A stretch of DNA of 57,890 nt from an uncultured Christensenella sp. (GTDB lineage Bacteria; Bacillota; Clostridia; Christensenellales; Borkfalkiaceae), in assembly GCA_964576995.1 (NCBI GenBank), contig CAZNWP010000001.1:1-57890 (forward strand). Reading direction: 5' to 3'. Under the pieces are notes generated by a model that worked only from the letters and a program-made list of their open reading frames with translations, was not told where the DNA came from and made no database searches. This document shows, piece by piece, positions 1-57,890 of this stretch; positions within the stretch are counted from its first letter, which is position 1; each line of letters starts with the position of its first letter. The translations under genes were made by a program, and so were the position numbers.

Positions 1-2463
1 ATAATCTAAAAATTTCTTACCTTGTCCTTCACCCTGACTAATGTTAAAATATTCAATAACAATATTATAAACGTTTATGACGCTACTTTTTGTAAACTCA
101 AGCAATTTATTCCATTTTTCATTTTTTGATATGCCAATATTTGTTTGTGCTGGATTTGAAATTATATCTTGAATAGTAATATCTTCGACTTTCTCATAAT
201 TGATTTGTTTCTTTAATATTTTTTCATAAACAAGTGAGACCAACGACAGCTTTATATAGTTTGGTACATCATCATCTTTATAATCCTTTACTATAGATAT
301 AATTTCCTTCTTTCTTGATTCAAGCCAATTTGTAAGAATAAAAACAGCATTATATGCACCGTCAAAATCCCAACTTTTTTTGCCACCCAAATAAATCCAT
401 TGACCTATTGAACGTAAAACCGTATAGGTCTCCATACTGTCATCCAAACGAATTAAGCCATCTTCAGCACCTTTTTCTTGTCTTTCAAAGGATATCATTT
501 TTGACTTAAATCCAGATTCCCATATAGTTTTAATTCTATTTTTTGGAATACCGTATTGTTGCCAATTAATGGTATTGTAAATAAAATCACTTAATTCTTC
601 TTTTATTGCTCTTGGTTCTACAAAAACAGCTTTTTTATAGTACCAGTTATCTAACATGCTCTTAAATTTCTCAAAAGCCTTGTTCGTTTGTACAACAGGT
701 TTATCCGGTACATTTACTACTTCTGGTGAATCTATGTGTTCTACGCCCTCTACGCCTTCATCAATTGTATTTATTAATGAATTCCAAAGATCGCTAAAGC
801 CAAATTCAATAAATATATCCTTAGATATACCAGCGATTTTATTACCGACTTTTTTAAGTTCTCCATTACCCCAAAAACTTATTAATGCAATAGCTCTTTC
901 TTTATATTCTTCTCTATTTTCAATTTTTAAGGTATTTACTATTGCCGATATTCTTAACACTGCATCACCTAAATCAGGTTTATTCCTTTTTACTAAATAA
1001 GTAATAAACTTTGATTTATCTGTAATAAGTTCCACAATAGCAGGTTTGATAATTTCTAAAAGAATATATCTTGGAGTTTGGTGAACATTCATATAAGCAT
1101 ATAAATTTTCAATCGCTTTCTTTGTAAAAGGATACAAAGAAAGATTATTGCCACTGTATTGAACTGTTTCCCACGATGCTACATCTGGGACATGAACTGG
1201 AATTTGTGCCTCATCTGCACCGGTGTTAACATACCATTCTTTGAAATCTTTTTCCAAGAGAGATACTGCGTTCAAATATTTTGCAAAAAACAAAAATAAG
1301 TCATTTTTATTTTGCCCTAAACTACCGTCTTCAATAGTTATTTGAGCCGTAATTCTATCTTTATAATTATCTCTAAACGTATCATAATATTGTTTAGTTG
1401 CACCTACAACAGAGACAAGCTTACAAAGTTTATCTGATGCATTAAGACCTGTGTGCTCAGTTACCAAAACATTGAGTAAAGCCTGGTTGACACCAGTAAA
1501 AGACGTTATATCTTCAATTAACAGGATAAGATTTTTCCCTTGCTTATATAACTCTTGTCTTATTTCCTTAAAGATTTGTTGAAAATCCCCTGGTTCGATG
1601 CCTGCGCAACTTTGAATAACGTCGTCAACTTTAGAATTCATAAAATTAACAATTTTACTCAAAAGTTCATCATCGCAATCATCTGATACAAGCTTCTTCG
1701 CCATACTTACAGCACTACTATCTGCCGTATCTTTCATCTGATCAAAGAAATCTGTCGTAATTATAAAGTCTTCTTTCTTAAATTCGGCTATTATATCTAT
1801 GTTGGATACATTTGATGCTGAAATCTTGCTAAATATTCTTTCAATAGGACCATCTGGTTTCATCATTTCTGATTTGAATAAATCATTATTAAGTAATGCA
1901 ACCAGCCTTTTCTTTGCTAAAGATGTTAAAAATTCATCATCGCTTACGTTTATTTCTACGATAAACTTTGCAAAGATTTCCTCTTTAAATTTTACATCGC
2001 TAATAGTGGTATTTGCTTTAACAAGCCTTTCGTAAATATCTCTATTTTTTAAATTTTTTACAGCCTCAATTCCAAGAAGTTGTTTTATCGTTCCCTTTAG
2101 TGTATTGTCACTTCTATTAATTAGTAAAACTTCGTCTTCACCATTATTGAACTTTTTTGCCAATAAATTAGTATACACCCATCTAATAAAGTGCGATTTA
2201 CCAGAACCACTAGAACCATTTACAATAATCAGCTGATGTTTATCTCTAACAGCGTCATCTTCAAACAATTTATAGAAAACATCTGTTTCCGGAAGTATTT
2301 CCTTCTTTACAATATTTTCTTGGTTTTTATCAAGTAATACCCCACCTTGAAAAACTATTTTTTTAAAGGGAATATGCGTCGCCATGAAATCATATTCTTC
2401 ATTGTTAATTGAATCCACGTTAATTACTTGGTAGATTCTATTTTTCGCAATTTGTATATTCAT
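1..2463 (-). CDS. Large P-loop NTPase (>820 aa; C-terminus beyond window edge), last visible gene of the helicase operon
   Basis: Absent from the ORF track because it has no stop in the window. Hand translation from the ATG at 2463 (MNIQIAKNRIYQV...) stays open to position 1 (821 codons). Walker A GSSGSGKS at codons 83-90; Walker-B-like LILLIEDIT near codon 315. The start lies 1 nt after the upstream stop (TAAtATG). Confidence 0.75.
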   Translation of the reverse strand, partial: MNIQIAKNRIYQVINVDSINNEEYDFMATHIPFKKIVFQGGVLLDKNQENIVKKEILPETDVFYKLFEDDAVRDKHQLIIVNGSSGSGKSHFIRWVYTNLLAKKFNNGEDEVLLINRSDNTLKGTIKQLLGIEAVKNLKNRDIYERLVKANTTISDVKFKEEIFAKFIVEINVSDDEFLTSLAKKRLVALLNNDLFKSEMMKPDGPIERIFSKISASNVSNIDIIAEFKKEDFIITTDFFDQMKDTADSSAVSMAKKLVSDDCDDELLSKIVNFMNSKVDDVIQSCAGIEPGDFQQIFKEIRQELYKQGKNLILLIEDITSFTGVNQALLNVLVTEHTGLNASDKLCKLVSVVGATKQYYDTFRDNYKDRITAQITIEDGSLGQNKNDLFLFFAKYLNAVSLLEKDFKEWYVNTGADEAQIPVHVPDVASWETVQYSGNNLSLYPFTKKAIENLYAYMNVHQTPRYILLEIIKPAIVELITDKSKFITYLVKRNKPDLGDAVLRISAIVNTLKIENREEYKERAIALISFWGNGELKKVGNKIAGISKDIFIEFGFSDLWNSLINTIDEGVEGVEHIDSPEVVNVPDKPVVQTNKAFEKFKSMLDNWYYKKAVFVEPRAIKEELSDFIYNTINWQQYGIPKNRIKTIWESGFKSKMISFERQEKGAEDGLIRLDDSMETYTVLRSIGQWIYLGGKKSWDFDGAYNAVFILTNWLESRKKEIISIVKDYKDDDVPNYIKLSLVSLVYEKILKKQINYEKVEDITIQDIISNPAQTNIGISKNEKWNKLLEFTKSSVINVYNIVIEYFNISQGEGQGKKFLDY

Positions 2464-2464
2464 A

Positions 2465-3268
2465 TTACTTTATCCCCTTGTAAACGATATGAGTCACACT
2501 ATTACCAAAGTTATGTACGTCGGACTTAAACATACTCCAAGTTTCTTTACTATCGAGATTCTTCTTTAATTTAATTTCGCCCCTATCATGCATCATACGC
2601 AATGCATTTGAAAATGCGTAATTCAGGTTTAGAGTATTGCCCATCTTTTCAAATGCAACATTAGAAACTACTTGAATTATCGCAACAAATTCTCTTACTG
2701 AATATTCTCTTTTCTTTTCTAAGGAAGAACACTTAATAAAGTCTTTTAAGGCGATATACATATTAGGAAGGAAGTATATATATTGGTTTTCTTGAATGTA
2801 ACCTAACCCCAAGAATTCCAACCAAAATCTTATACCTCTCATCCTTTTAATATCTGCGTTATTATCTTTGCATTCTGTTTGAATTTCTAGAATAACGTTT
2901 GGAGCATTCACATTGCTATACTTCAAAAACTCATCTTGAGAGAATAAAAACGCCACAACCATTTTATAAAACAGGGATTCTCGATCCTTCCAAATAACTG
3001 AATTGCAATATAATCTAAAGCTATCAATTGAAGAAACAATTTTTTTGTCAGCGATATACTGCAACTTTTTATCTTCAGTTTCTTTAACCAATCCTAAATC
3101 AATGGCTGCAGATTTAACTTTACCATAATAAGACCTGTCCGTATTTAAAGCCGCCGGCTCTAAATAATCACGCAAGTCTTCATTCTTTACATCCTTGTTT
3201 GATAGTATCTTGCACATTTGAAATACTCTCTCAGGAAGTGCTTCTGGCATTATTCCATCCTTAAACAT
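2465..3268 (-). CDS. Hypothetical 267-aa protein, operon member, no motif recognised
   Basis: ORF track. 11-nt gap from the upstream helicase stop and 1-nt gap to the downstream NTPase start. Same AT-rich codon usage as its neighbours. Confidence 0.7.
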   Translation of the reverse strand: MFKDGIMPEALPERVFQMCKILSNKDVKNEDLRDYLEPAALNTDRSYYGKVKSAAIDLGLVKETEDKKLQYIADKKIVSSIDSFRLYCNSVIWKDRESLFYKMVVAFLFSQDEFLKYSNVNAPNVILEIQTECKDNNADIKRMRGIRFWLEFLGLGYIQENQYIYFLPNMYIALKDFIKCSSLEKKREYSVREFVAIIQVVSNVAFEKMGNTLNLNYAFSNALRMMHDRGEIKLKKNLDSKETWSMFKSDVHNFGNSVTHIVYKGIK

Positions 3269-3279
3269 AACATACTCCT

Positions 3280-5700
3280 TTAATTAAACATATAATCTTC
3301 GGTGTACGAAGATTCAACAATCTCGTAAAGCATTTTATTGAACGTCGGTATATAATAATTTTCTTTAGTAGCTAGTATAATCTTTATTGCACTTTTTGAA
3401 CGAATCCTATCAATCATCTGCAAAATTCGTATGATTTGACTTTCCTCATTAGGACACTCTATAAGAATTGTTTTTGACATGAAAAATTCATTTCCATTTA
3501 CAATCTTCCTAAATTCGTCCATACTAAAAACAATGCAGTCAGACAATTCTTGGCAAGTAAATTGGGGTTTTCTATCATCCTCTACAACTAACGTTTTTAA
3601 ACCTTTATCCATTAGTTTACTTTCAAGTGAATCAAAATCATTTGTCCTTATAATCAGTAGACTTGTATCTATATCATACTTATCGTTCAAATCATACTTT
3701 AACGAATTTGAACTAACTAATGGAAGACCATTATATGCTCCTTTTACAATATGGTCGGTATGCGAATTACACCCACTGCAATATTCATACGGTATGAGTG
3801 AATACTGCTCAATAAGTATATCGCTAACACATTGTGTATTGCTTTTGGATAGGAACTTTATCATATCCTTGTATGCTTTTTCGGTATCTGACCATTCATG
3901 TTCACGATACAAGGTAATAGTATCTATTATAGCTTGATTTTCCTTAAATAGGTTTTTATCTTTCAATCTAACTAATATATGATAATTGTTTTCGAAATAC
4001 TCAACCGCTTCTATTTCTATTAAATTATGCCTTTTCATAAACAACAAAACATACACGTTCCAATCTATGTCCCTTGAATTTAGGTTCGTTATAAGTTCAT
4101 CTTGTTCATTGTAATTAGGCTTAATTGAAGTGTCTAAGGTAACAGTGCCCTCCCCGTGTTTTTTTGATGTAACACCGTTTAACATACTGAACCATCTACC
4201 TTTAATCTTATCAGTTGTTAAAACTTTTCTTCTAATAAAACTGAATGCGCCAGTTTCATCTTCTTTAACATATAAAATAACACTCAATGATGAATTCCCA
4301 TCTCTACCACCTCTACCAGCCTCTTGATAGTATTTGTTAATATTATCTGGCATATATAAATGAAGAACGGTTCTTACATCTTTTTTATCTACACCTACGC
4401 CAAAAGCACAGGTTGCTATCATAATTTGGAAATCGTTATTTTTCCATTTTTGGATTAATAACTCCCTATCTTTTGACGACGTTTCACCTGTAAAAATATT
4501 GGTATTAAAAATTCCTTGAGTTTCAAGCATTTCCTTAACTCTTTTTGCCTCATCTGGCCTATCGACATAAACGATCATCGGATGAGGAAGTAGTTTGATT
4601 AATTGAATTGTTTTTTCATCCTTATCGAAGAACGAATTAGCTTTAATAAAGTTATATCTAATCTCCCTACGCAAAGAATCGCATCTTAATTCTATCCAAT
4701 TATCATTAACTGAATAAAATTCTTTAAGAAGTCTAGCATTATTTTGATTGAATGTTGCAGAAAGTAAGAATGTTCTCAACTTGTCATTCTCGGAATAGAG
4801 ATTTCTTATCAGCACGTCAACGCACTGAAAATCCAATCTAAAAGAATCGCCCCATTCAAATATAACGTGCGCTTCATCAACAATTATATTTTTTAACCAT
4901 CCTTCAGCATTAAGTTGTTTAACAACGCTCTCTAAAGATTTATTTTTTATTAATGCCTCTGGAGATAGAAATAATAACTTGATTTTTTTTGTTAATAAGC
5001 CTTTCTTAATTTTTGCGAAATCTGTGCTTGAATTATAAATTTCAATTTCGTCTTTGTGCTGAGAAATTATTTCACGTGCATTTTCAGCTTGGTCAATCAT
5101 TAACGAAACAGTGGGAACAATAACAATGGTTAATCCCGATTCTTGAAAGGCCACCGTTTGAGTAATTAAACTCTTCCCCCCACCTGTAGACATTGATACC
5201 AATACACTGCTACCAGCCGGAGCACGCAAAGAACCCATAACACACAACTTTTGTTCTTCCGACTTAAAACTGCTAAACCCCGTTAAACTTTTTATATAAG
5301 CATTTGTAGATAAATAACAGTTTTTTTCTACGTGATGAGGAACAGGTTCCGCCGTAGCTGCCTTCATAGCAAAATTAGATATTACATAATTAGGATATGA
5401 TTGTAATACCCATAAACCATCGTTTCCAGTATGTAATCCTATTGATTTGCCGAACTCCGACAATTGATAGTCAATATTAAAAGTTTCTTTTGTAAGCATC
5501 AAATAATCTCTTAAAGCTATTTCAAAATCACATGTAAACTTCTTGTTTGTTTTGACCAAAAACCATGATTTAATCAACCTAATTGCCGAATTTTTTTCGA
5601 CTTCTAGGCAACTTAAATTCTTAACTTTTTCAATACAAACACTTAAAGGATTACCGCTTTTTAAAATGTCTTCGATTTGTTTTGTTATTTTACTGCTCAT
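3280..5700 (-). CDS. RecQ-like SF2 (DEAH-box) helicase with unrelated N- and C-terminal extensions
   Basis: Motif I STGGGKS, motif II IVDEAH, motif III LSAT, motif VI QEAGRGGRDG (RecQ-type QxxGRxGRDG). About 160 aa N-terminal and about 300 aa C-terminal (contains CSGC) are without recognisable motifs. Start overlaps the SNF2 gene stop by 11 nt. Confidence 0.85.
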   Translation of the reverse strand: MSSKITKQIEDILKSGNPLSVCIEKVKNLSCLEVEKNSAIRLIKSWFLVKTNKKFTCDFEIALRDYLMLTKETFNIDYQLSEFGKSIGLHTGNDGLWVLQSYPNYVISNFAMKAATAEPVPHHVEKNCYLSTNAYIKSLTGFSSFKSEEQKLCVMGSLRAPAGSSVLVSMSTGGGKSLITQTVAFQESGLTIVIVPTVSLMIDQAENAREIISQHKDEIEIYNSSTDFAKIKKGLLTKKIKLLFLSPEALIKNKSLESVVKQLNAEGWLKNIIVDEAHVIFEWGDSFRLDFQCVDVLIRNLYSENDKLRTFLLSATFNQNNARLLKEFYSVNDNWIELRCDSLRREIRYNFIKANSFFDKDEKTIQLIKLLPHPMIVYVDRPDEAKRVKEMLETQGIFNTNIFTGETSSKDRELLIQKWKNNDFQIMIATCAFGVGVDKKDVRTVLHLYMPDNINKYYQEAGRGGRDGNSSLSVILYVKEDETGAFSFIRRKVLTTDKIKGRWFSMLNGVTSKKHGEGTVTLDTSIKPNYNEQDELITNLNSRDIDWNVYVLLFMKRHNLIEIEAVEYFENNYHILVRLKDKNLFKENQAIIDTITLYREHEWSDTEKAYKDMIKFLSKSNTQCVSDILIEQYSLIPYEYCSGCNSHTDHIVKGAYNGLPLVSSNSLKYDLNDKYDIDTSLLIIRTNDFDSLESKLMDKGLKTLVVEDDRKPQFTCQELSDCIVFSMDEFRKIVNGNEFFMSKTILIECPNEESQIIRILQMIDRIRSKSAIKIILATKENYYIPTFNKMLYEIVESSYTEDYMFN

Positions 5701-8700
5701 TTCTCATCACCACATAGCACACTGAATCAAGTGTTATGCTAGCATTTGCTATCATTTTGTAAATTATTTCATTTTGCTTTTTTTGTGTTTCTATATCTTC
5801 ATTTTTATCGAAGAAAATTGCAGAAGCCTTTTGCGCACTTAATGTGGAAACTAGTTCATTATACAATGCGTTCAAAAGCGCCTTCTTTTTTGTTTCCGAC
5901 TTTTCTATTGCTTTTCCTCTTGCCTGCTTATGAGCCATGTCAACCAATGGATACCATTTTGCTTTTGGTGGATACTCCCTGATGAAATTAGCTATCGGTG
6001 GATTAGCACCATCTCTCTTACCCAGATGTTTAATTGAAGCTCCTTTTGGATTTTGAACGATAGAAACAAACTCAGATACAACCTTACTTTCTTCTATTTC
6101 CGAATCTGAATCATCAAACACTGTAATGATCTGTTCTGAAGGAAGGTAACCCTTATACTGATTGATTAAATGTTCACTAAGTTTATTAGCATAAATTATT
6201 TTATCATCTACTTCGAGCTTCCACGTAAAAACAAAACCTTTCCAATTGATATTTGACTTACACGAAAAACAACAACAAGTTCCTTTATATGAACCTAAAG
6301 CATTTTCTGTTATAGAATCAAAAATATCATCCCCTGGTGCAAAGAAATTTAAGTAGTCATTTTGAAGAGCTTTATTTCTATTAAATGTTCCTCTAATATA
6401 GGAATTATCTCCATGGATTATTCTTTCGTTATTAAGAATACGAACTCTGTTTCTCAATTGATTCAACTTGTTCTCAATGATAGCCTTCATATCAGGTGGC
6501 ATAAACAAGGTGTTAACTAATGACTGCCATACTATTGAATCCTTAGAGAAGGCTACAACATTCTCTCCGTCTTCCTTACCATGAAAGCCAGCTAAACCTG
6601 CCCAACTCATCATTGCTTCACCAAAAAGATTTGTTTCATTTTTGGTGTATTTTTCAACCGTCTCATCAAGCATTTTATTAATTGCTTTAAATTGATAAGC
6701 TGCTATATCATAGACTTGTTCTTTTTTAAGAGTATCAAGCTGCTGTTTAATTAAATCCGCAAGTTCATTATTGGCTTGAACTAACCCAAACTTAAAAGAT
6801 TGTTTCAAACAATTAATAAGAGCATCTTCAATATCTCCCATAATAATTTCCAATCCGCTTTGAGCTTTTGTAAATAAATTTAATCCATTATTCCAGAGTT
6901 CAAAAAGATTTTCTTCTACAGTTTCTTTCCCATATGCAACTACCGATACAACGTCTTTTGAAGAATCTCTACCAATACGGTCTAATCTACCGATACGTTG
7001 TTCTATATCATTTGCATTCCAAGGAATATCAATATGAATCAAATAATCTACATGCTGAAAGTTACGTCCCTCACCACCAGACGCATCAGACAACAATATT
7101 CTTCTATGTTCTTCCGTTTGAAATCTATACGCATTTAATTCAAGGTCATCCGTATTCATTTCCTTGCTAAAGAAACAACACTTGTCTACACCAAACACCT
7201 TTATTAAAATTTCCTTGTACAAATCAAACGTTTCTTTAAAATCAGTGAAAAGAATAACTTTCCCTTCGTCGACTGACGATTTTATAAAATCAAGTATATT
7301 ACAAAGCTTTGTACCTTGTTTGAGCGCATTAAGTTCGTCCAAGAGATTACGCTCGTACATTGCATATCTATTTGCTACTGATTTTAGTTCATAAGGAATA
7401 TTAGTTTTTTCTTCCAACTTTGCTAATTGCGCATTGAATGCCTGCGCCGAGCTAAATAGCGAATGTACAACTGGAATTATATCAGTATAATAGTCTAATT
7501 CTCCGCCATATACATTTTCTAACCATTCAGCGAAAGCCGTATATGCATTCCACTCGTCAATATTATCATCGCAATCTGCTTCATAAGATAAATCAATAAG
7601 CTTTCTTTCTACGCCTTTAGTATCCTCACTCGAATTTACTTTTTGTCTTCTATTTCGAATAATTGACTTTTCTAATTGGAAATTTTCACAAACGTATGCA
7701 ATTATATTTTGAAATTCCGATATACCACACTCTTCCGCATCGTAGTTTATATTTTTCAAAAGCGTATTGAATCTATCATCTTGTATTAATTTTGACACAT
7801 CAGAAAGTTCTTCAAATACTGCCTCAAATATTTCCTCTGTTTCTTCATTCTTTTCATTGTTTGAATCCACAAGAGCTTCATTTAATGCACCAAGTTCGTC
7901 AAGCGCATTAAATATTTTTCTTATAATCTTATTTTGCTGCTCTAATAAAACCTGGAATCGTTCCTTTCCCATTTTTTCGTATTTTTCAGGTTGTATTAGG
8001 CATAACAAACGCAAGAACTCATCGTCGCGCTTTTGTAACGGGGTTGCACTTAACATTAAAATGTTATCGCACTGCTTGCTAATTTGAAGCACTCTTTGAT
8101 ATGATATTCTATCTTTTAGACATCTATGTACCTCATCAAAGATAACGAAATCATACGAATTGAACAAACACGATTCGATATTTGACATAGGCACCAAGTC
8201 AATAATATTTGAATTTATATTTTCTCCTTCAAACAATTTAAACTTGAATGCTAATTCGTTTTTCCATTGCTCAACAAGAGCATCCGGAACCGCAATTAAA
8301 ATCTTTTTATTTTTATTATCTTTTACATAAATTTTTAATATCGATAGTGCTTCTACTGTTTTACCAAGACCTACTTCATCGGCTAACATATACCTGCATT
8401 TTGGAGCCTGCAAGCATCTCATTACGGTTTTAAGTTGGTGAGGTTTCAAAAATATTTTACAACCAGCTAATACCTTAAAGCCATACAATGAATTTTCGAT
8501 ATAATTCATTGTCTTACTTACAACACATCTCCCTGTAAACCATCTTGGATTCTGAAACTCATAGGTTTTAAGTTGAAGCAATGGTCCTATAATAAAATCA
8601 TTATACGAAACCATTAACTCAGACTCGCACACATAAGAAATAGAGCCATCTTCATCTTTTACATAATAATAACGAAATTCATCATTTTTATTAAGGTCGC

Positions 8701-8962
8701 CAGCACATACTACAACTTTCCTTCTTTTATATGTAGCAAGTGCTCCTTTTTTCACCTTACAATGTACGAGCCTAGACATTTCTATTTCTATATCTTTAGG
8801 TTTCTCATGATACACAGAAACACCATTAGTATCCATAAAGATAACCTTCGCTTTTTCGGAAATCTCATCTATAGCTTCAATTTTCCCCATAGCAAAAGAA
8901 CGAGGGAATCTCATATTTTCCTCATCCACTGGACATCTAACTAGCATTCCTACTTTTATCAT
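5690..8962 (-). CDS. SNF2-family ATPase, RapA/HepA-like
   Basis: LKPHQL...RYMLADEVGLGKTVEA (closely parallels E. coli RapA LIPHQL...LLADEVGLGKTIEA), DEVH box (VIFDEVHR), LSATP, C-lobe GGEGRNFQ and QRIGRLDRIGR. About 170 aa N-terminal beta-rich region in the position of the RapA Tudor-like domains. Confidence 0.88.
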   Translation of the reverse strand: MIKVGMLVRCPVDEENMRFPRSFAMGKIEAIDEISEKAKVIFMDTNGVSVYHEKPKDIEIEMSRLVHCKVKKGALATYKRRKVVVCAGDLNKNDEFRYYYVKDEDGSISYVCESELMVSYNDFIIGPLLQLKTYEFQNPRWFTGRCVVSKTMNYIENSLYGFKVLAGCKIFLKPHQLKTVMRCLQAPKCRYMLADEVGLGKTVEALSILKIYVKDNKNKKILIAVPDALVEQWKNELAFKFKLFEGENINSNIIDLVPMSNIESCLFNSYDFVIFDEVHRCLKDRISYQRVLQISKQCDNILMLSATPLQKRDDEFLRLLCLIQPEKYEKMGKERFQVLLEQQNKIIRKIFNALDELGALNEALVDSNNEKNEETEEIFEAVFEELSDVSKLIQDDRFNTLLKNINYDAEECGISEFQNIIAYVCENFQLEKSIIRNRRQKVNSSEDTKGVERKLIDLSYEADCDDNIDEWNAYTAFAEWLENVYGGELDYYTDIIPVVHSLFSSAQAFNAQLAKLEEKTNIPYELKSVANRYAMYERNLLDELNALKQGTKLCNILDFIKSSVDEGKVILFTDFKETFDLYKEILIKVFGVDKCCFFSKEMNTDDLELNAYRFQTEEHRRILLSDASGGEGRNFQHVDYLIHIDIPWNANDIEQRIGRLDRIGRDSSKDVVSVVAYGKETVEENLFELWNNGLNLFTKAQSGLEIIMGDIEDALINCLKQSFKFGLVQANNELADLIKQQLDTLKKEQVYDIAAYQFKAINKMLDETVEKYTKNETNLFGEAMMSWAGLAGFHGKEDGENVVAFSKDSIVWQSLVNTLFMPPDMKAIIENKLNQLRNRVRILNNERIIHGDNSYIRGTFNRNKALQNDYLNFFAPGDDIFDSITENALGSYKGTCCCFSCKSNINWKGFVFTWKLEVDDKIIYANKLSEHLINQYKGYLPSEQIITVFDDSDSEIEESKVVSEFVSIVQNPKGASIKHLGKRDGANPPIANFIREYPPKAKWYPLVDMAHKQARGKAIEKSETKKKALLNALYNELVSTLSAQKASAIFFDKNEDIETQKKQNEIIYKMIANASITLDSVCYVVMRNEQ

Positions 8963-8974
8963 GACTGTACTTCC

Positions 8975-11599
8975 TTAGTTATTTTTATTTTCTAAACACA
9001 CATCCTTGCTTGCACAATATTTGCAATATGGACTTAAATTATAAGACCAATTGTTAAAAGATAAAATAGCCTCAACCTGTTCGGGTTTCAAGAGTTCTAA
9101 ATCTTTTTCTGCCTTATAATCTAAAAGATGTTCATCTTTTATAAGTTTCCTCTTCTCAACAGCTGAAAGCACTTTAAACATATTATTCTTTATGTAAAAT
9201 GGTGTTACAACATCCTTATAAACTTGAGCTGTTAACTGTGCTTCTTCCAACTTAGTACATAACCTAAATTTATTGTCAATCTTATCAAAATTTTCTTTAA
9301 TTGCATCCCTTACGCTTTTCTCATTAAAGGGTTTCCCTTGCATGCTTTCAAGTACCATATTTTTTATTAAGATTCTCATATACATGTGTATCAAAAATCT
9401 GTCTCTAAAAACGGTATCATTTTGTGCAATATTTTCTACGCCAAACTTATAAGGGCACAACGAAATTTTGATTCTAGATAATTCATCAAACGACATAACA
9501 TATTTCTTCAAATCAAATTCTGCATTCTTTGGATACACAATATTGGGCAAGAAGCCTGATTTATCATATATGCTAAATTTACGAACCTTGATTCCAAGCA
9601 TTGATAAAATATGATATAAATCATTTTCTTTATCATTTTCGGTTTTTACATAACTAAGTTTACATTTGTTTCGGCAAAATTCCAATCCGTATATTAAAGC
9701 ATATCTATTAAAATTATGATATTCCGTTTTGGCTTTTACATATAATTGATATTTCCAATCCAAAGGAATTTGAATATAGTTAAAGAAACTTACATCAAGT
9801 GGCCAAGACAAATGTTCGTCTTTGTTTGCGCAAATATCCTTATCCGACAAACAGCAGAAATGATATATTGCATTATCGTTTTTATCATCACTCTTTAATA
9901 TATCACCATCTATTTGTTCGAACCCTCTTACAATCCACTTTGCCCCGTGATTTATATTTTCATCTTGACTTAAATAGTAACTTAATGTTTGACGTAACGT
10001 AATAAATGAGCCTGATTTCGGGATATCTGTATCCCCCATTCTATCAAGAAGGTTACGCATCACCCCTATTATCTCATTATCAAATTCAGAGTTGTCATTA
10101 ACTTTAGACATAATGAACTTTTTAACTTTTTCATAGAAATGTCTAAAGTTTTCTTCACCATTCTTAAAGTCACGATAAAAAGAATCTACAATATCTCTTA
10201 AGTCTAATAATGCTTGTATTAACTCAGCCAAATTTGTAGCGGATACATTAAAGTATCCTACCTTTTTCTTCTTGTCGTAAACTACTGCAAGGTTCTTCTT
10301 AAGTTCTTTAAGTCTTGAAATAATTTTATTATAATCTTTCAAATCCTCAATGTATGGTAAAATTTGGTTGAAGGTGTTTATAAGAAGTCCTTGTTTTGTT
10401 TCAGTTAAAATACCAGCAGTTAAACACTCTTTTATATCCGAGAAATTGTTTACAACAACAACTTCATTTTCACTATCCCACATGTTCATTGTAGCAATGA
10501 AAAAGTGACCAATCGGATAATCCAAGAAATGACGTTGTTCAAACTGATCCGGGAAATATGCCCTTAATATATCATTGACCTTTGGGGAAGCAGAATAGAA
10601 TTGCTCTTCCATATATCTCAATGGTGAGCGATATGGATTACTATCTGCGCGCTTCTTCTTACGGGCTTCTTCATATATTTGAGCAACATAGTTAGCGAAT
10701 TCCGTATTGTTTTCAAACTCAATAACTTCAAACGAATCTATCTCTTCATTTTTCTCATTATATTTACAGTCAGACATCTTACCAATACAGTCTGCCAACA
10801 TATTCGATTTATAAGAGTCCCCCAATAAAGCATTAGGTTCGAACTCTTCGTTGCTACTAAATTTGATGTTGGTATTAAACAACGAATATATATCAAGCCA
10901 TGTTTGATAAACCTTTTGATATTGCTTTTGATAATTAAAAATCAAAACAACATTCTTCACCTTTGCAATGTCTTCAATTGCGCATAACATTGCTGGTGAA
11001 AATTGATGCACTCCATTTATCACAACGGTATTAAAATCTAATTTATCAAACGGGATTTTATCTTGCTTCTTTACACCAGCAGCATCTATTAACGACTGCT
11101 TTATCGCATTATTAATAGACTCATTGTCAGACACTCTCTTGAATGTAAAACTAGAATTAGGGTTTGAATAAATTATTTTATAAATATCTACTAAATACTT
11201 TTGGTCAATATTTATATTGTCGGTCTTAAAATCAAAAGGATTGAGATTTAACTCAGCTAAAATTCTTAAACTATTAGCAATATTCTTTGCATTGTTATAT
11301 AAGGATTTTCTAACACTGTCTACATGATCACCCTCGATTTGCAACATTCCTATTGCATTATCAACTTCAATCATCTGTTTGATTTTCGTACCGAAATCAT
11401 CCCACTGTTTATAGAGCAAATTAATTAAATTTTTGATTGTTGTTATGTTTAAGTTTTCATTAAAACAATCATATGTCCCTCTAAATCCATTTACTAAGGT
11501 TTGTGAAACACAAAATTGAGGACAACATCTTATATCATCCCAAAATTCCTCTTCCTCTAGCGTGTATGGATTAGTATATGTATAAATTTTTATTGACAT
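8975..11599 (-). CDS. AddB/RexB-like protein: degenerate helicase scaffold plus RecB-family nuclease-like C-terminus with 4-Cys Fe-S signature
   Basis: C-terminus has SLCPYKF ... LLDYK ... CKYCASKDVC, i.e. C-Xn-C-X2-C-X5-C as in AddB/Cas4 iron-staple nucleases, with a DYK motif-III-like element between. VINGVHQFSP resembles the AddB DGFxxFTP motif with D to N. No Walker A seen. Start moved to the ATG at 11599 (MSIKIY...) because AAGGAG lies 8 nt upstream. It overlaps the upstream stop by 10 nt (ATGTCAATAA). Confidence 0.6.
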   Translation of the reverse strand: MSIKIYTYTNPYTLEEEEFWDDIRCCPQFCVSQTLVNGFRGTYDCFNENLNITTIKNLINLLYKQWDDFGTKIKQMIEVDNAIGMLQIEGDHVDSVRKSLYNNAKNIANSLRILAELNLNPFDFKTDNINIDQKYLVDIYKIIYSNPNSSFTFKRVSDNESINNAIKQSLIDAAGVKKQDKIPFDKLDFNTVVINGVHQFSPAMLCAIEDIAKVKNVVLIFNYQKQYQKVYQTWLDIYSLFNTNIKFSSNEEFEPNALLGDSYKSNMLADCIGKMSDCKYNEKNEEIDSFEVIEFENNTEFANYVAQIYEEARKKKRADSNPYRSPLRYMEEQFYSASPKVNDILRAYFPDQFEQRHFLDYPIGHFFIATMNMWDSENEVVVVNNFSDIKECLTAGILTETKQGLLINTFNQILPYIEDLKDYNKIISRLKELKKNLAVVYDKKKKVGYFNVSATNLAELIQALLDLRDIVDSFYRDFKNGEENFRHFYEKVKKFIMSKVNDNSEFDNEIIGVMRNLLDRMGDTDIPKSGSFITLRQTLSYYLSQDENINHGAKWIVRGFEQIDGDILKSDDKNDNAIYHFCCLSDKDICANKDEHLSWPLDVSFFNYIQIPLDWKYQLYVKAKTEYHNFNRYALIYGLEFCRNKCKLSYVKTENDKENDLYHILSMLGIKVRKFSIYDKSGFLPNIVYPKNAEFDLKKYVMSFDELSRIKISLCPYKFGVENIAQNDTVFRDRFLIHMYMRILIKNMVLESMQGKPFNEKSVRDAIKENFDKIDNKFRLCTKLEEAQLTAQVYKDVVTPFYIKNNMFKVLSAVEKRKLIKDEHLLDYKAEKDLELLKPEQVEAILSFNNWSYNLSPYCKYCASKDVCLENKNN

Positions 11600-14500
11600 A
11601 ATTCTGCTCCTTCCAACAATCTGTTCCAATTGTATTTGCCATTATCCTTCTTGCCAAACCATATACATCTATTTATTGCACGAGTCAATGCAACATATAA
11701 AATACGTGATTCTTCTTTCTTGATTTCTGAAATTTCGTATTTTGTATCAAAAAACTCATTCGCATATCGTTCAACCCTAAAATTAAAGCAATACCCTATC
11801 TCGTTTTCTGTACACGAAAGTTCTATTGTATCCTTCTTGATTTCGTTTATCGCATTCTGTGTATAAGGCAAAATAACTGTGTCATATTCAAGACCTTTAG
11901 ATGCGTGTACGGTAATGCATATAACTCTTACACGATTATTCTCTTCAATAACGTCTCTCGATTTTGCTTCTTGACCTGTTGTGATTGAAATAATAAGTGA
12001 TTCGTTTATTGATTCTAACGTTAAATAATTTCTCTTATTTAATCTAGCTAAAGATTCAAAAATAAGTTCGTAATTTATTCTATAATACGTTTGTTTTTCT
12101 ATCGACGTTGAGTAGTTCTTCCAAGGCTTAGTTGCGTTATATATTTCACGTAATACCTGTAAAGTAGGATTCTTCTGAACATTCTCCACTACTTCAGCCC
12201 AAGTTTTATTCATTACTTCCTTAAAAAACAAGTTCAAGCAATCAATTAAAACTTCAAGCTTTTCTTCCTCCGATTTGCTTACCAAATTTAACGGAGAAAA
12301 TTTAATATTGATATTGTTAGAATAAATAAAGTCGTACAAATAGATAACGTTGTATGGATTGCATAACGCAGATGTCAATTTACACAAATCAATAGTTGAT
12401 TGTAATTTATAAAGGTTAGTATTCTTATCGCTTTCTACTAATACTCCTTTATCCCTGCCACGTTTTAATATTTCACCTACTTCGTAATTTTTACGAACCA
12501 GTATAGCAATTGTTTTTTCAGATTCAGACAGATTCTTGCTTTTGCTTATTTCTTCTAATTCCTTTATTCTATCCTTGACCTTATCGAAAAGCTTATCGTA
12601 TAGATCGTCCTTATTTTCATCCGTAGCTTCATACTCTACCTTTTCTAAAAATCTATCAAACGTCTCATCACTTTGCTTTATTCCAACAAGCGAATCAGAT
12701 TCACCATAAGGAATCAAATGTTGAGTACCTAAATCGGCAAACAACGAATCATATTCTTGCAACAATCTTTTATCAGAGCGATAATTTGTGTTCAACGAAA
12801 ACTTTATCCATTCATTTGTATCGCATCCCATCTTTGTGAATGCGTCCATCGTTGCGCCCCTAAATCTATATATACTTTGCTTCAAATCTCCTACGATAAA
12901 ATACTTAAATTTTATTTTATCCATCATTGCCTTGAATATACTTATTTGGGCGTCGTCTACATCTTGGAACTCATCAATGAATAAATATTTGTAATGATAT
13001 AATCTTGGATTAAACGACTCATCCTTGATGCATTTATTTAAGTAAATCATATACTCCGATAATGCAACAAGATTATTATCCAATAAGAATTGAGAATACT
13101 CAATTTCCGCATTTTTTACAACATCTAAGATAATTTCTTTAAGGTATTTCGCACCAGATATTTCAGCGCCAAGCATCTTAGAATCAATCGTTCTTAAATC
13201 AACACCCTTGTTATAGCACTTATCAATAAAATCCATCATGTATCTTTCGATGTCATACAAGCTAATTTTTACACGATATACAAATCCTGGATCTTCTTCT
13301 ATTTTTCTTTCAAAATAACTACTAAGATGTCTACGCAATATTTGTCTTCGTTGATAATTACCGGTTACCGTAGCAAAATCAGTACCTATCCCAAGAGGAA
13401 TAGATGTTCTTTGAATTATCTCTTTTGCAAAACTATGTATAGTTGAGATTCTCATTCTTTCAATATTAGAAATCATCTCTAAATAATGCTTATCTCTCGT
13501 TAATACAAAATAATTTCTAAATTGAACTTTTAATCTATTTCGCATATTAATTGCTGCTTCGTCCGTGAACGTAAGCATAGCAATTTCATCTGACACACTT
13601 AAAACATTAGATCTAGATACAGAACTACAAATATAGGAAATTCTAGATATCATTGAATACGTTTTTCCTGTACCCGCACCTGCTCTAACCTGAATATGTT
13701 TATCACAAGGAGCATGTTCTACAAAATACTGCTGCAAGTTGAAACTTGTTTTCTTTGCGAGAAGTTTTACTTTGTCAAGGATATCGTTGGGTATACAGCC
13801 ATTTATTATTGTAATATTTTCATTAAAAATATCGTCGATATTTTCATAACAGCTCGCCTCAAAGTTAAAAATTAAAACCTTATTTTCTTTAACCTTTACC
13901 GGAGACGAATTTGAAACATTTAATAACAACTGATTCCCTTTATAGGAAATATTATTCGCAACAAAATATTTATTTATATTTTCTGCTAATGCTTCTAATT
14001 CCTCTTTAGATTTTACAAATACACTTTGCCTAACACCCAACGTATAATTTTTTAAGATATTTTCAATATCTGAAAATGTTAATCTTTGAGAATATATTCT
14101 AAGTTCGGAATAGTTATTTTCAATTGTATCAGTTACAATTGATGACGTTGCCTCAAAATGCTTTCGTATCGTATCATATACAACACCTGATGTTTTATCT
14201 GCGTGTTGTACCTTATTCTGCTTAAATATCATGCCTAACTTAGCAGCAAGTTTATCTTTGTTTTCTAAATCTTCAGTAAATAAAGTTACTTCCGGTTCTG
14301 ATACAATATTTAATCCGAGCCTTTTATATTCCTCCTCTGATATAAACGGATAAGCAACAGCGCTTACGACAACGGGATTAATACCATAGCGAGAATTAAG
14401 CATGTTCAATAAGGCAAATCTATAACCATTTGCCTGCTTCTTTGGTGATGATACAAGTTTATCATAGTCTTTTAATTGAATTTCGTCTGGAGATTTTACC

Positions 14501-14706
14501 GATACAACATGTTCTGGCATCCATCCCTTTACTTCAATTATCATTAGACCAAGATTTTTAATTAAAATACAAAAATCAAACTCGTGTCCGTTTATCTCCC
14601 TATTGTAATACCCTATTACAGTATCGGGAAGATTTCTTTCAAGGCAATCATAAACCCTTGCCTCGCCAACGTATTTGTCACTTTTTTTATCTAAAATTTT
14701 AGCCAT
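11590..14706 (-). CDS. NERD-domain / UvrD-family SF1 helicase fusion (AddA-like role, nuclease module at the N-terminus)
   Basis: N-terminus GEARVYDCLE...EFDFCILIKNLGLMIIEVKGW (NERD-type D-X13-EVK). Helicase motifs AGAGTGKT, FIDEFQD, VGDLKQSIYRFRGA, TNYRS, HASKGLEYD, LYVALTRA. GGTGA RBS upstream of the ATG. Confidence 0.9.
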   Translation of the reverse strand: MAKILDKKSDKYVGEARVYDCLERNLPDTVIGYYNREINGHEFDFCILIKNLGLMIIEVKGWMPEHVVSVKSPDEIQLKDYDKLVSSPKKQANGYRFALLNMLNSRYGINPVVVSAVAYPFISEEEYKRLGLNIVSEPEVTLFTEDLENKDKLAAKLGMIFKQNKVQHADKTSGVVYDTIRKHFEATSSIVTDTIENNYSELRIYSQRLTFSDIENILKNYTLGVRQSVFVKSKEELEALAENINKYFVANNISYKGNQLLLNVSNSSPVKVKENKVLIFNFEASCYENIDDIFNENITIINGCIPNDILDKVKLLAKKTSFNLQQYFVEHAPCDKHIQVRAGAGTGKTYSMISRISYICSSVSRSNVLSVSDEIAMLTFTDEAAINMRNRLKVQFRNYFVLTRDKHYLEMISNIERMRISTIHSFAKEIIQRTSIPLGIGTDFATVTGNYQRRQILRRHLSSYFERKIEEDPGFVYRVKISLYDIERYMMDFIDKCYNKGVDLRTIDSKMLGAEISGAKYLKEIILDVVKNAEIEYSQFLLDNNLVALSEYMIYLNKCIKDESFNPRLYHYKYLFIDEFQDVDDAQISIFKAMMDKIKFKYFIVGDLKQSIYRFRGATMDAFTKMGCDTNEWIKFSLNTNYRSDKRLLQEYDSLFADLGTQHLIPYGESDSLVGIKQSDETFDRFLEKVEYEATDENKDDLYDKLFDKVKDRIKELEEISKSKNLSESEKTIAILVRKNYEVGEILKRGRDKGVLVESDKNTNLYKLQSTIDLCKLTSALCNPYNVIYLYDFIYSNNINIKFSPLNLVSKSEEEKLEVLIDCLNLFFKEVMNKTWAEVVENVQKNPTLQVLREIYNATKPWKNYSTSIEKQTYYRINYELIFESLARLNKRNYLTLESINESLIISITTGQEAKSRDVIEENNRVRVICITVHASKGLEYDTVILPYTQNAINEIKKDTIELSCTENEIGYCFNFRVERYANEFFDTKYEISEIKKEESRILYVALTRAINRCIWFGKKDNGKYNWNRLLEGAELCQ

Positions 14707-14727
14707 TGTTTTTCACCTTTTAAGAAA

Positions 14728-14946
14728 TCATTCCTCTTGTGTATCAACTTCTATAAAATCACATACATCGCCTATATTACAATTACAAACTTTGCATATT
14801 TTCATAAGTGCAGATAGCGATACTTCCTCATCCCTGCGAAGCTTAGTCATTGTGCCTGCAGCTAGTCCTGACGCCTTTCTTAAATCCGCTTTAGACATAT
14901 CAAGGTCTATCAATAATTTCCAAAGTTTCTTATAGCTAATCTTCAT
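14728..14946 (-). CDS. XRE-family helix-turn-helix transcriptional regulator (72 aa), first gene of the operon
   Basis: MSKADLRKASGLAAGTMTKLRRDEEVSLSALMKICKVCNCNIGDV is a typical short Cro/CI-type HTH. Its stop lies 21 nt before the helicase start. Confidence 0.85.
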   Translation of the reverse strand: MKISYKKLWKLLIDLDMSKADLRKASGLAAGTMTKLRRDEEVSLSALMKICKVCNCNIGDVCDFIEVDTQEE

Positions 14947-14988
14947 TTTTTTAGTTCTCCTAAAATATATAAAATCCCAATTTACATA

Positions 14989-15017
14989 ATTATAGCACTT
15001 GATACAATATAAGTCAA
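14989..15017 (-). promoter_or_regulatory. Sigma-70-type promoter of the XRE/helicase operon
   Basis: Minus strand TTGACT (15017-15012), 17-nt spacer, TATAAT (14994-14989), about 40 nt upstream of the XRE start codon. Confidence 0.7.
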
Positions 15018-15102
15018 TTACATATGGTCATCCTAACGATAAAGTATATCAAGATGTTGTGATTTTTTACTGGTTTATTATGATAGTTTCGTCTAATAAA
15101 GA

Positions 15103-15756
15103 TTATTTTTTGTGACAATAATCCCAATACCAGCATCGATAAGGTGTCTCGCAGTGACATCCAACCTCTCTTAACACTTCTTCCTTTTGGAATTTTATCT
15201 TACCAAGAATCCAGATGTTATCATCAACCTGTCTCCAGTATTTTGTTGCTTGGTCTGTAACATCTTGAATTACAAAAGGATTATTCTCATCTGGCCCGTG
15301 ATATATAACATAGCAATTTTTGATGATAACGCCACACTTTTTCAAAAGATATCTTTGAAATGCAATATCTTGCACGAATATATCTTCAACCTGTGGTGAA
15401 TTCTTTACTTCGTATATATCGTAACCATCCCCATTCTTCTTTAAGATATCAACTGCGCAATAATGACCATAATAAGTAAAAGCAGCTTCGCAAATAACTT
15501 CAACACCTAACGATATAGCACCCTTAGTCTTTTCGATCATTTGCTGATAATCAAGTCTATCACTATCTTCCTTGTACGTAGTGACTTCTATATAAGGACC
15601 AAAAATCCCCATCGCCTTATCGCCAAACTCATTTCCAGCATCAAGCTTTTCTTGTACTTCTGGCGGAATAATCTTAAATTCGGGATGATGCTTATCAAGC
15701 CACAACATCCTTGGACACTGCAATCCTCTCATAAAATCCGTTTTCGTTACACCCAT
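15103..15756 (-). CDS. Stand-alone PD-(D/E)xK nuclease, DUF2779/Cas4-like with Fe-S cysteines
   Basis: N-terminal LQCPRMLWL (DUF2779/Cas4-type first Cys), AVDIL...DIYEVK (D-X13-EVK), C-terminal CHCETPYRCWYWDYC cysteine cluster. AAGGAG RBS. Confidence 0.7.
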   Translation of the reverse strand: MGVTKTDFMRGLQCPRMLWLDKHHPEFKIIPPEVQEKLDAGNEFGDKAMGIFGPYIEVTTYKEDSDRLDYQQMIEKTKGAISLGVEVICEAAFTYYGHYCAVDILKKNGDGYDIYEVKNSPQVEDIFVQDIAFQRYLLKKCGVIIKNCYVIYHGPDENNPFVIQDVTDQATKYWRQVDDNIWILGKIKFQKEEVLREVGCHCETPYRCWYWDYCHKK

Positions 15757-15790
15757 TTCAATTCTCCTTCATTTTATCTTAACAAAGTAA

Positions 15791-15811
15791 ATATGACAGT
15801 TTACGTCATAT
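15791..15811. promoter_or_regulatory. Perfect 7-bp inverted repeat ATATGAC-N7-GTCATAT upstream of the nuclease gene (possible operator)
   Basis: Read directly: 15791-15797 atatgac, 15805-15811 gtcatat. Lies 35-55 nt upstream of the start at 15756. Confidence 0.3.
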
Positions 15812-15832
15812 ATAAAAATTTATTTAAAAATC

Positions 15833-15870
15833 TTTATAAAAAATGGCGCATATCTTTTCAATATACGCCG
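15833..15870 (-). terminator. Rho-independent terminator after the 160-aa gene
   Basis: ggcgcatat / atatacgcc stem (one mismatch), followed on the minus strand by AUUUUUUAU. Confidence 0.55.
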
Positions 15871-15917
15871 TTGACATCTTTTGCATTATAATCATTTTGA
15901 TATTAGAGCCACGTTTG

Positions 15918-16400
15918 CTAAAAATATACTTCACGATTATACTTTGCATTCCAGTATACAACTCTGAATTTAGCGTTTCTAAGAGACGTTCTCTTGAATT
16001 CAGGAATTGAGAGTATCTTATTTTTCAAACTTCGGCTTTGCATCTCATCTACAAATATAGTTTCCCCTATCACGTATCTCGTGGAACCTGGTGTAGAAAG
16101 TATGTAGATGCAACTATTGTTTTTTAGAATGTTTTTTATATTCTCAATAAGATTGTTAAATCCTTCTTCGCTTGCAAGATACTCTTGGTACCAACCACCA
16201 AAGAACAAGGTAAATCCATTACCCAGTTTCACTGCTAAGTTATTAGTTCCTTCCGGATTTATTACTGATATAAAATACTGACCGTCATCTAAGAAATCAT
16301 AACCTTTATCATCGGCAGTATGTACTTCTGTTTTAAATTCCTGAAGAGTTTCTAATAACATGTCTAATTTGCTTGTCGTAAATAATAAATTTTCTTTCAT
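15918..16400 (-). CDS. Hypothetical 160-aa protein (orphan, own terminator on both sides)
   Basis: ORF track. GGAGGAG RBS 6 nt upstream of the ATG. No recognisable motif. Confidence 0.6.
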   Translation of the reverse strand: MKENLLFTTSKLDMLLETLQEFKTEVHTADDKGYDFLDDGQYFISVINPEGTNNLAVKLGNGFTLFFGGWYQEYLASEEGFNNLIENIKNILKNNSCIYILSTPGSTRYVIGETIFVDEMQSRSLKNKILSIPEFKRTSLRNAKFRVVYWNAKYNREVYF

Positions 16401-16423
16401 GTTAACTCCTCCTGTTTTTTTAC

Positions 16424-16463
16424 ATAAAAAGAGGCAAACTCATCCATTGGACAAGTCTGCCTT
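16424..16463 (-). terminator. Rho-independent terminator after the small sigma-like regulator
   Basis: 13-bp stem 16433-16445 / 16449-16461. It pairs fully (3 G-U) only in the minus-strand RNA and is followed by CUUUUUAUGU. In the plus orientation the same positions are C-A mismatches. Confidence 0.65.
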
Positions 16464-16548
16464 GTGTAGACTGCCGATTTATGTACTTAATATTATATCA
16501 AACTTGATAAAATTTTTCAAGCATAAACCGACCGTCAAAATTAAGTTT

Positions 16549-17166
16549 TTACTTAGTTGTTAATATAACTAGCATTTCAATCCAGAAATTCATATTTTTA
16601 TCCATTGAATTCCATAATCTATTTGATATTACCTTAAATGCAGTTGCTCTTAACCTGTAATAATGCCTTTCCGATATCTCTAATTTGTTTGCAACCTCAG
16701 TTAAAATTAATTTCTCAGGTGCAATATACGATTGATAAATTAATTGATACAAAAGTTCCCCTTGATAAGCATATCTTTTTAAGGAATCTACAGCAACATT
16801 TATTCTATCTATAATTAGTCTCGCTTGTGTAATCCCCTCTAATCTATGCTCTAATCGCCTATTCCCATACGCCATCTCAACATCTAATCGACTAATTAGT
16901 TTATCGATATTCTCAAATGGCTGCTCTAGTTCGTCTGAAATTTCCTCAGGAAAAGTTTCTAACACCCACGCAAGATTTCTATATTGCTTCAGCATTAATT
17001 CAGTATTGTGATAAACACGACGTTGCTTACTTTGTTTTGCTTTACGAATTCTTTCCTCGGCAATATTTTCGTCTTCAATAAGGCCAGTCCTAACAAACAA
17101 CTGCACCATTTTCTTTATCTCATCTTTCTTTTCGGTAAAGATATTGCTATTAGATTTATTTCCCAT
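16549..17166 (-). CDS. Regulator with C-terminal sigma-70 region-4-like HTH (about 205 aa)
   Basis: C-terminus LTEVANKLEISERHYYRLRATAFKVISNRLW. Start moved to the ATG at 17166 (MGNKSNS...) because AGGAGG lies 6 nt upstream. C-terminal module is paralogous to the upstream 522-aa protein. Confidence 0.65.
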   Translation of the reverse strand: MGNKSNSNIFTEKKDEIKKMVQLFVRTGLIEDENIAEERIRKAKQSKQRRVYHNTELMLKQYRNLAWVLETFPEEISDELEQPFENIDKLISRLDVEMAYGNRRLEHRLEGITQARLIIDRINVAVDSLKRYAYQGELLYQLIYQSYIAPEKLILTEVANKLEISERHYYRLRATAFKVISNRLWNSMDKNMNFWIEMLVILTTK

Positions 17167-18724
17167 AACACACCTCCTTATAAAGACTGTAGAATGACGT
17201 AGGTTCTCCATTTACATCAACAGGAATATTCCATAAAATCCGAGCCAACAATTTATACGCTAAACTCCTTAATTTGTAGCAGTATGTTATCGATATCCCT
17301 AATTCGTTTGCAATTTGCAAAGTGGTTTTTTCTCTGCAACTAAAATATGCCTCTTTCATTATGTAGTAGAGTTTCTCTCCTTTTTCGGGAAATCTACTTA
17401 ATCTCTCTGTGGCATTCTTCAAAGCCTTCAACAATACATAAATGTTTCTAATTGAAGCAATCTCTGATTGCAAAGACTTATTTGCTGGTTCCCAACAAAT
17501 TAGTTTCTCAAACGATATTTCTTTGGGTAAGCCGTATTCTTTGTACAAATTTTCTTTTAATAAACCTAGTTCAAAATAATACGTCCTATACATCTGCATA
17601 GCCAGTAACACTACTCTTTTTTTTGCCGATTCAAAATTTTTCAATGACATTTCTCGTACATCACTTTTAGCTGAGGCACCTTTACTTCTTAGCATTTTTG
17701 TTCTCCTTTTTTCCGACAATCCAAGAAGCTCACATGGACCACGTATTTTATTTTTTCTAAACTTTACCTTTGTAGATATATAAATACCTTTGCAGTCATA
17801 CCAATAATTACAGAAACTCCAACACGGAGAAATATACGCGCGTATTATATAATCAAAAAGTGCAACGCTATTTTCTTTTTGAAAATACTTTTCAATTAAT
17901 AATTCACTATATTCGTGTATGAGTACAGCTAAATTAGAATGCCTACAATCAATTCCATACTCGTTAAAAATCTCTTTTGTTTTTATCAATATTGCTTCAA
18001 TCTTTTCTGAATCAGGAATTTGAATCTCTTTATTTACTGGATAAAGTTTGTTGTAGATTAAGCAACCGTAAGTTCCGGGTAGACGTATTAATTTATATAC
18101 CTCCTTGTTTTTTTGGAAAAATCTCCATGTCTTTGTCTTCTCCCAGCCCCAACGCTTACTTAGAGCTTCTAAAGACAAAAACGAAAAAAAATCGCCAAAC
18201 GTGACACCTGGAGAAAAAAAAGTTAAAAAATTTTTTTGATCATTAAAAATGGTATGTATCCAAAGATCTAACCAAGCGTCAGATTCTTCAAATACATACC
18301 CTTTTTCAATAAGTCTTTCAGTAATATTTCTTGGAACACAAATAAAACCAAATTCATTTGTTGCATACACATTATCGTTTTCACATTCTGCCCCAGAACA
18401 CTCAAACACGTAATCTAAAATCTTATACCTAAGTTTTTTTGTATCTCCCTCCAATTCATATTCTATATATCCAAGTTCGGATAGTTTACTCAAAATATCT
18501 AAAGCTTTTTGTTTATTCGAAACTTCTAGGATACTTTTAAGCCCCATAACGCCTCCGACCCATTCTCCCACCTCAACTTTATTTACGTGGCCGCAATAAA
18601 ATGCGTTTCCTTTTCTAAAAGCAACGCGTGAAGCAAGTTTAGCCCAATATCCCATAATCCCTTTTCCGCGAGGCAATAGATCCCTTCTTAACTTTACCCA
18701 TTTGTACTTAAATAGACATTTCAT
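17156..18724 (-). CDS. 522-aa DNA-binding protein: phage/plasmid-type winged-helix region plus C-terminal sigma-70 region-4-like HTH
   Basis: SLEALSKRWGWEKTKTWRFFQ resembles phage replisome-organiser-type wHTH segments. C-terminus LQIANELGISITYCYKLRSLAYKLLARILW aligns with the 16549-17166 product. AGGAG RBS. Confidence 0.55.
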   Translation of the reverse strand: MKCLFKYKWVKLRRDLLPRGKGIMGYWAKLASRVAFRKGNAFYCGHVNKVEVGEWVGGVMGLKSILEVSNKQKALDILSKLSELGYIEYELEGDTKKLRYKILDYVFECSGAECENDNVYATNEFGFICVPRNITERLIEKGYVFEESDAWLDLWIHTIFNDQKNFLTFFSPGVTFGDFFSFLSLEALSKRWGWEKTKTWRFFQKNKEVYKLIRLPGTYGCLIYNKLYPVNKEIQIPDSEKIEAILIKTKEIFNEYGIDCRHSNLAVLIHEYSELLIEKYFQKENSVALFDYIIRAYISPCWSFCNYWYDCKGIYISTKVKFRKNKIRGPCELLGLSEKRRTKMLRSKGASAKSDVREMSLKNFESAKKRVVLLAMQMYRTYYFELGLLKENLYKEYGLPKEISFEKLICWEPANKSLQSEIASIRNIYVLLKALKNATERLSRFPEKGEKLYYIMKEAYFSCREKTTLQIANELGISITYCYKLRSLAYKLLARILWNIPVDVNGEPTSFYSLYKEVCYGK

Positions 18725-18737
18725 AATTTACTCCTAA

Positions 18738-18762
18738 ATAAAAAAAGCCGATTTTCATCGAC
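18738..18762 (-). terminator. Small terminator-like hairpin at the island edge, between the truncated PBP and the 522-aa gene
   Basis: Minus RNA GUCGAU-GAAA-AUCGGC (6 bp with one G-U, GNRA loop) followed by U7. It sits directly before the AGGAG of the 522-aa gene. Confidence 0.45.
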
Positions 18763-18823
18763 TTCTTCACTTAAAAATTTTATTTGGTTGTTTATTATTA
18801 TATACTATGTATATAATACTCAT

Positions 18824-20377
18824 CTATAAATTACTACACATCCAATGGTACGAAACTCCCGTCTTTCCCGCGACGCGGTATCCTTCTATATACGCGTTTT
18901 TACCCGATCCGTCCGACACGACTTTTTCAAGCATCGACGACACGATTTTCGAAGCGCGTTCACTTATAGGTTCCGACTTTACTTTAGGATAAACGCGTTC
19001 CGCGATTATTCCGTTTTCGTTGTATATCTCACTCACAAGATACGGCGTATAATATTTTCCGCCGTTTATAGCCGCCGCGGTAGCCGACGCAAGTTGCAAA
19101 GCCGTAACCGCTATCGTCTGCCCGAACGCTATTCTCGCAAGATCGACGTTTTGCACCGCGGACACGGGAAGCACCATACCTTGCGATTCGCCTCCGAAAT
19201 CTATACCCGTAACGCTTCCGTAATTGAACGCTTCTATATACTTATACATCGTTTCTTTTCCGAGCGACGTAGCAATATCGACGAAAATCGGGTTACAACT
19301 GTTGTTTAACGCACCTTGAAGGTTTAAGTTTGAGTGTTTGCCGTTATTGTGCATACTCCAACACTTGACTTTCTGACCGTCTACGTAACGATAGCGAGAC
19401 GAAGAAAACACGTGTTCCGTCGAGTACGCCGACTTATTTTTATCGAGGTATTCCTGAACGTTTGCGGCGGCGGTTAAAATCTTAAAAGTCGACCCCGGTT
19501 CGTACACGTCGCAAACTATCGAATTTCTACCGAGCGCGTTTAACAGACTTATATCGTCTCGCGGAATTTCGTTGAGATTAAACGACGGCTTAACGCACAT
19601 CGCTCTGATTGCGCCCGACTGAGGATCTAAAATGAGAATTTTCACAGACTTCGCGCCGTGAATTTTCATTGCTTTATCCGCAGCCGCTTCGCATAATTGT
19701 TGAACTTCGTAGTCAACGGTAAGTTTAAGGTTTAACCCGTTTTTAGCGGGAATATACGACGCTTTTCCTCCGTCGATTTCAACGCCTACTATGTCGGTTT
19801 CGTATAAAATTTCGCCGTTCGTACCCGACAAATATTTATCGTAATAAAGTTCGAGCCCCGACTGTCCCTTTCCGTCCGTCGAAGTAAAACCTAACACCGC
19901 GGTCAAAAACTCGTTATACGGATACACCCTCGAATTATCGCGCGAATAATACACTCCGCTTAAACTTCTCTTTAAGAGCGCGTCGATTTTTTCTTTCGGC
20001 ACTTGTTTTTTCAATGTAATTTCGCTCGACGAAGTTTTTTCCAACCGACTTTTTACGTACTCTTCGCTAAGTTCTAAAATTTCCGTCGCAGCGGAACACA
20101 ATCCGTTTACGTCGGTTACCGCTTTTTTTCTCACGAAAACGGTATAAGTATCGTCGTTATCGGCTATTATTACGCCGTTTCTGTCGGTAATTTTTCCGCG
20201 CGCGGCTACGACGGGTATCTCTCTCGTCCATTGATCCAATGCCTTTTCTTGTAAATTTTCGCCGTTTATTACTTGTACGTATAATAATCTACCGAAAACG
20301 CACAAAAATAAAAAGGCTATCGCGATCGTTATCGCAAATAACCTCTTTCGTAAAACCGTTATGGAATAATCGTTTAT
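18824..20377 (-). CDS. Class B penicillin-binding protein (FtsI/SpoVD/PBP2B-like transpeptidase), 3'-truncated at the island junction
   Basis: STFK, SCN and KTG motifs are present. The ORF ends 11 codons after KTG (GKTGVSYHWMCSNL*), with no rest of the TP domain or PASTA. The track starts at a TTG at 20305 inside the membrane anchor. The in-frame extension (INDYSITVLRKRLFAITIAIAFLFL) has AAGGAG plus 9 nt before an ATA at 20377. Confidence 0.8.
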   Translation of the reverse strand: MNDYSITVLRKRLFAITIAIAFLFLCVFGRLLYVQVINGENLQEKALDQWTREIPVVAARGKITDRNGVIIADNDDTYTVFVRKKAVTDVNGLCSAATEILELSEEYVKSRLEKTSSSEITLKKQVPKEKIDALLKRSLSGVYYSRDNSRVYPYNEFLTAVLGFTSTDGKGQSGLELYYDKYLSGTNGEILYETDIVGVEIDGGKASYIPAKNGLNLKLTVDYEVQQLCEAAADKAMKIHGAKSVKILILDPQSGAIRAMCVKPSFNLNEIPRDDISLLNALGRNSIVCDVYEPGSTFKILTAAANVQEYLDKNKSAYSTEHVFSSSRYRYVDGQKVKCWSMHNNGKHSNLNLQGALNNSCNPIFVDIATSLGKETMYKYIEAFNYGSVTGIDFGGESQGMVLPVSAVQNVDLARIAFGQTIAVTALQLASATAAAINGGKYYTPYLVSEIYNENGIIAERVYPKVKSEPISERASKIVSSMLEKVVSDGSGKNAYIEGYRVAGKTGVSYHWMCSNL

Positions 20378-20432
20378 TTTCTTTTTCTCCTTTCGGTTTA
20401 TATTAAAATTTATTCTCTAAGATAAAATTATA

Positions 20433-21077
20433 TTACTTTTTTATCATTCCGTATTCGCTTTCAGCGATTTCCGCTACGTAAGCGTCGGAGGACACGGCGT
20501 CGATTTCCGCAGCGACGGTGTTATATTCCGCAACGACGGCGTTAAGTTTCGCGGAGGTTTCCGCGTTACCCTTAGAGAGCATCGCAAGCACGCCCGTATT
20601 CAATACGATAAGCGTTAATATAAGCGCGACTGCGATAGCGTACAAAGCAACGACGAGTTTACCCTTTGCGTTTAAACGGTAACCTTCGCTTACTTCCTCT
20701 TTTTGTTTCGCCATATCGTTAAATACTTGCGCGTTGTCCGCGGTATCTCCGAACTGCATCGTCGTGGAAGTAGGTTGTATATCCTCGTCGGTAGCGGTTT
20801 CAACTCTCGCTTCGACGGGAGTTTCTTCTATTACGGGCGTTTCGCTTTGCGCGATAACGGTCGAAGCCGCTTCCGCGATTTCTTCATCCTTATATTTTTC
20901 GTAATTCATAATACGGTCGAGATTTTTTTGCATTCTCGCCTTGGCTTCTTCTAAATCGGTATCGCAAACGGGCTCGCTCATATAATCCCTATACGAGTCG
21001 GGCATTTTACGTTCTAAAACGTCCACCGCGGCGTTGCCTGCCGATACAAAACTTATGGGTCTCCTTGTCGTTATCAT
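20433..21077 (-). CDS. FtsL-like cell-division protein with long cytoplasmic N-terminus
   Basis: Positioned between rsmH and the PBP. Single TM (LVVALYAIAVALILTLIVLNTGVLAML), then a coiled region ending AEIAESEYGMIKK as in FtsL/DivIC proteins. Confidence 0.55.
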   Translation of the reverse strand: MITTRRPISFVSAGNAAVDVLERKMPDSYRDYMSEPVCDTDLEEAKARMQKNLDRIMNYEKYKDEEIAEAASTVIAQSETPVIEETPVEARVETATDEDIQPTSTTMQFGDTADNAQVFNDMAKQKEEVSEGYRLNAKGKLVVALYAIAVALILTLIVLNTGVLAMLSKGNAETSAKLNAVVAEYNTVAAEIDAVSSDAYVAEIAESEYGMIKK

Positions 21078-21112
21078 AATTTTCTCCTTTAATAGGTTTA
21101 TTATTGCGGATA

Positions 21113-22054
21113 TTAAATTATTTTTTCCGCTATACGAAGTTTCGCGCTTTTCGACCGACCGTTTTCCGCTTGCTCTTTTTCGCTCGCGACGACGGGTTTT
21201 TTAGTAATAATCTCTATTTCTTTTTTCTTTCCGCATACGCATACGGGAAGACTTTTATCGCAAATGCAATCGGTTTCAAGTTCCTTAAAAACCTTTTTGA
21301 CTATTCTATCCTCTAACGAATGAAAGGTTATTACCGCGATGCGTCCGCCTTTTTTTAGCCCGCGTATCATATCGGTAACCGCTTCGCCGAGTCCGTCGAG
21401 TTCGCCGTTGACTTCTATTCTCAACGCTTGAAAAGTCCGTTTCGACGGGTGCCCGTCTTTTTTAAACTTCTGCGGTATGCTCTTTTCGATAACCGCGTTA
21501 AGTTCGCCCGCGGTGCTTATCGGCTTTACCGCTCTCGCTTTAACGATATTGAAAGCAATTCTATCGGCAAACCGTTCTTCACCGTATTCCGTTAAAATGC
21601 GTTTCAACTCACGTTCTCCGTATTCGTTCACGATCGTCAACGCCGAAAGAGGATTGCTTTTATCCATTCTCATATCGAGAAGTTCGTTATCCGCCATGTA
21701 TGAAAATCCGCGGCTTCTGTCGTCGAGTTGAAAACTCGAAACTCCTAAATCGAGAAGTATTCCGTCAAAACCGTCTATTTTAAGGTTTCGTTTTATCTCG
21801 GCGAAATTCTTGAAATTATCTTTAACGATCGTAAATCTGCCGTCGAACTCTTTTAATCTTTCCGTCGCTCTTTTAATCGCGTAATCGTCTAGGTCGGTTG
21901 CGACTAATTTTCCGTGAGGTGCGCTTTTCTTTAATATCTCGTAAGAATGCCCGCCTCCGCCGAGAGTGCCGTCGAAATAAATTCCTCCGTCTTTGACGTT
22001 AAGCCCGTCTATACTCTCGTTTAACAGTACCGAAACGTGTTTATACTCACTCAT
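21113..22054 (-). CDS. rsmH: 16S rRNA (cytosine1402-N4)-methyltransferase RsmH
   Basis: HVSVLLNESIDGL...DGTLGGGGHS...DLGVSS. Start set to the second ATG (MSEYKHVSVLL), which overlaps the mraZ stop in ATGAGTGA. Confidence 0.93.
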   Translation of the reverse strand: MSEYKHVSVLLNESIDGLNVKDGGIYFDGTLGGGGHSYEILKKSAPHGKLVATDLDDYAIKRATERLKEFDGRFTIVKDNFKNFAEIKRNLKIDGFDGILLDLGVSSFQLDDRSRGFSYMADNELLDMRMDKSNPLSALTIVNEYGERELKRILTEYGEERFADRIAFNIVKARAVKPISTAGELNAVIEKSIPQKFKKDGHPSKRTFQALRIEVNGELDGLGEAVTDMIRGLKKGGRIAVITFHSLEDRIVKKVFKELETDCICDKSLPVCVCGKKKEIEIITKKPVVASEKEQAENGRSKSAKLRIAEKII

Positions 22055-22478
22055 CGTCTTGTAAACTTCCGAAAGCGTCGGCAAGTTCGCCGAAGTCGAC
22101 GTTATTAAAGTAATCGTTCCACACTTCCTCGCTCCAAATCTCCACGCAGTTAGGTCCCTTAAACACGACGACGTTTTTTTCTATCTTGGCGTATTTGCGG
22201 AGGTTTTCAGGTAAAAGTATTCTGCCCTGTTTATCTTCTTCCGCTTCCCAACTGTTGTAGAGAATATATCTCGCGACTTGCAACTGCTTTTCTTTGAAGG
22301 GGTTAATTTTTTTAAGCGCGGCTTTCACGCTTTTCATCTGTTCCGCGGTGTAGACGTACAAGCAACCGCCCGTTCCCACGGTAACGGTATAGCCGTCGCC
22401 GAGTTCTTCGCGCAGTTTAGCCGGTATTCTCATTCTGTTTTTCGCGTCTAATTGGTGCGTGTAATTTTTGCCTGACAC
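22047..22478 (-). CDS. mraZ: Transcriptional regulator MraZ
   Basis: GKNYTHQLDAKNRMRIPAKLREELG plus a second SpoVT/AbrB-like repeat. GTG start. First gene of the dcw cluster. Confidence 0.93.
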   Translation of the reverse strand: MSGKNYTHQLDAKNRMRIPAKLREELGDGYTVTVGTGGCLYVYTAEQMKSVKAALKKINPFKEKQLQVARYILYNSWEAEEDKQGRILLPENLRKYAKIEKNVVVFKGPNCVEIWSEEVWNDYFNNVDFGELADAFGSLQDDE

Positions 22479-22514
22479 GGAACTTACCCCTCCTTTTTCT
22501 TATTGTGTATGAAA

Positions 22515-22543
22515 ATTGTATCATATATTTTGCCCACTGTCAA
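22515..22543 (-). promoter_or_regulatory. dcw/mraZ promoter with overlapping GTGG direct repeats (MraZ-box-like)
   Basis: Minus strand TTGACA (22543-22538), 17 nt, TACAAT (22520-22515). AAAGTGGttgacaGTGGG gives two GTGG repeats 10 nt apart spanning the -35. Confidence 0.65.
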
Positions 22544-22583
22544 CCACTTTTAAAGATTTTTTTTGATTTTTTTAAAATTTTTA

Positions 22584-23351
22584 TCAGAATTTTCGGAGAC
22601 GATTAACCACTTTTTCAAAAAAAAACCTGTTAAAGCGGGCGTTTTCGCCGACAAATCTTAACTCAAATCCCTTGTTATTTACTGACGATTTTAAGTTTTT
22701 AAGTTTTTTACTTACGACTTTTGCGGTATAAAAATTTCCGTTAGATATAATTTTTGGCTTAAAGTGGTTAAAAATTTTATTTTGAACGAAAGCGTAGTGC
22801 GTGCAACCTAAAATCACGTTATCGAACGCGCCCGTTTTATCGTATGCGGACAAGCCACCAAGCGTTAACGCCTTAGTAAGTTCTCCGTCAACGTCTGAAT
22901 TTTCTAAATTTCCCGCATTGTTTTCTATCGTAGCGGCAAGATTCGGAAGTGCGACGGGATAAACGTTATCGTATCGGGCGGTTCGACGATAATTCTCTAT
23001 CGTTCTCGGCGTTGCAAGAAACAAAGTCCGCTCGCCGGATAACGCAGCTTTCTCAACGGGCGGAAAAACGCCGAACGTCGGAACGTTTATAATCGAACGC
23101 AAATTTTCCGATACGGTTACGGACAAAGTATTGCAAGCAAGAACGATAGCCTTTAAGCCAAACGAATCGAGATAAAAAATATTCCGCGCGGTAAGCAAAA
23201 GCAAATCTTTTTCGGTTCTGCTGCCGTACGGAGCGTTTTTATTGTCGCCGAAGTACAAATATCTCTCGTTCGGCATAACTTTAATCAGTTCGAGCAGCGT
23301 CGAGATTCCCCCGACTCCGCTGTCTAAAACACCTATATAACCGTTATTCAT
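22584..23351 (-). CDS. murI: Glutamate racemase
   Basis: IGVLDSGVGGIST, LACNTLS, LGCTHY motifs. Start placed at MNNGYIGV (the track extension has no RBS and is atypical). Confidence 0.9.
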   Translation of the reverse strand: MNNGYIGVLDSGVGGISTLLELIKVMPNERYLYFGDNKNAPYGSRTEKDLLLLTARNIFYLDSFGLKAIVLACNTLSVTVSENLRSIINVPTFGVFPPVEKAALSGERTLFLATPRTIENYRRTARYDNVYPVALPNLAATIENNAGNLENSDVDGELTKALTLGGLSAYDKTGAFDNVILGCTHYAFVQNKIFNHFKPKIISNGNFYTAKVVSKKLKNLKSSVNNKGFELRFVGENARFNRFFFEKVVNRLRKF

Positions 23352-23425
23352 AGTAAATTTTATGATAATATTCGGCGATTTAGGTAAAAACAAATTAAAA
23401 AGATAAAAAACAAGCGTAAATGTAG

Positions 23426-23454
23426 TTGCTTTTAATATTTTTTTATGTTAAAAT
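23426..23454 (+). promoter_or_regulatory. rpsT promoter
   Basis: TTGCTT (23426-23431), 17 nt, TAAAAT (23449-23454), with TG at 23446-23447 (extended -10). Confidence 0.6.
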
Positions 23455-23495
23455 ATTTAGCGAATAAAAAGATTATTTTAAGGAGCGCATATAAA

Positions 23496-23927
23496 ATGCC
23501 AAATATTAAATCCGCAAAAAAGAGAGTATTGGTTAACTCTAAAAAAACCGAACAGAACAAAGCAATTCGTTCCGCTTTTAAAACCGAAATAAGAAAGGTC
23601 GAAGCGCTTATCAAAGAAAACAAGTTAGAAGAAGCGAAAGCCGCTCTTCCCGAAGCCTTCAAGGTTATCGACTCCGCCGCTACCAAGAATATAATTCATT
23701 CTAACAACGCGGCTCACAAGAAAGCGAAACTTTCCAAGAAAATCTCCGACGCGTCCGCAACCGTCGTTGCAGCACCCGTTGAAGAAGTTAAACCCGTAGA
23801 AGAAGTTAAGGTTGAAGATTCCGTAGCGGAAGCAACGGAAGAAGTTAAACCCGTTAAAAAGACTACGAGAAAAACTACCGCTAAAAAAACCGTCGCTAAA
23901 AAAGACGCGGAAGAAAAAGCGGAATAA
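23496..23927 (+). CDS. rpsT: 30S ribosomal protein S20 with about 60-aa C-terminal repeat/lysine-rich extension
   Basis: MPNIKSAKKRVLVNSKKTEQNKAIRS... AAGGAG RBS at 23479-23484. Canonical S20 ends near ...KAKLSKKI; 60 more residues follow. Confidence 0.92.
   Translation: MPNIKSAKKRVLVNSKKTEQNKAIRSAFKTEIRKVEALIKENKLEEAKAALPEAFKVIDSAATKNIIHSNNAAHKKAKLSKKISDASATVVAAPVEEVKPVEEVKVEDSVAEATEEVKPVKKTTRKTTAKKTVAKKDAEEKAE
23781..23854 (+). repeat. In-frame direct repeats inside the rpsT tail
   Basis: 17-nt gaagaagttaaacccgt occurs at 23781-23797 and 23838-23854 (57 nt apart), plus an 11-nt copy at 23799-23809. They encode EEVKPV / EEVK units. Confidence 0.85.
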
Positions 23928-23946
23928 TTTCGTTTATGCAAATTTT

Positions 23947-23976
23947 ACGGCGTGCCACTAGGTGCGCCGTTTTATT
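23947..23976 (+). terminator. rpsT rho-independent terminator
   Basis: acggcgtgcc-acta-ggtgcgccgt (10 bp including two G-U pairs that exist only in the plus RNA), followed by UUUUAUU. Confidence 0.65.
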
Positions 23977-23982
23977 ATGCTA

Positions 23983-24678
23983 TTATTTAGTTAAATAACC
24001 GACTACCCCCTTAAATATCGCGTACGACACCGCGTTTTGATATTCTTCCGTTATTAAAAGAGCCTCGTCTTGCGGATTGGATAAAAATCCGCACTCGACA
24101 ATAACCGACGGAACGTCTGAACAGTTTAGAATAAAATAATCCCCCGTCAACGCGGAATACTCGCGAACGCATTCTTCCATACCGTTAAAACTGTTTTGTA
24201 TACTGTCGGCAAGAAATTTCCCACTTTCATCGCCTTTTTTGTAAAACACTTGCGCACCGCGTCTGCTTTTTTGAGCGTAATTATTCATGTGCACGCTGAT
24301 AACCAACGCGGGATTTTCTTTCTCGATAATCTCTTTCCGCTTCTTCATATCTCTCTTTTTAAGATTTCCCGTCGCCGCGCCGTAGAGTCCCGCCGAGGAA
24401 CTGCGAGTCAAAACGACGGTCATCCCCGCGTCGACGAAGTATTTTTCGAGCCGCTTTACCACCGCGAGATTTAATTCGCTCTCCTTTACCCCCGTATTTA
24501 CACCCGATACGCCACCGTCTATACCGCCGTGCCCCGCGTCAAGAACGATTTTAATCTTAGACGCGTCGAGACTTCCAGATGCGGTTTTCGACAACGCGCT
24601 TAAACAAAACGCCATAGTAAGCGCGGTTATCACGAGAACGGTTACTATAAGAATACTTCGTCTTTTTAATACTATCAT
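23983..24678 (-). CDS. cwlD: N-acetylmuramoyl-L-alanine amidase, CwlD-type (germination-specific)
   Basis: N-terminal TM, then VLDAGHGGIDGG, ESELNL, ISVHMN, ECGFLSN. Confidence 0.85.
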   Translation of the reverse strand: MIVLKRRSILIVTVLVITALTMAFCLSALSKTASGSLDASKIKIVLDAGHGGIDGGVSGVNTGVKESELNLAVVKRLEKYFVDAGMTVVLTRSSSAGLYGAATGNLKKRDMKKRKEIIEKENPALVISVHMNNYAQKSRRGAQVFYKKGDESGKFLADSIQNSFNGMEECVREYSALTGDYFILNCSDVPSVIVECGFLSNPQDEALLITEEYQNAVSYAIFKGVVGYLTK

Positions 24679-24794
24679 ATATCTCCTTAACGAAAGTTAT
24701 CGACAATTCCACATTTTTAATTGTTAATAAAAAGTATAATTGTTGATAACCTCTATTATTATACGGTTTTCCGTCCGTAAATATGATAACAGTT

Positions 24795-24837
24795 AAAACG
24801 ACAAAACGAAAACTCCGCAATGAAAAGCGGAGTTTTC
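24795..24837 (-). terminator. Rho-independent terminator after pfp
   Basis: Perfect 11-bp stem gaaaactccgc / gcggagttttc (24808-24818 / 24827-24837), 8-nt loop, then GUUUUGUCGUUUU on the minus strand. Confidence 0.8.
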
Positions 24838-24861
24838 TGTTATATTACGATTGAATACGTA

Positions 24862-26112
24862 TTACTTTTTAGCAACGGGAACTTTTTTGAGTTTTGCAAA
24901 TCTGGGAAGCCCGTCTTCTTTAAGCATATTCGGTTCGCCTTGGATAAGCGGAAGAGCGTATTTAACGAATTCGTCGGAAATGCCCGTTCCGTTATCGGTA
25001 ATCCATTCGAGCGGTACGGTCTTTTCGGTGTTAGCCGCAAGTTCAAGCGGAAGAAGTTTGTATTCGCAAACGTATTTATCCCCTTCTTTTCTCGCGTAGC
25101 AAACCATTTTATCCGTTTCGCCCGCAACCGCCGCTTTAACAGCCTGCTTGCCCGCTTCGAACGTTTCCTCGATATCGGTGCCGGACGCGCAGTGTGCTCC
25201 GCATCTCTGCATAAGCGAAAGTTCGATTGCACGGGTTTTAATTCCCGTCGCTTCTTTTACGATATTAGCGAGGTTAGCCGCAACGCCGCCGAGTTGAGCG
25301 TGTCCGAAACTATCGCGTGCGCCCGCTTTGCCGAGAACTTCGCCGATGAGAACGCCGTCTTTGTTCTTGATGCCTTCGGATACGCAAACGATACACTTAT
25401 TGTTGTTTTTAGCAAGAACGTCTTTAACGTCCGCAACGAATTTATCCACGTCGAACGGAACTTCGGGAAGATAAATAAGATCCGCGCCTAAGCCTTTACT
25501 GTTGGCAAGCGCCGCGCTTGCGGTAAGCCAACCCGCGTTTCTACCCATCGCTTCGACGATGCAAATCATACCGGTATCGTAAACTTTGGCGTCGAGGTTG
25601 ATTTCCATAATGGTGGTTGCGATATACTTCGCCGCGCTAGCAAATCCGGGGCAGTGATCGGTACCGAAAAGGTCGTTGTCGATAGTTTTCGGAACACCGA
25701 TTACGTTCATATCGTAACCGGACTTTGCCATATACTTGCTTATTTTGTTGCATGTATCCATACTGTCGTTTCCGCCGTTGTAGAAGAAATATCTAACGTC
25801 GTATTTCTTGAACACTTCGAGCAATCTCTTGTAGTCGGTGTCGTCAACGTCTGCGTCTTTAAGTTTATATCTTACGGAACCCATAGCGGACGACGGAGTG
25901 TTCTTCAAAAGAAGAAGTTCTTTTTCGTCCTCTTTAGAGATATCGAAGAATTCTTCGTTCAAAATACCTCTAATGCCGTGAGCCGCGCCGTAAACGTTGG
26001 TGATTTCGGGAGATTTAAGACCTTCCAAAAACACGCCCGCCGCGCTGGCGTTGATAACCGACGTAGGACCGCCGGACTGTGCGAATACCAATGCACCCTT
26101 CAAACCTTTCAT
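24862..26112 (-). CDS. pfp: Phosphofructokinase, 416-aa Pfp type (probably PPi-dependent)
   Basis: GALVFAQSGGPTSVINAS, GGNDSMDT, PKTIDND. Length and motifs match clostridial diphosphate-fructose-6-phosphate 1-phosphotransferases. Confidence 0.8.
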   Translation of the reverse strand: MKGLKGALVFAQSGGPTSVINASAAGVFLEGLKSPEITNVYGAAHGIRGILNEEFFDISKEDEKELLLLKNTPSSAMGSVRYKLKDADVDDTDYKRLLEVFKKYDVRYFFYNGGNDSMDTCNKISKYMAKSGYDMNVIGVPKTIDNDLFGTDHCPGFASAAKYIATTIMEINLDAKVYDTGMICIVEAMGRNAGWLTASAALANSKGLGADLIYLPEVPFDVDKFVADVKDVLAKNNNKCIVCVSEGIKNKDGVLIGEVLGKAGARDSFGHAQLGGVAANLANIVKEATGIKTRAIELSLMQRCGAHCASGTDIEETFEAGKQAVKAAVAGETDKMVCYARKEGDKYVCEYKLLPLELAANTEKTVPLEWITDNGTGISDEFVKYALPLIQGEPNMLKEDGLPRFAKLKKVPVAKK

Positions 26113-26162
26113 AATTTATATCTCCTAATATATTTTTTCTAATTTAGTTTTTCTATCGAACG

Positions 26163-27125
26163 TTACAAACTCAACACGTGCGCTATGTCGTAAAGTTCCG
26201 CGTCGAAAGATTTTTTCGCGTTTTTCACATCCTCGAAAGAAACGGTAACGAGTTTATTGTGTCTTATGCCGATTGCACAACTGTCTTTGTCGTTTTTAAG
26301 CAATTCGACCGCTTTATAACCGAATCTCGCAGCAAGCAAACGATCTTGCATATTCGGTGAGCCGCCGCGCTGAATGTATCCGAAGTTGGTTACTTTTACG
26401 CTTATGCCGCTCTTTTCTTGTATATACGCAGCAATTTCGTCGCGATTTCCCGCGCCTTCCGCCAATATAATCATATTTGAAGTTTTTCCGCGCAGATAAC
26501 TCTTTTTTATTTTAGAAGCGATATCGTCGAGATTGTACGGAATTTCGGGAACGAGAACGTATTCTGCTCCGCCTGCTACGCCGGCGTATAACGCGATATC
26601 TCCACACGCTCTGCCCATAACCTCTAAAAGACAAACTCTGTCGTGCGAGTGCATCGTGTCTCTAAGATTGTTTATCGCGCCCAAAACGGTATTTACCGCC
26701 GTATCGAAACCGATCGTGTAATCCGTATACGCGAGATCGTTGTCGATAGTGCCGGGGATTCCGACTACCTTTATTCCGAAGTTGTCGGAAAGATCTTTCG
26801 CGCCCCTAAAAGTACCGTCGCCGCCGATAACGACGAGCCCTTCTATACCGTAAGCGGAAAGAGCCTCCGCCGCGCGGCGTTGAACTTCGACGTCCTTAAA
26901 TTCGGGACATCTCGCCGTTCTCAAAAAAGTGCCGCCCTTATGTATCATATCCGAGACGGAACGCGTTCCGAGTCTTGATATTTCACCCTTGACGAGCCCC
27001 GCGTATCCTCTTTCCACGCCGTATATGTCCATATTCATATTTAGCGCGGTACGGACTACCGCTCTTATACAGGCGTTCATTCCCGGCGCGTCGCCGCCGC
27101 TTGTCAATACTGCAATTTTATCCAT
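26163..27125 (-). CDS. pfkA: ATP-dependent 6-phosphofructokinase
   Basis: IAVLTSGGDAPGMNA, IGGDGT, PGTIDND, GYIQRGG. ATG at 27125 preferred (AGGTGA 5 nt upstream) over the GTG at 27134. Confidence 0.93.
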   Translation of the reverse strand: MDKIAVLTSGGDAPGMNACIRAVVRTALNMNMDIYGVERGYAGLVKGEISRLGTRSVSDMIHKGGTFLRTARCPEFKDVEVQRRAAEALSAYGIEGLVVIGGDGTFRGAKDLSDNFGIKVVGIPGTIDNDLAYTDYTIGFDTAVNTVLGAINNLRDTMHSHDRVCLLEVMGRACGDIALYAGVAGGAEYVLVPEIPYNLDDIASKIKKSYLRGKTSNMIILAEGAGNRDEIAAYIQEKSGISVKVTNFGYIQRGGSPNMQDRLLAARFGYKAVELLKNDKDSCAIGIRHNKLVTVSFEDVKNAKKSFDAELYDIAHVLSL

Positions 27126-27216
27126 ATATTTCACCTGCCTCGTATTATAGTCTTAAAAATATTTCAAATAATATTTTATCATATCCGAGCGAAAAATCAA
27201 ATCGTTTTAACGTACG

Positions 27217-30200
27217 TTAGCGTTTTTTCTTAAAGAAAATTATATTATTCTCTTTAAGCAGTCCCTTTAATTCCGCAAGCAACGCTTCGCACTTTCTGAC
27301 GGAACAACGCGCATCGTACTTTTTACCGTCGATTGCGATTATTACGGGGATATTTCCCGGATAACTTTCGATAACGTCGCGAACGGAATCGAGAAGAGTT
27401 TTCTCGTTTGACGGTAAAATAAGTCCCATATATTCCGTTTCGGGCGAAAGTTCTACTTGTTGCTCCGCTTCCTCGTCCTCTATTTTAGATATTCTGTCGA
27501 CGGTAATCGACACTTCGTTGCCTTTTATATGCAGTTTTCCGGATATTTCGACGAGTTCGTCGAGTACGGCAAATTCTTTCGCCTCAGTATAAATTCTCGG
27601 AAACAAAACACATTCAACCGCGCCGTGTAAATCTTCGACCGTGATAAAGCACATAAACGAACCCGTTCTCGTCATTACTTTATCAACCGCAACGATTATT
27701 CCCGCAAACTTAATTCTGTCGCCCTCGTGAACGGAGTTATATACTCTCACCGTTTCTTCGGAAACACCTTCGTCCTCGTCTGGAATAATTTCCTCGTAGT
27801 CGTCGAGTTGACTCGTCGAAAACTCGTATTTAGCAAACTTATCGCGATAGTCGGAAAGCGGGTGTCCGGTCAAGTAAATTCCGCATACTTCCTTTTCTTT
27901 TAACAACTTCGCCTTAGAATTAAATTCCGGTATATCGGGATAATCTATTTTCAAAACGTCGTCGTCTTTAAGCAACGTATCGAAAAGGGATATTTGCGCT
28001 TGATTTTTAGTTTTATTTATATCGACTACTCTATCGAGAAAAGATGAAAACACTTCGTCGAGTTGCGAACGCGGTTTACCGAAACAATCGAACGCTCCCG
28101 CAAAAATGAGGTTTTCAAGCATTCTCTTATTCATATTGAACTGCGCGCAACGCTTAACGAAATCTTCGAAAGATTCGAATTTTCCGTTAGCCTTTCTCTC
28201 GTCGGTTATTTGTTGAATTATACCTATGCCGATATTTTTTATCGCGCCGAGTCCGTAACGTATTTTCCCGTCTTTAACGGAGAACATTGCCATTGACTCG
28301 TTTATATCCGGCGGCAAAACGGGTATTCCCTCTTCCTTCGCGTAAGTGGTATACTGTTTTATATCGGATATATTCGATATTCTATTGTTCAAAAACGCCG
28401 TAATAAACTCGGGTTCGTAATACGTTTTTAAGTACGCCGTTTGATAGGTTACGAGCGAATACGCCGCCGCGTGTGATTTATTGAACGCGTATTTTGCGAA
28501 GTCTTTCATTTGAGACCAAATCTCTTTCGCGACTTCTTCCGACACGCCGCGCTTTAAGCACCCGTCAATCGCTTGAGATACTTTGCCGTGCGAGTCCGTC
28601 GTTTCGCCTTTGCCGTGTATAAATACGACTTCTTCTTTCTCCATTTCAGCTACTTTCTTTTTACCCATCATACGGCGAACCATATCCGCTTGTCCGAGAG
28701 TATAGCCCGCGAGCGACTGAACGATTTTCATAACCTGTTCTTGATATACGATACAACCGTAAGTCTGCTCTAATATGGGTTTTAACAGCGGGTGCAAAAA
28801 GGTAACTTTTTCGGGGTTGTGCTTGTTCTCGACGAATTTCGGGATTGCGTCCATAGGTCCGGGACGATAAAGCGAAACCGCCGCTATTATATCTTCTAAA
28901 CAAGTAGGTTTAAGTTCTTTCAAAAACTTTTTAAAGCCCGCCGATTCAAGTTGAAATATAGCGTCAGTATTTCCGCTCGATATGAGTTCGTAAACCTTGG
29001 GATCGTCGTAAGTGCAATCGTCGAAGTTGATTTCAACGCCGTGATTTTCTTTTACGTAGTCTATGCAGTTTTTAATATCGGACAAGTTTCTAAGTCCCAA
29101 AAAGTCCATTTTGAGAAAGCCCAAGTGTTCTAACTCTACGCCCGTATATTGACTTGTTATATCGTCGCCGTTACGAGACAGAGGCATGTGTTGGTCTAAT
29201 ATATCGTGTCCGATAATAACGCCGCAAGCGTGCGTACTGCTTTGACGCGGCGTATCCTCTAAACGCATAGCGATATCCGCGACGCGTTTTATTTCAGGGT
29301 TTTCGTTATACAAATCGACGAGTTCGTTTACGGCGAAGTGCGCGGACGTAAGCCCTTCTTTTTCTTCTTTTTTAGACGGTTTATAAAAGCCGAAAACCTT
29401 TTGCAAAATGTTCGGGCGTTTAATCTCTATATCCTTGCCCATTTTAGTTTGCTTCGCGGGTATGGCTTTGGTTATTTTGTCGCAGTCCGCGTAAGAAACA
29501 CCGAGCGCTCTCCCCACGTCTTTTATGGCGTTTTTAGCCGCCATCGTGCCGAAAGTAATTATTTTACATACTCGGTTTTCGCCGTATTTGCCGCGAACGT
29601 ATTCTATTACTTCTTGACGACGGCAATCTTCGAAGTCGACGTCGAAGTCGGGCGCGGAAACACGCTCCGCGTTTAAGAAACGCTCGAAGTACAAATCGTA
29701 TTTTAACGGATCTATATTTGTTATGCCGATTAAATAAGCAACGATTGAACCTGCGCCGCTACCTCGCCCGGGGCCTACGGAGATTCCGCGTTCTCTCGCG
29801 GCATTTATATAGTCCCAGACTATAAGAAAGTATTCGACGAAGCCTTGTTTTTCTATAACGGCGAGTTCGCTTTCTATCCTCTCTCTTATTTCGGGCGTTT
29901 CCGCTCCGTACTTTTTCTTTATACCTTTATCAATGAGTTTTCTAATATAAACTATCGGCGTGTCGCCCGTATCGGGAACGTACCGAGGGAACATATAATG
30001 CCCGTAAGTAAACTCAAAATTACATTTATCCGCTATTTCGAGCGTAGTTTTAAGCGCATCCTCTTCACCGGGAAACAATTCCGCCATTTCATCGTAACTC
30101 TTTAAGTAGTAGTCGTCGGAATTAAATTTCATTCTGTCGGGATCGTTATAATTTTTACCCGTTTGAACACATAACAATACGTCGTGCGGTACGGCGTCGG

Positions 30201-30870
30201 ATCTGTCCACGTAGTGAACGTCGTTCGTTACGACGAGTTTAATCCCGTACTTTTTGGCGTACACGCGGAGGTAATTGTTTACTTCGCGCTCCTCGGGTAA
30301 TCCGTGATTTTGCATTTCAAGATAAAAATCTTCACCGAAAACGCCCTTGAACCATCTGACGAGATCTTCCGCTTTATCGTAATTGCGATGTAATATCGCT
30401 TGCGGAATATCGCCCGCTATACACGCGGAAAGACAAATAAGCCCTTCGCTGTGTTTTTGTAAGGTTTTTAAATCTATTCTCGGTTTATAATAATAACCGT
30501 CGCGGAACGCAATCGCATTGAGCGTCGCTATATTTTTATAACCTTGTTCGTTTTTGACGAGCAAAACCAAGTGTCTGCGATCGCTCTCTTCAGAATCTAC
30601 GTTCCTTGATTTTACGGTGAGATCGTCGCACACGTAAAATTCCGTGCCGAAAATGGGCTTTATCGTCTTGTCCCCGCGTTCTTTCGCCGCTTTGTTATAA
30701 TCGCAACACGCGTCGTAAAAAGTAACCGCGCCGTACATATTGCCGTGATCGGTCATGGCAAGCGCGGGCATACCGAGCAACGCCGCTTTTTTTATAGCGA
30801 GCGGAATGGTTGCGAGTCCGTCTAATAAACTGTACTCGGTGTGAAGATGTAAATGAACGAATTCAGACAT
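27217..30870 (-). CDS. dnaE: DNA polymerase III alpha subunit
   Basis: FVHLHLHTEYSLLDG PHP domain, palm/fingers motifs, OB fold. Start at MSEFVHL (GAGG 5 nt upstream), just after the whiA stop. Confidence 0.95.
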   Translation of the reverse strand: MSEFVHLHLHTEYSLLDGLATIPLAIKKAALLGMPALAMTDHGNMYGAVTFYDACCDYNKAAKERGDKTIKPIFGTEFYVCDDLTVKSRNVDSEESDRRHLVLLVKNEQGYKNIATLNAIAFRDGYYYKPRIDLKTLQKHSEGLICLSACIAGDIPQAILHRNYDKAEDLVRWFKGVFGEDFYLEMQNHGLPEEREVNNYLRVYAKKYGIKLVVTNDVHYVDRSDAVPHDVLLCVQTGKNYNDPDRMKFNSDDYYLKSYDEMAELFPGEEDALKTTLEIADKCNFEFTYGHYMFPRYVPDTGDTPIVYIRKLIDKGIKKKYGAETPEIRERIESELAVIEKQGFVEYFLIVWDYINAARERGISVGPGRGSGAGSIVAYLIGITNIDPLKYDLYFERFLNAERVSAPDFDVDFEDCRRQEVIEYVRGKYGENRVCKIITFGTMAAKNAIKDVGRALGVSYADCDKITKAIPAKQTKMGKDIEIKRPNILQKVFGFYKPSKKEEKEGLTSAHFAVNELVDLYNENPEIKRVADIAMRLEDTPRQSSTHACGVIIGHDILDQHMPLSRNGDDITSQYTGVELEHLGFLKMDFLGLRNLSDIKNCIDYVKENHGVEINFDDCTYDDPKVYELISSGNTDAIFQLESAGFKKFLKELKPTCLEDIIAAVSLYRPGPMDAIPKFVENKHNPEKVTFLHPLLKPILEQTYGCIVYQEQVMKIVQSLAGYTLGQADMVRRMMGKKKVAEMEKEEVVFIHGKGETTDSHGKVSQAIDGCLKRGVSEEVAKEIWSQMKDFAKYAFNKSHAAAYSLVTYQTAYLKTYYEPEFITAFLNNRISNISDIKQYTTYAKEEGIPVLPPDINESMAMFSVKDGKIRYGLGAIKNIGIGIIQQITDERKANGKFESFEDFVKRCAQFNMNKRMLENLIFAGAFDCFGKPRSQLDEVFSSFLDRVVDINKTKNQAQISLFDTLLKDDDVLKIDYPDIPEFNSKAKLLKEKEVCGIYLTGHPLSDYRDKFAKYEFSTSQLDDYEEIIPDEDEGVSEETVRVYNSVHEGDRIKFAGIIVAVDKVMTRTGSFMCFITVEDLHGAVECVLFPRIYTEAKEFAVLDELVEISGKLHIKGNEVSITVDRISKIEDEEAEQQVELSPETEYMGLILPSNEKTLLDSVRDVIESYPGNIPVIIAIDGKKYDARCSVRKCEALLAELKGLLKENNIIFFKKKR

Positions 30871-30877
30871 AATTACC

Positions 30878-31813
30878 TCAGTCCTCGTTTGAAAGAGAAA
30901 CAATTTTTCTTAATCTGTGATTTAGACAACTTCTGCTTACGTTAAGCCGTTCGGCAAGTTCTGCAAAGGTGTCGTTCGGGTTTAGTTTTCTTGCGATCGC
31001 AGTATCACGCAACTCCGACTTTAACGCCGAAAATTTTCCCGCTTTTTCAAGTTTTTCTATCGCCGCTATTTGTTTTGCCGCCGCGTTCACCTGCTTGTTT
31101 ACGTTGCCTACGTCGCAGTTCGCTTGGCGGTTAGAGTTGTTTGAAAGTTCGCGTTCTATCATAACGTCCGTCAATTTCAATACGGAAACGGGCGCGGGCA
31201 AAAACGCTATAAAATCTTTAACGACTTCCGCGCTTTTAATGTATAGCACGAAGTTTTCTTTTCGGCGTGAAATTTTGGATTTAATTCCGAACGAAAACAA
31301 CGTCTCAGACACGGCAAGAGCGGTTTTAGAATGTGAAAAAACGAGTTCTAAAACGTACGCACCGCCCGCGTCTTGCGGAATGGAACACAATCCGCACGAA
31401 ACGAACAACCCGCGCAAAAACGCCTTAATCGCGTTTTCGTCCCCGTCGCACACCTTAAACAAGTCGTAACAAACGTTTATTCCGTCGGCGGTCGTTTCGG
31501 TAATTCCGAGATATTCGAGTGTCTCGCTCGCTTTTTCGCCGTAAACGTTGACAAAAACCATATCTTTTTTATTAAGACGATCCTCGGAAACTTCAACCTC
31601 GCGAACTTCGTAACCGCAAAGCGTTTTAAGGTATTCCGCCGAAATTTCCGCAAAGCGTTCGTCGGGAACTTTAAACTCCAAGCCGTATTCCCCGTCCTTT
31701 TCGTAAAGCGTTCCACCGCCGCGAACGAGCCCCGATAAAAAGGTTTTCTTAGTTTTAACGTCCTTGGCTGGCTTTAACGCTATCTCGTCTTTTATAACCT
31801 TACCGAAATTCAT
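30878..31813 (-). CDS. whiA: DNA-binding protein WhiA
   Basis: FLSGLVRGGG / FLRGLFVSCG degenerate LAGLIDADG pair and C-terminal HTH ELAERLNVSRSCLNHRLRKI. Confidence 0.9.
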   Translation of the reverse strand: MNFGKVIKDEIALKPAKDVKTKKTFLSGLVRGGGTLYEKDGEYGLEFKVPDERFAEISAEYLKTLCGYEVREVEVSEDRLNKKDMVFVNVYGEKASETLEYLGITETTADGINVCYDLFKVCDGDENAIKAFLRGLFVSCGLCSIPQDAGGAYVLELVFSHSKTALAVSETLFSFGIKSKISRRKENFVLYIKSAEVVKDFIAFLPAPVSVLKLTDVMIERELSNNSNRQANCDVGNVNKQVNAAAKQIAAIEKLEKAGKFSALKSELRDTAIARKLNPNDTFAELAERLNVSRSCLNHRLRKIVSLSNED

Positions 31814-32592
31814 CTTCCCGCGGACTCCTTAAACTTCTTAAACCTAAAATCGGGAAGTCTGCCGTCGATATTCATTATTCTGTCAGTCGGAAAATTAAGG
31901 CGTTCTATCATTTTTTCAACTAACGATATTTCGCCTACCCTATCGGGCGAATGAGCGTCGGATCCGATAACGAATTTAACGTCGGTTTTCAATACTTCGT
32001 ATATTTCGTCGTCGGACAAATGGACTTTCTTCGCGTTTAGTTCTATATACGTGCCGTAATCGGCTGCCGCTTTCGCAACTTCCGCGGCGTCCGCGTAGCA
32101 GCAAAAATTAAGGTGCGTTATCACGTCCACGGGGTTGTTTTTTATTACGTTTATATACGCTTTCGTATTGCGTTTTATTAAACTTTTCGAGACGTTTTCG
32201 CGCTTAAAAACGGAGGAATTTACGAAGTTCGGTATAAACATAGTAAAAAAACTTCCGCCCTTATACGTAACGAATTTATGCACGCCCGCAAGAAAAATAT
32301 CGAAATAATCGTAAAGCGCGGGTTTTAAGTCCGCCGTTCCGTCCGTTCCAACGATATTAGATTCTATACCGAGTAGAACGTTTACGTCCGTAGTTTGTTT
32401 CGCTAACTCTATGCGTTCGCGCATAATCGGCAGTTTTCGGCGGTTTAACCCGAAAACGGGGTGAGCAAAACCGTGATCGGATATACCGAGTTCCGTAAGT
32501 CCGTTTTTCGCGGCGGCTTCCGCATTGTCCGCTATATCGCCTTTACCATGCGAAAACACGGTGTGCGTGTGATAATCGGCGTTAAGTTTCAT
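31810..32592 (-). CDS. PHP-domain phosphoesterase (histidinol-phosphatase family)
   Basis: DYHTHTVFSHG, ISDHG, GSDAHS metal-ligand motifs. ATGA overlaps at both ends (with murB and whiA). Confidence 0.8.
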   Translation of the reverse strand: MKLNADYHTHTVFSHGKGDIADNAEAAAKNGLTELGISDHGFAHPVFGLNRRKLPIMRERIELAKQTTDVNVLLGIESNIVGTDGTADLKPALYDYFDIFLAGVHKFVTYKGGSFFTMFIPNFVNSSVFKRENVSKSLIKRNTKAYINVIKNNPVDVITHLNFCCYADAAEVAKAAADYGTYIELNAKKVHLSDDEIYEVLKTDVKFVIGSDAHSPDRVGEISLVEKMIERLNFPTDRIMNIDGRLPDFRFKKFKESAGR

Positions 32593-33485
32593 ATAAACTC
32601 CCCTATAAATTCGACCTCTTCTTTAAGTTGTACGCCGAATTTTTCTTTAATCGTATTTTTTACGCGCGCTATTAACTCGTAAACGTCTTTAGCCGTAGCG
32701 ACGGAATTGACGGAGATAAAATTAGCGTGTTTTAGCGACACGGACGCGCCGCCGACGGAATACCCTTTAAGTCCCGCTTCCTCTATTAGTTTGCCCGCCT
32801 TATAATCTTCGCCGTTTAAGAAAACCGAACCGCAACTTCTGCCTTGCGGTTGCAAGGTTTTTCGTTTATCGAGATAATATTCCGAACGCTCTTTAATCGT
32901 TTGAAAATCACCGCGGTTTAGCGCGAAAGTTGCGGAAACGATTATTTCCTTTCTTCCCTTAAAAACGCTTTTCCTGTAACCGAACGCACAGTTTTCGGCA
33001 CTGCGGTTTTTTATTTTGCCGCAGCACACCGTTTGTACTTCGGAAACGACGTCTGCCATAGAAACGCCGAACGCTCCCGCGTTTTGACATATCGCGCCGC
33101 CTACCGTCGCGGGTATACCCGCTAACCTTTCAAAACCCGAAAGTGAATTTTGCGCGGCGAAATCGGCAAGTTTTTTAAGCGAAGTTCCGCACGAGGCGAA
33201 TACTTTGTCTTGCTTTAAGAACACGTCGGATAGATCTGCGGTCGTTATAATAATCCCGTCGAAGCCCTTGTCCGACACTAAAAGATTCGTTCCGTAACCT
33301 ATTATCTTATACTTAACTTTGCACGCGCGAGCCGCCGTTACGACGGAACTTAACGCAAACAAACTTTTCGGCGAAGCGAAAAATTTCGCGTTGCCGCCCA
33401 CGCCTAACGACGTTTTCTTTTTCATCGGTTGGTTAAAAACGCAGTTTAAATCGTAAATATCTTTAATGCGGTTTTCTAACCCCAT
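32589..33485 (-). CDS. murB: UDP-N-acetylenolpyruvoylglucosamine reductase
   Basis: GVGGNAKFF, GYGTNLL, GIPATVGGA, GSVFLN motifs. Confidence 0.92.
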   Translation of the reverse strand: MGLENRIKDIYDLNCVFNQPMKKKTSLGVGGNAKFFASPKSLFALSSVVTAARACKVKYKIIGYGTNLLVSDKGFDGIIITTADLSDVFLKQDKVFASCGTSLKKLADFAAQNSLSGFERLAGIPATVGGAICQNAGAFGVSMADVVSEVQTVCCGKIKNRSAENCAFGYRKSVFKGRKEIIVSATFALNRGDFQTIKERSEYYLDKRKTLQPQGRSCGSVFLNGEDYKAGKLIEEAGLKGYSVGGASVSLKHANFISVNSVATAKDVYELIARVKNTIKEKFGVQLKEEVEFIGEFI

Positions 33486-33530
33486 ATATCTCCTTATACA
33501 TTTTACTATAAAATAAATTTTTTTTCAAGA

Positions 33531-34514
33531 TTATAAAAGGACTTTTTTAATTTTTATCAAACTCTCTTCGTTCCCTTGCGCCGCTTTATGGGCAAATCGC
33601 CGCAAATCAGACAATTCTTCTTTAGAAAGAAACGGCGACAGTCCGAATTTTGCCGTCGTATTAGCCGCCTCCGCAAAAGGTTCTTCGTCATATCTTACGA
33701 CAAGGTACTGTGAAAACATATTTATTTCGTTAAGACGAGATTGTATCTCGTCGGATAAAAGAAAATTTATAAACCTCTCCGCCAACACGGACTTTTCCGC
33801 ATCGGACGAAGTCAACGATATAAACTGATTTAAATCGGAAAACGACTTTAAAACCGTCGTTTTTGCCGTAAAGCCTCTATTTTTCAGTCGAACGGCGTCT
33901 CTCTGCGTTCCCAAGAGGTAACGAGCGTTTCCGCTTACGAATTTTACGTAAGCGTTCATCGGCGATAAAACTTCCGCATCGACGTACGCGTTTCCTTCGA
34001 GAGCGTACGCGACGAGCGGAATAGTGTATTCCGCTTGCGAAACAACGGTCTTTTCGCGCGATTTTAGGTTGCAATCGGAATTTTCAAACAACATATACGC
34101 TCCGCGACACCACGCTTCAGCAAAACACTTATCACCTATTTTGCCGTACTTACTCGGTTTATCCGCGGAAATTTCGGACATACCTTCGACGTTAAGCCCG
34201 TTCCCGTAAGAGACTAGATCGGGACGAATATTTTCACTAAAAGCCGCCTCGGCACCGCTCACGGTATAATTTACCACCGTAACGAGAACGCCTTTGTTAA
34301 TTTTTTCAAACGCCCTCGCCACGTCGAGCAAAAACTTGCGCCTCGATCCGGAACCGCCCTCGAACGAATCTATCTGCCAAACGGTTATTATTTTCTTTTC
34401 GGGGCTTTCCGCTTTGACTGCAACGTCGGAACTGATTTTCTTCGCGCCATAACAAAACGTAACGGCTATCGCTCCCGCTATTATAGATGCTACCGCAATT
34501 CTTATGATCTTCAT
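33531..34514 (-). CDS. Hypothetical exported/membrane-anchored protein (possibly solute-binding-like)
   Basis: N-terminal hydrophobic anchor IRIAVASIIAGAIAVTFCYG. No catalytic motif recognised. Confidence 0.6.
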   Translation of the reverse strand: MKIIRIAVASIIAGAIAVTFCYGAKKISSDVAVKAESPEKKIITVWQIDSFEGGSGSRRKFLLDVARAFEKINKGVLVTVVNYTVSGAEAAFSENIRPDLVSYGNGLNVEGMSEISADKPSKYGKIGDKCFAEAWCRGAYMLFENSDCNLKSREKTVVSQAEYTIPLVAYALEGNAYVDAEVLSPMNAYVKFVSGNARYLLGTQRDAVRLKNRGFTAKTTVLKSFSDLNQFISLTSSDAEKSVLAERFINFLLSDEIQSRLNEINMFSQYLVVRYDEEPFAEAANTTAKFGLSPFLSKEELSDLRRFAHKAAQGNEESLIKIKKVLL

Positions 34515-34591
34515 AATAGAATTATATTCTTCGCATCGCGAAAAATTAACCGACTTTAATTTATTAAAACTTCTCTTCTTAGATAAACTTT

Positions 34592-34618
34592 GCCGCCGCG
34601 CTACGTTAGCGCGGCGGC
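34592..34618 (-). terminator. GC-rich hairpin between the 220-aa and 327-aa genes
   Basis: Perfect 10-bp stem gccgccgcgc / gcgcggcggc with a 7-nt loop. The U-tract on the minus strand is weak (AAAGUUUAUCU). Confidence 0.45.
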
Positions 34619-34626
34619 GTAATATT

Positions 34627-35289
34627 TTATTCGTTTTCTACTTTTATTTCGTCAATACGTTCGGAATTCTCGCTGCTTACAGGCAATTGATCTTCTTTTC
34701 TTGCCGCGATTTCTTTTTTTGTTTTGTCACGACGTATCCACTTTTGGATAAAAGTTCCCGCCAATTTAGTAGACTTTTTGGCGTTTCCCGTTATACTCGT
34801 CGCGACAACGACGTCCGTGGTAACGCCCGCCACCTTTTTTACGCCGCCGACGATATCTATATCGAGAGCCTCGTCCGTTTCTTTTATCTCTTTTTGGACT
34901 TTTTTCACCGCGCGAACGAATTTTGACTTACCGCTAACGAGCCGTAATGCCGAAGAGGCAAATGCGTTCGCTTGCTTTTTATCGGGAAATTCTATAAACT
35001 TTTCCGCCCCGTCGAAATATACTTCGACAATTTTCTTCTTTACGAGTATATGCGGCGCTTCTCTGTAAAACTTTACCGACGACGCCGAATAAACTTCCGT
35101 AGGCAACGCCTCTTTTCCGAAAAGACGCTTTATCGTAGTGGTAAAAACGAAGTTTAGGTTAGTCAATATAACTTCCGTCGTCTCTTTGTTTTTGCTTTTT
35201 TCGTCGATTTTTCCGTCACGAGTCAAATACGCGTTACCATGGTATAAGATTACTTCGTCTTTACCGAGTTCGTAATTTTTCATTTGCAA
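34627..35289 (-). CDS. Hypothetical 220-aa protein
   Basis: ORF track only. Lys-rich C-terminal half. No motif recognised. Confidence 0.6.
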   Translation of the reverse strand: MQMKNYELGKDEVILYHGNAYLTRDGKIDEKSKNKETTEVILTNLNFVFTTTIKRLFGKEALPTEVYSASSVKFYREAPHILVKKKIVEVYFDGAEKFIEFPDKKQANAFASSALRLVSGKSKFVRAVKKVQKEIKETDEALDIDIVGGVKKVAGVTTDVVVATSITGNAKKSTKLAGTFIQKWIRRDKTKKEIAARKEDQLPVSSENSERIDEIKVENE

Positions 35290-35382
35290 TCACGCTCCTT
35301 TATTTTTCTATAAAGCGACGTGTTTTTTTCGCGAAACGATTACGCTCGCGAAAAACGTAGCGCACCGAGAAACTTTTTCCTA

Positions 35383-36624
35383 TTAAATCTTTAACGCGGA
35401 ACGTTTAGTTCCGACGGTTGCCGCGGATATTTTATTTATATCGAAATATTTTTCCGCCACGGCGATAACGTCTTTATGGGTTATACCGTCTATCTGCGAT
35501 ATTCTCTCGTTAAAATCAAATTCCTTATCGAGGAAAATAAGCGTTCTGCCGTATAAAAGCATTTGCGAAACGGTGCTTTCTCTGCCCATTATAAACGCGC
35601 TTCTCACCTGCTCTTTACCGCGAATAAATTCGCTCTCCGTTATCGGTTCTGTTTTCATTCGTTTTATTTCGCCGAGTATGTTTTCGACCGCGACGTCGCG
35701 ATTTGCGGTATTAACGCCCGCGTATATCTCCATTACACCGCTATCCTTATACTGCGAAACATAAGAATACACGCTGTAAGCGAGCCCCAACTCTTCTCTT
35801 ATTTTCTGAAAAAGGCGACTGCTCATACCTCCGCCGAACACGATATTCGCAATGGAAAGAGTGTCCGACTCGTCGCTTTTAACGGATATCGCCGGCATAC
35901 AGAAAGAAACGTGAGTTTGTTCGATTTTTTTGCATTTATAAAGCGTTTCCGGTTGAGACGGAATACTTAACGCTTGTTTCACGCTTTTCTTAGACGAAAA
36001 TTTATCTGCGAATAGTTTATCCACGAGCGATTCCGCTTGTTTTATATCAACCTTACCCGCTATGGATATTACCACGTTATCCGCGCGATAATACTTATCC
36101 ATATATTTTTTTATATCGTCTTTGGTGAATTTTTTAACGTTCTTCGCCGTGCCGAGAATAGTTTGTCCGAGCCCCGTTTTGCCGTAATAACTTTCCGCGA
36201 GCAAATCGAGACAAATATCTTCGGGCGTATCCTCGCACATACTTATCTCTTCTAAAACTACGCCCTTTTCTTTTTCCAATTCTTGTTTATCGAATACCGA
36301 ATTGAAAAATATATCCGACAAAACGTCGAGCGCGTCGCCGAGCCGTTCAGAAGTGGATTTAGTGTAATAACACGTCGTTTCCTTAGACGTATACGCGTTT
36401 ATCTGCGCGCCTATTCTGTCTATCCCGTCGGATATTTCAAATGCGGAACGCTTTTCCGTTCCCTTAAACAGAGTATGCTCGATAAAATGAGAAATGCCGT
36501 TTTCGTCAGGCGTCTCGTTGATACTGCCCGTCTTAACCAAAACGCCGCACGATACCGATACGAAACCTTGCATATCAGCGACTACGAGTCTTAATCCGTT
36601 ATCGTATTTTTTATAAAATTTCAT
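35383..36624 (-). CDS. M16-family zinc peptidase (YmxG/MlpA-like)
   Basis: HFIEH (inverted zincin HxxEH) followed by LFKGT. Start at MKFYKK (GGAG 5 nt upstream). Synteny pnp-deacetylase-M16 as in B. subtilis pnpA-ylxY-mlpA. Confidence 0.88.
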   Translation of the reverse strand: MKFYKKYDNGLRLVVADMQGFVSVSCGVLVKTGSINETPDENGISHFIEHTLFKGTEKRSAFEISDGIDRIGAQINAYTSKETTCYYTKSTSERLGDALDVLSDIFFNSVFDKQELEKEKGVVLEEISMCEDTPEDICLDLLAESYYGKTGLGQTILGTAKNVKKFTKDDIKKYMDKYYRADNVVISIAGKVDIKQAESLVDKLFADKFSSKKSVKQALSIPSQPETLYKCKKIEQTHVSFCMPAISVKSDESDTLSIANIVFGGGMSSRLFQKIREELGLAYSVYSYVSQYKDSGVMEIYAGVNTANRDVAVENILGEIKRMKTEPITESEFIRGKEQVRSAFIMGRESTVSQMLLYGRTLIFLDKEFDFNERISQIDGITHKDVIAVAEKYFDINKISAATVGTKRSALKI

Positions 36625-36677
36625 CTGTTCTCCGTAAAATATATTGTGTGCCGTACGTCGGCTTTTATGTCCTTTAA

Positions 36678-37394
36678 TCACGCAAGATTTTCCGAAACGG
36701 TAACGACGTTAAACCCCGCTTCTTTATACCGCTCGATAATGCGCGGCAACGCGGCGAGAGTATGCGCCTTCGGGTGCATAAGAACTAAATCGCCGTTTTC
36801 CGCGTTTTCGGTTGCGCGCGAATAAACTTTATTTTCGTCTTTATCTCTCCAATCTATCGTATCTTTCGACCACATTATAACGCGATAACCGTTATCGAAA
36901 GCCGCTTTTATCGTCGAATCGGAATAACTTCCCGACGGCGGAGCGAACAAATCGGGTTTTACGCCCGCCAACGCTTCGACGATTTTGCCCGCGTTTACTA
37001 TTTCGTCTTTGTTTTTATCGTAAGAGATAGTCGCGTGATCTTTGTGAAAATAACCGTGATTGCCTATTTCGTAACCGCTTTGCGCCATTCTTTTTAACGT
37101 CGCCTCGTTATCGTCCGCCCAACAACCGCCGACGAAAAACGTCGCTTTTACGCCGTACCCGTCGAAAACGTCCATCATCGAATTAACGATTTCGGTATTC
37201 TCGTAAACGTTTATCATAATTGAAACGTTCGGTTTTTCGCGATTGCCGTTATAGACGACGGATGAAACTTGCCCGCCGTAAATCGGAACGCTCGTTTCGG
37301 GATAAAAACTCACAGCGAACACGATCGCGAAAACTACGATTAAAGCAAAATCGGTAAATAACGCCTTTTTTCTATCCGACATAAAACACCTCAC
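36678..37394 (-). CDS. Polysaccharide deacetylase (YlxY/PdaB-like, NodB fold)
   Basis: N-terminal TM, ATFFVGG, GNHGYFH, MHP. Conserved position downstream of pnp. Confidence 0.85.
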   Translation of the reverse strand: MRCFMSDRKKALFTDFALIVVFAIVFAVSFYPETSVPIYGGQVSSVVYNGNREKPNVSIMINVYENTEIVNSMMDVFDGYGVKATFFVGGCWADDNEATLKRMAQSGYEIGNHGYFHKDHATISYDKNKDEIVNAGKIVEALAGVKPDLFAPPSGSYSDSTIKAAFDNGYRVIMWSKDTIDWRDKDENKVYSRATENAENGDLVLMHPKAHTLAALPRIIERYKEAGFNVVTVSENLA

Positions 37395-37447
37395 GAGTAA
37401 TCTTATGCGAAAGGCGTCCGTCGTAATACTTATCTTCGTAAAATAAT

Positions 37448-37520
37448 TCTGCCGCGCCGTAGAAAACGTCGCGCCGCCGATAAGACGGGTTTTCGCTACG
37501 CTTTTCTTGGACGCGGCAGA
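37448..37520 (-). terminator. Long structured element after pnp (possible terminator)
   Basis: tctgccgcg (37448-37456) and cgcggcaga (37512-37520) are perfect complements enclosing GC-rich internal pairing. AUUAUUUU follows on the minus strand. Confidence 0.35.
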
Positions 37521-37537
37521 TTTTTATTAGTCGTAAA

Positions 37538-39637
37538 TTAGTCTTTGATTATTTCAAGAAGTTTAAGGTCTATACCCTTTTCGCCTATCTTGATTATTTC
37601 AACCTTGACTTTATCGCCGATATGAAGAACTTCTTCTACGCTCTCTATTCTCTTATCGCTCATTCTGGATATGTGAATAAGTCCGTCTTTGCCGGGAGCA
37701 AGTTCACAGAACGCACCGACTTTGGGAAGTATTCTCACGACTTCGGATATAAACATATCGCCGACTTCGGGATCTTTCGCGATGGAAAGAATAATTGCTT
37801 TCGCGCGTTCTAACTGTTCGTCGTTACCGACGCTCGCAACGTTTACTCTTCCGTCGTCATCGATGTCGATCTTAACACCCGTTTCTTCGATAATCTTGTT
37901 TATAACCTTGCCTTGTTTACCTACTACGTCGCCAATCTTGTCGGGAGCGATGTAGAAAGATATAATTCTCGGAGCGTATTCGGAAAGTTTAGGCGCAACT
38001 TCGGGAACGCATTCGAGCATCTTGTTGAGAATGAACGTACGTCCTTCGTTAGCCTGTTCTATCGCGGTGTGCATAATTTCTTCGGATATGCCCTTGATTT
38101 TAATATCCATCTGGATAGCGGTAATACCTTTCGTCGTTCCCGCGACTTTAAAGTCCATATCGCCGAGGAAGTCCTCTAAACCTTGAATATCCGTCATTAC
38201 GCGGAATTCGCCGGTTTCTTGATTTTTAATAAGTCCCATAGCGACGCCCGCAACGGGTGCTTTAATGGGAACGCCCGCGTCCATCAACGCCATCGTCGAT
38301 CCGCAAACCGACGCCATAGACGAAGATCCGTTAGACGACATAATGTCGTTTACTACGCGGATAGCGTACGGAAAGTCGTCCTCCGACGGAATAACCGGAA
38401 CGAGCGCGCGCTCTGCGAGTGCACCGTGTCCGATTTCTCTGCGCCCCGGAGATCTCAACGCTTTCGCTTCGCCCGTGCAGTAGCCGGGGAAGTTGTATTG
38501 ATGCATATAACGTTTAGCCGTTTCTTCGTCGAGTCCTTCTAACTTCTGCGCTTCGGAAAGCATAGCGAGCGTACAAGTGGTCAAAGTCTGGGTTTGTCCT
38601 CTCGTGAACACCGCCGAGCCGTGAACTCTGGGTAAAACGTGTTTTTCGCACCATATAGGACGAACGTCTTTAAGTCCTCTTCCGTCGGGACGAATACCCT
38701 TGTCGAAAATTTTAGCGCGAACTTTTTCTTTGGTGAGATAATAAAGGCTATCCTTTATTTCCTTAACGTTATCGGGATAAATATCCTTGAAGTGCTCGAG
38801 CGTTTCCGCTTCCGCTTGATCTTGTCTTGCTTGTCTTTCTTGACGGTCGAACGTATCTATCGCCCAATCGATTTTATCGTTAGCGTATTCGCGAACTTCT
38901 TTATCGAGTTCTTCGGGAATATGATAAAGTTCGATTTCCTTTTTAGGTTTGCCGACTACGGGAACGATTTCGTCCTCTATAAACGCGCAAATCTTTTTAA
39001 TTTCTTCGTGCCCGAATACGATTGCGTTCACCATTTCGTCGTTGGTAACTTCGTTTGCGCCTGCTTCAATCATTAAGATAGCGTCTTTAGTACCTGCAAG
39101 ATTGAGGTGTATGTCGGACTTTTCTCTTTGAGCGAGATCGGGGTTTATAACGTATTTACCGTCAACCATACCTACGACGACGGAACCCGTGGGGCCCGCC
39201 CAAGGAATGTCGGATATCGCGAGAGCGATAGAACTTCCTATCATAGCCAAGGGTTCGGGTTGAATATCGGGTTCAACCGATAACGCTTGCGCGATGACTA
39301 CGACGTCGTTATAAAGTCCTTTCGGGAACAACGGACGAAGCGGTCTGTCTATAAGACGGCTCGTTAAAATCGCCTTATCGCTCGCTCTGCCCTCTCTTCT
39401 CTTAAATCCGCCCGGAATTTTGCCGACGGAATACATCTTCTCTTCGTAGTCTACTTGCAACGGGAAGAAGTCCATACCTTCTCTCGGCGTTGCGGACATA
39501 CAAACGGAAACCATTACCGCCGTGTCTCCCGAACGCACCACGCACGCACCGTTCGCTTGTTCGGCGTACTTGCCGACTTCGACGACGACTTCTCTTCCGC
39601 CGACGTTCATCTTAAATTCTTTGTAGTTATTCGTCAT
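37538..39637 (-). CDS. pnp: Polyribonucleotide nucleotidyltransferase (PNPase)
   Basis: Two RNase PH domains, then KH (GKQGKVINKIIEETG) and S1 (EVVRILPKVGAFCEL) domains. 699 aa. Confidence 0.96.
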   Translation of the reverse strand: MTNNYKEFKMNVGGREVVVEVGKYAEQANGACVVRSGDTAVMVSVCMSATPREGMDFFPLQVDYEEKMYSVGKIPGGFKRREGRASDKAILTSRLIDRPLRPLFPKGLYNDVVVIAQALSVEPDIQPEPLAMIGSSIALAISDIPWAGPTGSVVVGMVDGKYVINPDLAQREKSDIHLNLAGTKDAILMIEAGANEVTNDEMVNAIVFGHEEIKKICAFIEDEIVPVVGKPKKEIELYHIPEELDKEVREYANDKIDWAIDTFDRQERQARQDQAEAETLEHFKDIYPDNVKEIKDSLYYLTKEKVRAKIFDKGIRPDGRGLKDVRPIWCEKHVLPRVHGSAVFTRGQTQTLTTCTLAMLSEAQKLEGLDEETAKRYMHQYNFPGYCTGEAKALRSPGRREIGHGALAERALVPVIPSEDDFPYAIRVVNDIMSSNGSSSMASVCGSTMALMDAGVPIKAPVAGVAMGLIKNQETGEFRVMTDIQGLEDFLGDMDFKVAGTTKGITAIQMDIKIKGISEEIMHTAIEQANEGRTFILNKMLECVPEVAPKLSEYAPRIISFYIAPDKIGDVVGKQGKVINKIIEETGVKIDIDDDGRVNVASVGNDEQLERAKAIILSIAKDPEVGDMFISEVVRILPKVGAFCELAPGKDGLIHISRMSDKRIESVEEVLHIGDKVKVEIIKIGEKGIDLKLLEIIKD

Positions 39638-39711
39638 GTTTTTCTCCTATACTGACTCTGATTTTTTGAAACGCAAACGCACCTGCGCTTACGCGATTAT
39701 ATCCGTAAAAA

Positions 39712-39750
39712 AATCAAAAAAAAGGGTGGCTAAAAAACGCCGCCCCTTTT
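39712..39750 (-). terminator. rpsO-pnp intergenic hairpin / attenuating terminator
   Basis: Minus RNA AAAGGGGCGGC-GUUUUUUA-GCCACCCUUUU (one C-A mismatch), followed by a U-run. Confidence 0.5.
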
Positions 39751-39754
39751 ATGC

Positions 39755-40018
39755 TTATTTTCTTAATTCGAGATCCGCGATGATTTTTCTGTATCTTTCG
39801 ATGTCCACTTCTTGCAAATACTTTAAAAGTCCGCGACGTTCGCCGACCATTTTCATTAGTCCGCGACGCGAGTGGTTGTCGTTTTTGTTCACCGCAAGGT
39901 GAGCGTTAAGGTGATTGATTCTCTCGGTTAAAAGCGCGATTTGTACTTCCGCGGAACCGGTATCTCCTTCGTGTCTCGCAAATTTTTGCATTATTTCGGT
40001 TTTTCTTGCTTTATCCAT
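39755..40018 (-). CDS. rpsO: 30S ribosomal protein S15
   Basis: [29 protein letters not shown]...[20 protein letters not shown]. Confidence 0.96.
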
Positions 40019-40150
40019 TTTGTTTTACCTCCTGAATTTTTTTAATGGAATAGTCCGCTTTAAGCAAAGTTCAGGGAGGAGTAAAACCCGCAAAACCTTG
40101 CGAAAAGTATCAAGCTTAATAAGTATACCAAATTTTATTCGTTTTGTAAA
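40019..40150 (-). promoter_or_regulatory. rpsO promoter and structured 5' leader with anti-SD segment
   Basis: TTTACA (40150-40145), 17 nt, TGgTATACT (-10 at 40127-40122). Leader hairpin CGCAA-GGUU-UUGCG. UUUUACUCCUCCCUGAA (40086-40070) is complementary to the SD region UUCAGGAGGUAAAA (40036-40023). Confidence 0.55.
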
Positions 40151-40181
40151 CTGTTTTTACCTTTTTATTGTTTTTTTATCG

Positions 40182-41555
40182 TTATTTTTCCGAAAAAAGC
40201 GTTTTTTTCGCGTTAATTATCTCTTCAATCTTGCTCATATAGGTTTTTACGTCCTTAGGGCTGCCGTATCTTTCTATCTTTTTCCGCTCGAAGTTCACAC
40301 GCTTGCTGACGGCGTTCGCTCCGCAAGCCACGCAAGACGATATTTCTTCCATGGCGTCTATATTGTAAACGCACGCTTTGCCCTTTTTCGTATAACCTGC
40401 ATTCTCCAAATTGCCGGACGCGTATTTTTGCCTATATAGGTAGTACGCGCCGTACCCCGATTCCCGCAAAAAGTCGTCTGCGAAGTCTATCATCTTTTCC
40501 GTTTCGGGATTAAACGCCGCTCTTTCTTCCGCGAACGTCGCGCCTTTTTTTAAGCATAAACTGTGTACCGTTATATTATCGGGGGCGAGTGCGACCGCTT
40601 TTTTCACCGAATCGCTGAAAACGTCTAAACTTTCGCCGTAAAGTCCCGCGATTAAATCAACGTTTACGGAAAAATCTTTACCCGCGAGATCGAACGCACG
40701 GTACACGTCCGCGGCGGTATGATTTCTGCCTATCGCCTTTAACGTTTCGTCGGAAAAGGTCTGCGGATTTATGCAAATTCTCGTTACACCGTGATCTTTG
40801 AGTATCTTTAATTTTTCCGCCGTAACCGCGTCCGGTCTACCCGCTTCCACCGTATATTCGACGCCGCTATTTATTTTATCAATCGCCGTTAAAACCGCGT
40901 CGAGATTTTTATCGGGAAGCGCTACGGGCGTACCTCCGCCCACGTAAACGCTTCTCAACTTTTTTATAAACCGTCCGCTCCGATTTATGTCATCAACAAG
41001 TTTTTCGGAAAAATCTTGCATAAAAAGCGGAGAATTGTTTATCTCGGAAGTTATAAAAGAACAGTATTTGCATCTCGACGGGCAAAACGGAATAAACACG
41101 AAAAAGTCGCAGTTATCCTCGTCCTCGGAATATATTCCTTTTTGGTTTTCGATCGCTTCGGCGGCAAGCGCGATTTTCCTATCGCTAACCTTCATTACGT
41201 CCGAGAAAAATTCCTTAAAGTCCCCGTACTCTTTTATTGCCGAGTACGCGAGTTTTAACGGTCTTACCCCCGTAAGCGCACCCCAAGGCAACTCAATGCC
41301 CGTATACTTCGAAACGGCTTTATATAACGACAATTTCGCGTAGCGTTTTACAAGCCTTTTTTTCTCTATTTCGTCATCCGTGCTTTTTACGAGATTGCCG
41401 TACGCGTAAGTTTGCCCGTTTACGGTAATCGCGTTGACGAATTTATTTTCTTTTTCGGTAAAGCGGTGTCTTATATTAAAACTCTCGGGGTTAGGAAAAA
41501 ACGCGAGTTGTTCTAAAAATTCGCTTTCTAAAAATTTAAGGTCGGTATCAATCAT
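40182..41555 (-). CDS. Radical SAM protein, HemN/HemZ family (oxygen-independent coproporphyrinogen oxidase-like)
   Basis: IPFCPSRCKYCSF (CxxxCxxC), VYVGGGTP. About 150-aa N-terminal extension as in HemZ-type members. Confidence 0.75.
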   Translation of the reverse strand: MIDTDLKFLESEFLEQLAFFPNPESFNIRHRFTEKENKFVNAITVNGQTYAYGNLVKSTDDEIEKKRLVKRYAKLSLYKAVSKYTGIELPWGALTGVRPLKLAYSAIKEYGDFKEFFSDVMKVSDRKIALAAEAIENQKGIYSEDEDNCDFFVFIPFCPSRCKYCSFITSEINNSPLFMQDFSEKLVDDINRSGRFIKKLRSVYVGGGTPVALPDKNLDAVLTAIDKINSGVEYTVEAGRPDAVTAEKLKILKDHGVTRICINPQTFSDETLKAIGRNHTAADVYRAFDLAGKDFSVNVDLIAGLYGESLDVFSDSVKKAVALAPDNITVHSLCLKKGATFAEERAAFNPETEKMIDFADDFLRESGYGAYYLYRQKYASGNLENAGYTKKGKACVYNIDAMEEISSCVACGANAVSKRVNFERKKIERYGSPKDVKTYMSKIEEIINAKKTLFSEK

Positions 41556-42165
41556 AATCTATAAACCCGTTATGTTCTCTTTCAAAAGATAAAGTCGTAA
41601 AATCTCCGTGCCCCGGATAAACGGAAAAATCGCCGCTCGTATCGAACAGTTTTTTCACGGAACGAACGAGTTCGTCTCTATCGCCCGTCTTAAAATCTGT
41701 TCTACCGACGGAACCGTTAAACAACGTATCTCCCGTAAACATCATATCGTCTACGATAAACGTAAACGATCCGTCGGTATGCCCCGCCGTCGCTATCGCT
41801 TTGATTTTTATTCCCTCTATTTCTAGAACCTCGCCGTCTTTTATAAGGACGTCGGCGTAAAGTTTTTCAAATTTTCTACCGAAGTCCGCGCCGAGATTTT
41901 CGTCGTTTAACAGTTTGGGCGCGTCTTTTTCGGATATATACACTTTTACCCCGTCGCGTTGAAGTTTAAAAGCGTTCCCCGCGTGATCGAAGTGCGCGTG
42001 AGTTAAAAGCAAGGCTTTTATCGTTATGCCGAGTTCGCGTTCCGTCTTTTTGACGAGATTATAATTTTCTCCACCGTCGATTATTACGGCGGCGTTAGTA
42101 TCTTCGTTTACGAGAAAATAAGTGTTTACGCCGAGCGGTCCCGACGATAAATGATAAAGTTTCAT
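41548..42165 (-). CDS. MBL-fold metallo-hydrolase (glyoxalase II-like)
   Basis: LLLTHAHFDHAG (HxHxDH), GHTDGS, PGHG. Start at MKLYHL (GGTGA 6 nt upstream). Confidence 0.85.
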   Translation of the reverse strand: MKLYHLSSGPLGVNTYFLVNEDTNAAVIIDGGENYNLVKKTERELGITIKALLLTHAHFDHAGNAFKLQRDGVKVYISEKDAPKLLNDENLGADFGRKFEKLYADVLIKDGEVLEIEGIKIKAIATAGHTDGSFTFIVDDMMFTGDTLFNGSVGRTDFKTGDRDELVRSVKKLFDTSGDFSVYPGHGDFTTLSFEREHNGFIDYD

Positions 42166-42213
42166 ATATATATTCACCGTGTATTGTGGTTTTGTCAAAC
42201 GAGTACGCGTTCG

Positions 42214-44346
42214 TCAACGCCCCGTACGGTACACGTCGGTTATCTTGGAATCTTGCTTTAACTTATTTAACAGTCTTTCGAGTTCGTCTTTACCGTTAAG
42301 CCTTACGTTGAAGTCGACTATCACTTGCTTGGTTTTACCGTCCGTTCTGCCGTTAGTGGAAACGATTTCGAGTTTAAGCTCGGAAACGACCGCCGCTACG
42401 CTCGCGAGAATTTCCGTCTGCGTATTGCCGACGACTTTAATACTCGCGTTAAACACGTTCGCCGCTTTATCAGTCCATTCGACCTCTATAAGCCTGTCTT
42501 CGTCCGCGTGTTTTAAGTTAGGGCAATCTCTTCTGTGAACGGTAACGCCGTGCCCGCGTGATATAAATCCGATTACGTCGTCGCCCGGAACGGGATTGCA
42601 ACAACCCGCAAAATGCACGAGCAATCCCTCCATTCCCTTAACCGTAACGCTGCTCGAATGGTTGGGATTGGAGACGTAGTATTTTCTAATTTCTTCTTTC
42701 GGTTGGTTCTTGCGGTAAAAGTCTACGAGTTTAACGACCACTTGACCGACGGAAACTGCACCGTAACCTACCGACGAAAACATTTCTTCTTGACTGTTAA
42801 AAGACATTTTAGACGAAAGGAACAAAAAAGACTCTTCTGTCAAAAGTTCGCCGAGCGTATAGCCGCGTTTTTTACATTCCGCTTCTATCATACTCTTGCC
42901 CGTGCGAGCGTTATCCTCTTTCATTTCGCGCTTAAAAAACTGCCTGATTTTCACGCGGGCGGACGGACTTTTAACGATTTTAAGCCAATCCCACGACGGA
43001 CCTTTGGAGTTTTGAGAAGTGATAACTTCCACAACGTCTCCGACTTGAAGCGTACTGTTTAGCGGAACGATTTTAGAATTGACTTTCGCCCCGACGCACT
43101 TATTACCTATCGCCGAGTGAATACTGTACGCAAAGTCGAGCGGCGTCGCGTCTTTCGGTAAACTTTTTACGTCTCCTTTCGGTGTAAAAACGAGAACTTC
43201 TGAACTGTATATATCTCCCTTTAACGAGTTTAAAAATTCCTTACTGTCTTTAAGCCCGCCCTGCCATTCCATAACTTCGCGAATCCAAGAAAGGCGTGTA
43301 TCGAGATCGTCCGCTTCTTTTTTATTTTCTTTATATTTCCAATGCGCCGCGATACCGTATTCGGCGGCGTGGTTCATTTCGTACGTTCTTATTTGTATTT
43401 CGAAAACCTTACCGAAGTTGGTTACTACGGTCGTATGAAGAGATCTGTATAAGTTAGGTTTCGGCGTTGCGATATAGTCTTTTATTCTACCGGGGATTGG
43501 CTTCCACTTATTGTGAATTTTGCCGAATATTTCGTAACACTCGTCCACGGTATTAACGATAACGCGTATGGCAACGACGTCGTAAATTTGATCGAGCGTC
43601 TTTCCGCGTTCTTTCATTTTACGATAAATACTGTATAAGTGTTTCCGTCTGCCGAAAACCTCGCCCGATATTTTAGAATCTTTAAGCATTTGCTTTAATT
43701 CTTCGACGACGTGTCCGACGAGTTCCACCGTCTCCTTCGTGCGAGCGTCGAGATTGGTCGATATATATTCGTAAGCGTCGGGTTCGAGATATTTAAGACA
43801 TAAATCTTCGAGTTCGCATTTTATCTGCGATATACCGAGTCTGCCCGCAAGAGGCGCGTAAATTTCCAACGTTTCGCGAGCCATTCTCTGTTGACGTTCC
43901 ACCGAGAGAAAGTTAAGCGAACGCATATTGTGAAGTCTGTCGGCGAGTTTGATTATAATAACTCTTATATCTTTCGCCATCGCGACGAACAGTTTTCTGA
44001 AGTTTTCCGCTTGCTCCTCTTCTTGCGAGGTAAATTCTATGCGTTCCAATTTGGTAACGCCTTGAACCAATTCTAAAATTTCGTCGCCGAATTCTTTTCT
44101 TATATCACCCTCGGAGACGGGTGTATCTTCTATAACGTCGTGAAGAAACGCCGCCGCGATCGTCGCGGAGTCAAGCCCTAAATCGGCGAGTATTTCCGCA
44201 ACGGTGCAAGGGTGAATAAAATACGCTTCGCCCGAAGCGCGTTTTTGTCCTTCGTGTGCGTTGCGAGCAAACTCGTAAGCGCGTTTTAACACTTCTAGAT
44301 CTTTGCCGAAATACGAATTTTCAAGTCTTTCTAAAATGTCAATCAT
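42214..44346 (-). CDS. relA: Bifunctional (p)ppGpp synthetase/hydrolase RelA/SpoT
   Basis: HD domain (AAFLHDVIEDT), synthetase domain (YRSLHTTV), TGS and ACT regions. 710 aa. Confidence 0.95.
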   Translation of the reverse strand: MIDILERLENSYFGKDLEVLKRAYEFARNAHEGQKRASGEAYFIHPCTVAEILADLGLDSATIAAAFLHDVIEDTPVSEGDIRKEFGDEILELVQGVTKLERIEFTSQEEEQAENFRKLFVAMAKDIRVIIIKLADRLHNMRSLNFLSVERQQRMARETLEIYAPLAGRLGISQIKCELEDLCLKYLEPDAYEYISTNLDARTKETVELVGHVVEELKQMLKDSKISGEVFGRRKHLYSIYRKMKERGKTLDQIYDVVAIRVIVNTVDECYEIFGKIHNKWKPIPGRIKDYIATPKPNLYRSLHTTVVTNFGKVFEIQIRTYEMNHAAEYGIAAHWKYKENKKEADDLDTRLSWIREVMEWQGGLKDSKEFLNSLKGDIYSSEVLVFTPKGDVKSLPKDATPLDFAYSIHSAIGNKCVGAKVNSKIVPLNSTLQVGDVVEVITSQNSKGPSWDWLKIVKSPSARVKIRQFFKREMKEDNARTGKSMIEAECKKRGYTLGELLTEESFLFLSSKMSFNSQEEMFSSVGYGAVSVGQVVVKLVDFYRKNQPKEEIRKYYVSNPNHSSSVTVKGMEGLLVHFAGCCNPVPGDDVIGFISRGHGVTVHRRDCPNLKHADEDRLIEVEWTDKAANVFNASIKVVGNTQTEILASVAAVVSELKLEIVSTNGRTDGKTKQVIVDFNVRLNGKDELERLLNKLKQDSKITDVYRTGR

Positions 44347-46625
44347 AATTCCACCTTATTTTCACGAACTCGTTGATATATTTTCGACTCGCCGAGCGGC
44401 TTTTTTACATCGGGATTGCGTTTTAATTTACCGTTTTCGACGGTGAAAAATCCCAATTCGAAAAACACTTCCGCGGCAAACACCGTCTGTTCCGCCGAAA
44501 CGTCGATTCTATAACGCTTTAATGCCGAAACGGTATCGGTAAAATCTTTTCCGACGAGCGAACGAAAATACGCGAACGGCTTTTCGAAGTCGGCTCTCTC
44601 CAACGAAAGCATCGCGAGTTTTTTCGTACCGCAGACGTCGGCGCATACAGTTACCCGTTCCGCCGACAAAAGCGTTAAAGGTTTATCGAGGTATACTAAT
44701 TCGTCGTACCCGTCGGGAACGTAGTTCGGCGACACGATAACGCAGTCGGCATTGTTTTTATCTTTCTTTTCGAACAAATATTTATTAAAAGAACCGAGAT
44801 CGTATTCCATCAGAGTATTTTCGTCCGACGCAACGTAAAGCGTACCTCGCCCCGTCGTCGGGCGCAACTCTTTTTTAGTTATTGCGTTATAGCGCGGCTC
44901 TTCGGATTTTGCCGATTTTCTCAATTCGTTGGCGAAAATGTTAAGCGACGAGCGCGAAAAATCACCGTAATTCGGCAAAACGTATCTCACAAACCCCTTA
45001 ACGTACTCTTTATTTTTAAAAACCGAGTAGTTCGGTTCGTAAATAATCTCTTTTTCCGTGTCGACGATTAAGTCGGGAACGTCGTCTTGCCCGTTAAAAT
45101 CGAGCATTTCCGACACTTGCGTGTTAAACGAAAAATGCGGCGAGCCCGCTTTTAGAGGTTTCGGCGTAACCGCGCCCGTTTTTACCGAGAAAAGAGGTCT
45201 GCGATTGCCCACGCCGTACGGTTCTAAAAGATCTATTTCCTTAACGAATCGAACGCTTAATTTCTCGTTGGTTTTCATATCGACGAAAATCTCTTTTTCG
45301 CGTTCCGCCCCCTTCGCGCGCGAACCCACGAAAGCACATATCTTACGCTTAAAGTCGTTTAATTTATCTTTTTCAATTGATACGCCCGCCGCTTGCGAGT
45401 GTCCGCCGAAGCCTATAACAAATTCTTTGGCGGAATTAATCGCTTCGTGGACATTTACGCTTTCGACGCTGCGCGCCGAACCTTTATAAAAGCCGTCAGT
45501 TTCTGCGAATACTATTACGGGACGGTTATAATCTTCCACGAGTCGCGCCGCAACTATGCCGATAAATCCCGTCTGCCATTTTTCGTTGCATACGAGAATA
45601 ACGTCGTCGAGATATAATTTATTCTTTAATATAAGAAGTTTTGCCTCGCGATAAATTTCGTCGCAACGCGACTGTCTCGCGATATTATATTCGTTAAGTT
45701 TTACGCACGCGTCGAAAATCTCGTTTTCGTCCTCCGACATAAAGGCTTTAAGCGCGGTATTCGCGTCGCCCATTCTGCCGCCCGCGTTTAACCGCGGCGC
45801 GTAACCGAAAGCGAGAGTTTGAGAAGTCAGTTGTTTTTCCGTTTCGCCTAACAAGTGCTTAAAAACCGAACGTCTTTTCGGGCTATTGAGCATTTTAAGC
45901 CCCAACCGAACGACGCATCTGTTTTCGTCTTTAAGATCCATACTGTCGGCAACCGTCGCGAGCGCGACGAGGTCGAGATAAGCGTTGGCGTTTTTGCCGA
46001 TTAGCGCAGAACCGAGTTTATACGCGACGCCCGCGCCGCAAAGCCCGTCGAACGGATAACTTTGCCCCTTAATTTTAGGGTTTACGCGTATACAGTCGGG
46101 TAAAACTTCGGGCGGTTCGTGGTGATCGGTAACTATAACGTCTATCCCAGCGGCTTTAATGCGTTCAATTTTTTCAAAGTCGGATATACCGCAGTCAACC
46201 GTGATAAGAAGAGTAATTCCGAATTTATTTTTTATATCGAGAACTTTATCGACGTTAAGTCCGTATCCATCTTCGCGTTCCGGAACGACGACTTTCGGAA
46301 TAATTCCGAATTCTTTTAAGCACTTAAATAAAACCGTCGAAGCGCAAACGCCGTCCGCATCGTAGTCGCCGAACACGAGAACGTTTTCTCCGCGCGATTT
46401 AGCGAGAATAATTCTTTCCGTTGCTTCTCGCATACCTGAAAGCCCGAACGGATCGTATAAATCCTTTTCGCTCGGCGATAAAAACTTTTTCGCCTTTTCG
46501 ACGGTATCTATATTTCTGTAAAATAAAAGTCTTGCGGTATCGAAAAGAATACCGCATTCGACGGATATATTTTGTACGACGGAGGCTTCTTCCGCCGATA
46601 AACTTTTACCGTAAATAACTTTCAT
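44343..46625 (-). CDS. recJ: Single-stranded-DNA-specific exonuclease RecJ
   Basis: DHH motifs VFGDYDADGV, TVDCGI, VTDHH, plus DHHA1 GGHSQAAG. Start at MKVIYGK (AAGGAA 6 nt upstream). Confidence 0.92.
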   Translation of the reverse strand: MKVIYGKSLSAEEASVVQNISVECGILFDTARLLFYRNIDTVEKAKKFLSPSEKDLYDPFGLSGMREATERIILAKSRGENVLVFGDYDADGVCASTVLFKCLKEFGIIPKVVVPEREDGYGLNVDKVLDIKNKFGITLLITVDCGISDFEKIERIKAAGIDVIVTDHHEPPEVLPDCIRVNPKIKGQSYPFDGLCGAGVAYKLGSALIGKNANAYLDLVALATVADSMDLKDENRCVVRLGLKMLNSPKRRSVFKHLLGETEKQLTSQTLAFGYAPRLNAGGRMGDANTALKAFMSEDENEIFDACVKLNEYNIARQSRCDEIYREAKLLILKNKLYLDDVILVCNEKWQTGFIGIVAARLVEDYNRPVIVFAETDGFYKGSARSVESVNVHEAINSAKEFVIGFGGHSQAAGVSIEKDKLNDFKRKICAFVGSRAKGAEREKEIFVDMKTNEKLSVRFVKEIDLLEPYGVGNRRPLFSVKTGAVTPKPLKAGSPHFSFNTQVSEMLDFNGQDDVPDLIVDTEKEIIYEPNYSVFKNKEYVKGFVRYVLPNYGDFSRSSLNIFANELRKSAKSEEPRYNAITKKELRPTTGRGTLYVASDENTLMEYDLGSFNKYLFEKKDKNNADCVIVSPNYVPDGYDELVYLDKPLTLLSAERVTVCADVCGTKKLAMLSLERADFEKPFAYFRSLVGKDFTDTVSALKRYRIDVSAEQTVFAAEVFFELGFFTVENGKLKRNPDVKKPLGESKIYQRVRENKVEL

Positions 46626-46691
46626 TATACGTTCCTTAAATTGAAAAGGCGGATTACTCCGCCGTTTTCGCATATTTTTTGTTTAGTGTTT

Positions 46692-47579
46692 TTATTTTTT
46701 CTTAACGAGCGTCCAAATAAACGGAGTCCAGAATTTTGCGGAAAACACCGCAACCAGATCCGCCACGAGTATTTGCAACGCGGCAAACTTAACCGTCAAA
46801 GAACCGAAGATTGCAAGAACGATAGCCGCAACGGCAACGATACCAGCGACGAAACATATTCTCGCCACACTCTGTTTAACGCCTTTTGCGGCGATTTCGG
46901 TAAACGAGGTTTTTCCCGTCGACATTCTCTTTATTTCGTTAAATCTGTTTACAACTACCGCGGAAAGCACGGTCGACAACGCAAACGAGAGCGCGAACGA
47001 CGAAGCGAACGCGGGAAACGCGGGTATTCTCGTTATTCCGAGGAGCGCCACGAAAAGCATCGAAGATACGAGCGAGCCGACGAACGAGGCAAAACCCGCG
47101 GCGGGTTTTTCTAGTATCATAAGATAAACGAGTATTGCAACCGCCGAAACGCCGAGTGCAATCGCGACGCCGGATATTTCTTTATAATAAGTTACGTTAA
47201 GCGGATACGCGCCTTTTACGTCGGCAACGAGGCTCGATGTTTTTTCGTTAGCGGAAAGAGCCGTCGTTAACGCGGTTTTAAGATCCGCAACGTCGATTTC
47301 GGGGTTAGTATCGAACTTAAAAACGAACACCGAACCGTCGTCCATCGTCTGAATTTCGGAAGAATAATTCGCGCCTTTATTCTCAAAATAGTCGATAGCG
47401 GCAGTCTTTACGATTTCGCCGGAATTATTTACGTCTTGATCGACGCTTACGCGAATTTCGTACGACGACGAATAATCGACGGTTTGATTAAGTCCGAATA
47501 TTCCGAGCATCGCCATTCCCGCAACGAGAAGTATAAGCGTGAGTATAATCATTATTTTAGATTTGCTATTCTTTTCCAT
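46692..47579 (-). CDS. secF: Protein translocase subunit SecF
   Basis: Position after secD and six-TM C-terminal region. The ATG at 47579 has AAGGAG 8 nt upstream; the track start at 47585 is only 2 nt from the SD. Confidence 0.88.
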   Translation of the reverse strand: MEKNSKSKIMIILTLILLVAGMAMLGIFGLNQTVDYSSSYEIRVSVDQDVNNSGEIVKTAAIDYFENKGANYSSEIQTMDDGSVFVFKFDTNPEIDVADLKTALTTALSANEKTSSLVADVKGAYPLNVTYYKEISGVAIALGVSAVAILVYLMILEKPAAGFASFVGSLVSSMLFVALLGITRIPAFPAFASSFALSFALSTVLSAVVVNRFNEIKRMSTGKTSFTEIAAKGVKQSVARICFVAGIVAVAAIVLAIFGSLTVKFAALQILVADLVAVFSAKFWTPFIWTLVKKK

Positions 47580-47595
47580 AATCATTTCTCCTTAA

Positions 47596-48936
47596 TTACT
47601 CGGCGACGGCGTCTCTCTTTAAGCCGAGGAAGCCGTATTTATAACCGTTCGCGGAAAGCACGAGCGAAGTAAACATTCTGCTTAAAACGAGCGTCGAGAA
47701 AGCCGAAACGACCGCGCCTATACCGAGCGTTACGCCGAAGCACGCAAACGAGCCTTTAGCGAAAATCAATACCGTAATCGCAACGATGGCGGAAACGACC
47801 GCAGAGTTTATTATCGGCTTAAACGAACGACGGAAGCCCGCTTTTACGGCGGCTTTAATCATTTTACCGTTGTTCGCTTCTTCTTTGATTCTCTTAGCGG
47901 TAATCATAAGACCGTCGAGAGTCAATACCGTTGCGGCAAGAACACCTATTACCCCACCGAGAGAAACTTTAACGTTCGGAACGGCTATTAGCATAAGCAA
48001 ATAAATAAGCATAAACGTCCACGCGGTAAACGTCGCGATAACGCCGTAACCTTTATATAAAACCGTCAACGCAATTAAAGCGATAAAGAGCGTTGCGGCA
48101 ATCGCTATTACGGCCCACAACTCCGCGTTTTCGCCGAGCGGAGCGGTAACCGTTACGCCTTCGCTTATTTCAAATTCGTATTTAAGTCCGCCGGAAGATA
48201 TTTGCAAAGCCGCTTGCTTAGCCCCCGCTTCCGAAGAAGTGGTTATCCCGAGCGTTCTATTTTGAAAATAATTTTTAGAAATCGCGGAACTGCCGCTTAA
48301 CAATTCCGTTTCTCCGAGCATTATCGTAACGTAATAACTCGAATTGCTTTCGATTAAATCCATCAGAGCGTTATAGCCCTCCGACGTAAACTCGATTGCA
48401 ACTTGATACGACGTATCACCCGAAGAAGAAGTATAAGAACCCGCGTATTCCGCGTTCTTAATAACGTCCACGTTCTTTAAGATGCGCTTATCTTCGCCCT
48501 TGGGACTCGCTTCCGTTCCGCCGTAGAACTCCAATTCGCCGAACGCGGCGACGACTGCAACGTCTTGCGCGAGAGTAGACGTATCTTCCTCGCCGTAGTC
48601 GTTAATATCGCCTTTCGCCTCTATTCTTACTTCGTAATCGTCCGCAACCTTAAACGCTTTAACCGTATACGTTTGATATCCGAGAGCGTTCATACGATAT
48701 TTAAGCGTGTCTACGAGTTCGTCGACGTCTTCGTCTTCTATAACGTTGACGTTATCTTTCGTCGTCGTAAGCGTGTAAGCCGTACCGCCGCTTAAATCGT
48801 AGTCGGTTTGAATCGCGCCGAGGACGGAATTAAAATTCTTCGTGCCCATCGGAAAGCGCGCAAACGTCATAACGGTTAAAAACGCTATCAAAAGCGTAAG
48901 TACCGTTAGCAAAGTTATTGACTTGCCTTTCTTCAT
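47596..48936 (-). CDS. secD: Protein translocase subunit SecD
   Basis: N-terminal TM, large periplasmic-type loop, C-terminal TM bundle. GGAGG RBS. Confidence 0.9.
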   Translation of the reverse strand: MKKGKSITLLTVLTLLIAFLTVMTFARFPMGTKNFNSVLGAIQTDYDLSGGTAYTLTTTKDNVNVIEDEDVDELVDTLKYRMNALGYQTYTVKAFKVADDYEVRIEAKGDINDYGEEDTSTLAQDVAVVAAFGELEFYGGTEASPKGEDKRILKNVDVIKNAEYAGSYTSSSGDTSYQVAIEFTSEGYNALMDLIESNSSYYVTIMLGETELLSGSSAISKNYFQNRTLGITTSSEAGAKQAALQISSGGLKYEFEISEGVTVTAPLGENAELWAVIAIAATLFIALIALTVLYKGYGVIATFTAWTFMLIYLLMLIAVPNVKVSLGGVIGVLAATVLTLDGLMITAKRIKEEANNGKMIKAAVKAGFRRSFKPIINSAVVSAIVAITVLIFAKGSFACFGVTLGIGAVVSAFSTLVLSRMFTSLVLSANGYKYGFLGLKRDAVAE

Positions 48937-48984
48937 TTTTGCCTCCGTGCGGAATTGCTTCCGCTTTATTAAAGCCTATTTCAA

Positions 48985-49014
48985 ATTATATATCATTTTG
49001 CCGTATAAGGTCAA
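48985..49014 (-). promoter_or_regulatory. secDF promoter
   Basis: TTGACC (49014-49009), 18 nt, TATAAT (48990-48985). Followed by leader hairpin GCGGAA-GCAA-UUCCGC before the SD. Confidence 0.55.
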
Positions 49015-49037
49015 TGATTTTCTTTTCATTTCGGAAT

Positions 49038-49095
49038 TATTCCGTAAAAAACGATAAATATTCCGTCGTTTACGAATTTATTTCGCGTATTCCGT
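49038..49095. repeat. Three direct copies of the 8-mer TATTCCGT (ACGGAATA on the minus strand) upstream of the secDF promoter
   Basis: Exact copies at 49038-49045, 49059-49066 and 49088-49095 (spacing 21 and 29 nt). The first is part of the palindrome CGGAATtATTCCG (49032-49044). Confidence 0.6.
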
Positions 49096-49106
49096 ACCGC
49101 GATTAT

Positions 49107-50213
49107 CTACCAAAAAAAGTAAAATAACGCTACGAGCGCCGCGAACGCCGCTATCCCGCAAAGAGCGGTAAGAGCGATTTTAAGCGGGGATTTGGGTGTT
49201 TTCCCCCAAACCTTGCCCGACGTGCCGTTGACGTAAAAGTTATACAACTTCTTGCGGAAGTTAAAGTTCCCCACGTAAACGGGAAGCATAACGTATTTAT
49301 AGGTTACTCGATCGTGCGAGGTGGAAACGTTGAGATACGCTATTTTATCGTATACGTACTGAGAAAGTATCCCTTTACGAACGACCGCGTCTATTCTGCA
49401 TTTAGCGTTTTCCCAACAAGTTTCTAAATCGTTATCGTACTTGTACGCCATAAAACCGAGCATATACTTCTTTTCGTATACTTTACTGTCGTTGGTTTGA
49501 TACGGCGATATTTTATCGAGTTTCTTTTGATCGAACTTAGAACCCGCGGTAATCAATATATCGTCGAAGTTATCGTAAAAAGTACCGCTGATATGCCGCC
49601 ATTCCGTCCAAGTTTCCGTACGCCTGTTTTTTCCCGAGCCCACGGTGCGAGTGTGAATTTTGCCGATTTTCCCTTCGTAATATGAACAAGTATAACTATC
49701 GAACGTAAAACACGGCGTATATACCCCGTTTACGTTTTCGGAATCCAAGTTCTTCTTAAAACTTTTAGGCGCGAAAAAACGTTTTCTCGCCCAAGCCTTG
49801 CTATACTCGACCGCTTTTTCTTCTCCGAACGCGAAAGGAATTAAACCGTTCGGCTTAAGCCCCGCGAGATCGTCGGTTTTCTGAACGTGAGCAGTTCCGC
49901 AAAAAGGGCATTTAGTCGCGGTTTTTCCGTCGCTTATAACGACGCTTGCTCCGCAGTTGGTACACCTGAATACAACCGCTTCGTCTTGTTCGTCATACAC
50001 GCTATCTTTAGAAAGACCTTGCAAAATACTTATTTCGCGAGCGTTGCCTTTATCCGTCAACTCTTTCGTGCTTCCGCAGTGCGGGCAGTAAAGTTTTTGC
50101 GAGTCGGGATCGAATACCATATTCGCGCCGCAACCGTCGCACTTAACTATTTCCGTTCCGACTTTTTGAACGTTTGCGGACTCACCGCTTTCTCTGTAAA
50201 CTTCTTCGCCCAT
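49107..50213 (-). CDS. Membrane-anchored protein with two N-terminal zinc ribbons
   Basis: CDGCGANMVFDPDSQKLYCPHCGS and CTNCGASVVISDGKTATKCPFCG (two CxxC-Xn-CxxC units). C-terminal TM LKIALTALCGIAAFAALVALFYFFW. Confidence 0.7.
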   Translation of the reverse strand: MGEEVYRESGESANVQKVGTEIVKCDGCGANMVFDPDSQKLYCPHCGSTKELTDKGNAREISILQGLSKDSVYDEQDEAVVFRCTNCGASVVISDGKTATKCPFCGTAHVQKTDDLAGLKPNGLIPFAFGEEKAVEYSKAWARKRFFAPKSFKKNLDSENVNGVYTPCFTFDSYTCSYYEGKIGKIHTRTVGSGKNRRTETWTEWRHISGTFYDNFDDILITAGSKFDQKKLDKISPYQTNDSKVYEKKYMLGFMAYKYDNDLETCWENAKCRIDAVVRKGILSQYVYDKIAYLNVSTSHDRVTYKYVMLPVYVGNFNFRKKLYNFYVNGTSGKVWGKTPKSPLKIALTALCGIAAFAALVALFYFFW

Positions 50214-50233
50214 AAACCGTCAAAGTCAATTAG

Positions 50234-50431
50234 TTACTGTATATCGTTTAATTCTTCGAGCATCTTTTGAAGATCCGCGCCGTGAACGTCCGCAGCCTCG
50301 GCAACGGTTTCGCCGTGAGCGAGCGCGCAACCTAAACAGTGCATTCCGTTTTTCATAAGAATTTCGCCCGCTTTGGGGTTGATTTGCAACGCGTCGAATA
50401 TCGTAGTATTTTCGGTAATCTTTTCTGCCAT
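50234..50431 (-). CDS. DUF1858 / hybrid-cluster-protein-associated redox disulfide domain protein (65 aa)
   Basis: TIFDALQINPKAGEILMKNGMHCLGCALAHGETVAEAADVHGADL is typical of this small family. Confidence 0.75.
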   Translation of the reverse strand: MAEKITENTTIFDALQINPKAGEILMKNGMHCLGCALAHGETVAEAADVHGADLQKMLEELNDIQ

Positions 50432-50469
50432 GATGTTTATTCTCCGTTTTTTATAAATTCCTATCGAAT

Positions 50470-50498
50470 ATTATATAATTATTTTCGTTATAAGTCAA
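50470..50498 (-). promoter_or_regulatory. Promoter of the DUF1858 gene
   Basis: TTGACT (50498-50493), 17 nt, TATAAT (50475-50470). Confidence 0.6.
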
Positions 50499-50561
50499 AC
50501 GTTTTCTCGAATTTCCCGTCGGAAAGGTAAATTTTCTCAAATAAAACGGGAAAAAACCGCT

Positions 50562-50603
50562 CCAAAACGTAAACGAAAGGAGTCTCGGATTATCCGAGGC
50601 TCC
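50562..50603 (-). terminator. Terminator after the chrA pair
   Basis: GGAGCCUCGG-AUAAU-CCGAGACUCC (one mismatch), followed by UUUCGUUUACGUUUU on the minus strand. Confidence 0.55.
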
Positions 50604-50742
50604 GTAAATAGTTTATTTTTCCGGAAATAACGTATTACTTTTCCCACGCGGCGGGCTTTCCGTCGACGATACGCCAATAGTTCCCGTCACCCGTCTCGGC
50701 AAACGCTCGACGTATAACACCGTCGTCCGAAAGACGTTAAAT

Positions 50743-51324
50743 TTAGCCTAAAACGCCGTAAAGAAGCATACCGAGCGCGGCGGAAATTAAAATCAAAATA
50801 ATTGCGGATATTTGCTTTTTACGTATTTTCTTATACGCGAACGCGCTTGCCGCAACAGTAGCGAATATTATAGCCGCTCTCCAATCGAATATGAAAGCGT
50901 CGCCGATTACGCTTACGCCGCAAATAACGCTTATCGCCATCGTTACGCCCGTTGCAGCGATTAAACCGATAACTACGGGGCGAATACCGAGTAAAAACGC
51001 GTTTACGCCCGCAAACTTTAACAATCCTTTGACAACGGACGCAATCAGAAGTATTATGATAAACGCCGGCAATACGACGCCGAGAGTAGCAAGCACCGCG
51101 CCGAAAAATCCGCCTTGCGACGCACCTACGAACGTTGCCATATTTATGGCGATCGGTCCGGGGGTTGATTCCGCGACGGCGATAAAGTTCATAAACTCCG
51201 CTTCCGTCATCCACCCTCTCGCGACGATTTCTTCGGTTAATAGCGAAATCATTCCGTAACCGCCGCCGAAAGAAACGGCTCCGACTTTCAAAAACGTTAA
51301 AAACAATTCGAGAAGTATTAACAT
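50743..51324 (-). CDS. chrA: Chromate transporter family protein (short ChrA, second half-size subunit)
   Basis: VSFGGGYGMISL, AESTPGPIAIN motifs. ATG overlaps the upstream stop (TAATG). Confidence 0.85.
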   Translation of the reverse strand: MLILLELFLTFLKVGAVSFGGGYGMISLLTEEIVARGWMTEAEFMNFIAVAESTPGPIAINMATFVGASQGGFFGAVLATLGVVLPAFIIILLIASVVKGLLKFAGVNAFLLGIRPVVIGLIAATGVTMAISVICGVSVIGDAFIFDWRAAIIFATVAASAFAYKKIRKKQISAIILILISAALGMLLYGVLG

Positions 51325-51962
51325 TATTTATCATCCTCCCCGTTTTCGTTTTCATCTAAATTCTCGGTTTTATTTTCCGAATCCGCGACGGTACGTTTTT
51401 CTTTCGCGTAAGAGATTACGTAAACGGCAACGCCTATCGCCCCGCCTATTAATATATAATAGACGGAAGAAAATCCTATCGCCAAAATATCGAGCGTTAT
51501 CATGGTAACCGTTGCAATCGAAAAAAGAACGACGTTAAACGCGGACTTTTTTAAGCCCTTAAACATTTTTATACCCGCCGCGAGTATAAGATACGCGACG
51601 CACGCTTGAATACCTTGGAATGCGTACGCGACGTATTTAAGACTCAAAAACTGTTCGAACACGAAAGATATCGTGAAAATTATTATAAAAGACGGCATTA
51701 TAACGCCCAAAGTCGCAAACAACGAACCAAAAAAACCGCCGCGTTTATACCCGATAAACGTTGCGGAATTTATCGCGATTGGTCCGGGGGTTGATTCTGC
51801 TATGGCGATTACGTCAAGAAATTCGTCGTTCTCGATCCATTTCTTTTTTTCGACGAGTTCGCGTTGAATTATCGCTATCATAGCGTATCCGCCGCCGAAA
51901 GTTATCAAACCTATCTTAAAAAAGGCTAAAAACAATGCTAAACAATTTTTTAATTTATTCAT
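51324..51962 (-). CDS. chrA: Chromate transporter family protein (short ChrA, first half-size subunit)
   Basis: ITFGGGYAMIAI, AESTPGPIAIN. Acidic C-terminal tail. Confidence 0.85.
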   Translation of the reverse strand: MNKLKNCLALFLAFFKIGLITFGGGYAMIAIIQRELVEKKKWIENDEFLDVIAIAESTPGPIAINSATFIGYKRGGFFGSLFATLGVIMPSFIIIFTISFVFEQFLSLKYVAYAFQGIQACVAYLILAAGIKMFKGLKKSAFNVVLFSIATVTMITLDILAIGFSSVYYILIGGAIGVAVYVISYAKEKRTVADSENKTENLDENENGEDDK

Positions 51963-51974
51963 AACTATAAATAT

Positions 51975-52828
51975 TTATACCACTAAAAACTTAGTTTTCA
52001 CCGTCGCGTCCGCAAGAACTTCTACGTCTTGCCCGCAATAGTTTAAGTATACGCAGATAGCGGACGGATTTTTTATATATTCGCCGTTTACGGAAAAATC
52101 GAGCGAGTCGAACGCTTTAACATAGTCGTAAACTTCGCCGTTCGTCGCGTACCACACATCGTTGCGGTTGCCGACTTTTTTCGCAAAGTTTTCTATAATA
52201 TACCAATTATCATGGTGAGCAAATTCGAAAGCGTGTCCCCACAAATAAAAGGGTTTAGGCTTTTTATGTACGTAATGGAGATTTTCGGGATAATCTTTCA
52301 AAAACTCGTCGGCAAGCGATTGCAAACGTTCGTCGTTGTGATGGCACGTCGCGGGAAGTCTCAACCAATCGAACGGTATATCGAATTTCCCCGTAGACTC
52401 GATCGTTCGCGCGTAGTTTATACCGCACGCTTTTAATATTTCGACGACTTCGTCGTTAAAAGAACCGCAAGCATACGCCATACCGTTTATAATTCTGCCG
52501 AATAAGTTTTCTAAATTTTTTCTATCTCCCGCTATTTCGTCCACACAAACGACGGAATCGAACTCCGTGAGAGATAAATGCTTTTTACCGTGAACGGCTA
52601 TTTCGTGTTGTCCGTTTTTAAACAGTTCCACGGCTTGACTTTCCGTCATCGTTTCGTCGTTATCTTCTTCGGTGGCAAAACGCTCCGAGTTAAGGTTGAA
52701 CGTACATTTTAAGCCGTACTCGTCTAAAATCTCGACGAGTTTTTATTATAAACGGTATCGTCGTCGTAACTTAACTTTACCGCTTTATACTTAAAATCAG
52801 GAAAGCGCAAAAGAGAATATCTTTTCAT
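51975..52828 (-). pseudogene. Polysaccharide deacetylase (NodB-type) gene interrupted by a 1-nt frameshift in an A5 run
   Basis: The track ORF (51975-52649) starts mid-domain. Hand translation upstream gives MKRYSLLRFPDFKYKAVKLSYDDDTVYNK in one frame and KLVEILDEYGLKCTFNLNSERF...MTESQ in the next. They join at the T5/A5 run at 52740-52744. One extra A restores a continuous roughly 284-codon gene starting at 52828. Confidence 0.7.
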
Positions 52829-52840
52829 AATAAGCAGCCA

Positions 52841-53554
52841 TTAATAATTGGGTTTTATTATCGTTACCGCTCGCTCCGTATCGAACAACGTCCACGGTAC
52901 GTTCTCTTTCGGGGGTTCCGCGCGGAATACGAGCCTTTCTTTGGTTACGGGGTGCGTAAACGACAAATAGTAAGCCCACAACGCGAGATAACCTTTTTTC
53001 GCGCGTTCGCCGCCGTATCTCATATCGCCGTATACGGGGCAATTTATAGCGTTCATTTGCACGCGGATCTGGTGAGATCTACCCGTATGAAGTTTAACTT
53101 CGGTAAACGCAAGCCCCGCTTTTACGTCTAATACGCGGTAATCGAGTTCCGCGTACTTCGCGCCCGCTTCCGACTGAGAGCAAACGTAAACCATATTGTT
53201 TACGGAATTTTTCTTCATATAGTTTTTAAGCGTGCCTTTTTCCTCTTTCGGTACGCCCGCAAGCACGGCGAAATACTTCTTCTCGAAATCGCCTTTCTGC
53301 ATTTGCTCGGTTAGTCTCGCCGCCGCCTTGCTCGATTTAGCAAAAACCATTACGCCGCCAGTCGGTCTGTCGAGTCTGTGTACGAGTCCCAAATAGACGT
53401 TGCCCTTTTTATCGTATTTTTCGCGCAAATAGTCCTTTATTATCGTAAGCATATCCCTGTCTTTCGACGAATCTTCGCAAGAAGGAACGTTTTGCGGTTT
53501 TAGCGCAACTATTATATGATTGTCTTCGTGTAAAATAATTAAATTTTCGTCCAT
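52841..53554 (-). CDS. RluA-family pseudouridine synthase
   Basis: HRLDRPTGGVMVFAKS (catalytic Asp), TGRSHQIRVQM. Start at MDENLII avoids overlap with the upstream gene. Confidence 0.88.
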   Translation of the reverse strand: MDENLIILHEDNHIIVALKPQNVPSCEDSSKDRDMLTIIKDYLREKYDKKGNVYLGLVHRLDRPTGGVMVFAKSSKAAARLTEQMQKGDFEKKYFAVLAGVPKEEKGTLKNYMKKNSVNNMVYVCSQSEAGAKYAELDYRVLDVKAGLAFTEVKLHTGRSHQIRVQMNAINCPVYGDMRYGGERAKKGYLALWAYYLSFTHPVTKERLVFRAEPPKENVPWTLFDTERAVTIIKPNY

Positions 53555-53577
53555 AATCTTCCGTTTATCGAGAGAGT

Positions 53578-54447
53578 TTATACTCCGTCTCCCGTCCAAA
53601 GCCCCGAATTTCCGCAAGGCAATATAACGCCTTCCTCTTCGGTTTTAAGTCCGACTTCGTACGCGATCGTTTTCCCTCCGCGTTTTTTCTTTATCGCTAT
53701 TTCGAGCACGTTTTTTATAACCTGCGGTTGCAGTCCCGTCGTATAACTGTTTATTAAGAAAAACAACGGGTTATCCGATAACACCTTTTCGCAAAGCGTA
53801 ACTAGCGGAAAGAGTTCGCTTTCCAATTTCCACACTTCACCGTTCGCGCCTCTGCCGTACGACGGCGGATCCATTATAACCGCGTCGTATTTTCTGCCAC
53901 GGCGTATCTCGCGTTCTACGAATTTTTTGCAATCGTCTATTATATACCTTACGTTTTTACCGGAAAGTCCCGATAATCTCACGTTCTCGCCCGCGCGCTC
54001 CACCATCGCTTTAGCCGCGTCGACGTGGCAAACCGACGCGCCCGCTTTTAAGCACGCGACGGTCGCGCCGCCCGTATACGCAAAAAGGTTTAATACGTTT
54101 ATTTCCCTTTTAGCGTTTTTTATAAGTTCGCGCATAGCGTCCCAATTAACCGCTTGTTCGGGAAATAACCCCGTGTGCTTAAACCCCATCGGCTTAACTT
54201 TAAATTTAAGGTCGCCGTACTCTACCGCCCATTCGGACGGAATATCGCGTTTATAAATCCATCTGCCGCCGCCGGTTTCGCTGCGTTCGTATTTCGCGCA
54301 TAAACCTTTATAGCGTTCCATATCGACGGCGGATTTCCAAATCGCCTGAGGATCGGGGCGAAGCAAGATAACCTTGCCCCACCTCTCCAATTTATATCCG
54401 TCGCCCGAAGCGATTACGGAATAGTCCTTCCACTCCGCGGCGCGCAT
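53578..54447 (-). CDS. Class I SAM-dependent methyltransferase (RlmI/YccW-like core, probably rRNA)
   Basis: VLNLFAYTGGATVA (SAM motif I), VIMDPPSYGRG (motif IV DPPxY/F). Confidence 0.75.
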   Translation of the reverse strand: MRAAEWKDYSVIASGDGYKLERWGKVILLRPDPQAIWKSAVDMERYKGLCAKYERSETGGGRWIYKRDIPSEWAVEYGDLKFKVKPMGFKHTGLFPEQAVNWDAMRELIKNAKREINVLNLFAYTGGATVACLKAGASVCHVDAAKAMVERAGENVRLSGLSGKNVRYIIDDCKKFVEREIRRGRKYDAVIMDPPSYGRGANGEVWKLESELFPLVTLCEKVLSDNPLFFLINSYTTGLQPQVIKNVLEIAIKKKRGGKTIAYEVGLKTEEEGVILPCGNSGLWTGDGV

Positions 54448-57400
54448 TATTTAGCCGCCTTGTTTACGGTAACGGTACATTTCGCGCCGTTTACGTCGAG
54501 TTCTTTTTTAAATCCGTCCGACTCGCCTTCGGTTACATCGTCCGCCAATATAACGGTTTTTAAATCTTTTCCGAAAAGCATCGCTTTTTTTACGTTTTCG
54601 TCGTCGGTAATAAATTTAACGGTTATTCTGTCCGTAACTTCGAAGCCCGCTTCTTTTCTCATCGACTGAATTTTAGAGATAAGTTCGCGCTCTACGCCCT
54701 CCGCTAAAAGTTCGGGCGTTACGTTGGTATCCATAATTACCGTTACGCCGTGATCGCTAGCGGAAACGAAGCCTTCTTTACTCAGAGTCTCTATAAGCAA
54801 ATCGCTTTCCGCAAACTCGAAGTCGTCTCCCTCGAAGTTTACTTTATATACCTCGCCGCTCTTTACCGTATCGACTACGGCTTTCGCGTCGCAAGTTTCA
54901 AAGAATTTTCTCACCTTGCCTAACTTCGCGCCGTACTTAGGTCCTAACGTTTTAAGTTGCGGTTTTATTTTATAAGAGATAAAGTCCGCCGCGCTATCCG
55001 TTAATTCGATTTCTTTAACGTTAAGTTCGTCCTTCGCGATGTCGAGAAGGTCGTAAGACAAGTTTTTAACTCCGTCCGCGCTTACGAAAACCTTCGAAAG
55101 CGGTTGACGGTTTTTAATGTTCGAAGCGTTTCTCGCCGCTCTTCCCAAAACGACTATATCGAGAACGTTTTCCATACCCTTTTCGAGTTCTTCGTTTATC
55201 GCGCTATCGTCCGCCGTCGGGAATTTGCAAAGATGAACGGATATGGGTTGATCTTTGTAAAATTCGGGAACGAGATTTTGATAAATGCTCTCCGACATAA
55301 ACGGAGTGAACGGCGCGGAAAGTTTAGACATGGTAACGAGTACGGTGTAAAGCGTCGTGTAAGCGGCGATTTTATCGTCCGTCATATCGTGTCCCCAATA
55401 TCTTTCCCTACCGCGACGAACGTACCAATTCGACAATTCGTCGGCGAACGCTGACAACGCTCTCGCGCTTCCCGTTATATCGTAAGAAGCGAGCCCTTTA
55501 TCCACCGTCTTAATAAGCGAGTTGAGCCCCGATAATATCCATTTATCCATAAGCGTCAACTTGCAGTTTTTAATATCGTATTTAGACGGATCGTATTTAT
55601 CGATTTCGGCGTATAACACGAAGAACGCGTAAGTATTCCAAAGCGTACCCATATATTTTCTTTGCGCTTCGGATACTGCTTCGTCGTAAAATCTCGACGG
55701 CAACCACGGATTAGAACCCGTATAGAAATACCATCTCACCGCGTCTGCGCCTTGTTTATCGAGAACGCTCCACGGATCTACGACGTTACCTTTATGCTTA
55801 CTCATTTTAATGCCGTTTTTATCGTTTACGTGTCCTAAAACTATGCAGTTTTTGAACGGCGCTTTATCGAACAGCAACGTCGATATCGCGAGCAACGTAT
55901 AAAACCAACCTCTCGTTTGGTCGATAGCCTCGGAAATAAAGTCCGCGGGGAAATGTTTTTCGAACAGTTCCTTGTTTTCAAACGGATAGTGATACTGAGC
56001 GAAAGGCATAGAACCGGAATCGAACCAGCAGTCGATAACGTCTTTTTCTCTCACGAAAGTACCGCCGCAATCGCACGCGAAAGTGCAATCGTCGATATAC
56101 GGACGATGAAGTTCGATATCGCCTTCTATACCGCAAAGTTCTTTGAGTTCCTTTTTAGAACCGATAACGTGAACTTTGCCACATTTGTTGCATACCCATA
56201 CGGGAAGCGGCGTTCCCCAATAGCGTTCGCGGGAAATACCCCAGTCGATAACGTTTTCGAGGAAGTTGCCCATTCTGCCCTTCTTTATCGTGTCGGGCAT
56301 CCAATTTATAGAGTCGTTCGCGGCGAGAAGTCTGTCTTTTACCGCGGTAACCTTAATAAACCAACTCTCTCTCGGATAGTAGATGAGCGGAGTGTCGCAA
56401 CGCCAACAGAACGGGTAACTATGCGTAAATTCCATAGTCTTAAATAAAAGTCCGCGTTCTTTTAAATCTTTTATAATAAGTTTGTCCGCGTCTTTAACGA
56501 AAATGCCCGCAAACTTTCCGCAACGCGCGTCGAGTTTTCCGTCGGGTTCGACGAGACGTATCGAGGGCAAACCGTAGCGGTCTCCGACGACGTGGTCGTC
56601 CTCACCGTAAACGGGTGCGATATGAACGATACCCGTGCCGTCCTCCATAGTAACGTAGTCGGCGTTGGTAACGAAATACGCTTTTTGATTTTTAGCCTTT
56701 ATATCCGCGAGCGCGAAGTCGAAAAGCGGTTCGTATTCGTAATATTCGTAATCTTTACCCGTTTTCTCGTTAAGCGTTTCGTACTCTTCGAAGTATTTTT
56801 CAACGAGCGGTTTTGCAAGAATATAATGCGTGCCGTCCGCAACTTTTATTTCGACGTACGTTTCCGCGGGGTTCATACAGAGAGCCATATTGTTAGGAAG
56901 CGTCCAAGGCGTCGTCGTCCACGCGAGGAAATAAGTATTCTCTTGGAATTTAGCCTTAAACCCGGCGATAACCGACGTTTCTTTAACGTCCTTATAGCCT
57001 TGCGCCACTTCGTGCGAAGAAAGAGCCGTTCCGCAACGCGGGCAATAAGGCACGATTTTGTAGCCTTTATATAAGAGCCCCTTTTCGGCGATTTGCTTTA
57101 ACGCCCACCATTCGGACTCGATATAATTATCGTCGTAAGTTATGTACGGATTTTCCATATCTGCCCAATAACCTACGCGATCGCTCATTTTTTCCCATTC
57201 GGTTTTATATTTCCAAACGGATTCTTTGCATTTTTTTATAAAAGGTTCGATGCCGTAGTTTTCGATATCCTTTTTACCGTCGATGCCGAGAAGTTTTTCC
57301 ACTTCGAGTTCAACGGGAAGTCCGTGCGTATCCCAGCCCGCCTTTCTTAAACAATGTTCGCCTTTCATAACGCGATAACGCGGGATAATGTCTTTAATTA

Positions 57401-57587
57401 CGCGCGTTAAAATATGCCCGATGTGAGGCTTACCGTTAGCCGTGGGCGGTCCGTCGTAAAAGGTAAATTCTTTTTGTCCGTCGTTTTCCGCAACGTTCTT
57501 TTCGAAAATCTCGTTTTCTTTCCAGAATTTCAAAACTTCTTTTTCCCTATCGAGAAAGTTAAGGGAAGTGTCAACTTTTTTATACAT
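54447..57587 (-). CDS. ileS: Isoleucine-tRNA ligase, long type-2 form (1046 aa)
   Basis: PPTANGKPHIGH (HIGH), KMSKHKGN (KMSKS), CP1 editing domain. Length and C-terminus match type-2 IleRS. GGAG 6 nt upstream of the ATG. Confidence 0.95.
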   Translation of the reverse strand: MYKKVDTSLNFLDREKEVLKFWKENEIFEKNVAENDGQKEFTFYDGPPTANGKPHIGHILTRVIKDIIPRYRVMKGEHCLRKAGWDTHGLPVELEVEKLLGIDGKKDIENYGIEPFIKKCKESVWKYKTEWEKMSDRVGYWADMENPYITYDDNYIESEWWALKQIAEKGLLYKGYKIVPYCPRCGTALSSHEVAQGYKDVKETSVIAGFKAKFQENTYFLAWTTTPWTLPNNMALCMNPAETYVEIKVADGTHYILAKPLVEKYFEEYETLNEKTGKDYEYYEYEPLFDFALADIKAKNQKAYFVTNADYVTMEDGTGIVHIAPVYGEDDHVVGDRYGLPSIRLVEPDGKLDARCGKFAGIFVKDADKLIIKDLKERGLLFKTMEFTHSYPFCWRCDTPLIYYPRESWFIKVTAVKDRLLAANDSINWMPDTIKKGRMGNFLENVIDWGISRERYWGTPLPVWVCNKCGKVHVIGSKKELKELCGIEGDIELHRPYIDDCTFACDCGGTFVREKDVIDCWFDSGSMPFAQYHYPFENKELFEKHFPADFISEAIDQTRGWFYTLLAISTLLFDKAPFKNCIVLGHVNDKNGIKMSKHKGNVVDPWSVLDKQGADAVRWYFYTGSNPWLPSRFYDEAVSEAQRKYMGTLWNTYAFFVLYAEIDKYDPSKYDIKNCKLTLMDKWILSGLNSLIKTVDKGLASYDITGSARALSAFADELSNWYVRRGRERYWGHDMTDDKIAAYTTLYTVLVTMSKLSAPFTPFMSESIYQNLVPEFYKDQPISVHLCKFPTADDSAINEELEKGMENVLDIVVLGRAARNASNIKNRQPLSKVFVSADGVKNLSYDLLDIAKDELNVKEIELTDSAADFISYKIKPQLKTLGPKYGAKLGKVRKFFETCDAKAVVDTVKSGEVYKVNFEGDDFEFAESDLLIETLSKEGFVSASDHGVTVIMDTNVTPELLAEGVERELISKIQSMRKEAGFEVTDRITVKFITDDENVKKAMLFGKDLKTVILADDVTEGESDGFKKELDVNGAKCTVTVNKAAK

Positions 57588-57700
57588 AATACGCTCCGAT
57601 ATTTTTTACCGATAAAATTTTACTCACATAATAGTATACCGATATTTATCGATTTTGTAAAGTTAATTTTAACTAAATTCTTTTTTTTCGGTTAAAAAAC

Positions 57701-57729
57701 TTGCTTTATTTTAATTTTTACGATAAAAT
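57701..57729 (+). promoter_or_regulatory. SRP RNA promoter
   Basis: TTGCTT (57701-57706), 17 nt, TAAAAT (57724-57729). An overlapping TATAAT lies at 57729-57734. Confidence 0.55.
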
Positions 57730-57734
57730 ATAAT

Positions 57735-57890
57735 CACCGCGCTATGCGGGGAGCCGGCGATGCCCTGTAATCCGCAATTCGCCAAGCGGAGCAGAACGCT
57801 TATTCGAGGCTTAACGCGTGGAAGGCTGAATTTTATAAGGGACGTTGATGTTAAGGTCTTGTGCAACGCGTTCCCGCGAACCGTGTCAGA
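57735..57890 (+). ncRNA. ffs: Signal recognition particle RNA, long Bacillus/Clostridium type with Alu domain (5' part; runs off the window)
   Basis: GCGCUAUGCGGGGAGCCGGCGAUGCCCUGUAAUCCGCAAU... parallels the B. subtilis scRNA 5' domain (GUGCUAAGCGGGGAGGUAGCGGUGCCCUGUACCUGCAAUCCGC). The window ends in GAACCGUGUCAG, which in scRNA (GAACCAUGUCAGGUCCGGAAGGAAGCAGC) leads into the conserved domain IV. Confidence 0.8.

Follow-up and report, generated by a model that had tools for sequence, protein, structure and literature searches.

A Dpd-like helicase/NTPase operon with an AddAB-like gene pair in an uncultured Christensenella sp.

Dpd is a DNA modification and restriction system (dpdA-K, Salmonella Montevideo type) based on 7-deazaguanine. 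Its modification genes are DpdA, a TGT-family transglycosylase, with DpdB and DpdC, and the remainder include DpdJ, a YprA-family helicase, and DpdK, a PLD nuclease. DpdE has been equated with BrxHII, and DpdH and DpdI together with BrxC (10.1101/2025.09.15.676423). Because the mechanism of canonical Dpd restriction is itself not known (PMC10164549), the gene roles assigned below are analogies. In Dnd, which marks DNA with sulfur (phosphorothioate), DndABCDE is accompanied by DndFGH, DndI, or PbeABCD, the restriction partners published so far (PMC11662687, PMC9239217). The operon described here has likenesses to both, as well as to AddAB and its relatives.

The operon and its AT-rich island

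The window analyzed is an entire contig of 57,890 nt (CAZNWP010000001.1), whose end truncates the operon. Seven consecutive minus-strand ORFs were located with the sizes and coordinates given by a first-pass annotation, along with the promoter-like site it had proposed:

14989..15017, minus strand: promoter-like site ahead of XRE, TTGACT-17-(TG)cTATAAT
14728-14946, minus strand: XRE, 72 aa
11590-14706, minus strand: NERD-UvrD, 1038 aa
8975-11599, minus strand: AddB-like, 874 aa from ATG (884 aa from an upstream TTG)
5690-8962, minus strand: SNF2, DpdE-like, 1090 aa
3280-5700, minus strand: RecQ-like, DpdF-like, 806 aa
2465-3268, minus strand: DpdG-like protein, 267 aa
1-2463, minus strand: P-loop protein, DpdH-like, 821 codons, open at the contig edge

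In order from XRE, the junctions calculated from these coordinates are a 21-nt gap, a 10-nt overlap, a 12-nt gap, an 11-nt overlap, an 11-nt gap, and a 1-nt gap, exactly as annotated. Promoter-like sites are not in excess across the region (89 found, 92 expected from shuffled sequence), so the putative promoter at 15017..14989 is convincing only for its match quality (11 of 12 consensus positions, plus the TG of an extended -10) and its location between genes. Within the operon there are only two terminator-like matches on the coding strand, both weak (13405..13384 and 3314..3294), and terminator-like sites in total are not above chance (10 found, 7.0 +/- 2.6 expected). The AT-rich island is as described, with a GC content of 0.31-0.34 over positions 1 to ~18800 against 0.40-0.48 elsewhere in the window. 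Pfam domains across the operon are HTH_26; NERD and UvrD; SNF2, Helicase_C, and RapA_C; DEAD and Helicase_C; and weak P-loop matches. The locus is one tightly coupled helicase/NTPase operon within a foreign, AT-rich island.

The 72-aa XRE protein is a regulator of the XRE/Cro-C1 helix-turn-helix type (Pfam HTH_26, 5.4e-19), with a match to the NCBIfam VanU-like family (4.3e-21) that is under its cut-off. "XRE-led" is a fair description only locally. Neither an XRE nor a Cas4-like gene was called ahead of UvrD in the two relatives read there (L051 and L053), and in a third (L055) a 43%-identical XRE copy is found ~1 kb upstream. XRE is a local addition outside the conserved core.

Dpd-like genes and the AddAB-like pair

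The last four genes of the operon are homologues of DpdE, DpdF, DpdG, and DpdH, each with that family as its best NCBIfam match, and are in canonical Dpd order; the DpdE, F, and H families are also matched in PADLOC by the corresponding proteins. The SNF2 protein matches NCBIfam DpdE at 4.9e-104 over nearly the whole profile (5-1046 of 1048; 349 bits, cut-off 500) and PADLOC DpdE at 3.7e-71, better than BrxHII or DrmD, and is an ATPase of the RapA/BrxHII type with DEVGLGKT and DEVH motifs. For the 806-aa protein, a RecQ-type SF2 helicase with TGGGKS and DEAH motifs, the best NCBIfam match is DpdF (9.6e-130; 434 bits, cut-off 550), with RecQ second (3.2e-58); PADLOC DpdF is matched at 7.1e-105. 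The 267-aa protein matches NCBIfam DpdG at 3.4e-9, under the cut-off, and Pfam PF28110 (DpdG) is annotated on homologues 96-97% identical to it. Its AF2 model (pLDDT 89.6) has no significant PDB fold match, and the weak matches are mostly to winged-helix regulators; it is probably a repeated winged-helix DNA-binding protein.

The ORF at 1..2463 encodes the N-terminal 821 residues of a BrxC-like P-loop NTPase of ~1026 aa, matching NCBIfam DpdH at 9.9e-78 (profile 6-823 of 1014) and PADLOC DpdH at 1.1e-39. Both of its Walker motifs, A (GSSGSGKS, K89) and B (ILLIED), are invariant. A 98%-identical full-length homologue (P0001, 1026 aa) scores 271 bits, compared to 292 for a canonical Firmicute DpdH. 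All four homologues are under the NCBIfam equivalog cut-offs, as are DpdE, G, and H of the canonical Firmicute Dpd locus (L035), whose own DpdE reaches only 420 bits against the cut-off of 500. The scores in the window are near those of this bona fide locus, where DpdJ (1249 bits), DpdK, and DpdD are all above cut-off. The order of the DpdE-I-like genes is that of Dpd and their lengths are similar, with 22-34% identity to L035 over these genes.

These matches change the reading of the locus as an undescribed defense system resembling nothing named. Defense is the most likely role, but the system is not an unknown one, since four of the seven genes are relatives of Dpd, which was missing from the list of systems considered. 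HMM searches with PADLOC and NCBIfam assigned those four genes to Dpd families, and these libraries and Pfam left the AddB-like protein without a match.

Other systems with related helicases fit less well. The DpdE-like protein matches BrxHI/HII (4.4e-43) and DrmD (8.5e-38), but the Dpd models are clearly better. PADLOC and NCBIfam gave no match in the window to PglZ, PglX, BrxA/B/L, or DrmB/DrmC, and the sole DrmA match (8.5e-29) is to the helicase core of the SNF2 protein. No window protein matched DndF, DndG, DndH, SspE, or PbeB-D in PADLOC. Matches to PbeA and dnd_restrict_1 (PADLOC, NCBIfam) are weak helicase-core ones, at E 6e-12 to 1e-5; those to PbeA have E values of 6e-12 and 7.6e-05, compared to 7e-105 for the DpdF model.

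The first two genes of the core do not belong to Dpd. The 1038-aa protein is a NERD nuclease domain (Pfam 7.3e-9) fused to an SF1 helicase of the AddA/RecB/UvrD type (UvrD-helicase 5.4e-37, UvrD_C 4.6e-18). The best NCBIfam matches are recB and addA, with 117-140 bits for the helicase core against cut-offs near 700. It retains D44...E58-x-K60, a Walker A motif (AGAGTGKT at 342), and DEFQ at ~578, and is predicted to be a nuclease-motor effector. The active-looking motifs of UvrD, NERD, DpdE, DpdF, and DpdH are all preserved.

The 874-aa protein encoded next has no match in Pfam, NCBIfam, PADLOC, PHROGs, or PDB sequences. In a Foldseek search with its AF2 model, which is of moderate confidence (pLDDT 75, pTM 0.57), the top match is AddB (4cei_B, E 3.2e-11), followed by UvrD/Rep/PcrA, RecC, and AdnA. 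Four cysteines (C715, C859, C862, and C868) are invariant, in the pattern C...CxxCx5C, which is that of the AddB iron staple. The annotated AddB-like identity is borne out by these results, but "Fe-S nuclease" was an overstatement: the cysteines are conserved, but neither a conserved D..(D/E)xK nuclease triad nor Walker A or Walker B motifs were found. The protein is predicted to be an AddB/RecC-like partner, a helicase-fold scaffold without ATPase motifs and with a C-terminal four-cysteine domain. The family is a small one: of 1.84 billion representatives, those matching at E<=1e-3 form 632 clusters (50% identity).

An SF1 UvrD/RecB-type motor gene followed by a partner of predicted AddB fold recalls AddAB, RecBCD, and AdnAB. 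Unlike in AddA and RecB, however, the motor has its nuclease at the N terminus, as a NERD domain, and not at the C terminus as a RecB nuclease. The partner has neither Walker A nor a conserved nuclease triad, and matches no PDB chain at the sequence level. Nhi and Gabija GajB share the domain logic of a nuclease with a UvrD-type helicase. GajB matches (up to 1.7e-35 in PADLOC) are of the generic UvrD-domain type, no GajA (OLD-family ATPase-TOPRIM nuclease) was matched among the nine proteins scanned with PADLOC, and Nhi is absent from the 25 best PADLOC matches. Unlike in either system, the gene after the UvrD helicase is here in every case the AddB-like one, with the Dpd-like cassette behind it.

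Beyond the contig edge and in other genomes

The operon was said to run past the left edge, and it does so in a contig (L001) 98.0% identical to the window over 12,466 nt, in which a DpdI-like gene comes next, followed by dndB-dndC-dndD-dndE. The presence of these dnd genes next to the window, outside of which they lie, is inferred from this contig. When the earlier annotation noted that it saw no methyltransferase, it overlooked this location for the modification genes: dndBCDE, just past the edge, would supply the missing modification half of the operon. The 222-aa DpdI-like protein matches the protein in the DpdI position of L035 (E 2e-14 over 70 residues), and HMM libraries recognize neither of the two. 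DndB (387 bits, cut-off 328), DndC (358, 290), and DndD (312, 246) are above NCBIfam equivalog cut-offs; DndE is under its cut-off but matched by Pfam and PADLOC. DndC has SGGKDS and CWCC motifs; DndD has no CxC hook and is canonical in type. There is no dndA in L001, and dndE is followed by a macro-domain gene. The dnd genes have a promoter-like site of their own, and are apparently served by a separate promoter and operator.

DpdA, DpdB, and DpdC were not found among the operon genes in the window, nor in the 8 kb past the edge in L001 or downstream in two further relatives, L004 and L006; DpdD, DpdJ, and DpdK are likewise absent from the window and these three relatives. In place of these Dpd genes are Dnd genes (dndBCDE in L001) and the 5' NERD-UvrD and AddB-like pair. 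Compared to Dnd, the difference is that the candidate restriction genes adjoining dnd match none of the published partners. The 11-12 gene layout recurs in L004 and L006 at 39-65% protein identity, there with DndA as well.

On a broader scale, the search for conservation of the gene set that had been suggested found a seven-gene core, from UvrD through DpdI, whose order is kept in more than 27 Bacillota species (GTDB), down to ~25-30% protein identity and in a patchy species distribution. The core junctions are overlaps or gaps of 1-21 nt, and recur in other loci. Dnd genes adjoin the core in 14 of 28 loci, in two different orientations and in each of the two deep clades into which the DpdH tree falls; in the other 14 there are none within 10 kb. 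The Ruminococcus and Lachnospiraceae/Lacrimispora clades have other genes after DpdI instead of Dnd. Neighbors of the related loci include AbiE, an McrB-N/NOV_C protein, and NERD-HRDC, which are defense-island genes. Elsewhere, the Dpd E-I cassette is paired with DpdJ/K (L035) or with DISARM DrmA (L029), and the UvrD and AddB-like pair is present alone, without Dpd genes, on the Geobacillus plasmid pJS1-2. There is no locus with an AddB-like gene upstream of DpdE that is without DpdE-H. In a phage collection the sole match was an unverified 8.3-kb fecal scaffold, and PHROGs had no match for the AddB-like or DpdG-like protein.

Possible roles of the locus

The reading we favor, with modest confidence, is a composite defense system of the restriction-modification type, in which a Dpd-type cassette would be joined to an AddAB-like effector and a phosphorothioate module. 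The first part would be the ATPase cassette, made up of a DpdE-like SNF2 protein, a DpdF-like helicase, a DpdG-like DNA binder, a DpdH-like NTPase, and, beyond the edge, a DpdI-like protein. NERD-UvrD and its four-cysteine partner, by analogy, stand where canonical Dpd has DpdJ and DpdK, and would take over the role of that helicase and PLD nuclease. The third part, dndBCDE as seen in L001, would replace DpdABC. DndCDE, with a housekeeping cysteine desulfurase, would mark host DNA with phosphorothioate, and DndB would be a regulator. The BREX-like DpdE-I machinery would bind DNA, translocate, and discriminate between marked and unmarked molecules; on unmarked, invading DNA it would license the NERD-UvrD/AddB-like heterodimer to unwind and degrade. 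The XRE protein may provide locus-specific transcriptional control over a toxic restriction operon. What the sequences show is homology, the order and tight coupling of the genes, and their conservation and co-occurrence; each of these biochemical steps, as well as complex formation and dependence on phosphorothioate, we infer.

Half of the core loci are without Dnd within 10 kb, so the core may not need phosphorothioate, or may use marks made elsewhere. It could be a self-sufficient defense that is blind to modification and responds to something else, for example to free ends of DNA or to intermediates of replication at which the AddAB-like pair enters, with Dnd a frequent but independent neighbor. 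We regard this as rather unlikely, while noting that whole clades carry other genes after DpdI, that the dnd genes in L001 have a separate promoter-like site, and that Dnd modification and restriction modules have been argued to be often uncoupled (PMC10853773). Dnd adjacency in both deep clades and in two orientations is hard to ascribe to chance, however; the same cassette in canonical relatives serves a modification-dependent system (PMC10164549), and genomes without adjacent Dnd could carry modification genes elsewhere.

A looser association, with two or three independent systems traveling together in a defense island (an AddAB- or Nhi-like helicase-nuclease pair, a partial remnant of Dpd, and an orphan Dnd modification module) and no functional interaction, seems improbable. 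Juxtaposed systems are common in such islands (PMC12914056), and each half does occur by itself, the pair on pJS1-2 and the E-I cassette in L035 and L029. Against it are the fixed order and close junctions from UvrD through DpdI, maintained across those species to such low identity, the invariable presence of DpdE-H wherever an AddB-like gene is upstream of DpdE, and the fact that, without DpdK, no nuclease is left in the Dpd part. Least credible, and by our estimate very improbable, is a role outside defense, in DNA repair and recombination or in replication or maintenance of a mobile element, with an AddAB paralogue and accessory helicases. Each of the RecB/AddA-, AddB-, RecQ-, and RapA-like domains is related to housekeeping proteins, and the block is in an inserted island beside weak phage-type regulators. 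The helicases nevertheless score best against Dpd families rather than RecQ, RapA, or AddA, and the patchy distribution, the linkage to Dnd, abortive-infection, and McrB-type genes, and the near absence of phage matches also argue against it.

For the composite system that we favor, no description of a Dpd-type cassette combined with phosphorothioation and an AddAB-like effector was found in the literature searched. What is new would be the NERD-UvrD and 874-aa pair, and with it the change of partners for the Dpd-type restriction cassette. More tentatively, DpdE-F-G-H-I might be a general ATP-driven engine for DNA surveillance, independent of any one modification, that can be plugged into various self-marks (7-deazaguanine, phosphorothioate, and possibly DNA methylation of the DISARM type, although no methylation partner was seen in L029, the sole DrmA-linked locus found) and various effectors (DpdJ/K, DrmA, or the NERD-UvrD/AddB-like pair); in that case this locus would be the first known instance of Dpd-type restriction guided by phosphorothioate, and the NERD-UvrD/AddB-like pair might represent a previously unrecognized family of AddAB-like antiviral effectors.

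Operon layout and Dpd assignment

The operon at the left edge of the window consists of seven consecutive minus-strand ORFs, all lying where the first-pass annotation had placed them:

14728-14946, minus strand, XRE, 72 aa
11590-14706, minus strand, NERD-UvrD, 1038 aa
8975-11599, minus strand, AddB-like, 874 aa counted from ATG
5690-8962, minus strand, SNF2 (DpdE-like), 1090 aa
3280-5700, minus strand, RecQ-like (DpdF-like), 806 aa
2465-3268, minus strand, 267-aa protein (DpdG-like), 267 aa
1-2463, minus strand, P-loop protein (DpdH-like), 821 codons, open at the edge

Because the window is a complete contig of 57,890 nt, the operon is cut at the contig end. The junctions originally described (21-nt gap, 10-nt overlap, 12-nt gap, 11-nt overlap, 11-nt gap, 1-nt gap) are reproduced from these coordinates, and no convincing terminator was seen inside the operon, as had also been claimed. 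The proposed TTGACT-17-TATAAT promoter was located at 15017..14989, with a TG extension; overall, promoter-like sites do not exceed their frequency in shuffled sequence, and it is only the quality and position of this one that speak for it.

The initial view that the gene content resembles nothing known was overturned by HMM searches, in which the last four genes match Dpd families best. The SNF2 protein corresponds to DpdE (NCBIfam 4.9e-104, profile positions 5-1046 of 1048; PADLOC 3.7e-71), the RecQ-like protein to DpdF (NCBIfam 9.6e-130; PADLOC 7.1e-105), the 267-aa protein to DpdG (NCBIfam 3.4e-9), and the P-loop protein to DpdH (NCBIfam 9.9e-78; PADLOC 1.1e-39); their order, E-F-G-H, is the canonical one. 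None of the four scores reaches the NCBIfam equivalog cut-offs. These are strict: the canonical Firmicute Dpd locus of Laceyella (L035) also falls below them with DpdE, DpdG and DpdH (420, 59, and 292 bits, vs. 349, 36, and 271 in the window), while its DpdJ (1249 bits), DpdK, and DpdD are above. Motifs are intact in the DpdE-like (DEVGLGKT, DEVH), DpdF-like (TGGGKS, DEAH), and DpdH-like (GSSGSGKS, ILLIED) proteins. For the DpdG-like fold the PDB gave no significant match (best E 0.017), and a winged-helix protein is tentatively suggested from the model. DpdI is recognized by none of the HMM libraries, even in the canonical locus. Gabija, DISARM, and BREX were rejected as the identity of the operon because their partner genes are missing.

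The AT-rich island noted earlier is also evident, with a GC content of 31-34% for positions 1 to ~18800 vs. 40-48% elsewhere in the window. Near 18800 it seems to interrupt a penicillin-binding protein gene (18824-20305, minus strand) that is part of a cell-division (dcw) cluster, with ftsL-like and rsmH genes alongside; the match to the transpeptidase domain ends at profile position 243 of 299, directly after the KTG motif, at the GC drop. Two overlapping minus-strand ORFs (16549-17211, 220 aa; 17156-18724, 522 aa) resemble each other in a C-terminal helix-turn-helix segment; they have no Pfam matches and only weak PHROG matches, to phage transcription regulators. The stretch of the island that the window covers shows no integrase.

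The helicase and its AddB-like partner

The XRE gene encodes an HTH_26 protein. The second gene combines a NERD domain (motifs D44, E58-x-K60 intact) with a UvrD domain (Walker A at 342 and DEFQ intact), and the nearest relatives that have a name are RecB and AddA. Called genes 5' of the UvrD gene were read in two relatives, L051 and L053; neither an XRE nor a Cas4-like gene is among them, and AbiE, McrB-N/NOV_C, and NERD-HRDC genes are present instead. Just upstream of the operon promoter in the window, a 217-aa gene (15103-15756, minus strand) resembles a Cas4/RecB-type Fe-S nuclease, by eye with CPRMLW, D...EVK, and a C-terminal cysteine cluster, and with weak Cas4 matches in Pfam and PADLOC (E 0.002-0.005). 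No copy was detected by tblastn in the related loci fetched, most of which end before the region upstream of the UvrD gene.

The 874-aa protein has no match in Pfam, NCBIfam, PADLOC, or PHROGs, and a profile search of PDB sequences gave only noise. A word-index search returned 691 homologs at E<=1e-5; of the 120 listed, those with a name are all "hypothetical", and no Pfam domain is assigned to any. The family is small: searched exhaustively with a profile, 1.84 billion representatives yielded only 632 clusters at 50% identity (E<=1e-3). The AlphaFold2 model (pLDDT 75) best matches AddB chains (4cei_B, E 3.2e-11), followed by UvrD/Rep/PcrA, RecC, and AdnA. Four cysteines are invariant in the family (C715, C859, C862, C868), forming C...CxxCx5C, the pattern of the AddB/Cas4 iron staple. 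No acidic-acidic-lysine triad is conserved between them, and Walker A and Walker B motifs are absent. Of the earlier description as an AddB-like Fe-S nuclease partner, "AddB-like" is thus supported by fold and cysteines, but "nuclease" is not. The protein looks like a non-catalytic partner of RecC/AddB type, and the NERD domain of the helicase is likely the nuclease of the pair.

On Geobacillus zalihae plasmid pJS1-2 (L054, 11419-18392), a UvrD-type helicase is found with a second helicase and a 909-aa protein related to the AddB-like one (21.5% identity). This UvrD-type helicase has no NERD domain, and no Dpd genes accompany the pair on L054; an abortive-infection gene, IS elements, and a type II R-M system are nearby.

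Continuation into dnd genes in a near-identical contig and conservation of the core

An exact look-up of the window's DpdF-like and UvrD proteins found no match. A near-identical contig running on past the window edge (L001) was reached through a 98%-identical, 1026-aa homolog of the DpdH-like protein; it and the window share 98.0% identity across 12,466 nt. Downstream of DpdH it encodes a 222-aa protein matching the DpdI-position protein of the canonical locus (E 2e-14), then, after a 112-nt spacer, DndB, DndC (motifs SGGKDS and CWCC), and DndD, each above its NCBIfam equivalog cut-off, followed by DndE. A PbeC/CxC-type ATPase was ruled out for DndD, which has no CxC motif (hook) and exceeds the DndD equivalog cut-off. 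Within the spacer, at 13793-13850, lies a perfect 11-bp inverted repeat, ATGGTATACTT-N12-AAGTATACCAT, that overlaps a promoter-like site at its -10 element and has a T-run after it; the repeat may serve as an operator for DndB or as a weak terminator. Together, the promoter-like site and the repeat suggest that the dnd genes are transcribed separately under their own regulation. 3' of dndE (18752-21204) are genes for a 342-aa macro-domain protein and a leucine-rich-repeat protein; in more distant relatives the cysteine desulfurase DndA is found at the position of the macro-domain gene.

In two distant relatives (L004 and L006) the layout is UvrD-NERD, AddB-like, DpdE, F, G, H, I, DndB, C, D, E, A, with 39-65% protein identity. 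A conservation scan, limited to a single genome for each species, yielded 43 loci. The order of the seven-gene core (NERD-UvrD, AddB-like, and DpdE- to DpdI-like) is kept in Lachnospiraceae, Ruminococcus, Oscillospiraceae, Hathewaya, Sedimentibacter, Selenomonadaceae, Neomoorella, Clostridium, Neobacillus, and other groups, with protein identity falling to about 25-30%. Among the 28 loci that have the core and no less than 5 kb of sequence after it, 14 have Dnd genes, on the same or opposite strand, and these 14 are spread over both deep clades of the DpdH tree. One phage-collection match was considered as a sign of phage origin, which was rejected, the record being an "UNVERIFIED" 8.3-kb unannotated fecal scaffold.

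Two clades without Dnd have a NADAR-like gene or a ~600-aa gene after DpdI instead. The former, in a Clostridia MAG of the Ruminococcus-type clade (L012, 13919-14800), encodes a 293-aa protein with a NADAR/riboflavin-intermediate N-glycosidase domain (TIGR02464, 1.5e-34) and a weak match to a NADAR-family anti-phage model (8.4e-11). The latter, in Lachnospiraceae and Lacrimispora (L023, 13806-15599; L048, 13797-15596), encodes a protein of 597-599 aa with no NCBIfam match and an N-terminus that is DUF262-like by eye. On that judgment it is alike in size and domain type to DndI, a phosphorothioate-sensing DUF262-HNH nuclease of 596 aa (PMC11662687).

In three canonical Dpd loci (L035, L040, L041), E-F-G-H-I is followed by a large ORF in the DpdJ position, with DpdJ, DpdK, and DpdD confirmed by HMM in L035 only; the UvrD/AddB-like pair is absent from all three. 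A Selenomonas MAG (L029, 10001-17649) has another hybrid architecture, DpdE-F-G-H-I followed by the DISARM helicase DrmA (882 bits, just under the cut-off of 950), without DpdJ or the UvrD pair there. Joined in turn to the UvrD/AddB-like pair, to DpdJ-type loci, or to DrmA, the Dpd E-I cassette is modular.

A candidate restriction partner for phosphorothioation

The locus is best read as a defense system of restriction-modification type, in which only homology, synteny, and co-occurrence are established and each biochemical step is inferred. Dnd proteins would place a phosphorothioate mark on self DNA, DNA surveillance would fall to the BREX-like DpdE-I ATPases, and the NERD-UvrD/AddB-like pair would be the degrading effector, in place of DpdJ/DpdK. 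DpdE has been equated with BrxHII, and DpdH+I with BrxC (10.1101/2025.09.15.676423). The main rival is a core active without any modification, for which the half of loci with no adjacent Dnd genes can be cited. Independent systems that happen to be neighbors are a weaker explanation, in keeping with the UvrD and AddB-like pair standing alone on the Geobacillus plasmid; a repair or mobile-element function is likewise a weaker one.

Phosphorothioate restriction partners found in the literature are DndFGH, DndI, PbeABCD, SspE, SspFGH, Tdp, and BREX type 4 (PMC12914056, PMC11662687, PMC9239217). The most thorough survey of Dnd neighborhoods does not mention Dpd, RecQ, or UvrD in its main text (PMC10853773). 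A survey of YprA-helicase systems notes uncharacterized "Dpd-like" classes (10.1101/2025.09.15.676423), but is built on a helicase that the present locus lacks. No description of Dnd combined with Dpd-like or UvrD genes was found in the literature, with incomplete coverage that makes this absence no proof.

The locus bears directly on two questions: the mode of action of the Dpd restriction proteins (DpdD-K), and the means by which defense proteins distinguish phosphorothioate-marked from unmarked DNA, given that the mark is carried by only a fraction of sites. The natural union of the E-I cassette with Dnd modification and a recognizable helicase-nuclease suggests that the cassette is not itself a reader of 7-deazaguanine. 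Current annotation tools would split such loci into "incomplete Dpd" and "Dnd modification only", leaving the two leading genes unassigned. Overall, this is a compact, testable gene set, conserved across many gut and rumen Bacillota, which adds a small, uncharacterized, unnamed AddB-like protein family and a candidate new restriction partner for phosphorothioation.

Follow-up and report, generated by a model that had tools for sequence, protein, structure and literature searches.

A NERD-UvrD helicase and an AddB-like partner predicted to be enzymatically inert head a Dpd-like gene cassette that often adjoins dnd genes

Introduction

Is an AddAB-like gene pair in the genome of an uncultured Christensenella sp. 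a repair enzyme, or has it been recruited to another function? The pair lies in the stretch of 57,890 nucleotides analysed here (the window), and the initial annotation described it as a domain-shuffled AddAB/RexAB relative with an accessory role. We compared both proteins, the genes around them and related loci with known repair and defence systems. Our main reading, to which we give a probability of roughly 60%, is that the pair provides the nuclease and helicase effector in a Dpd-like restriction module not described before and often coupled to Dnd.

Results

Both open reading frames of the pair were recovered on the minus strand at the coordinates of the initial annotation (Table 1). The mechanical reading frame of the partner begins with TTG at 11629 and would encode 884 aa; its start is likely to be the ATG at 11599, which has GAAGGAG ahead of it and gives a protein of 874 aa. 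The translational overlap with the helicase gene, already noted by the initial annotation, amounts to 10 nt. A promoter-like site was located upstream of the helicase gene and is a candidate operon promoter from its sequence pattern, the total of such sites in the region being not above chance. The operon is held by a low-GC island with a GC content of 31%, as against 44% in the flanking housekeeping genes.

Table 1. Positions of the AddAB-like pair, its domains and the neighbouring cassette genes in the window.
Feature	Position	Strand	Basis
NERD-UvrD helicase-nuclease, AddA-like motor subunit (predicted), 1038 aa	11590..14706	-	Pfam, PDB sequence match, Foldseek, invariant motifs
NERD PD-(D/E)xK nuclease domain, aa 12-114; catalytic candidates E15, D44, E58, K60	14365..14673	-	Pfam PF08378
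SF1A helicase core, aa 325-1011; Walker A G343-T349, motif II D578-D582, motif VI ~R1009	11674..13734	-	
AddB-like partner, 874 aa, without ATPase motif or nuclease catalytic residues	8975..11599	-	AF2 model and Foldseek
Partner C-terminal four-cysteine 'iron-staple' domain (putative), aa ~697-874	8975..9511	-	Cys conservation
Codons of partner Cys: C715; C859; C862; C868	9455-9457; 9023-9025; 9014-9016; 8996-8998	-	
Translational-coupling junction: RBS GAAGGAG, partner ATG 11599, helicase stop 11590-11592, 10-nt overlap	11590..11612	-	
DpdE-like SNF2 helicase, 1090 aa, operon gene 3	5690..8962	-	NCBIfam and PADLOC DpdE
DpdF-like RecQ/DEAD helicase, 806 aa	3280..5700	-	NCBIfam and PADLOC DpdF
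DpdG-like protein, 267 aa	2465..3268	-	NCBIfam DpdG, below cut-off; PF28110 in homologues
DpdH-like P-loop protein, first 821 aa, cut by window start	1..2463	-	Alignment with L004 and L006 proteins
Promoter-like site TTGACT-17-TATAAT with TG, near consensus	14989..15017	-	Pattern match

Pfam analysis of the helicase protein identified a NERD domain at aa 12-114 (PF08378; 36.6 bits, cut-off 22.1), UvrD-helicase at 331-626 and UvrD_C at 637-1011. The NERD motif reads D44-x13-E58-V-K60, and E15, D44, E58, V59 and K60 were invariant among 20-22 orthologues, which confirms the N-terminal D-X13-EVK module first recognized in the initial annotation. Walker A (AGAGTGKT), motif II (DEFQD) and motif VI were likewise invariant in 20 helicase orthologues, so that the set of UvrD/AddA motifs described earlier as complete is borne out. 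The chain ends 27 aa past UvrD_C and so has no C-terminal RecB-family nuclease domain, again as first described; apart from the NERD domain, no nuclease is predicted in either protein. The best PDB sequence match was AddA (3u44_A, 1.2e-17 by phmmer). In Foldseek searches with the helicase model the top four matches were AddA chains (E 7e-22 to 2e-20), ahead of UvrD, RecB and PcrA by a narrow margin. The protein scored far under the NCBIfam cut-offs for addA_Gpos (TIGR02785; 117.4 vs 707.65 bits) and recB (TIGR00609; 140 vs 696 bits). Among PADLOC models, C3a187 ('NERD+UvrD') matched the N-terminus (E 2e-14) and many GajB models matched the helicase core.

The 874-aa partner gave no match at all in Pfam, NCBIfam, PADLOC or PHROGs. 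Its AlphaFold (AF2) model had a pLDDT of 79.6, and the three best PDB matches found by Foldseek were AddB chains (3u4q_B, 4cei_B and 3u44_B; E 1.2e-11 to 2e-10, ~984 aligned columns), followed in fourth place by RecC (7mr1_C, E 1.3e-8); AddB was thus ahead of both RecC and UvrD. The comparison with AddA and AddB folds that had been suggested as a check therefore gave AddB as the best match of the partner and AddA as that of the helicase. The TM-scores were modest (0.43-0.48), which is not surprising given that the multidomain models are flexible and that their shallow alignments contained 20-26 sequences. Profile searches with the whole partner against the PDB returned no match, and no signal emerged when the partner and helicase families were compared by hhalign; judged from the model, the whole-protein similarity to AddB is structural only. 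The modelled C-terminal domain was mostly helical with only a short hairpin, so that a genuine PD-(D/E)xK fold may have been lost.

The partner family comprises 634 clusters at 50% identity. In an alignment of 132 diverse representatives, C715, C859, C862 and C868 showed 99-100% conservation; none of them varied in 26 close homologues or in 25 distant ones, and they were the sole invariant columns when the C-terminal domains of 25 diverse members were aligned. Across the 132 representatives, the acidic and basic residues of the C-terminal domain all stayed below 85% conservation. The profile built from this domain matched weakly to AddB residues 1026-1131, including CxxCx5C (3u44_B, E 0.03), and weakly to Cas4 too (E 0.7). 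The AddB/Cas4-type cysteine spacing claimed at the outset is consistent with these results, and the cysteines, whose conservation among homologues had been named as a point to verify, proved essentially invariant across the family. The segments listed in the initial annotation are all present, namely CPYKF (with C715), LLDYK (826-829), C859-x2-C862-x5-C868 and INGVHQFSP (194-202), and they fared differently. In LLDYK, D827-Y-K829 is not conserved, homologues reading FLLTN, FLNISL and similar at this position, and the string must be regarded as a chance, lineage-specific one. G196, H198, F200 and P202 of INGVHQFSP were 89-98% conserved in the 132 representatives; profile comparison did not show the AddB likeness ascribed to this segment. 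A Walker A-like string ([AG]x4GK[ST]) occurred in just 2 of 269 family members, at unrelated, non-homologous positions, in agreement with the reported lack of a P-loop. Since the cysteines are conserved and Walker A and the catalytic residues are not, the partner is predicted to be an AddB-shaped scaffold that has kept the iron-staple cysteines and lost ATPase and nuclease chemistry. Its nuclease-like domain is, from the residue conservation, predicted to be catalytically dead across the family, and its cysteines probably bind an Fe-S cluster.

A reading without any AddAB-like complex is, in our estimation, improbable; here the NERD-UvrD protein would be a nuclease-helicase working alone as a single chain, and its 874-aa neighbour an independent Fe-S- or Zn-binding DNA sensor, or an adaptor for the Dpd-like proteins described below. 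Strict adjacency and translational coupling in all lineages speak against such independence, as do the specific ranking of AddB chains at the head of the fold matches, along almost the whole partner, and the C...CxxCx5C spacing, which is that of AddB and Cas4 and to which the profile aligns in both. What could be said for it is that the whole partner has no sequence-level homology to AddB, that every enzymatic motif has been lost from it and that its four cysteines could hold Zn instead of an Fe-S cluster.

The larger seven-gene system around the pair had been missed by the initial annotation. Its order, NERD-UvrD, partner, DpdE-, DpdF-, DpdG- and DpdH-like genes and a gene of ~220 aa, was the same in all loci, and the helicase gene lay directly upstream of the partner gene wherever this region was visible, down to partner identities of 22-29%. 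The DpdE-like protein matched the DpdE models of NCBIfam (E 5e-104; 349 bits vs a cut-off of 500) and PADLOC (E 4e-71), and the DpdF-like protein those of DpdF (NCBIfam E 1e-129, 435 bits vs 550; PADLOC E 7e-105); the latter also matched PbeA (E 6e-12), through the helicase C domain only. For the DpdG-like protein the NCBIfam DpdG match was E 3e-9 with 36 bits vs a cut-off of 80, and its homologues are listed with Pfam PF28110. The DpdH-like fragment in the window aligned with full-length proteins of the related loci L004 and L006, which match NCBIfam DpdH (E 3e-86; 291 bits vs 450). No dpdA, dpdB or dpdC was found among the scanned ORFs of the window, whose left end is cut, or among those scanned downstream in relatives, and the YprA-family helicase DpdJ and the PLD nuclease DpdK were absent from the seven-gene cassette in all loci. 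Neighbours of the cassette in relatives included Rep, serine recombinase and similar genes, and a distant pair was found on a Geobacillus plasmid without NERD and without Dpd-like genes.

The seven genes headed by the pair make up a conserved operon, predicted to act against invaders, and the island that carries it was acquired horizontally. Its accessory role is supported by the low GC of the island, the mobile-element contexts of relatives, the conserved Dpd-like operon and the frequent presence of dnd genes, and the original reading as a domain-shuffled AddAB relative is supported by the AddB-like fold and essentially invariant cysteines of the partner and by the AddA matches of the helicase. 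Within the 58 kb, none of the refuting conditions named by the initial annotation turned out against it. Housekeeping double-strand-break repair, by a divergent AddAB/RexAB lying near defence genes by chance, is very improbable: AddA and AddB are indeed the best structural matches and the 58-kb window holds no canonical addAB, but the island around the pair has 31% GC in a chromosome of 44%, Dpd-like genes always share its operon, and relatives lie in mobile-element contexts or, for the distant pair, on a plasmid. Furthermore, its NCBIfam scores fall far short of those of AddA and RecB, and one AddAB nuclease is missing while the other has been replaced.

Analysis of related loci showing at least 3 kb beyond the last cassette gene revealed dnd genes directly flanking the cassette in 12 of 23, from at least six lineages. 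The dndBCDE(A) genes stood beside it with no gene between, or just an HNH gene, in a co-directional and also in a convergent arrangement (L041, C. butyricum). The closest relative of the window (L039; helicase 72% and partner 75% identical) is flanked by dnd genes. In L004, DndB, C, D and E were above the NCBIfam cut-offs and the best DndA match was just below, and no protein encoded in L004 or in the window matched DndF, DndG or DndH. In the window itself no dnd genes were found upstream, and the operon runs off the left end; by analogy with the relatives, dnd genes may lie beyond this edge. In the remaining 11 of the 23 loci, dnd genes were absent within ~9 kb downstream, and therefore phosphorothioation is either not obligatory or the dnd genes are located elsewhere.

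These loci, in which Rep, recombinase, NADAR or GTPase genes occupy the flank, are an argument for a different reading, which we hold to be rather unlikely, namely that the cassette is a modification-independent defence or DNA surveillance system that senses ends or damage in the manner of RecBCD, Gabija or Hachiman, with dnd genes as mere island neighbours. The window also has no modification gene upstream, and the UvrD-type GajB, many PADLOC models of which match the helicase, needs no modification. However, dnd genes abut the cassette in at least six divergent lineages and two orientations with at most an HNH gene between, and restriction by the system of the canonical DpdE-H relatives depends on modification.

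Discussion

Our results suggest that the pair is built on the plan of AddAB of Bacillus subtilis (PDB 3U4Q, 3U44 and 4CEI). In both, adjacent genes encode an active SF1A UvrD-type motor and a helicase-shaped partner whose C-terminal domain carries C...CxxCx5C, and AddA and AddB are the best structural matches. The differences are that the motor here has an N-terminal NERD domain in place of the C-terminal RecB nuclease, that neither Walker A nor any nuclease catalytic residue is left in the partner, that the chains are shorter (1038 and 874 aa vs ~1120-1180 and ~1130-1155 residues in the resolved AddAB chains), and that the genes lie in a defence operon and not a repair locus. The partner is also comparable to RecC of RecBCD, a protein of helicase and nuclease fold that has lost both chemistries and acts as scaffold for an SF1A motor. 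RecC, to our knowledge, is without an Fe-S staple; the partner has retained four invariant cysteines. A second motor of the RecD type is missing from the cassette operon.

The effectors of canonical Dpd systems are DpdJ, a YprA helicase, and DpdK, a PLD nuclease. The cassette shares with the Dpd restriction genes dpdD-K of the Salmonella Montevideo type the DpdE-, DpdF-, DpdG- and DpdH-like genes in the same order; it has no dpdA, dpdB or dpdC, and in place of DpdJ and DpdK it has the NERD-UvrD and AddB-like pair. All its matches to Dpd models score under the NCBIfam equivalog cut-offs, and modification genes linked to it are of the dnd type, not those for 7-deazaguanine. Like DndFGH, PbeABCD/CxC-ABC, SspE and SspFGH, it is a multi-gene helicase/nuclease cassette standing beside dndBCDE(A) in many genomes; however, it has no homologous components with them past generic helicase domains. 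GajB is a protein of ~500 aa that acts with the GajA nuclease. Gabija GajB, PADLOC C3a187 and UvrD-Cas4 fusions or pairs also combine a UvrD-type helicase and a PD-(D/E)xK nuclease in a defence context, yet have neither an AddB-like 870-aa partner nor DpdE-H genes. Pairs of UvrD and Cas4-like genes have been noted in Clostridiales (Hudaiberdiev et al., 2017). A comprehensive survey of Dnd neighbourhoods reported NERD nucleases at system boundaries and does not mention the seven-gene cassette.

We propose that the two genes encode a heterodimeric helicase-nuclease of AddAB/RecBC type with its parts redistributed. The motor would be an active SF1A UvrD/AddA-like helicase that has lost the RecB nuclease and presumably cleaves DNA with the active-looking NERD domain at its N-terminus. 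The partner would serve as an inert scaffold in the manner of RecC but would still depend on the Fe-S-stapled domain, probably for holding DNA ends or strands, and the complex may load onto DNA ends. The pair would take the place of the DpdJ and DpdK effectors: the Dpd-like proteins would find or license the target, which the AddAB-like complex would then unwind and degrade. Because the cassette abuts dndB-C-D-E(-A) in about half of the related loci, the restricted target would most likely be DNA without the host phosphorothioate mark. We put forward, tentatively and at clearly less than even odds, the full proposal that the cassette is an undescribed phosphorothioation-dependent restriction module, with an AddAB-derived executor whose AddB-like subunit has been reduced to an enzymatically dead, Fe-S-stapled scaffold. 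The retained Fe-S cluster may be a sensor of DNA ends or of backbone sulfur.

The analysis offers a fold and a plausible role for a sizeable unannotated family, whose 634 clusters have no Pfam domain and are called 'hypothetical' wherever named. The AddAB/RecBCD end-processing architecture appears to have been rebuilt and recruited into immunity, with a NERD nuclease at the opposite end and a second subunit stripped to its iron staple; this catalysis-free subunit with four cysteines is a natural test case for a non-catalytic Fe-S role in DNA-processing enzymes. The shared DpdE-H core connects Dpd-type with Dnd-type systems, and the cassette is a candidate restriction partner for dnd clusters without DndFGH, a puzzle noted for long. 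If phosphorothioation-dependent restriction is indeed its function, the cassette would be a new counterpart to DndFGH, Pbe and Ssp and would account for many of the 'orphan' dndBCDE clusters known from Clostridia and Selenomonadaceae.

Gene organization of the island

The window is a chromosome segment of 44% GC with housekeeping genes (DnaE, IleS, RecJ, RelA/SpoT, PNPase and SecD), and its first ~18.7 kb form an island of 31% GC in which every large gene lies on the minus strand. GC content stepped sharply from ~31-33% to ~40-45% at ~18700-18830, where the island meets a penicillin-binding-protein gene (18824-20305). No tRNA gene was found in the whole window, and the integration site is therefore not a tRNA. 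Megablast of the island against plasmids returned no match, and the search for the window's own contig beyond the left edge yielded only a 3.2-kb fragment.

Genes of the island in transcription order
Feature	Position	Strand	Remark
Regulator-like gene 1	17156-18724	-	522 aa; first in transcription order
Regulator-like gene 2	16549-17211	-	220 aa; overlaps gene 1, its paralogue
160-aa gene	between the regulator-like genes and the Cas4-like gene	-	
Cas4-like gene	15103-15756	-	217 aa; just upstream of the helicase gene
Helicase (NERD-UvrD)	11590-14706	-	1038 aa
Partner (AddB-like)	8975-11599	-	874 aa
DpdE-like gene	5690-8962	-	
DpdF-like gene	3280-5700	-	
DpdG-like gene	2465-3268	-	
DpdH-like gene		-	runs off the window start

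The two regulator-like proteins (16549-18724) were paralogous across ~170 aa (BLASTP E 1e-12), ended in an HTH-like segment and matched PHROGs families of transcriptional regulators; both are probably regulators that belong to the island or a mobile element. The 217-aa protein contains an N-terminal C, D...EVK, QxxxY and a C-terminal CxC...C-x5-C, and by these motifs looks like a small Cas4/PD-(D/E)xK nuclease having its own cysteine set; its match to Pfam Cas_Cas4 was no better than E 0.0024, and that to PADLOC Cas4 was at E 0.005. As a general source of the missing Fe-S nuclease it was rejected, the gene being absent in all related loci. A gap of 396 bp, with a near-consensus promoter-like site inside, separates it from the helicase gene.

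An AddAB-like pair with an inert second subunit

The initial annotation had described the helicase and its partner as a domain-shuffled AddAB/RexAB relative with an accessory function, and every motif that it listed was found in the two proteins. The helicase matched Pfam UvrD-helicase and UvrD_C, and the NERD module proposed for its N-terminus exceeded the Pfam gathering score (aa 12-114). The chain stops 27 aa past UvrD_C, with no C-terminal RecB nuclease. Since E15, D44, E58-V-K60, Walker A, DEFQD and motif VI were invariant among 20-22 orthologues (48-76% identity), both the NERD nuclease and the helicase motor look active. In its AlphaFold model (pLDDT 80.5, built, like that of the partner, on a shallow alignment) the best matches were AddA chains (E 7e-22), narrowly above UvrD, RecB and PcrA. 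AddA was also the best PDB sequence match, and the top NCBIfam models, RecB and AddA, scored far under their cut-offs. Between NERD and the helicase core, the model places a separate alpha/beta domain (aa ~190-320, window ~13750-14140), to which no family match was found.

An overlap of the two coding regions had been noted before; it spans 10 nt at the helicase stop codon, and the partner most likely starts at ATG 11599, preceded by a GAAGGAG ribosome-binding site. The partner family is large, with 691 matches among sequences collected at 90% identity and, at 50% identity, 634 clusters; none of the members for which Pfam data were given had a domain, and the few names given by the sources were 'hypothetical protein'. 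Pfam, NCBIfam, PADLOC and PHROGs gave no match to the partner beyond a sub-threshold DUF1048, and sequence and profile searches of the whole protein against the PDB returned only noise (SsaV at E 0.2). The AddB-like fold was recovered from structure: the best three PDB matches of the AlphaFold2 model (26-sequence alignment, mean pLDDT 79.6) were AddB chains from the B. subtilis AddAB structures, with E 1.2e-11 to 1.7e-10 over ~984 aligned columns, followed by RecC (1.3e-8) and UvrD-type helicases. The C-terminal-domain profile matched AddB residues 1026-1131 (E 0.03) and Cas4 (E 0.7) weakly, aligning in both at the CxxCx5C motif.

The AddB/Cas4-type cysteines (C715, C859, C862 and C868) proved to be real, with 99-100% conservation among 132 diverse members, where they were the sole strongly conserved positions of the final 200 residues. 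Absence of Walker A, and hence of a P-loop, was likewise borne out. LLDYK, which had been read together with the cysteines as part of the nuclease domain, occurred in the closest relatives only and was replaced by FLLTN, FLNISL and similar segments in other family members. The INGVHQFSP segment is present; neither its proposed match to motif II nor a degenerate helicase ancestry of the partner was demonstrable by sequence, and comparison of the partner and helicase families with hhalign gave a probability of 1.3%. Because no acidic or lysine residue was conserved in the C-terminal domain across the family, this domain is, as judged from the alignment, not an active nuclease.

The pair is thus AddAB-like in architecture, yet it fails several features that define AddAB membership. 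Whereas the AddAB motor has a C-terminal nuclease, the helicase has none, and the P-loop and catalytic residues of the second AddAB subunit are both missing from the partner. Functionally the partner resembles RecC, an inert helicase-and-nuclease-shaped scaffold, but differs from it by keeping the cysteines of the AddB iron staple. The AddB cluster is reportedly required for DNA-end binding and not for catalysis, which would explain why the cysteines outlasted the active site.

Conservation of the cassette

Related loci were retrieved via partner, DpdG and DpdH homologues, and all of them had an identical order: NERD-UvrD, partner, DpdE-, DpdF-, DpdG- and DpdH-like genes and a gene for a ~220-aa protein. 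The helicase gene was directly 5' of the partner gene in every locus showing that region, and the order was kept even where partner homologues were only 22-29% identical. In two of these divergent loci the partner and DpdE-like genes are separated by two extra small genes, of 180-185 aa and 260-338 aa (L037 6012-7567; L038 9123-10459), and L038 carries, 5' of NERD-UvrD, a second gene for a UvrD-like helicase (693 aa). No family match was found for the seventh gene or these small genes, so that nothing identifies the ~220-aa protein as DpdI. The cassette lacks the DpdJ helicase (YprA) and the DpdK nuclease (PLD) of canonical Dpd, as well as its modification genes dpdABC; the AddAB-like pair occupies the place expected of an effector.

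On the Geobacillus zalihae plasmid pJS1-2 (NZ_CP129218.1, 14419-21392), a UvrD helicase without NERD precedes a distant partner-like protein of 909 aa (21.5% identity), and two further genes come next, one of 74 aa and one for a UvrD-like helicase of 472 aa. No Dpd-like genes lie alongside, and therefore the helicase-partner pair also occurs outside the seven-gene cassette. When phages were searched with the partner by tblastn, the only match was one unannotated 8-kb faecal contig. The pair is most improbable as a housekeeping AddAB, a reading that conflicts with its base composition, the operon around it, its mobility and its family scores.

Association with dnd genes

Among 23 loci with at least 3 kb past the last gene, some of them closely related to each other, dndB-C-D-E(-A) lay directly beside the cassette in 12, representing at least six lineages. 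The orientation was mostly co-directional with the cassette, and convergent in the C. butyricum locus L041. In one such locus (L004), DndB, DndC, DndD and DndE exceeded the NCBIfam cut-offs and the best DndA match was slightly under its cut-off. The nearest relative of the window's cassette, L039 (helicase 72% and partner 75% identical), is also dnd-flanked; there, a gene for a 331-aa HNH endonuclease, which may be an additional effector, lies between the seventh gene and dndB (14542-15537).

The remaining 11 loci had mobile-element genes there instead (Rep, serine recombinase, NADAR, GTPases). It is rather unlikely that the cassette is a modification-independent surveillance system and that the dnd genes of the other 12 are merely island neighbours. 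NADAR-domain proteins were encoded directly 3' of the cassette in two loci without dnd (L024 13899-14786; L031 13906-14805), the former also having, on the opposite strand, a giant ORF that exceeds 2750 aa (14874-23123, minus). L019 has only DndC-, DndD- and DndE-like genes past the cassette (13801-17628), with no DndB or DndA seen, and L018 has a DndD-like ABC ATPase (29% identity) and a 175-aa gene (16052-18570); both sets could represent modification modules that have diverged or been reduced.

Proposed mechanism

Our proposal starts from an AddB-shaped, enzymatically dead partner with four cysteines and an active-looking SF1A motor with an equally active-looking NERD nuclease, strictly co-operonic with each other and with the DpdE-H-like genes, often linked directly to dnd genes and located in islands or mobile elements. 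The two proteins would assemble into an AddAB/RecBC-like heterodimer, the partner supplying Fe-S-dependent DNA binding and a scaffold for strand separation. This complex would load at DNA ends or breaks, translocate 3'-to-5' and degrade DNA by means of its NERD domain. The SNF2, RecQ-like and P-loop Dpd-like proteins may pick or expose DNA without the host mark, which would be phosphorothioate wherever dnd genes are present. The heterodimer is likely, and independent action of the two proteins seems improbable beside their strict linkage. A defence role is slightly more secure still, and dependence on phosphorothioation is an even call. For the combined account in its main lines we estimate a probability of about 0.6.

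In the openly searchable literature, no description of the cassette or of the partner family was found. A survey of Dnd neighbourhoods named NERD nucleases as boundary genes only, BREX and YprA surveys described other Dpd-related hybrids, and a Cas4 survey reported UvrD/Cas4-like pairs of a different kind. The building blocks, an AddAB-type helicase-nuclease, a Dpd-like core and Dnd modification, are all of known kinds, and the finding is of relevance to specialists in defence systems and recombination.
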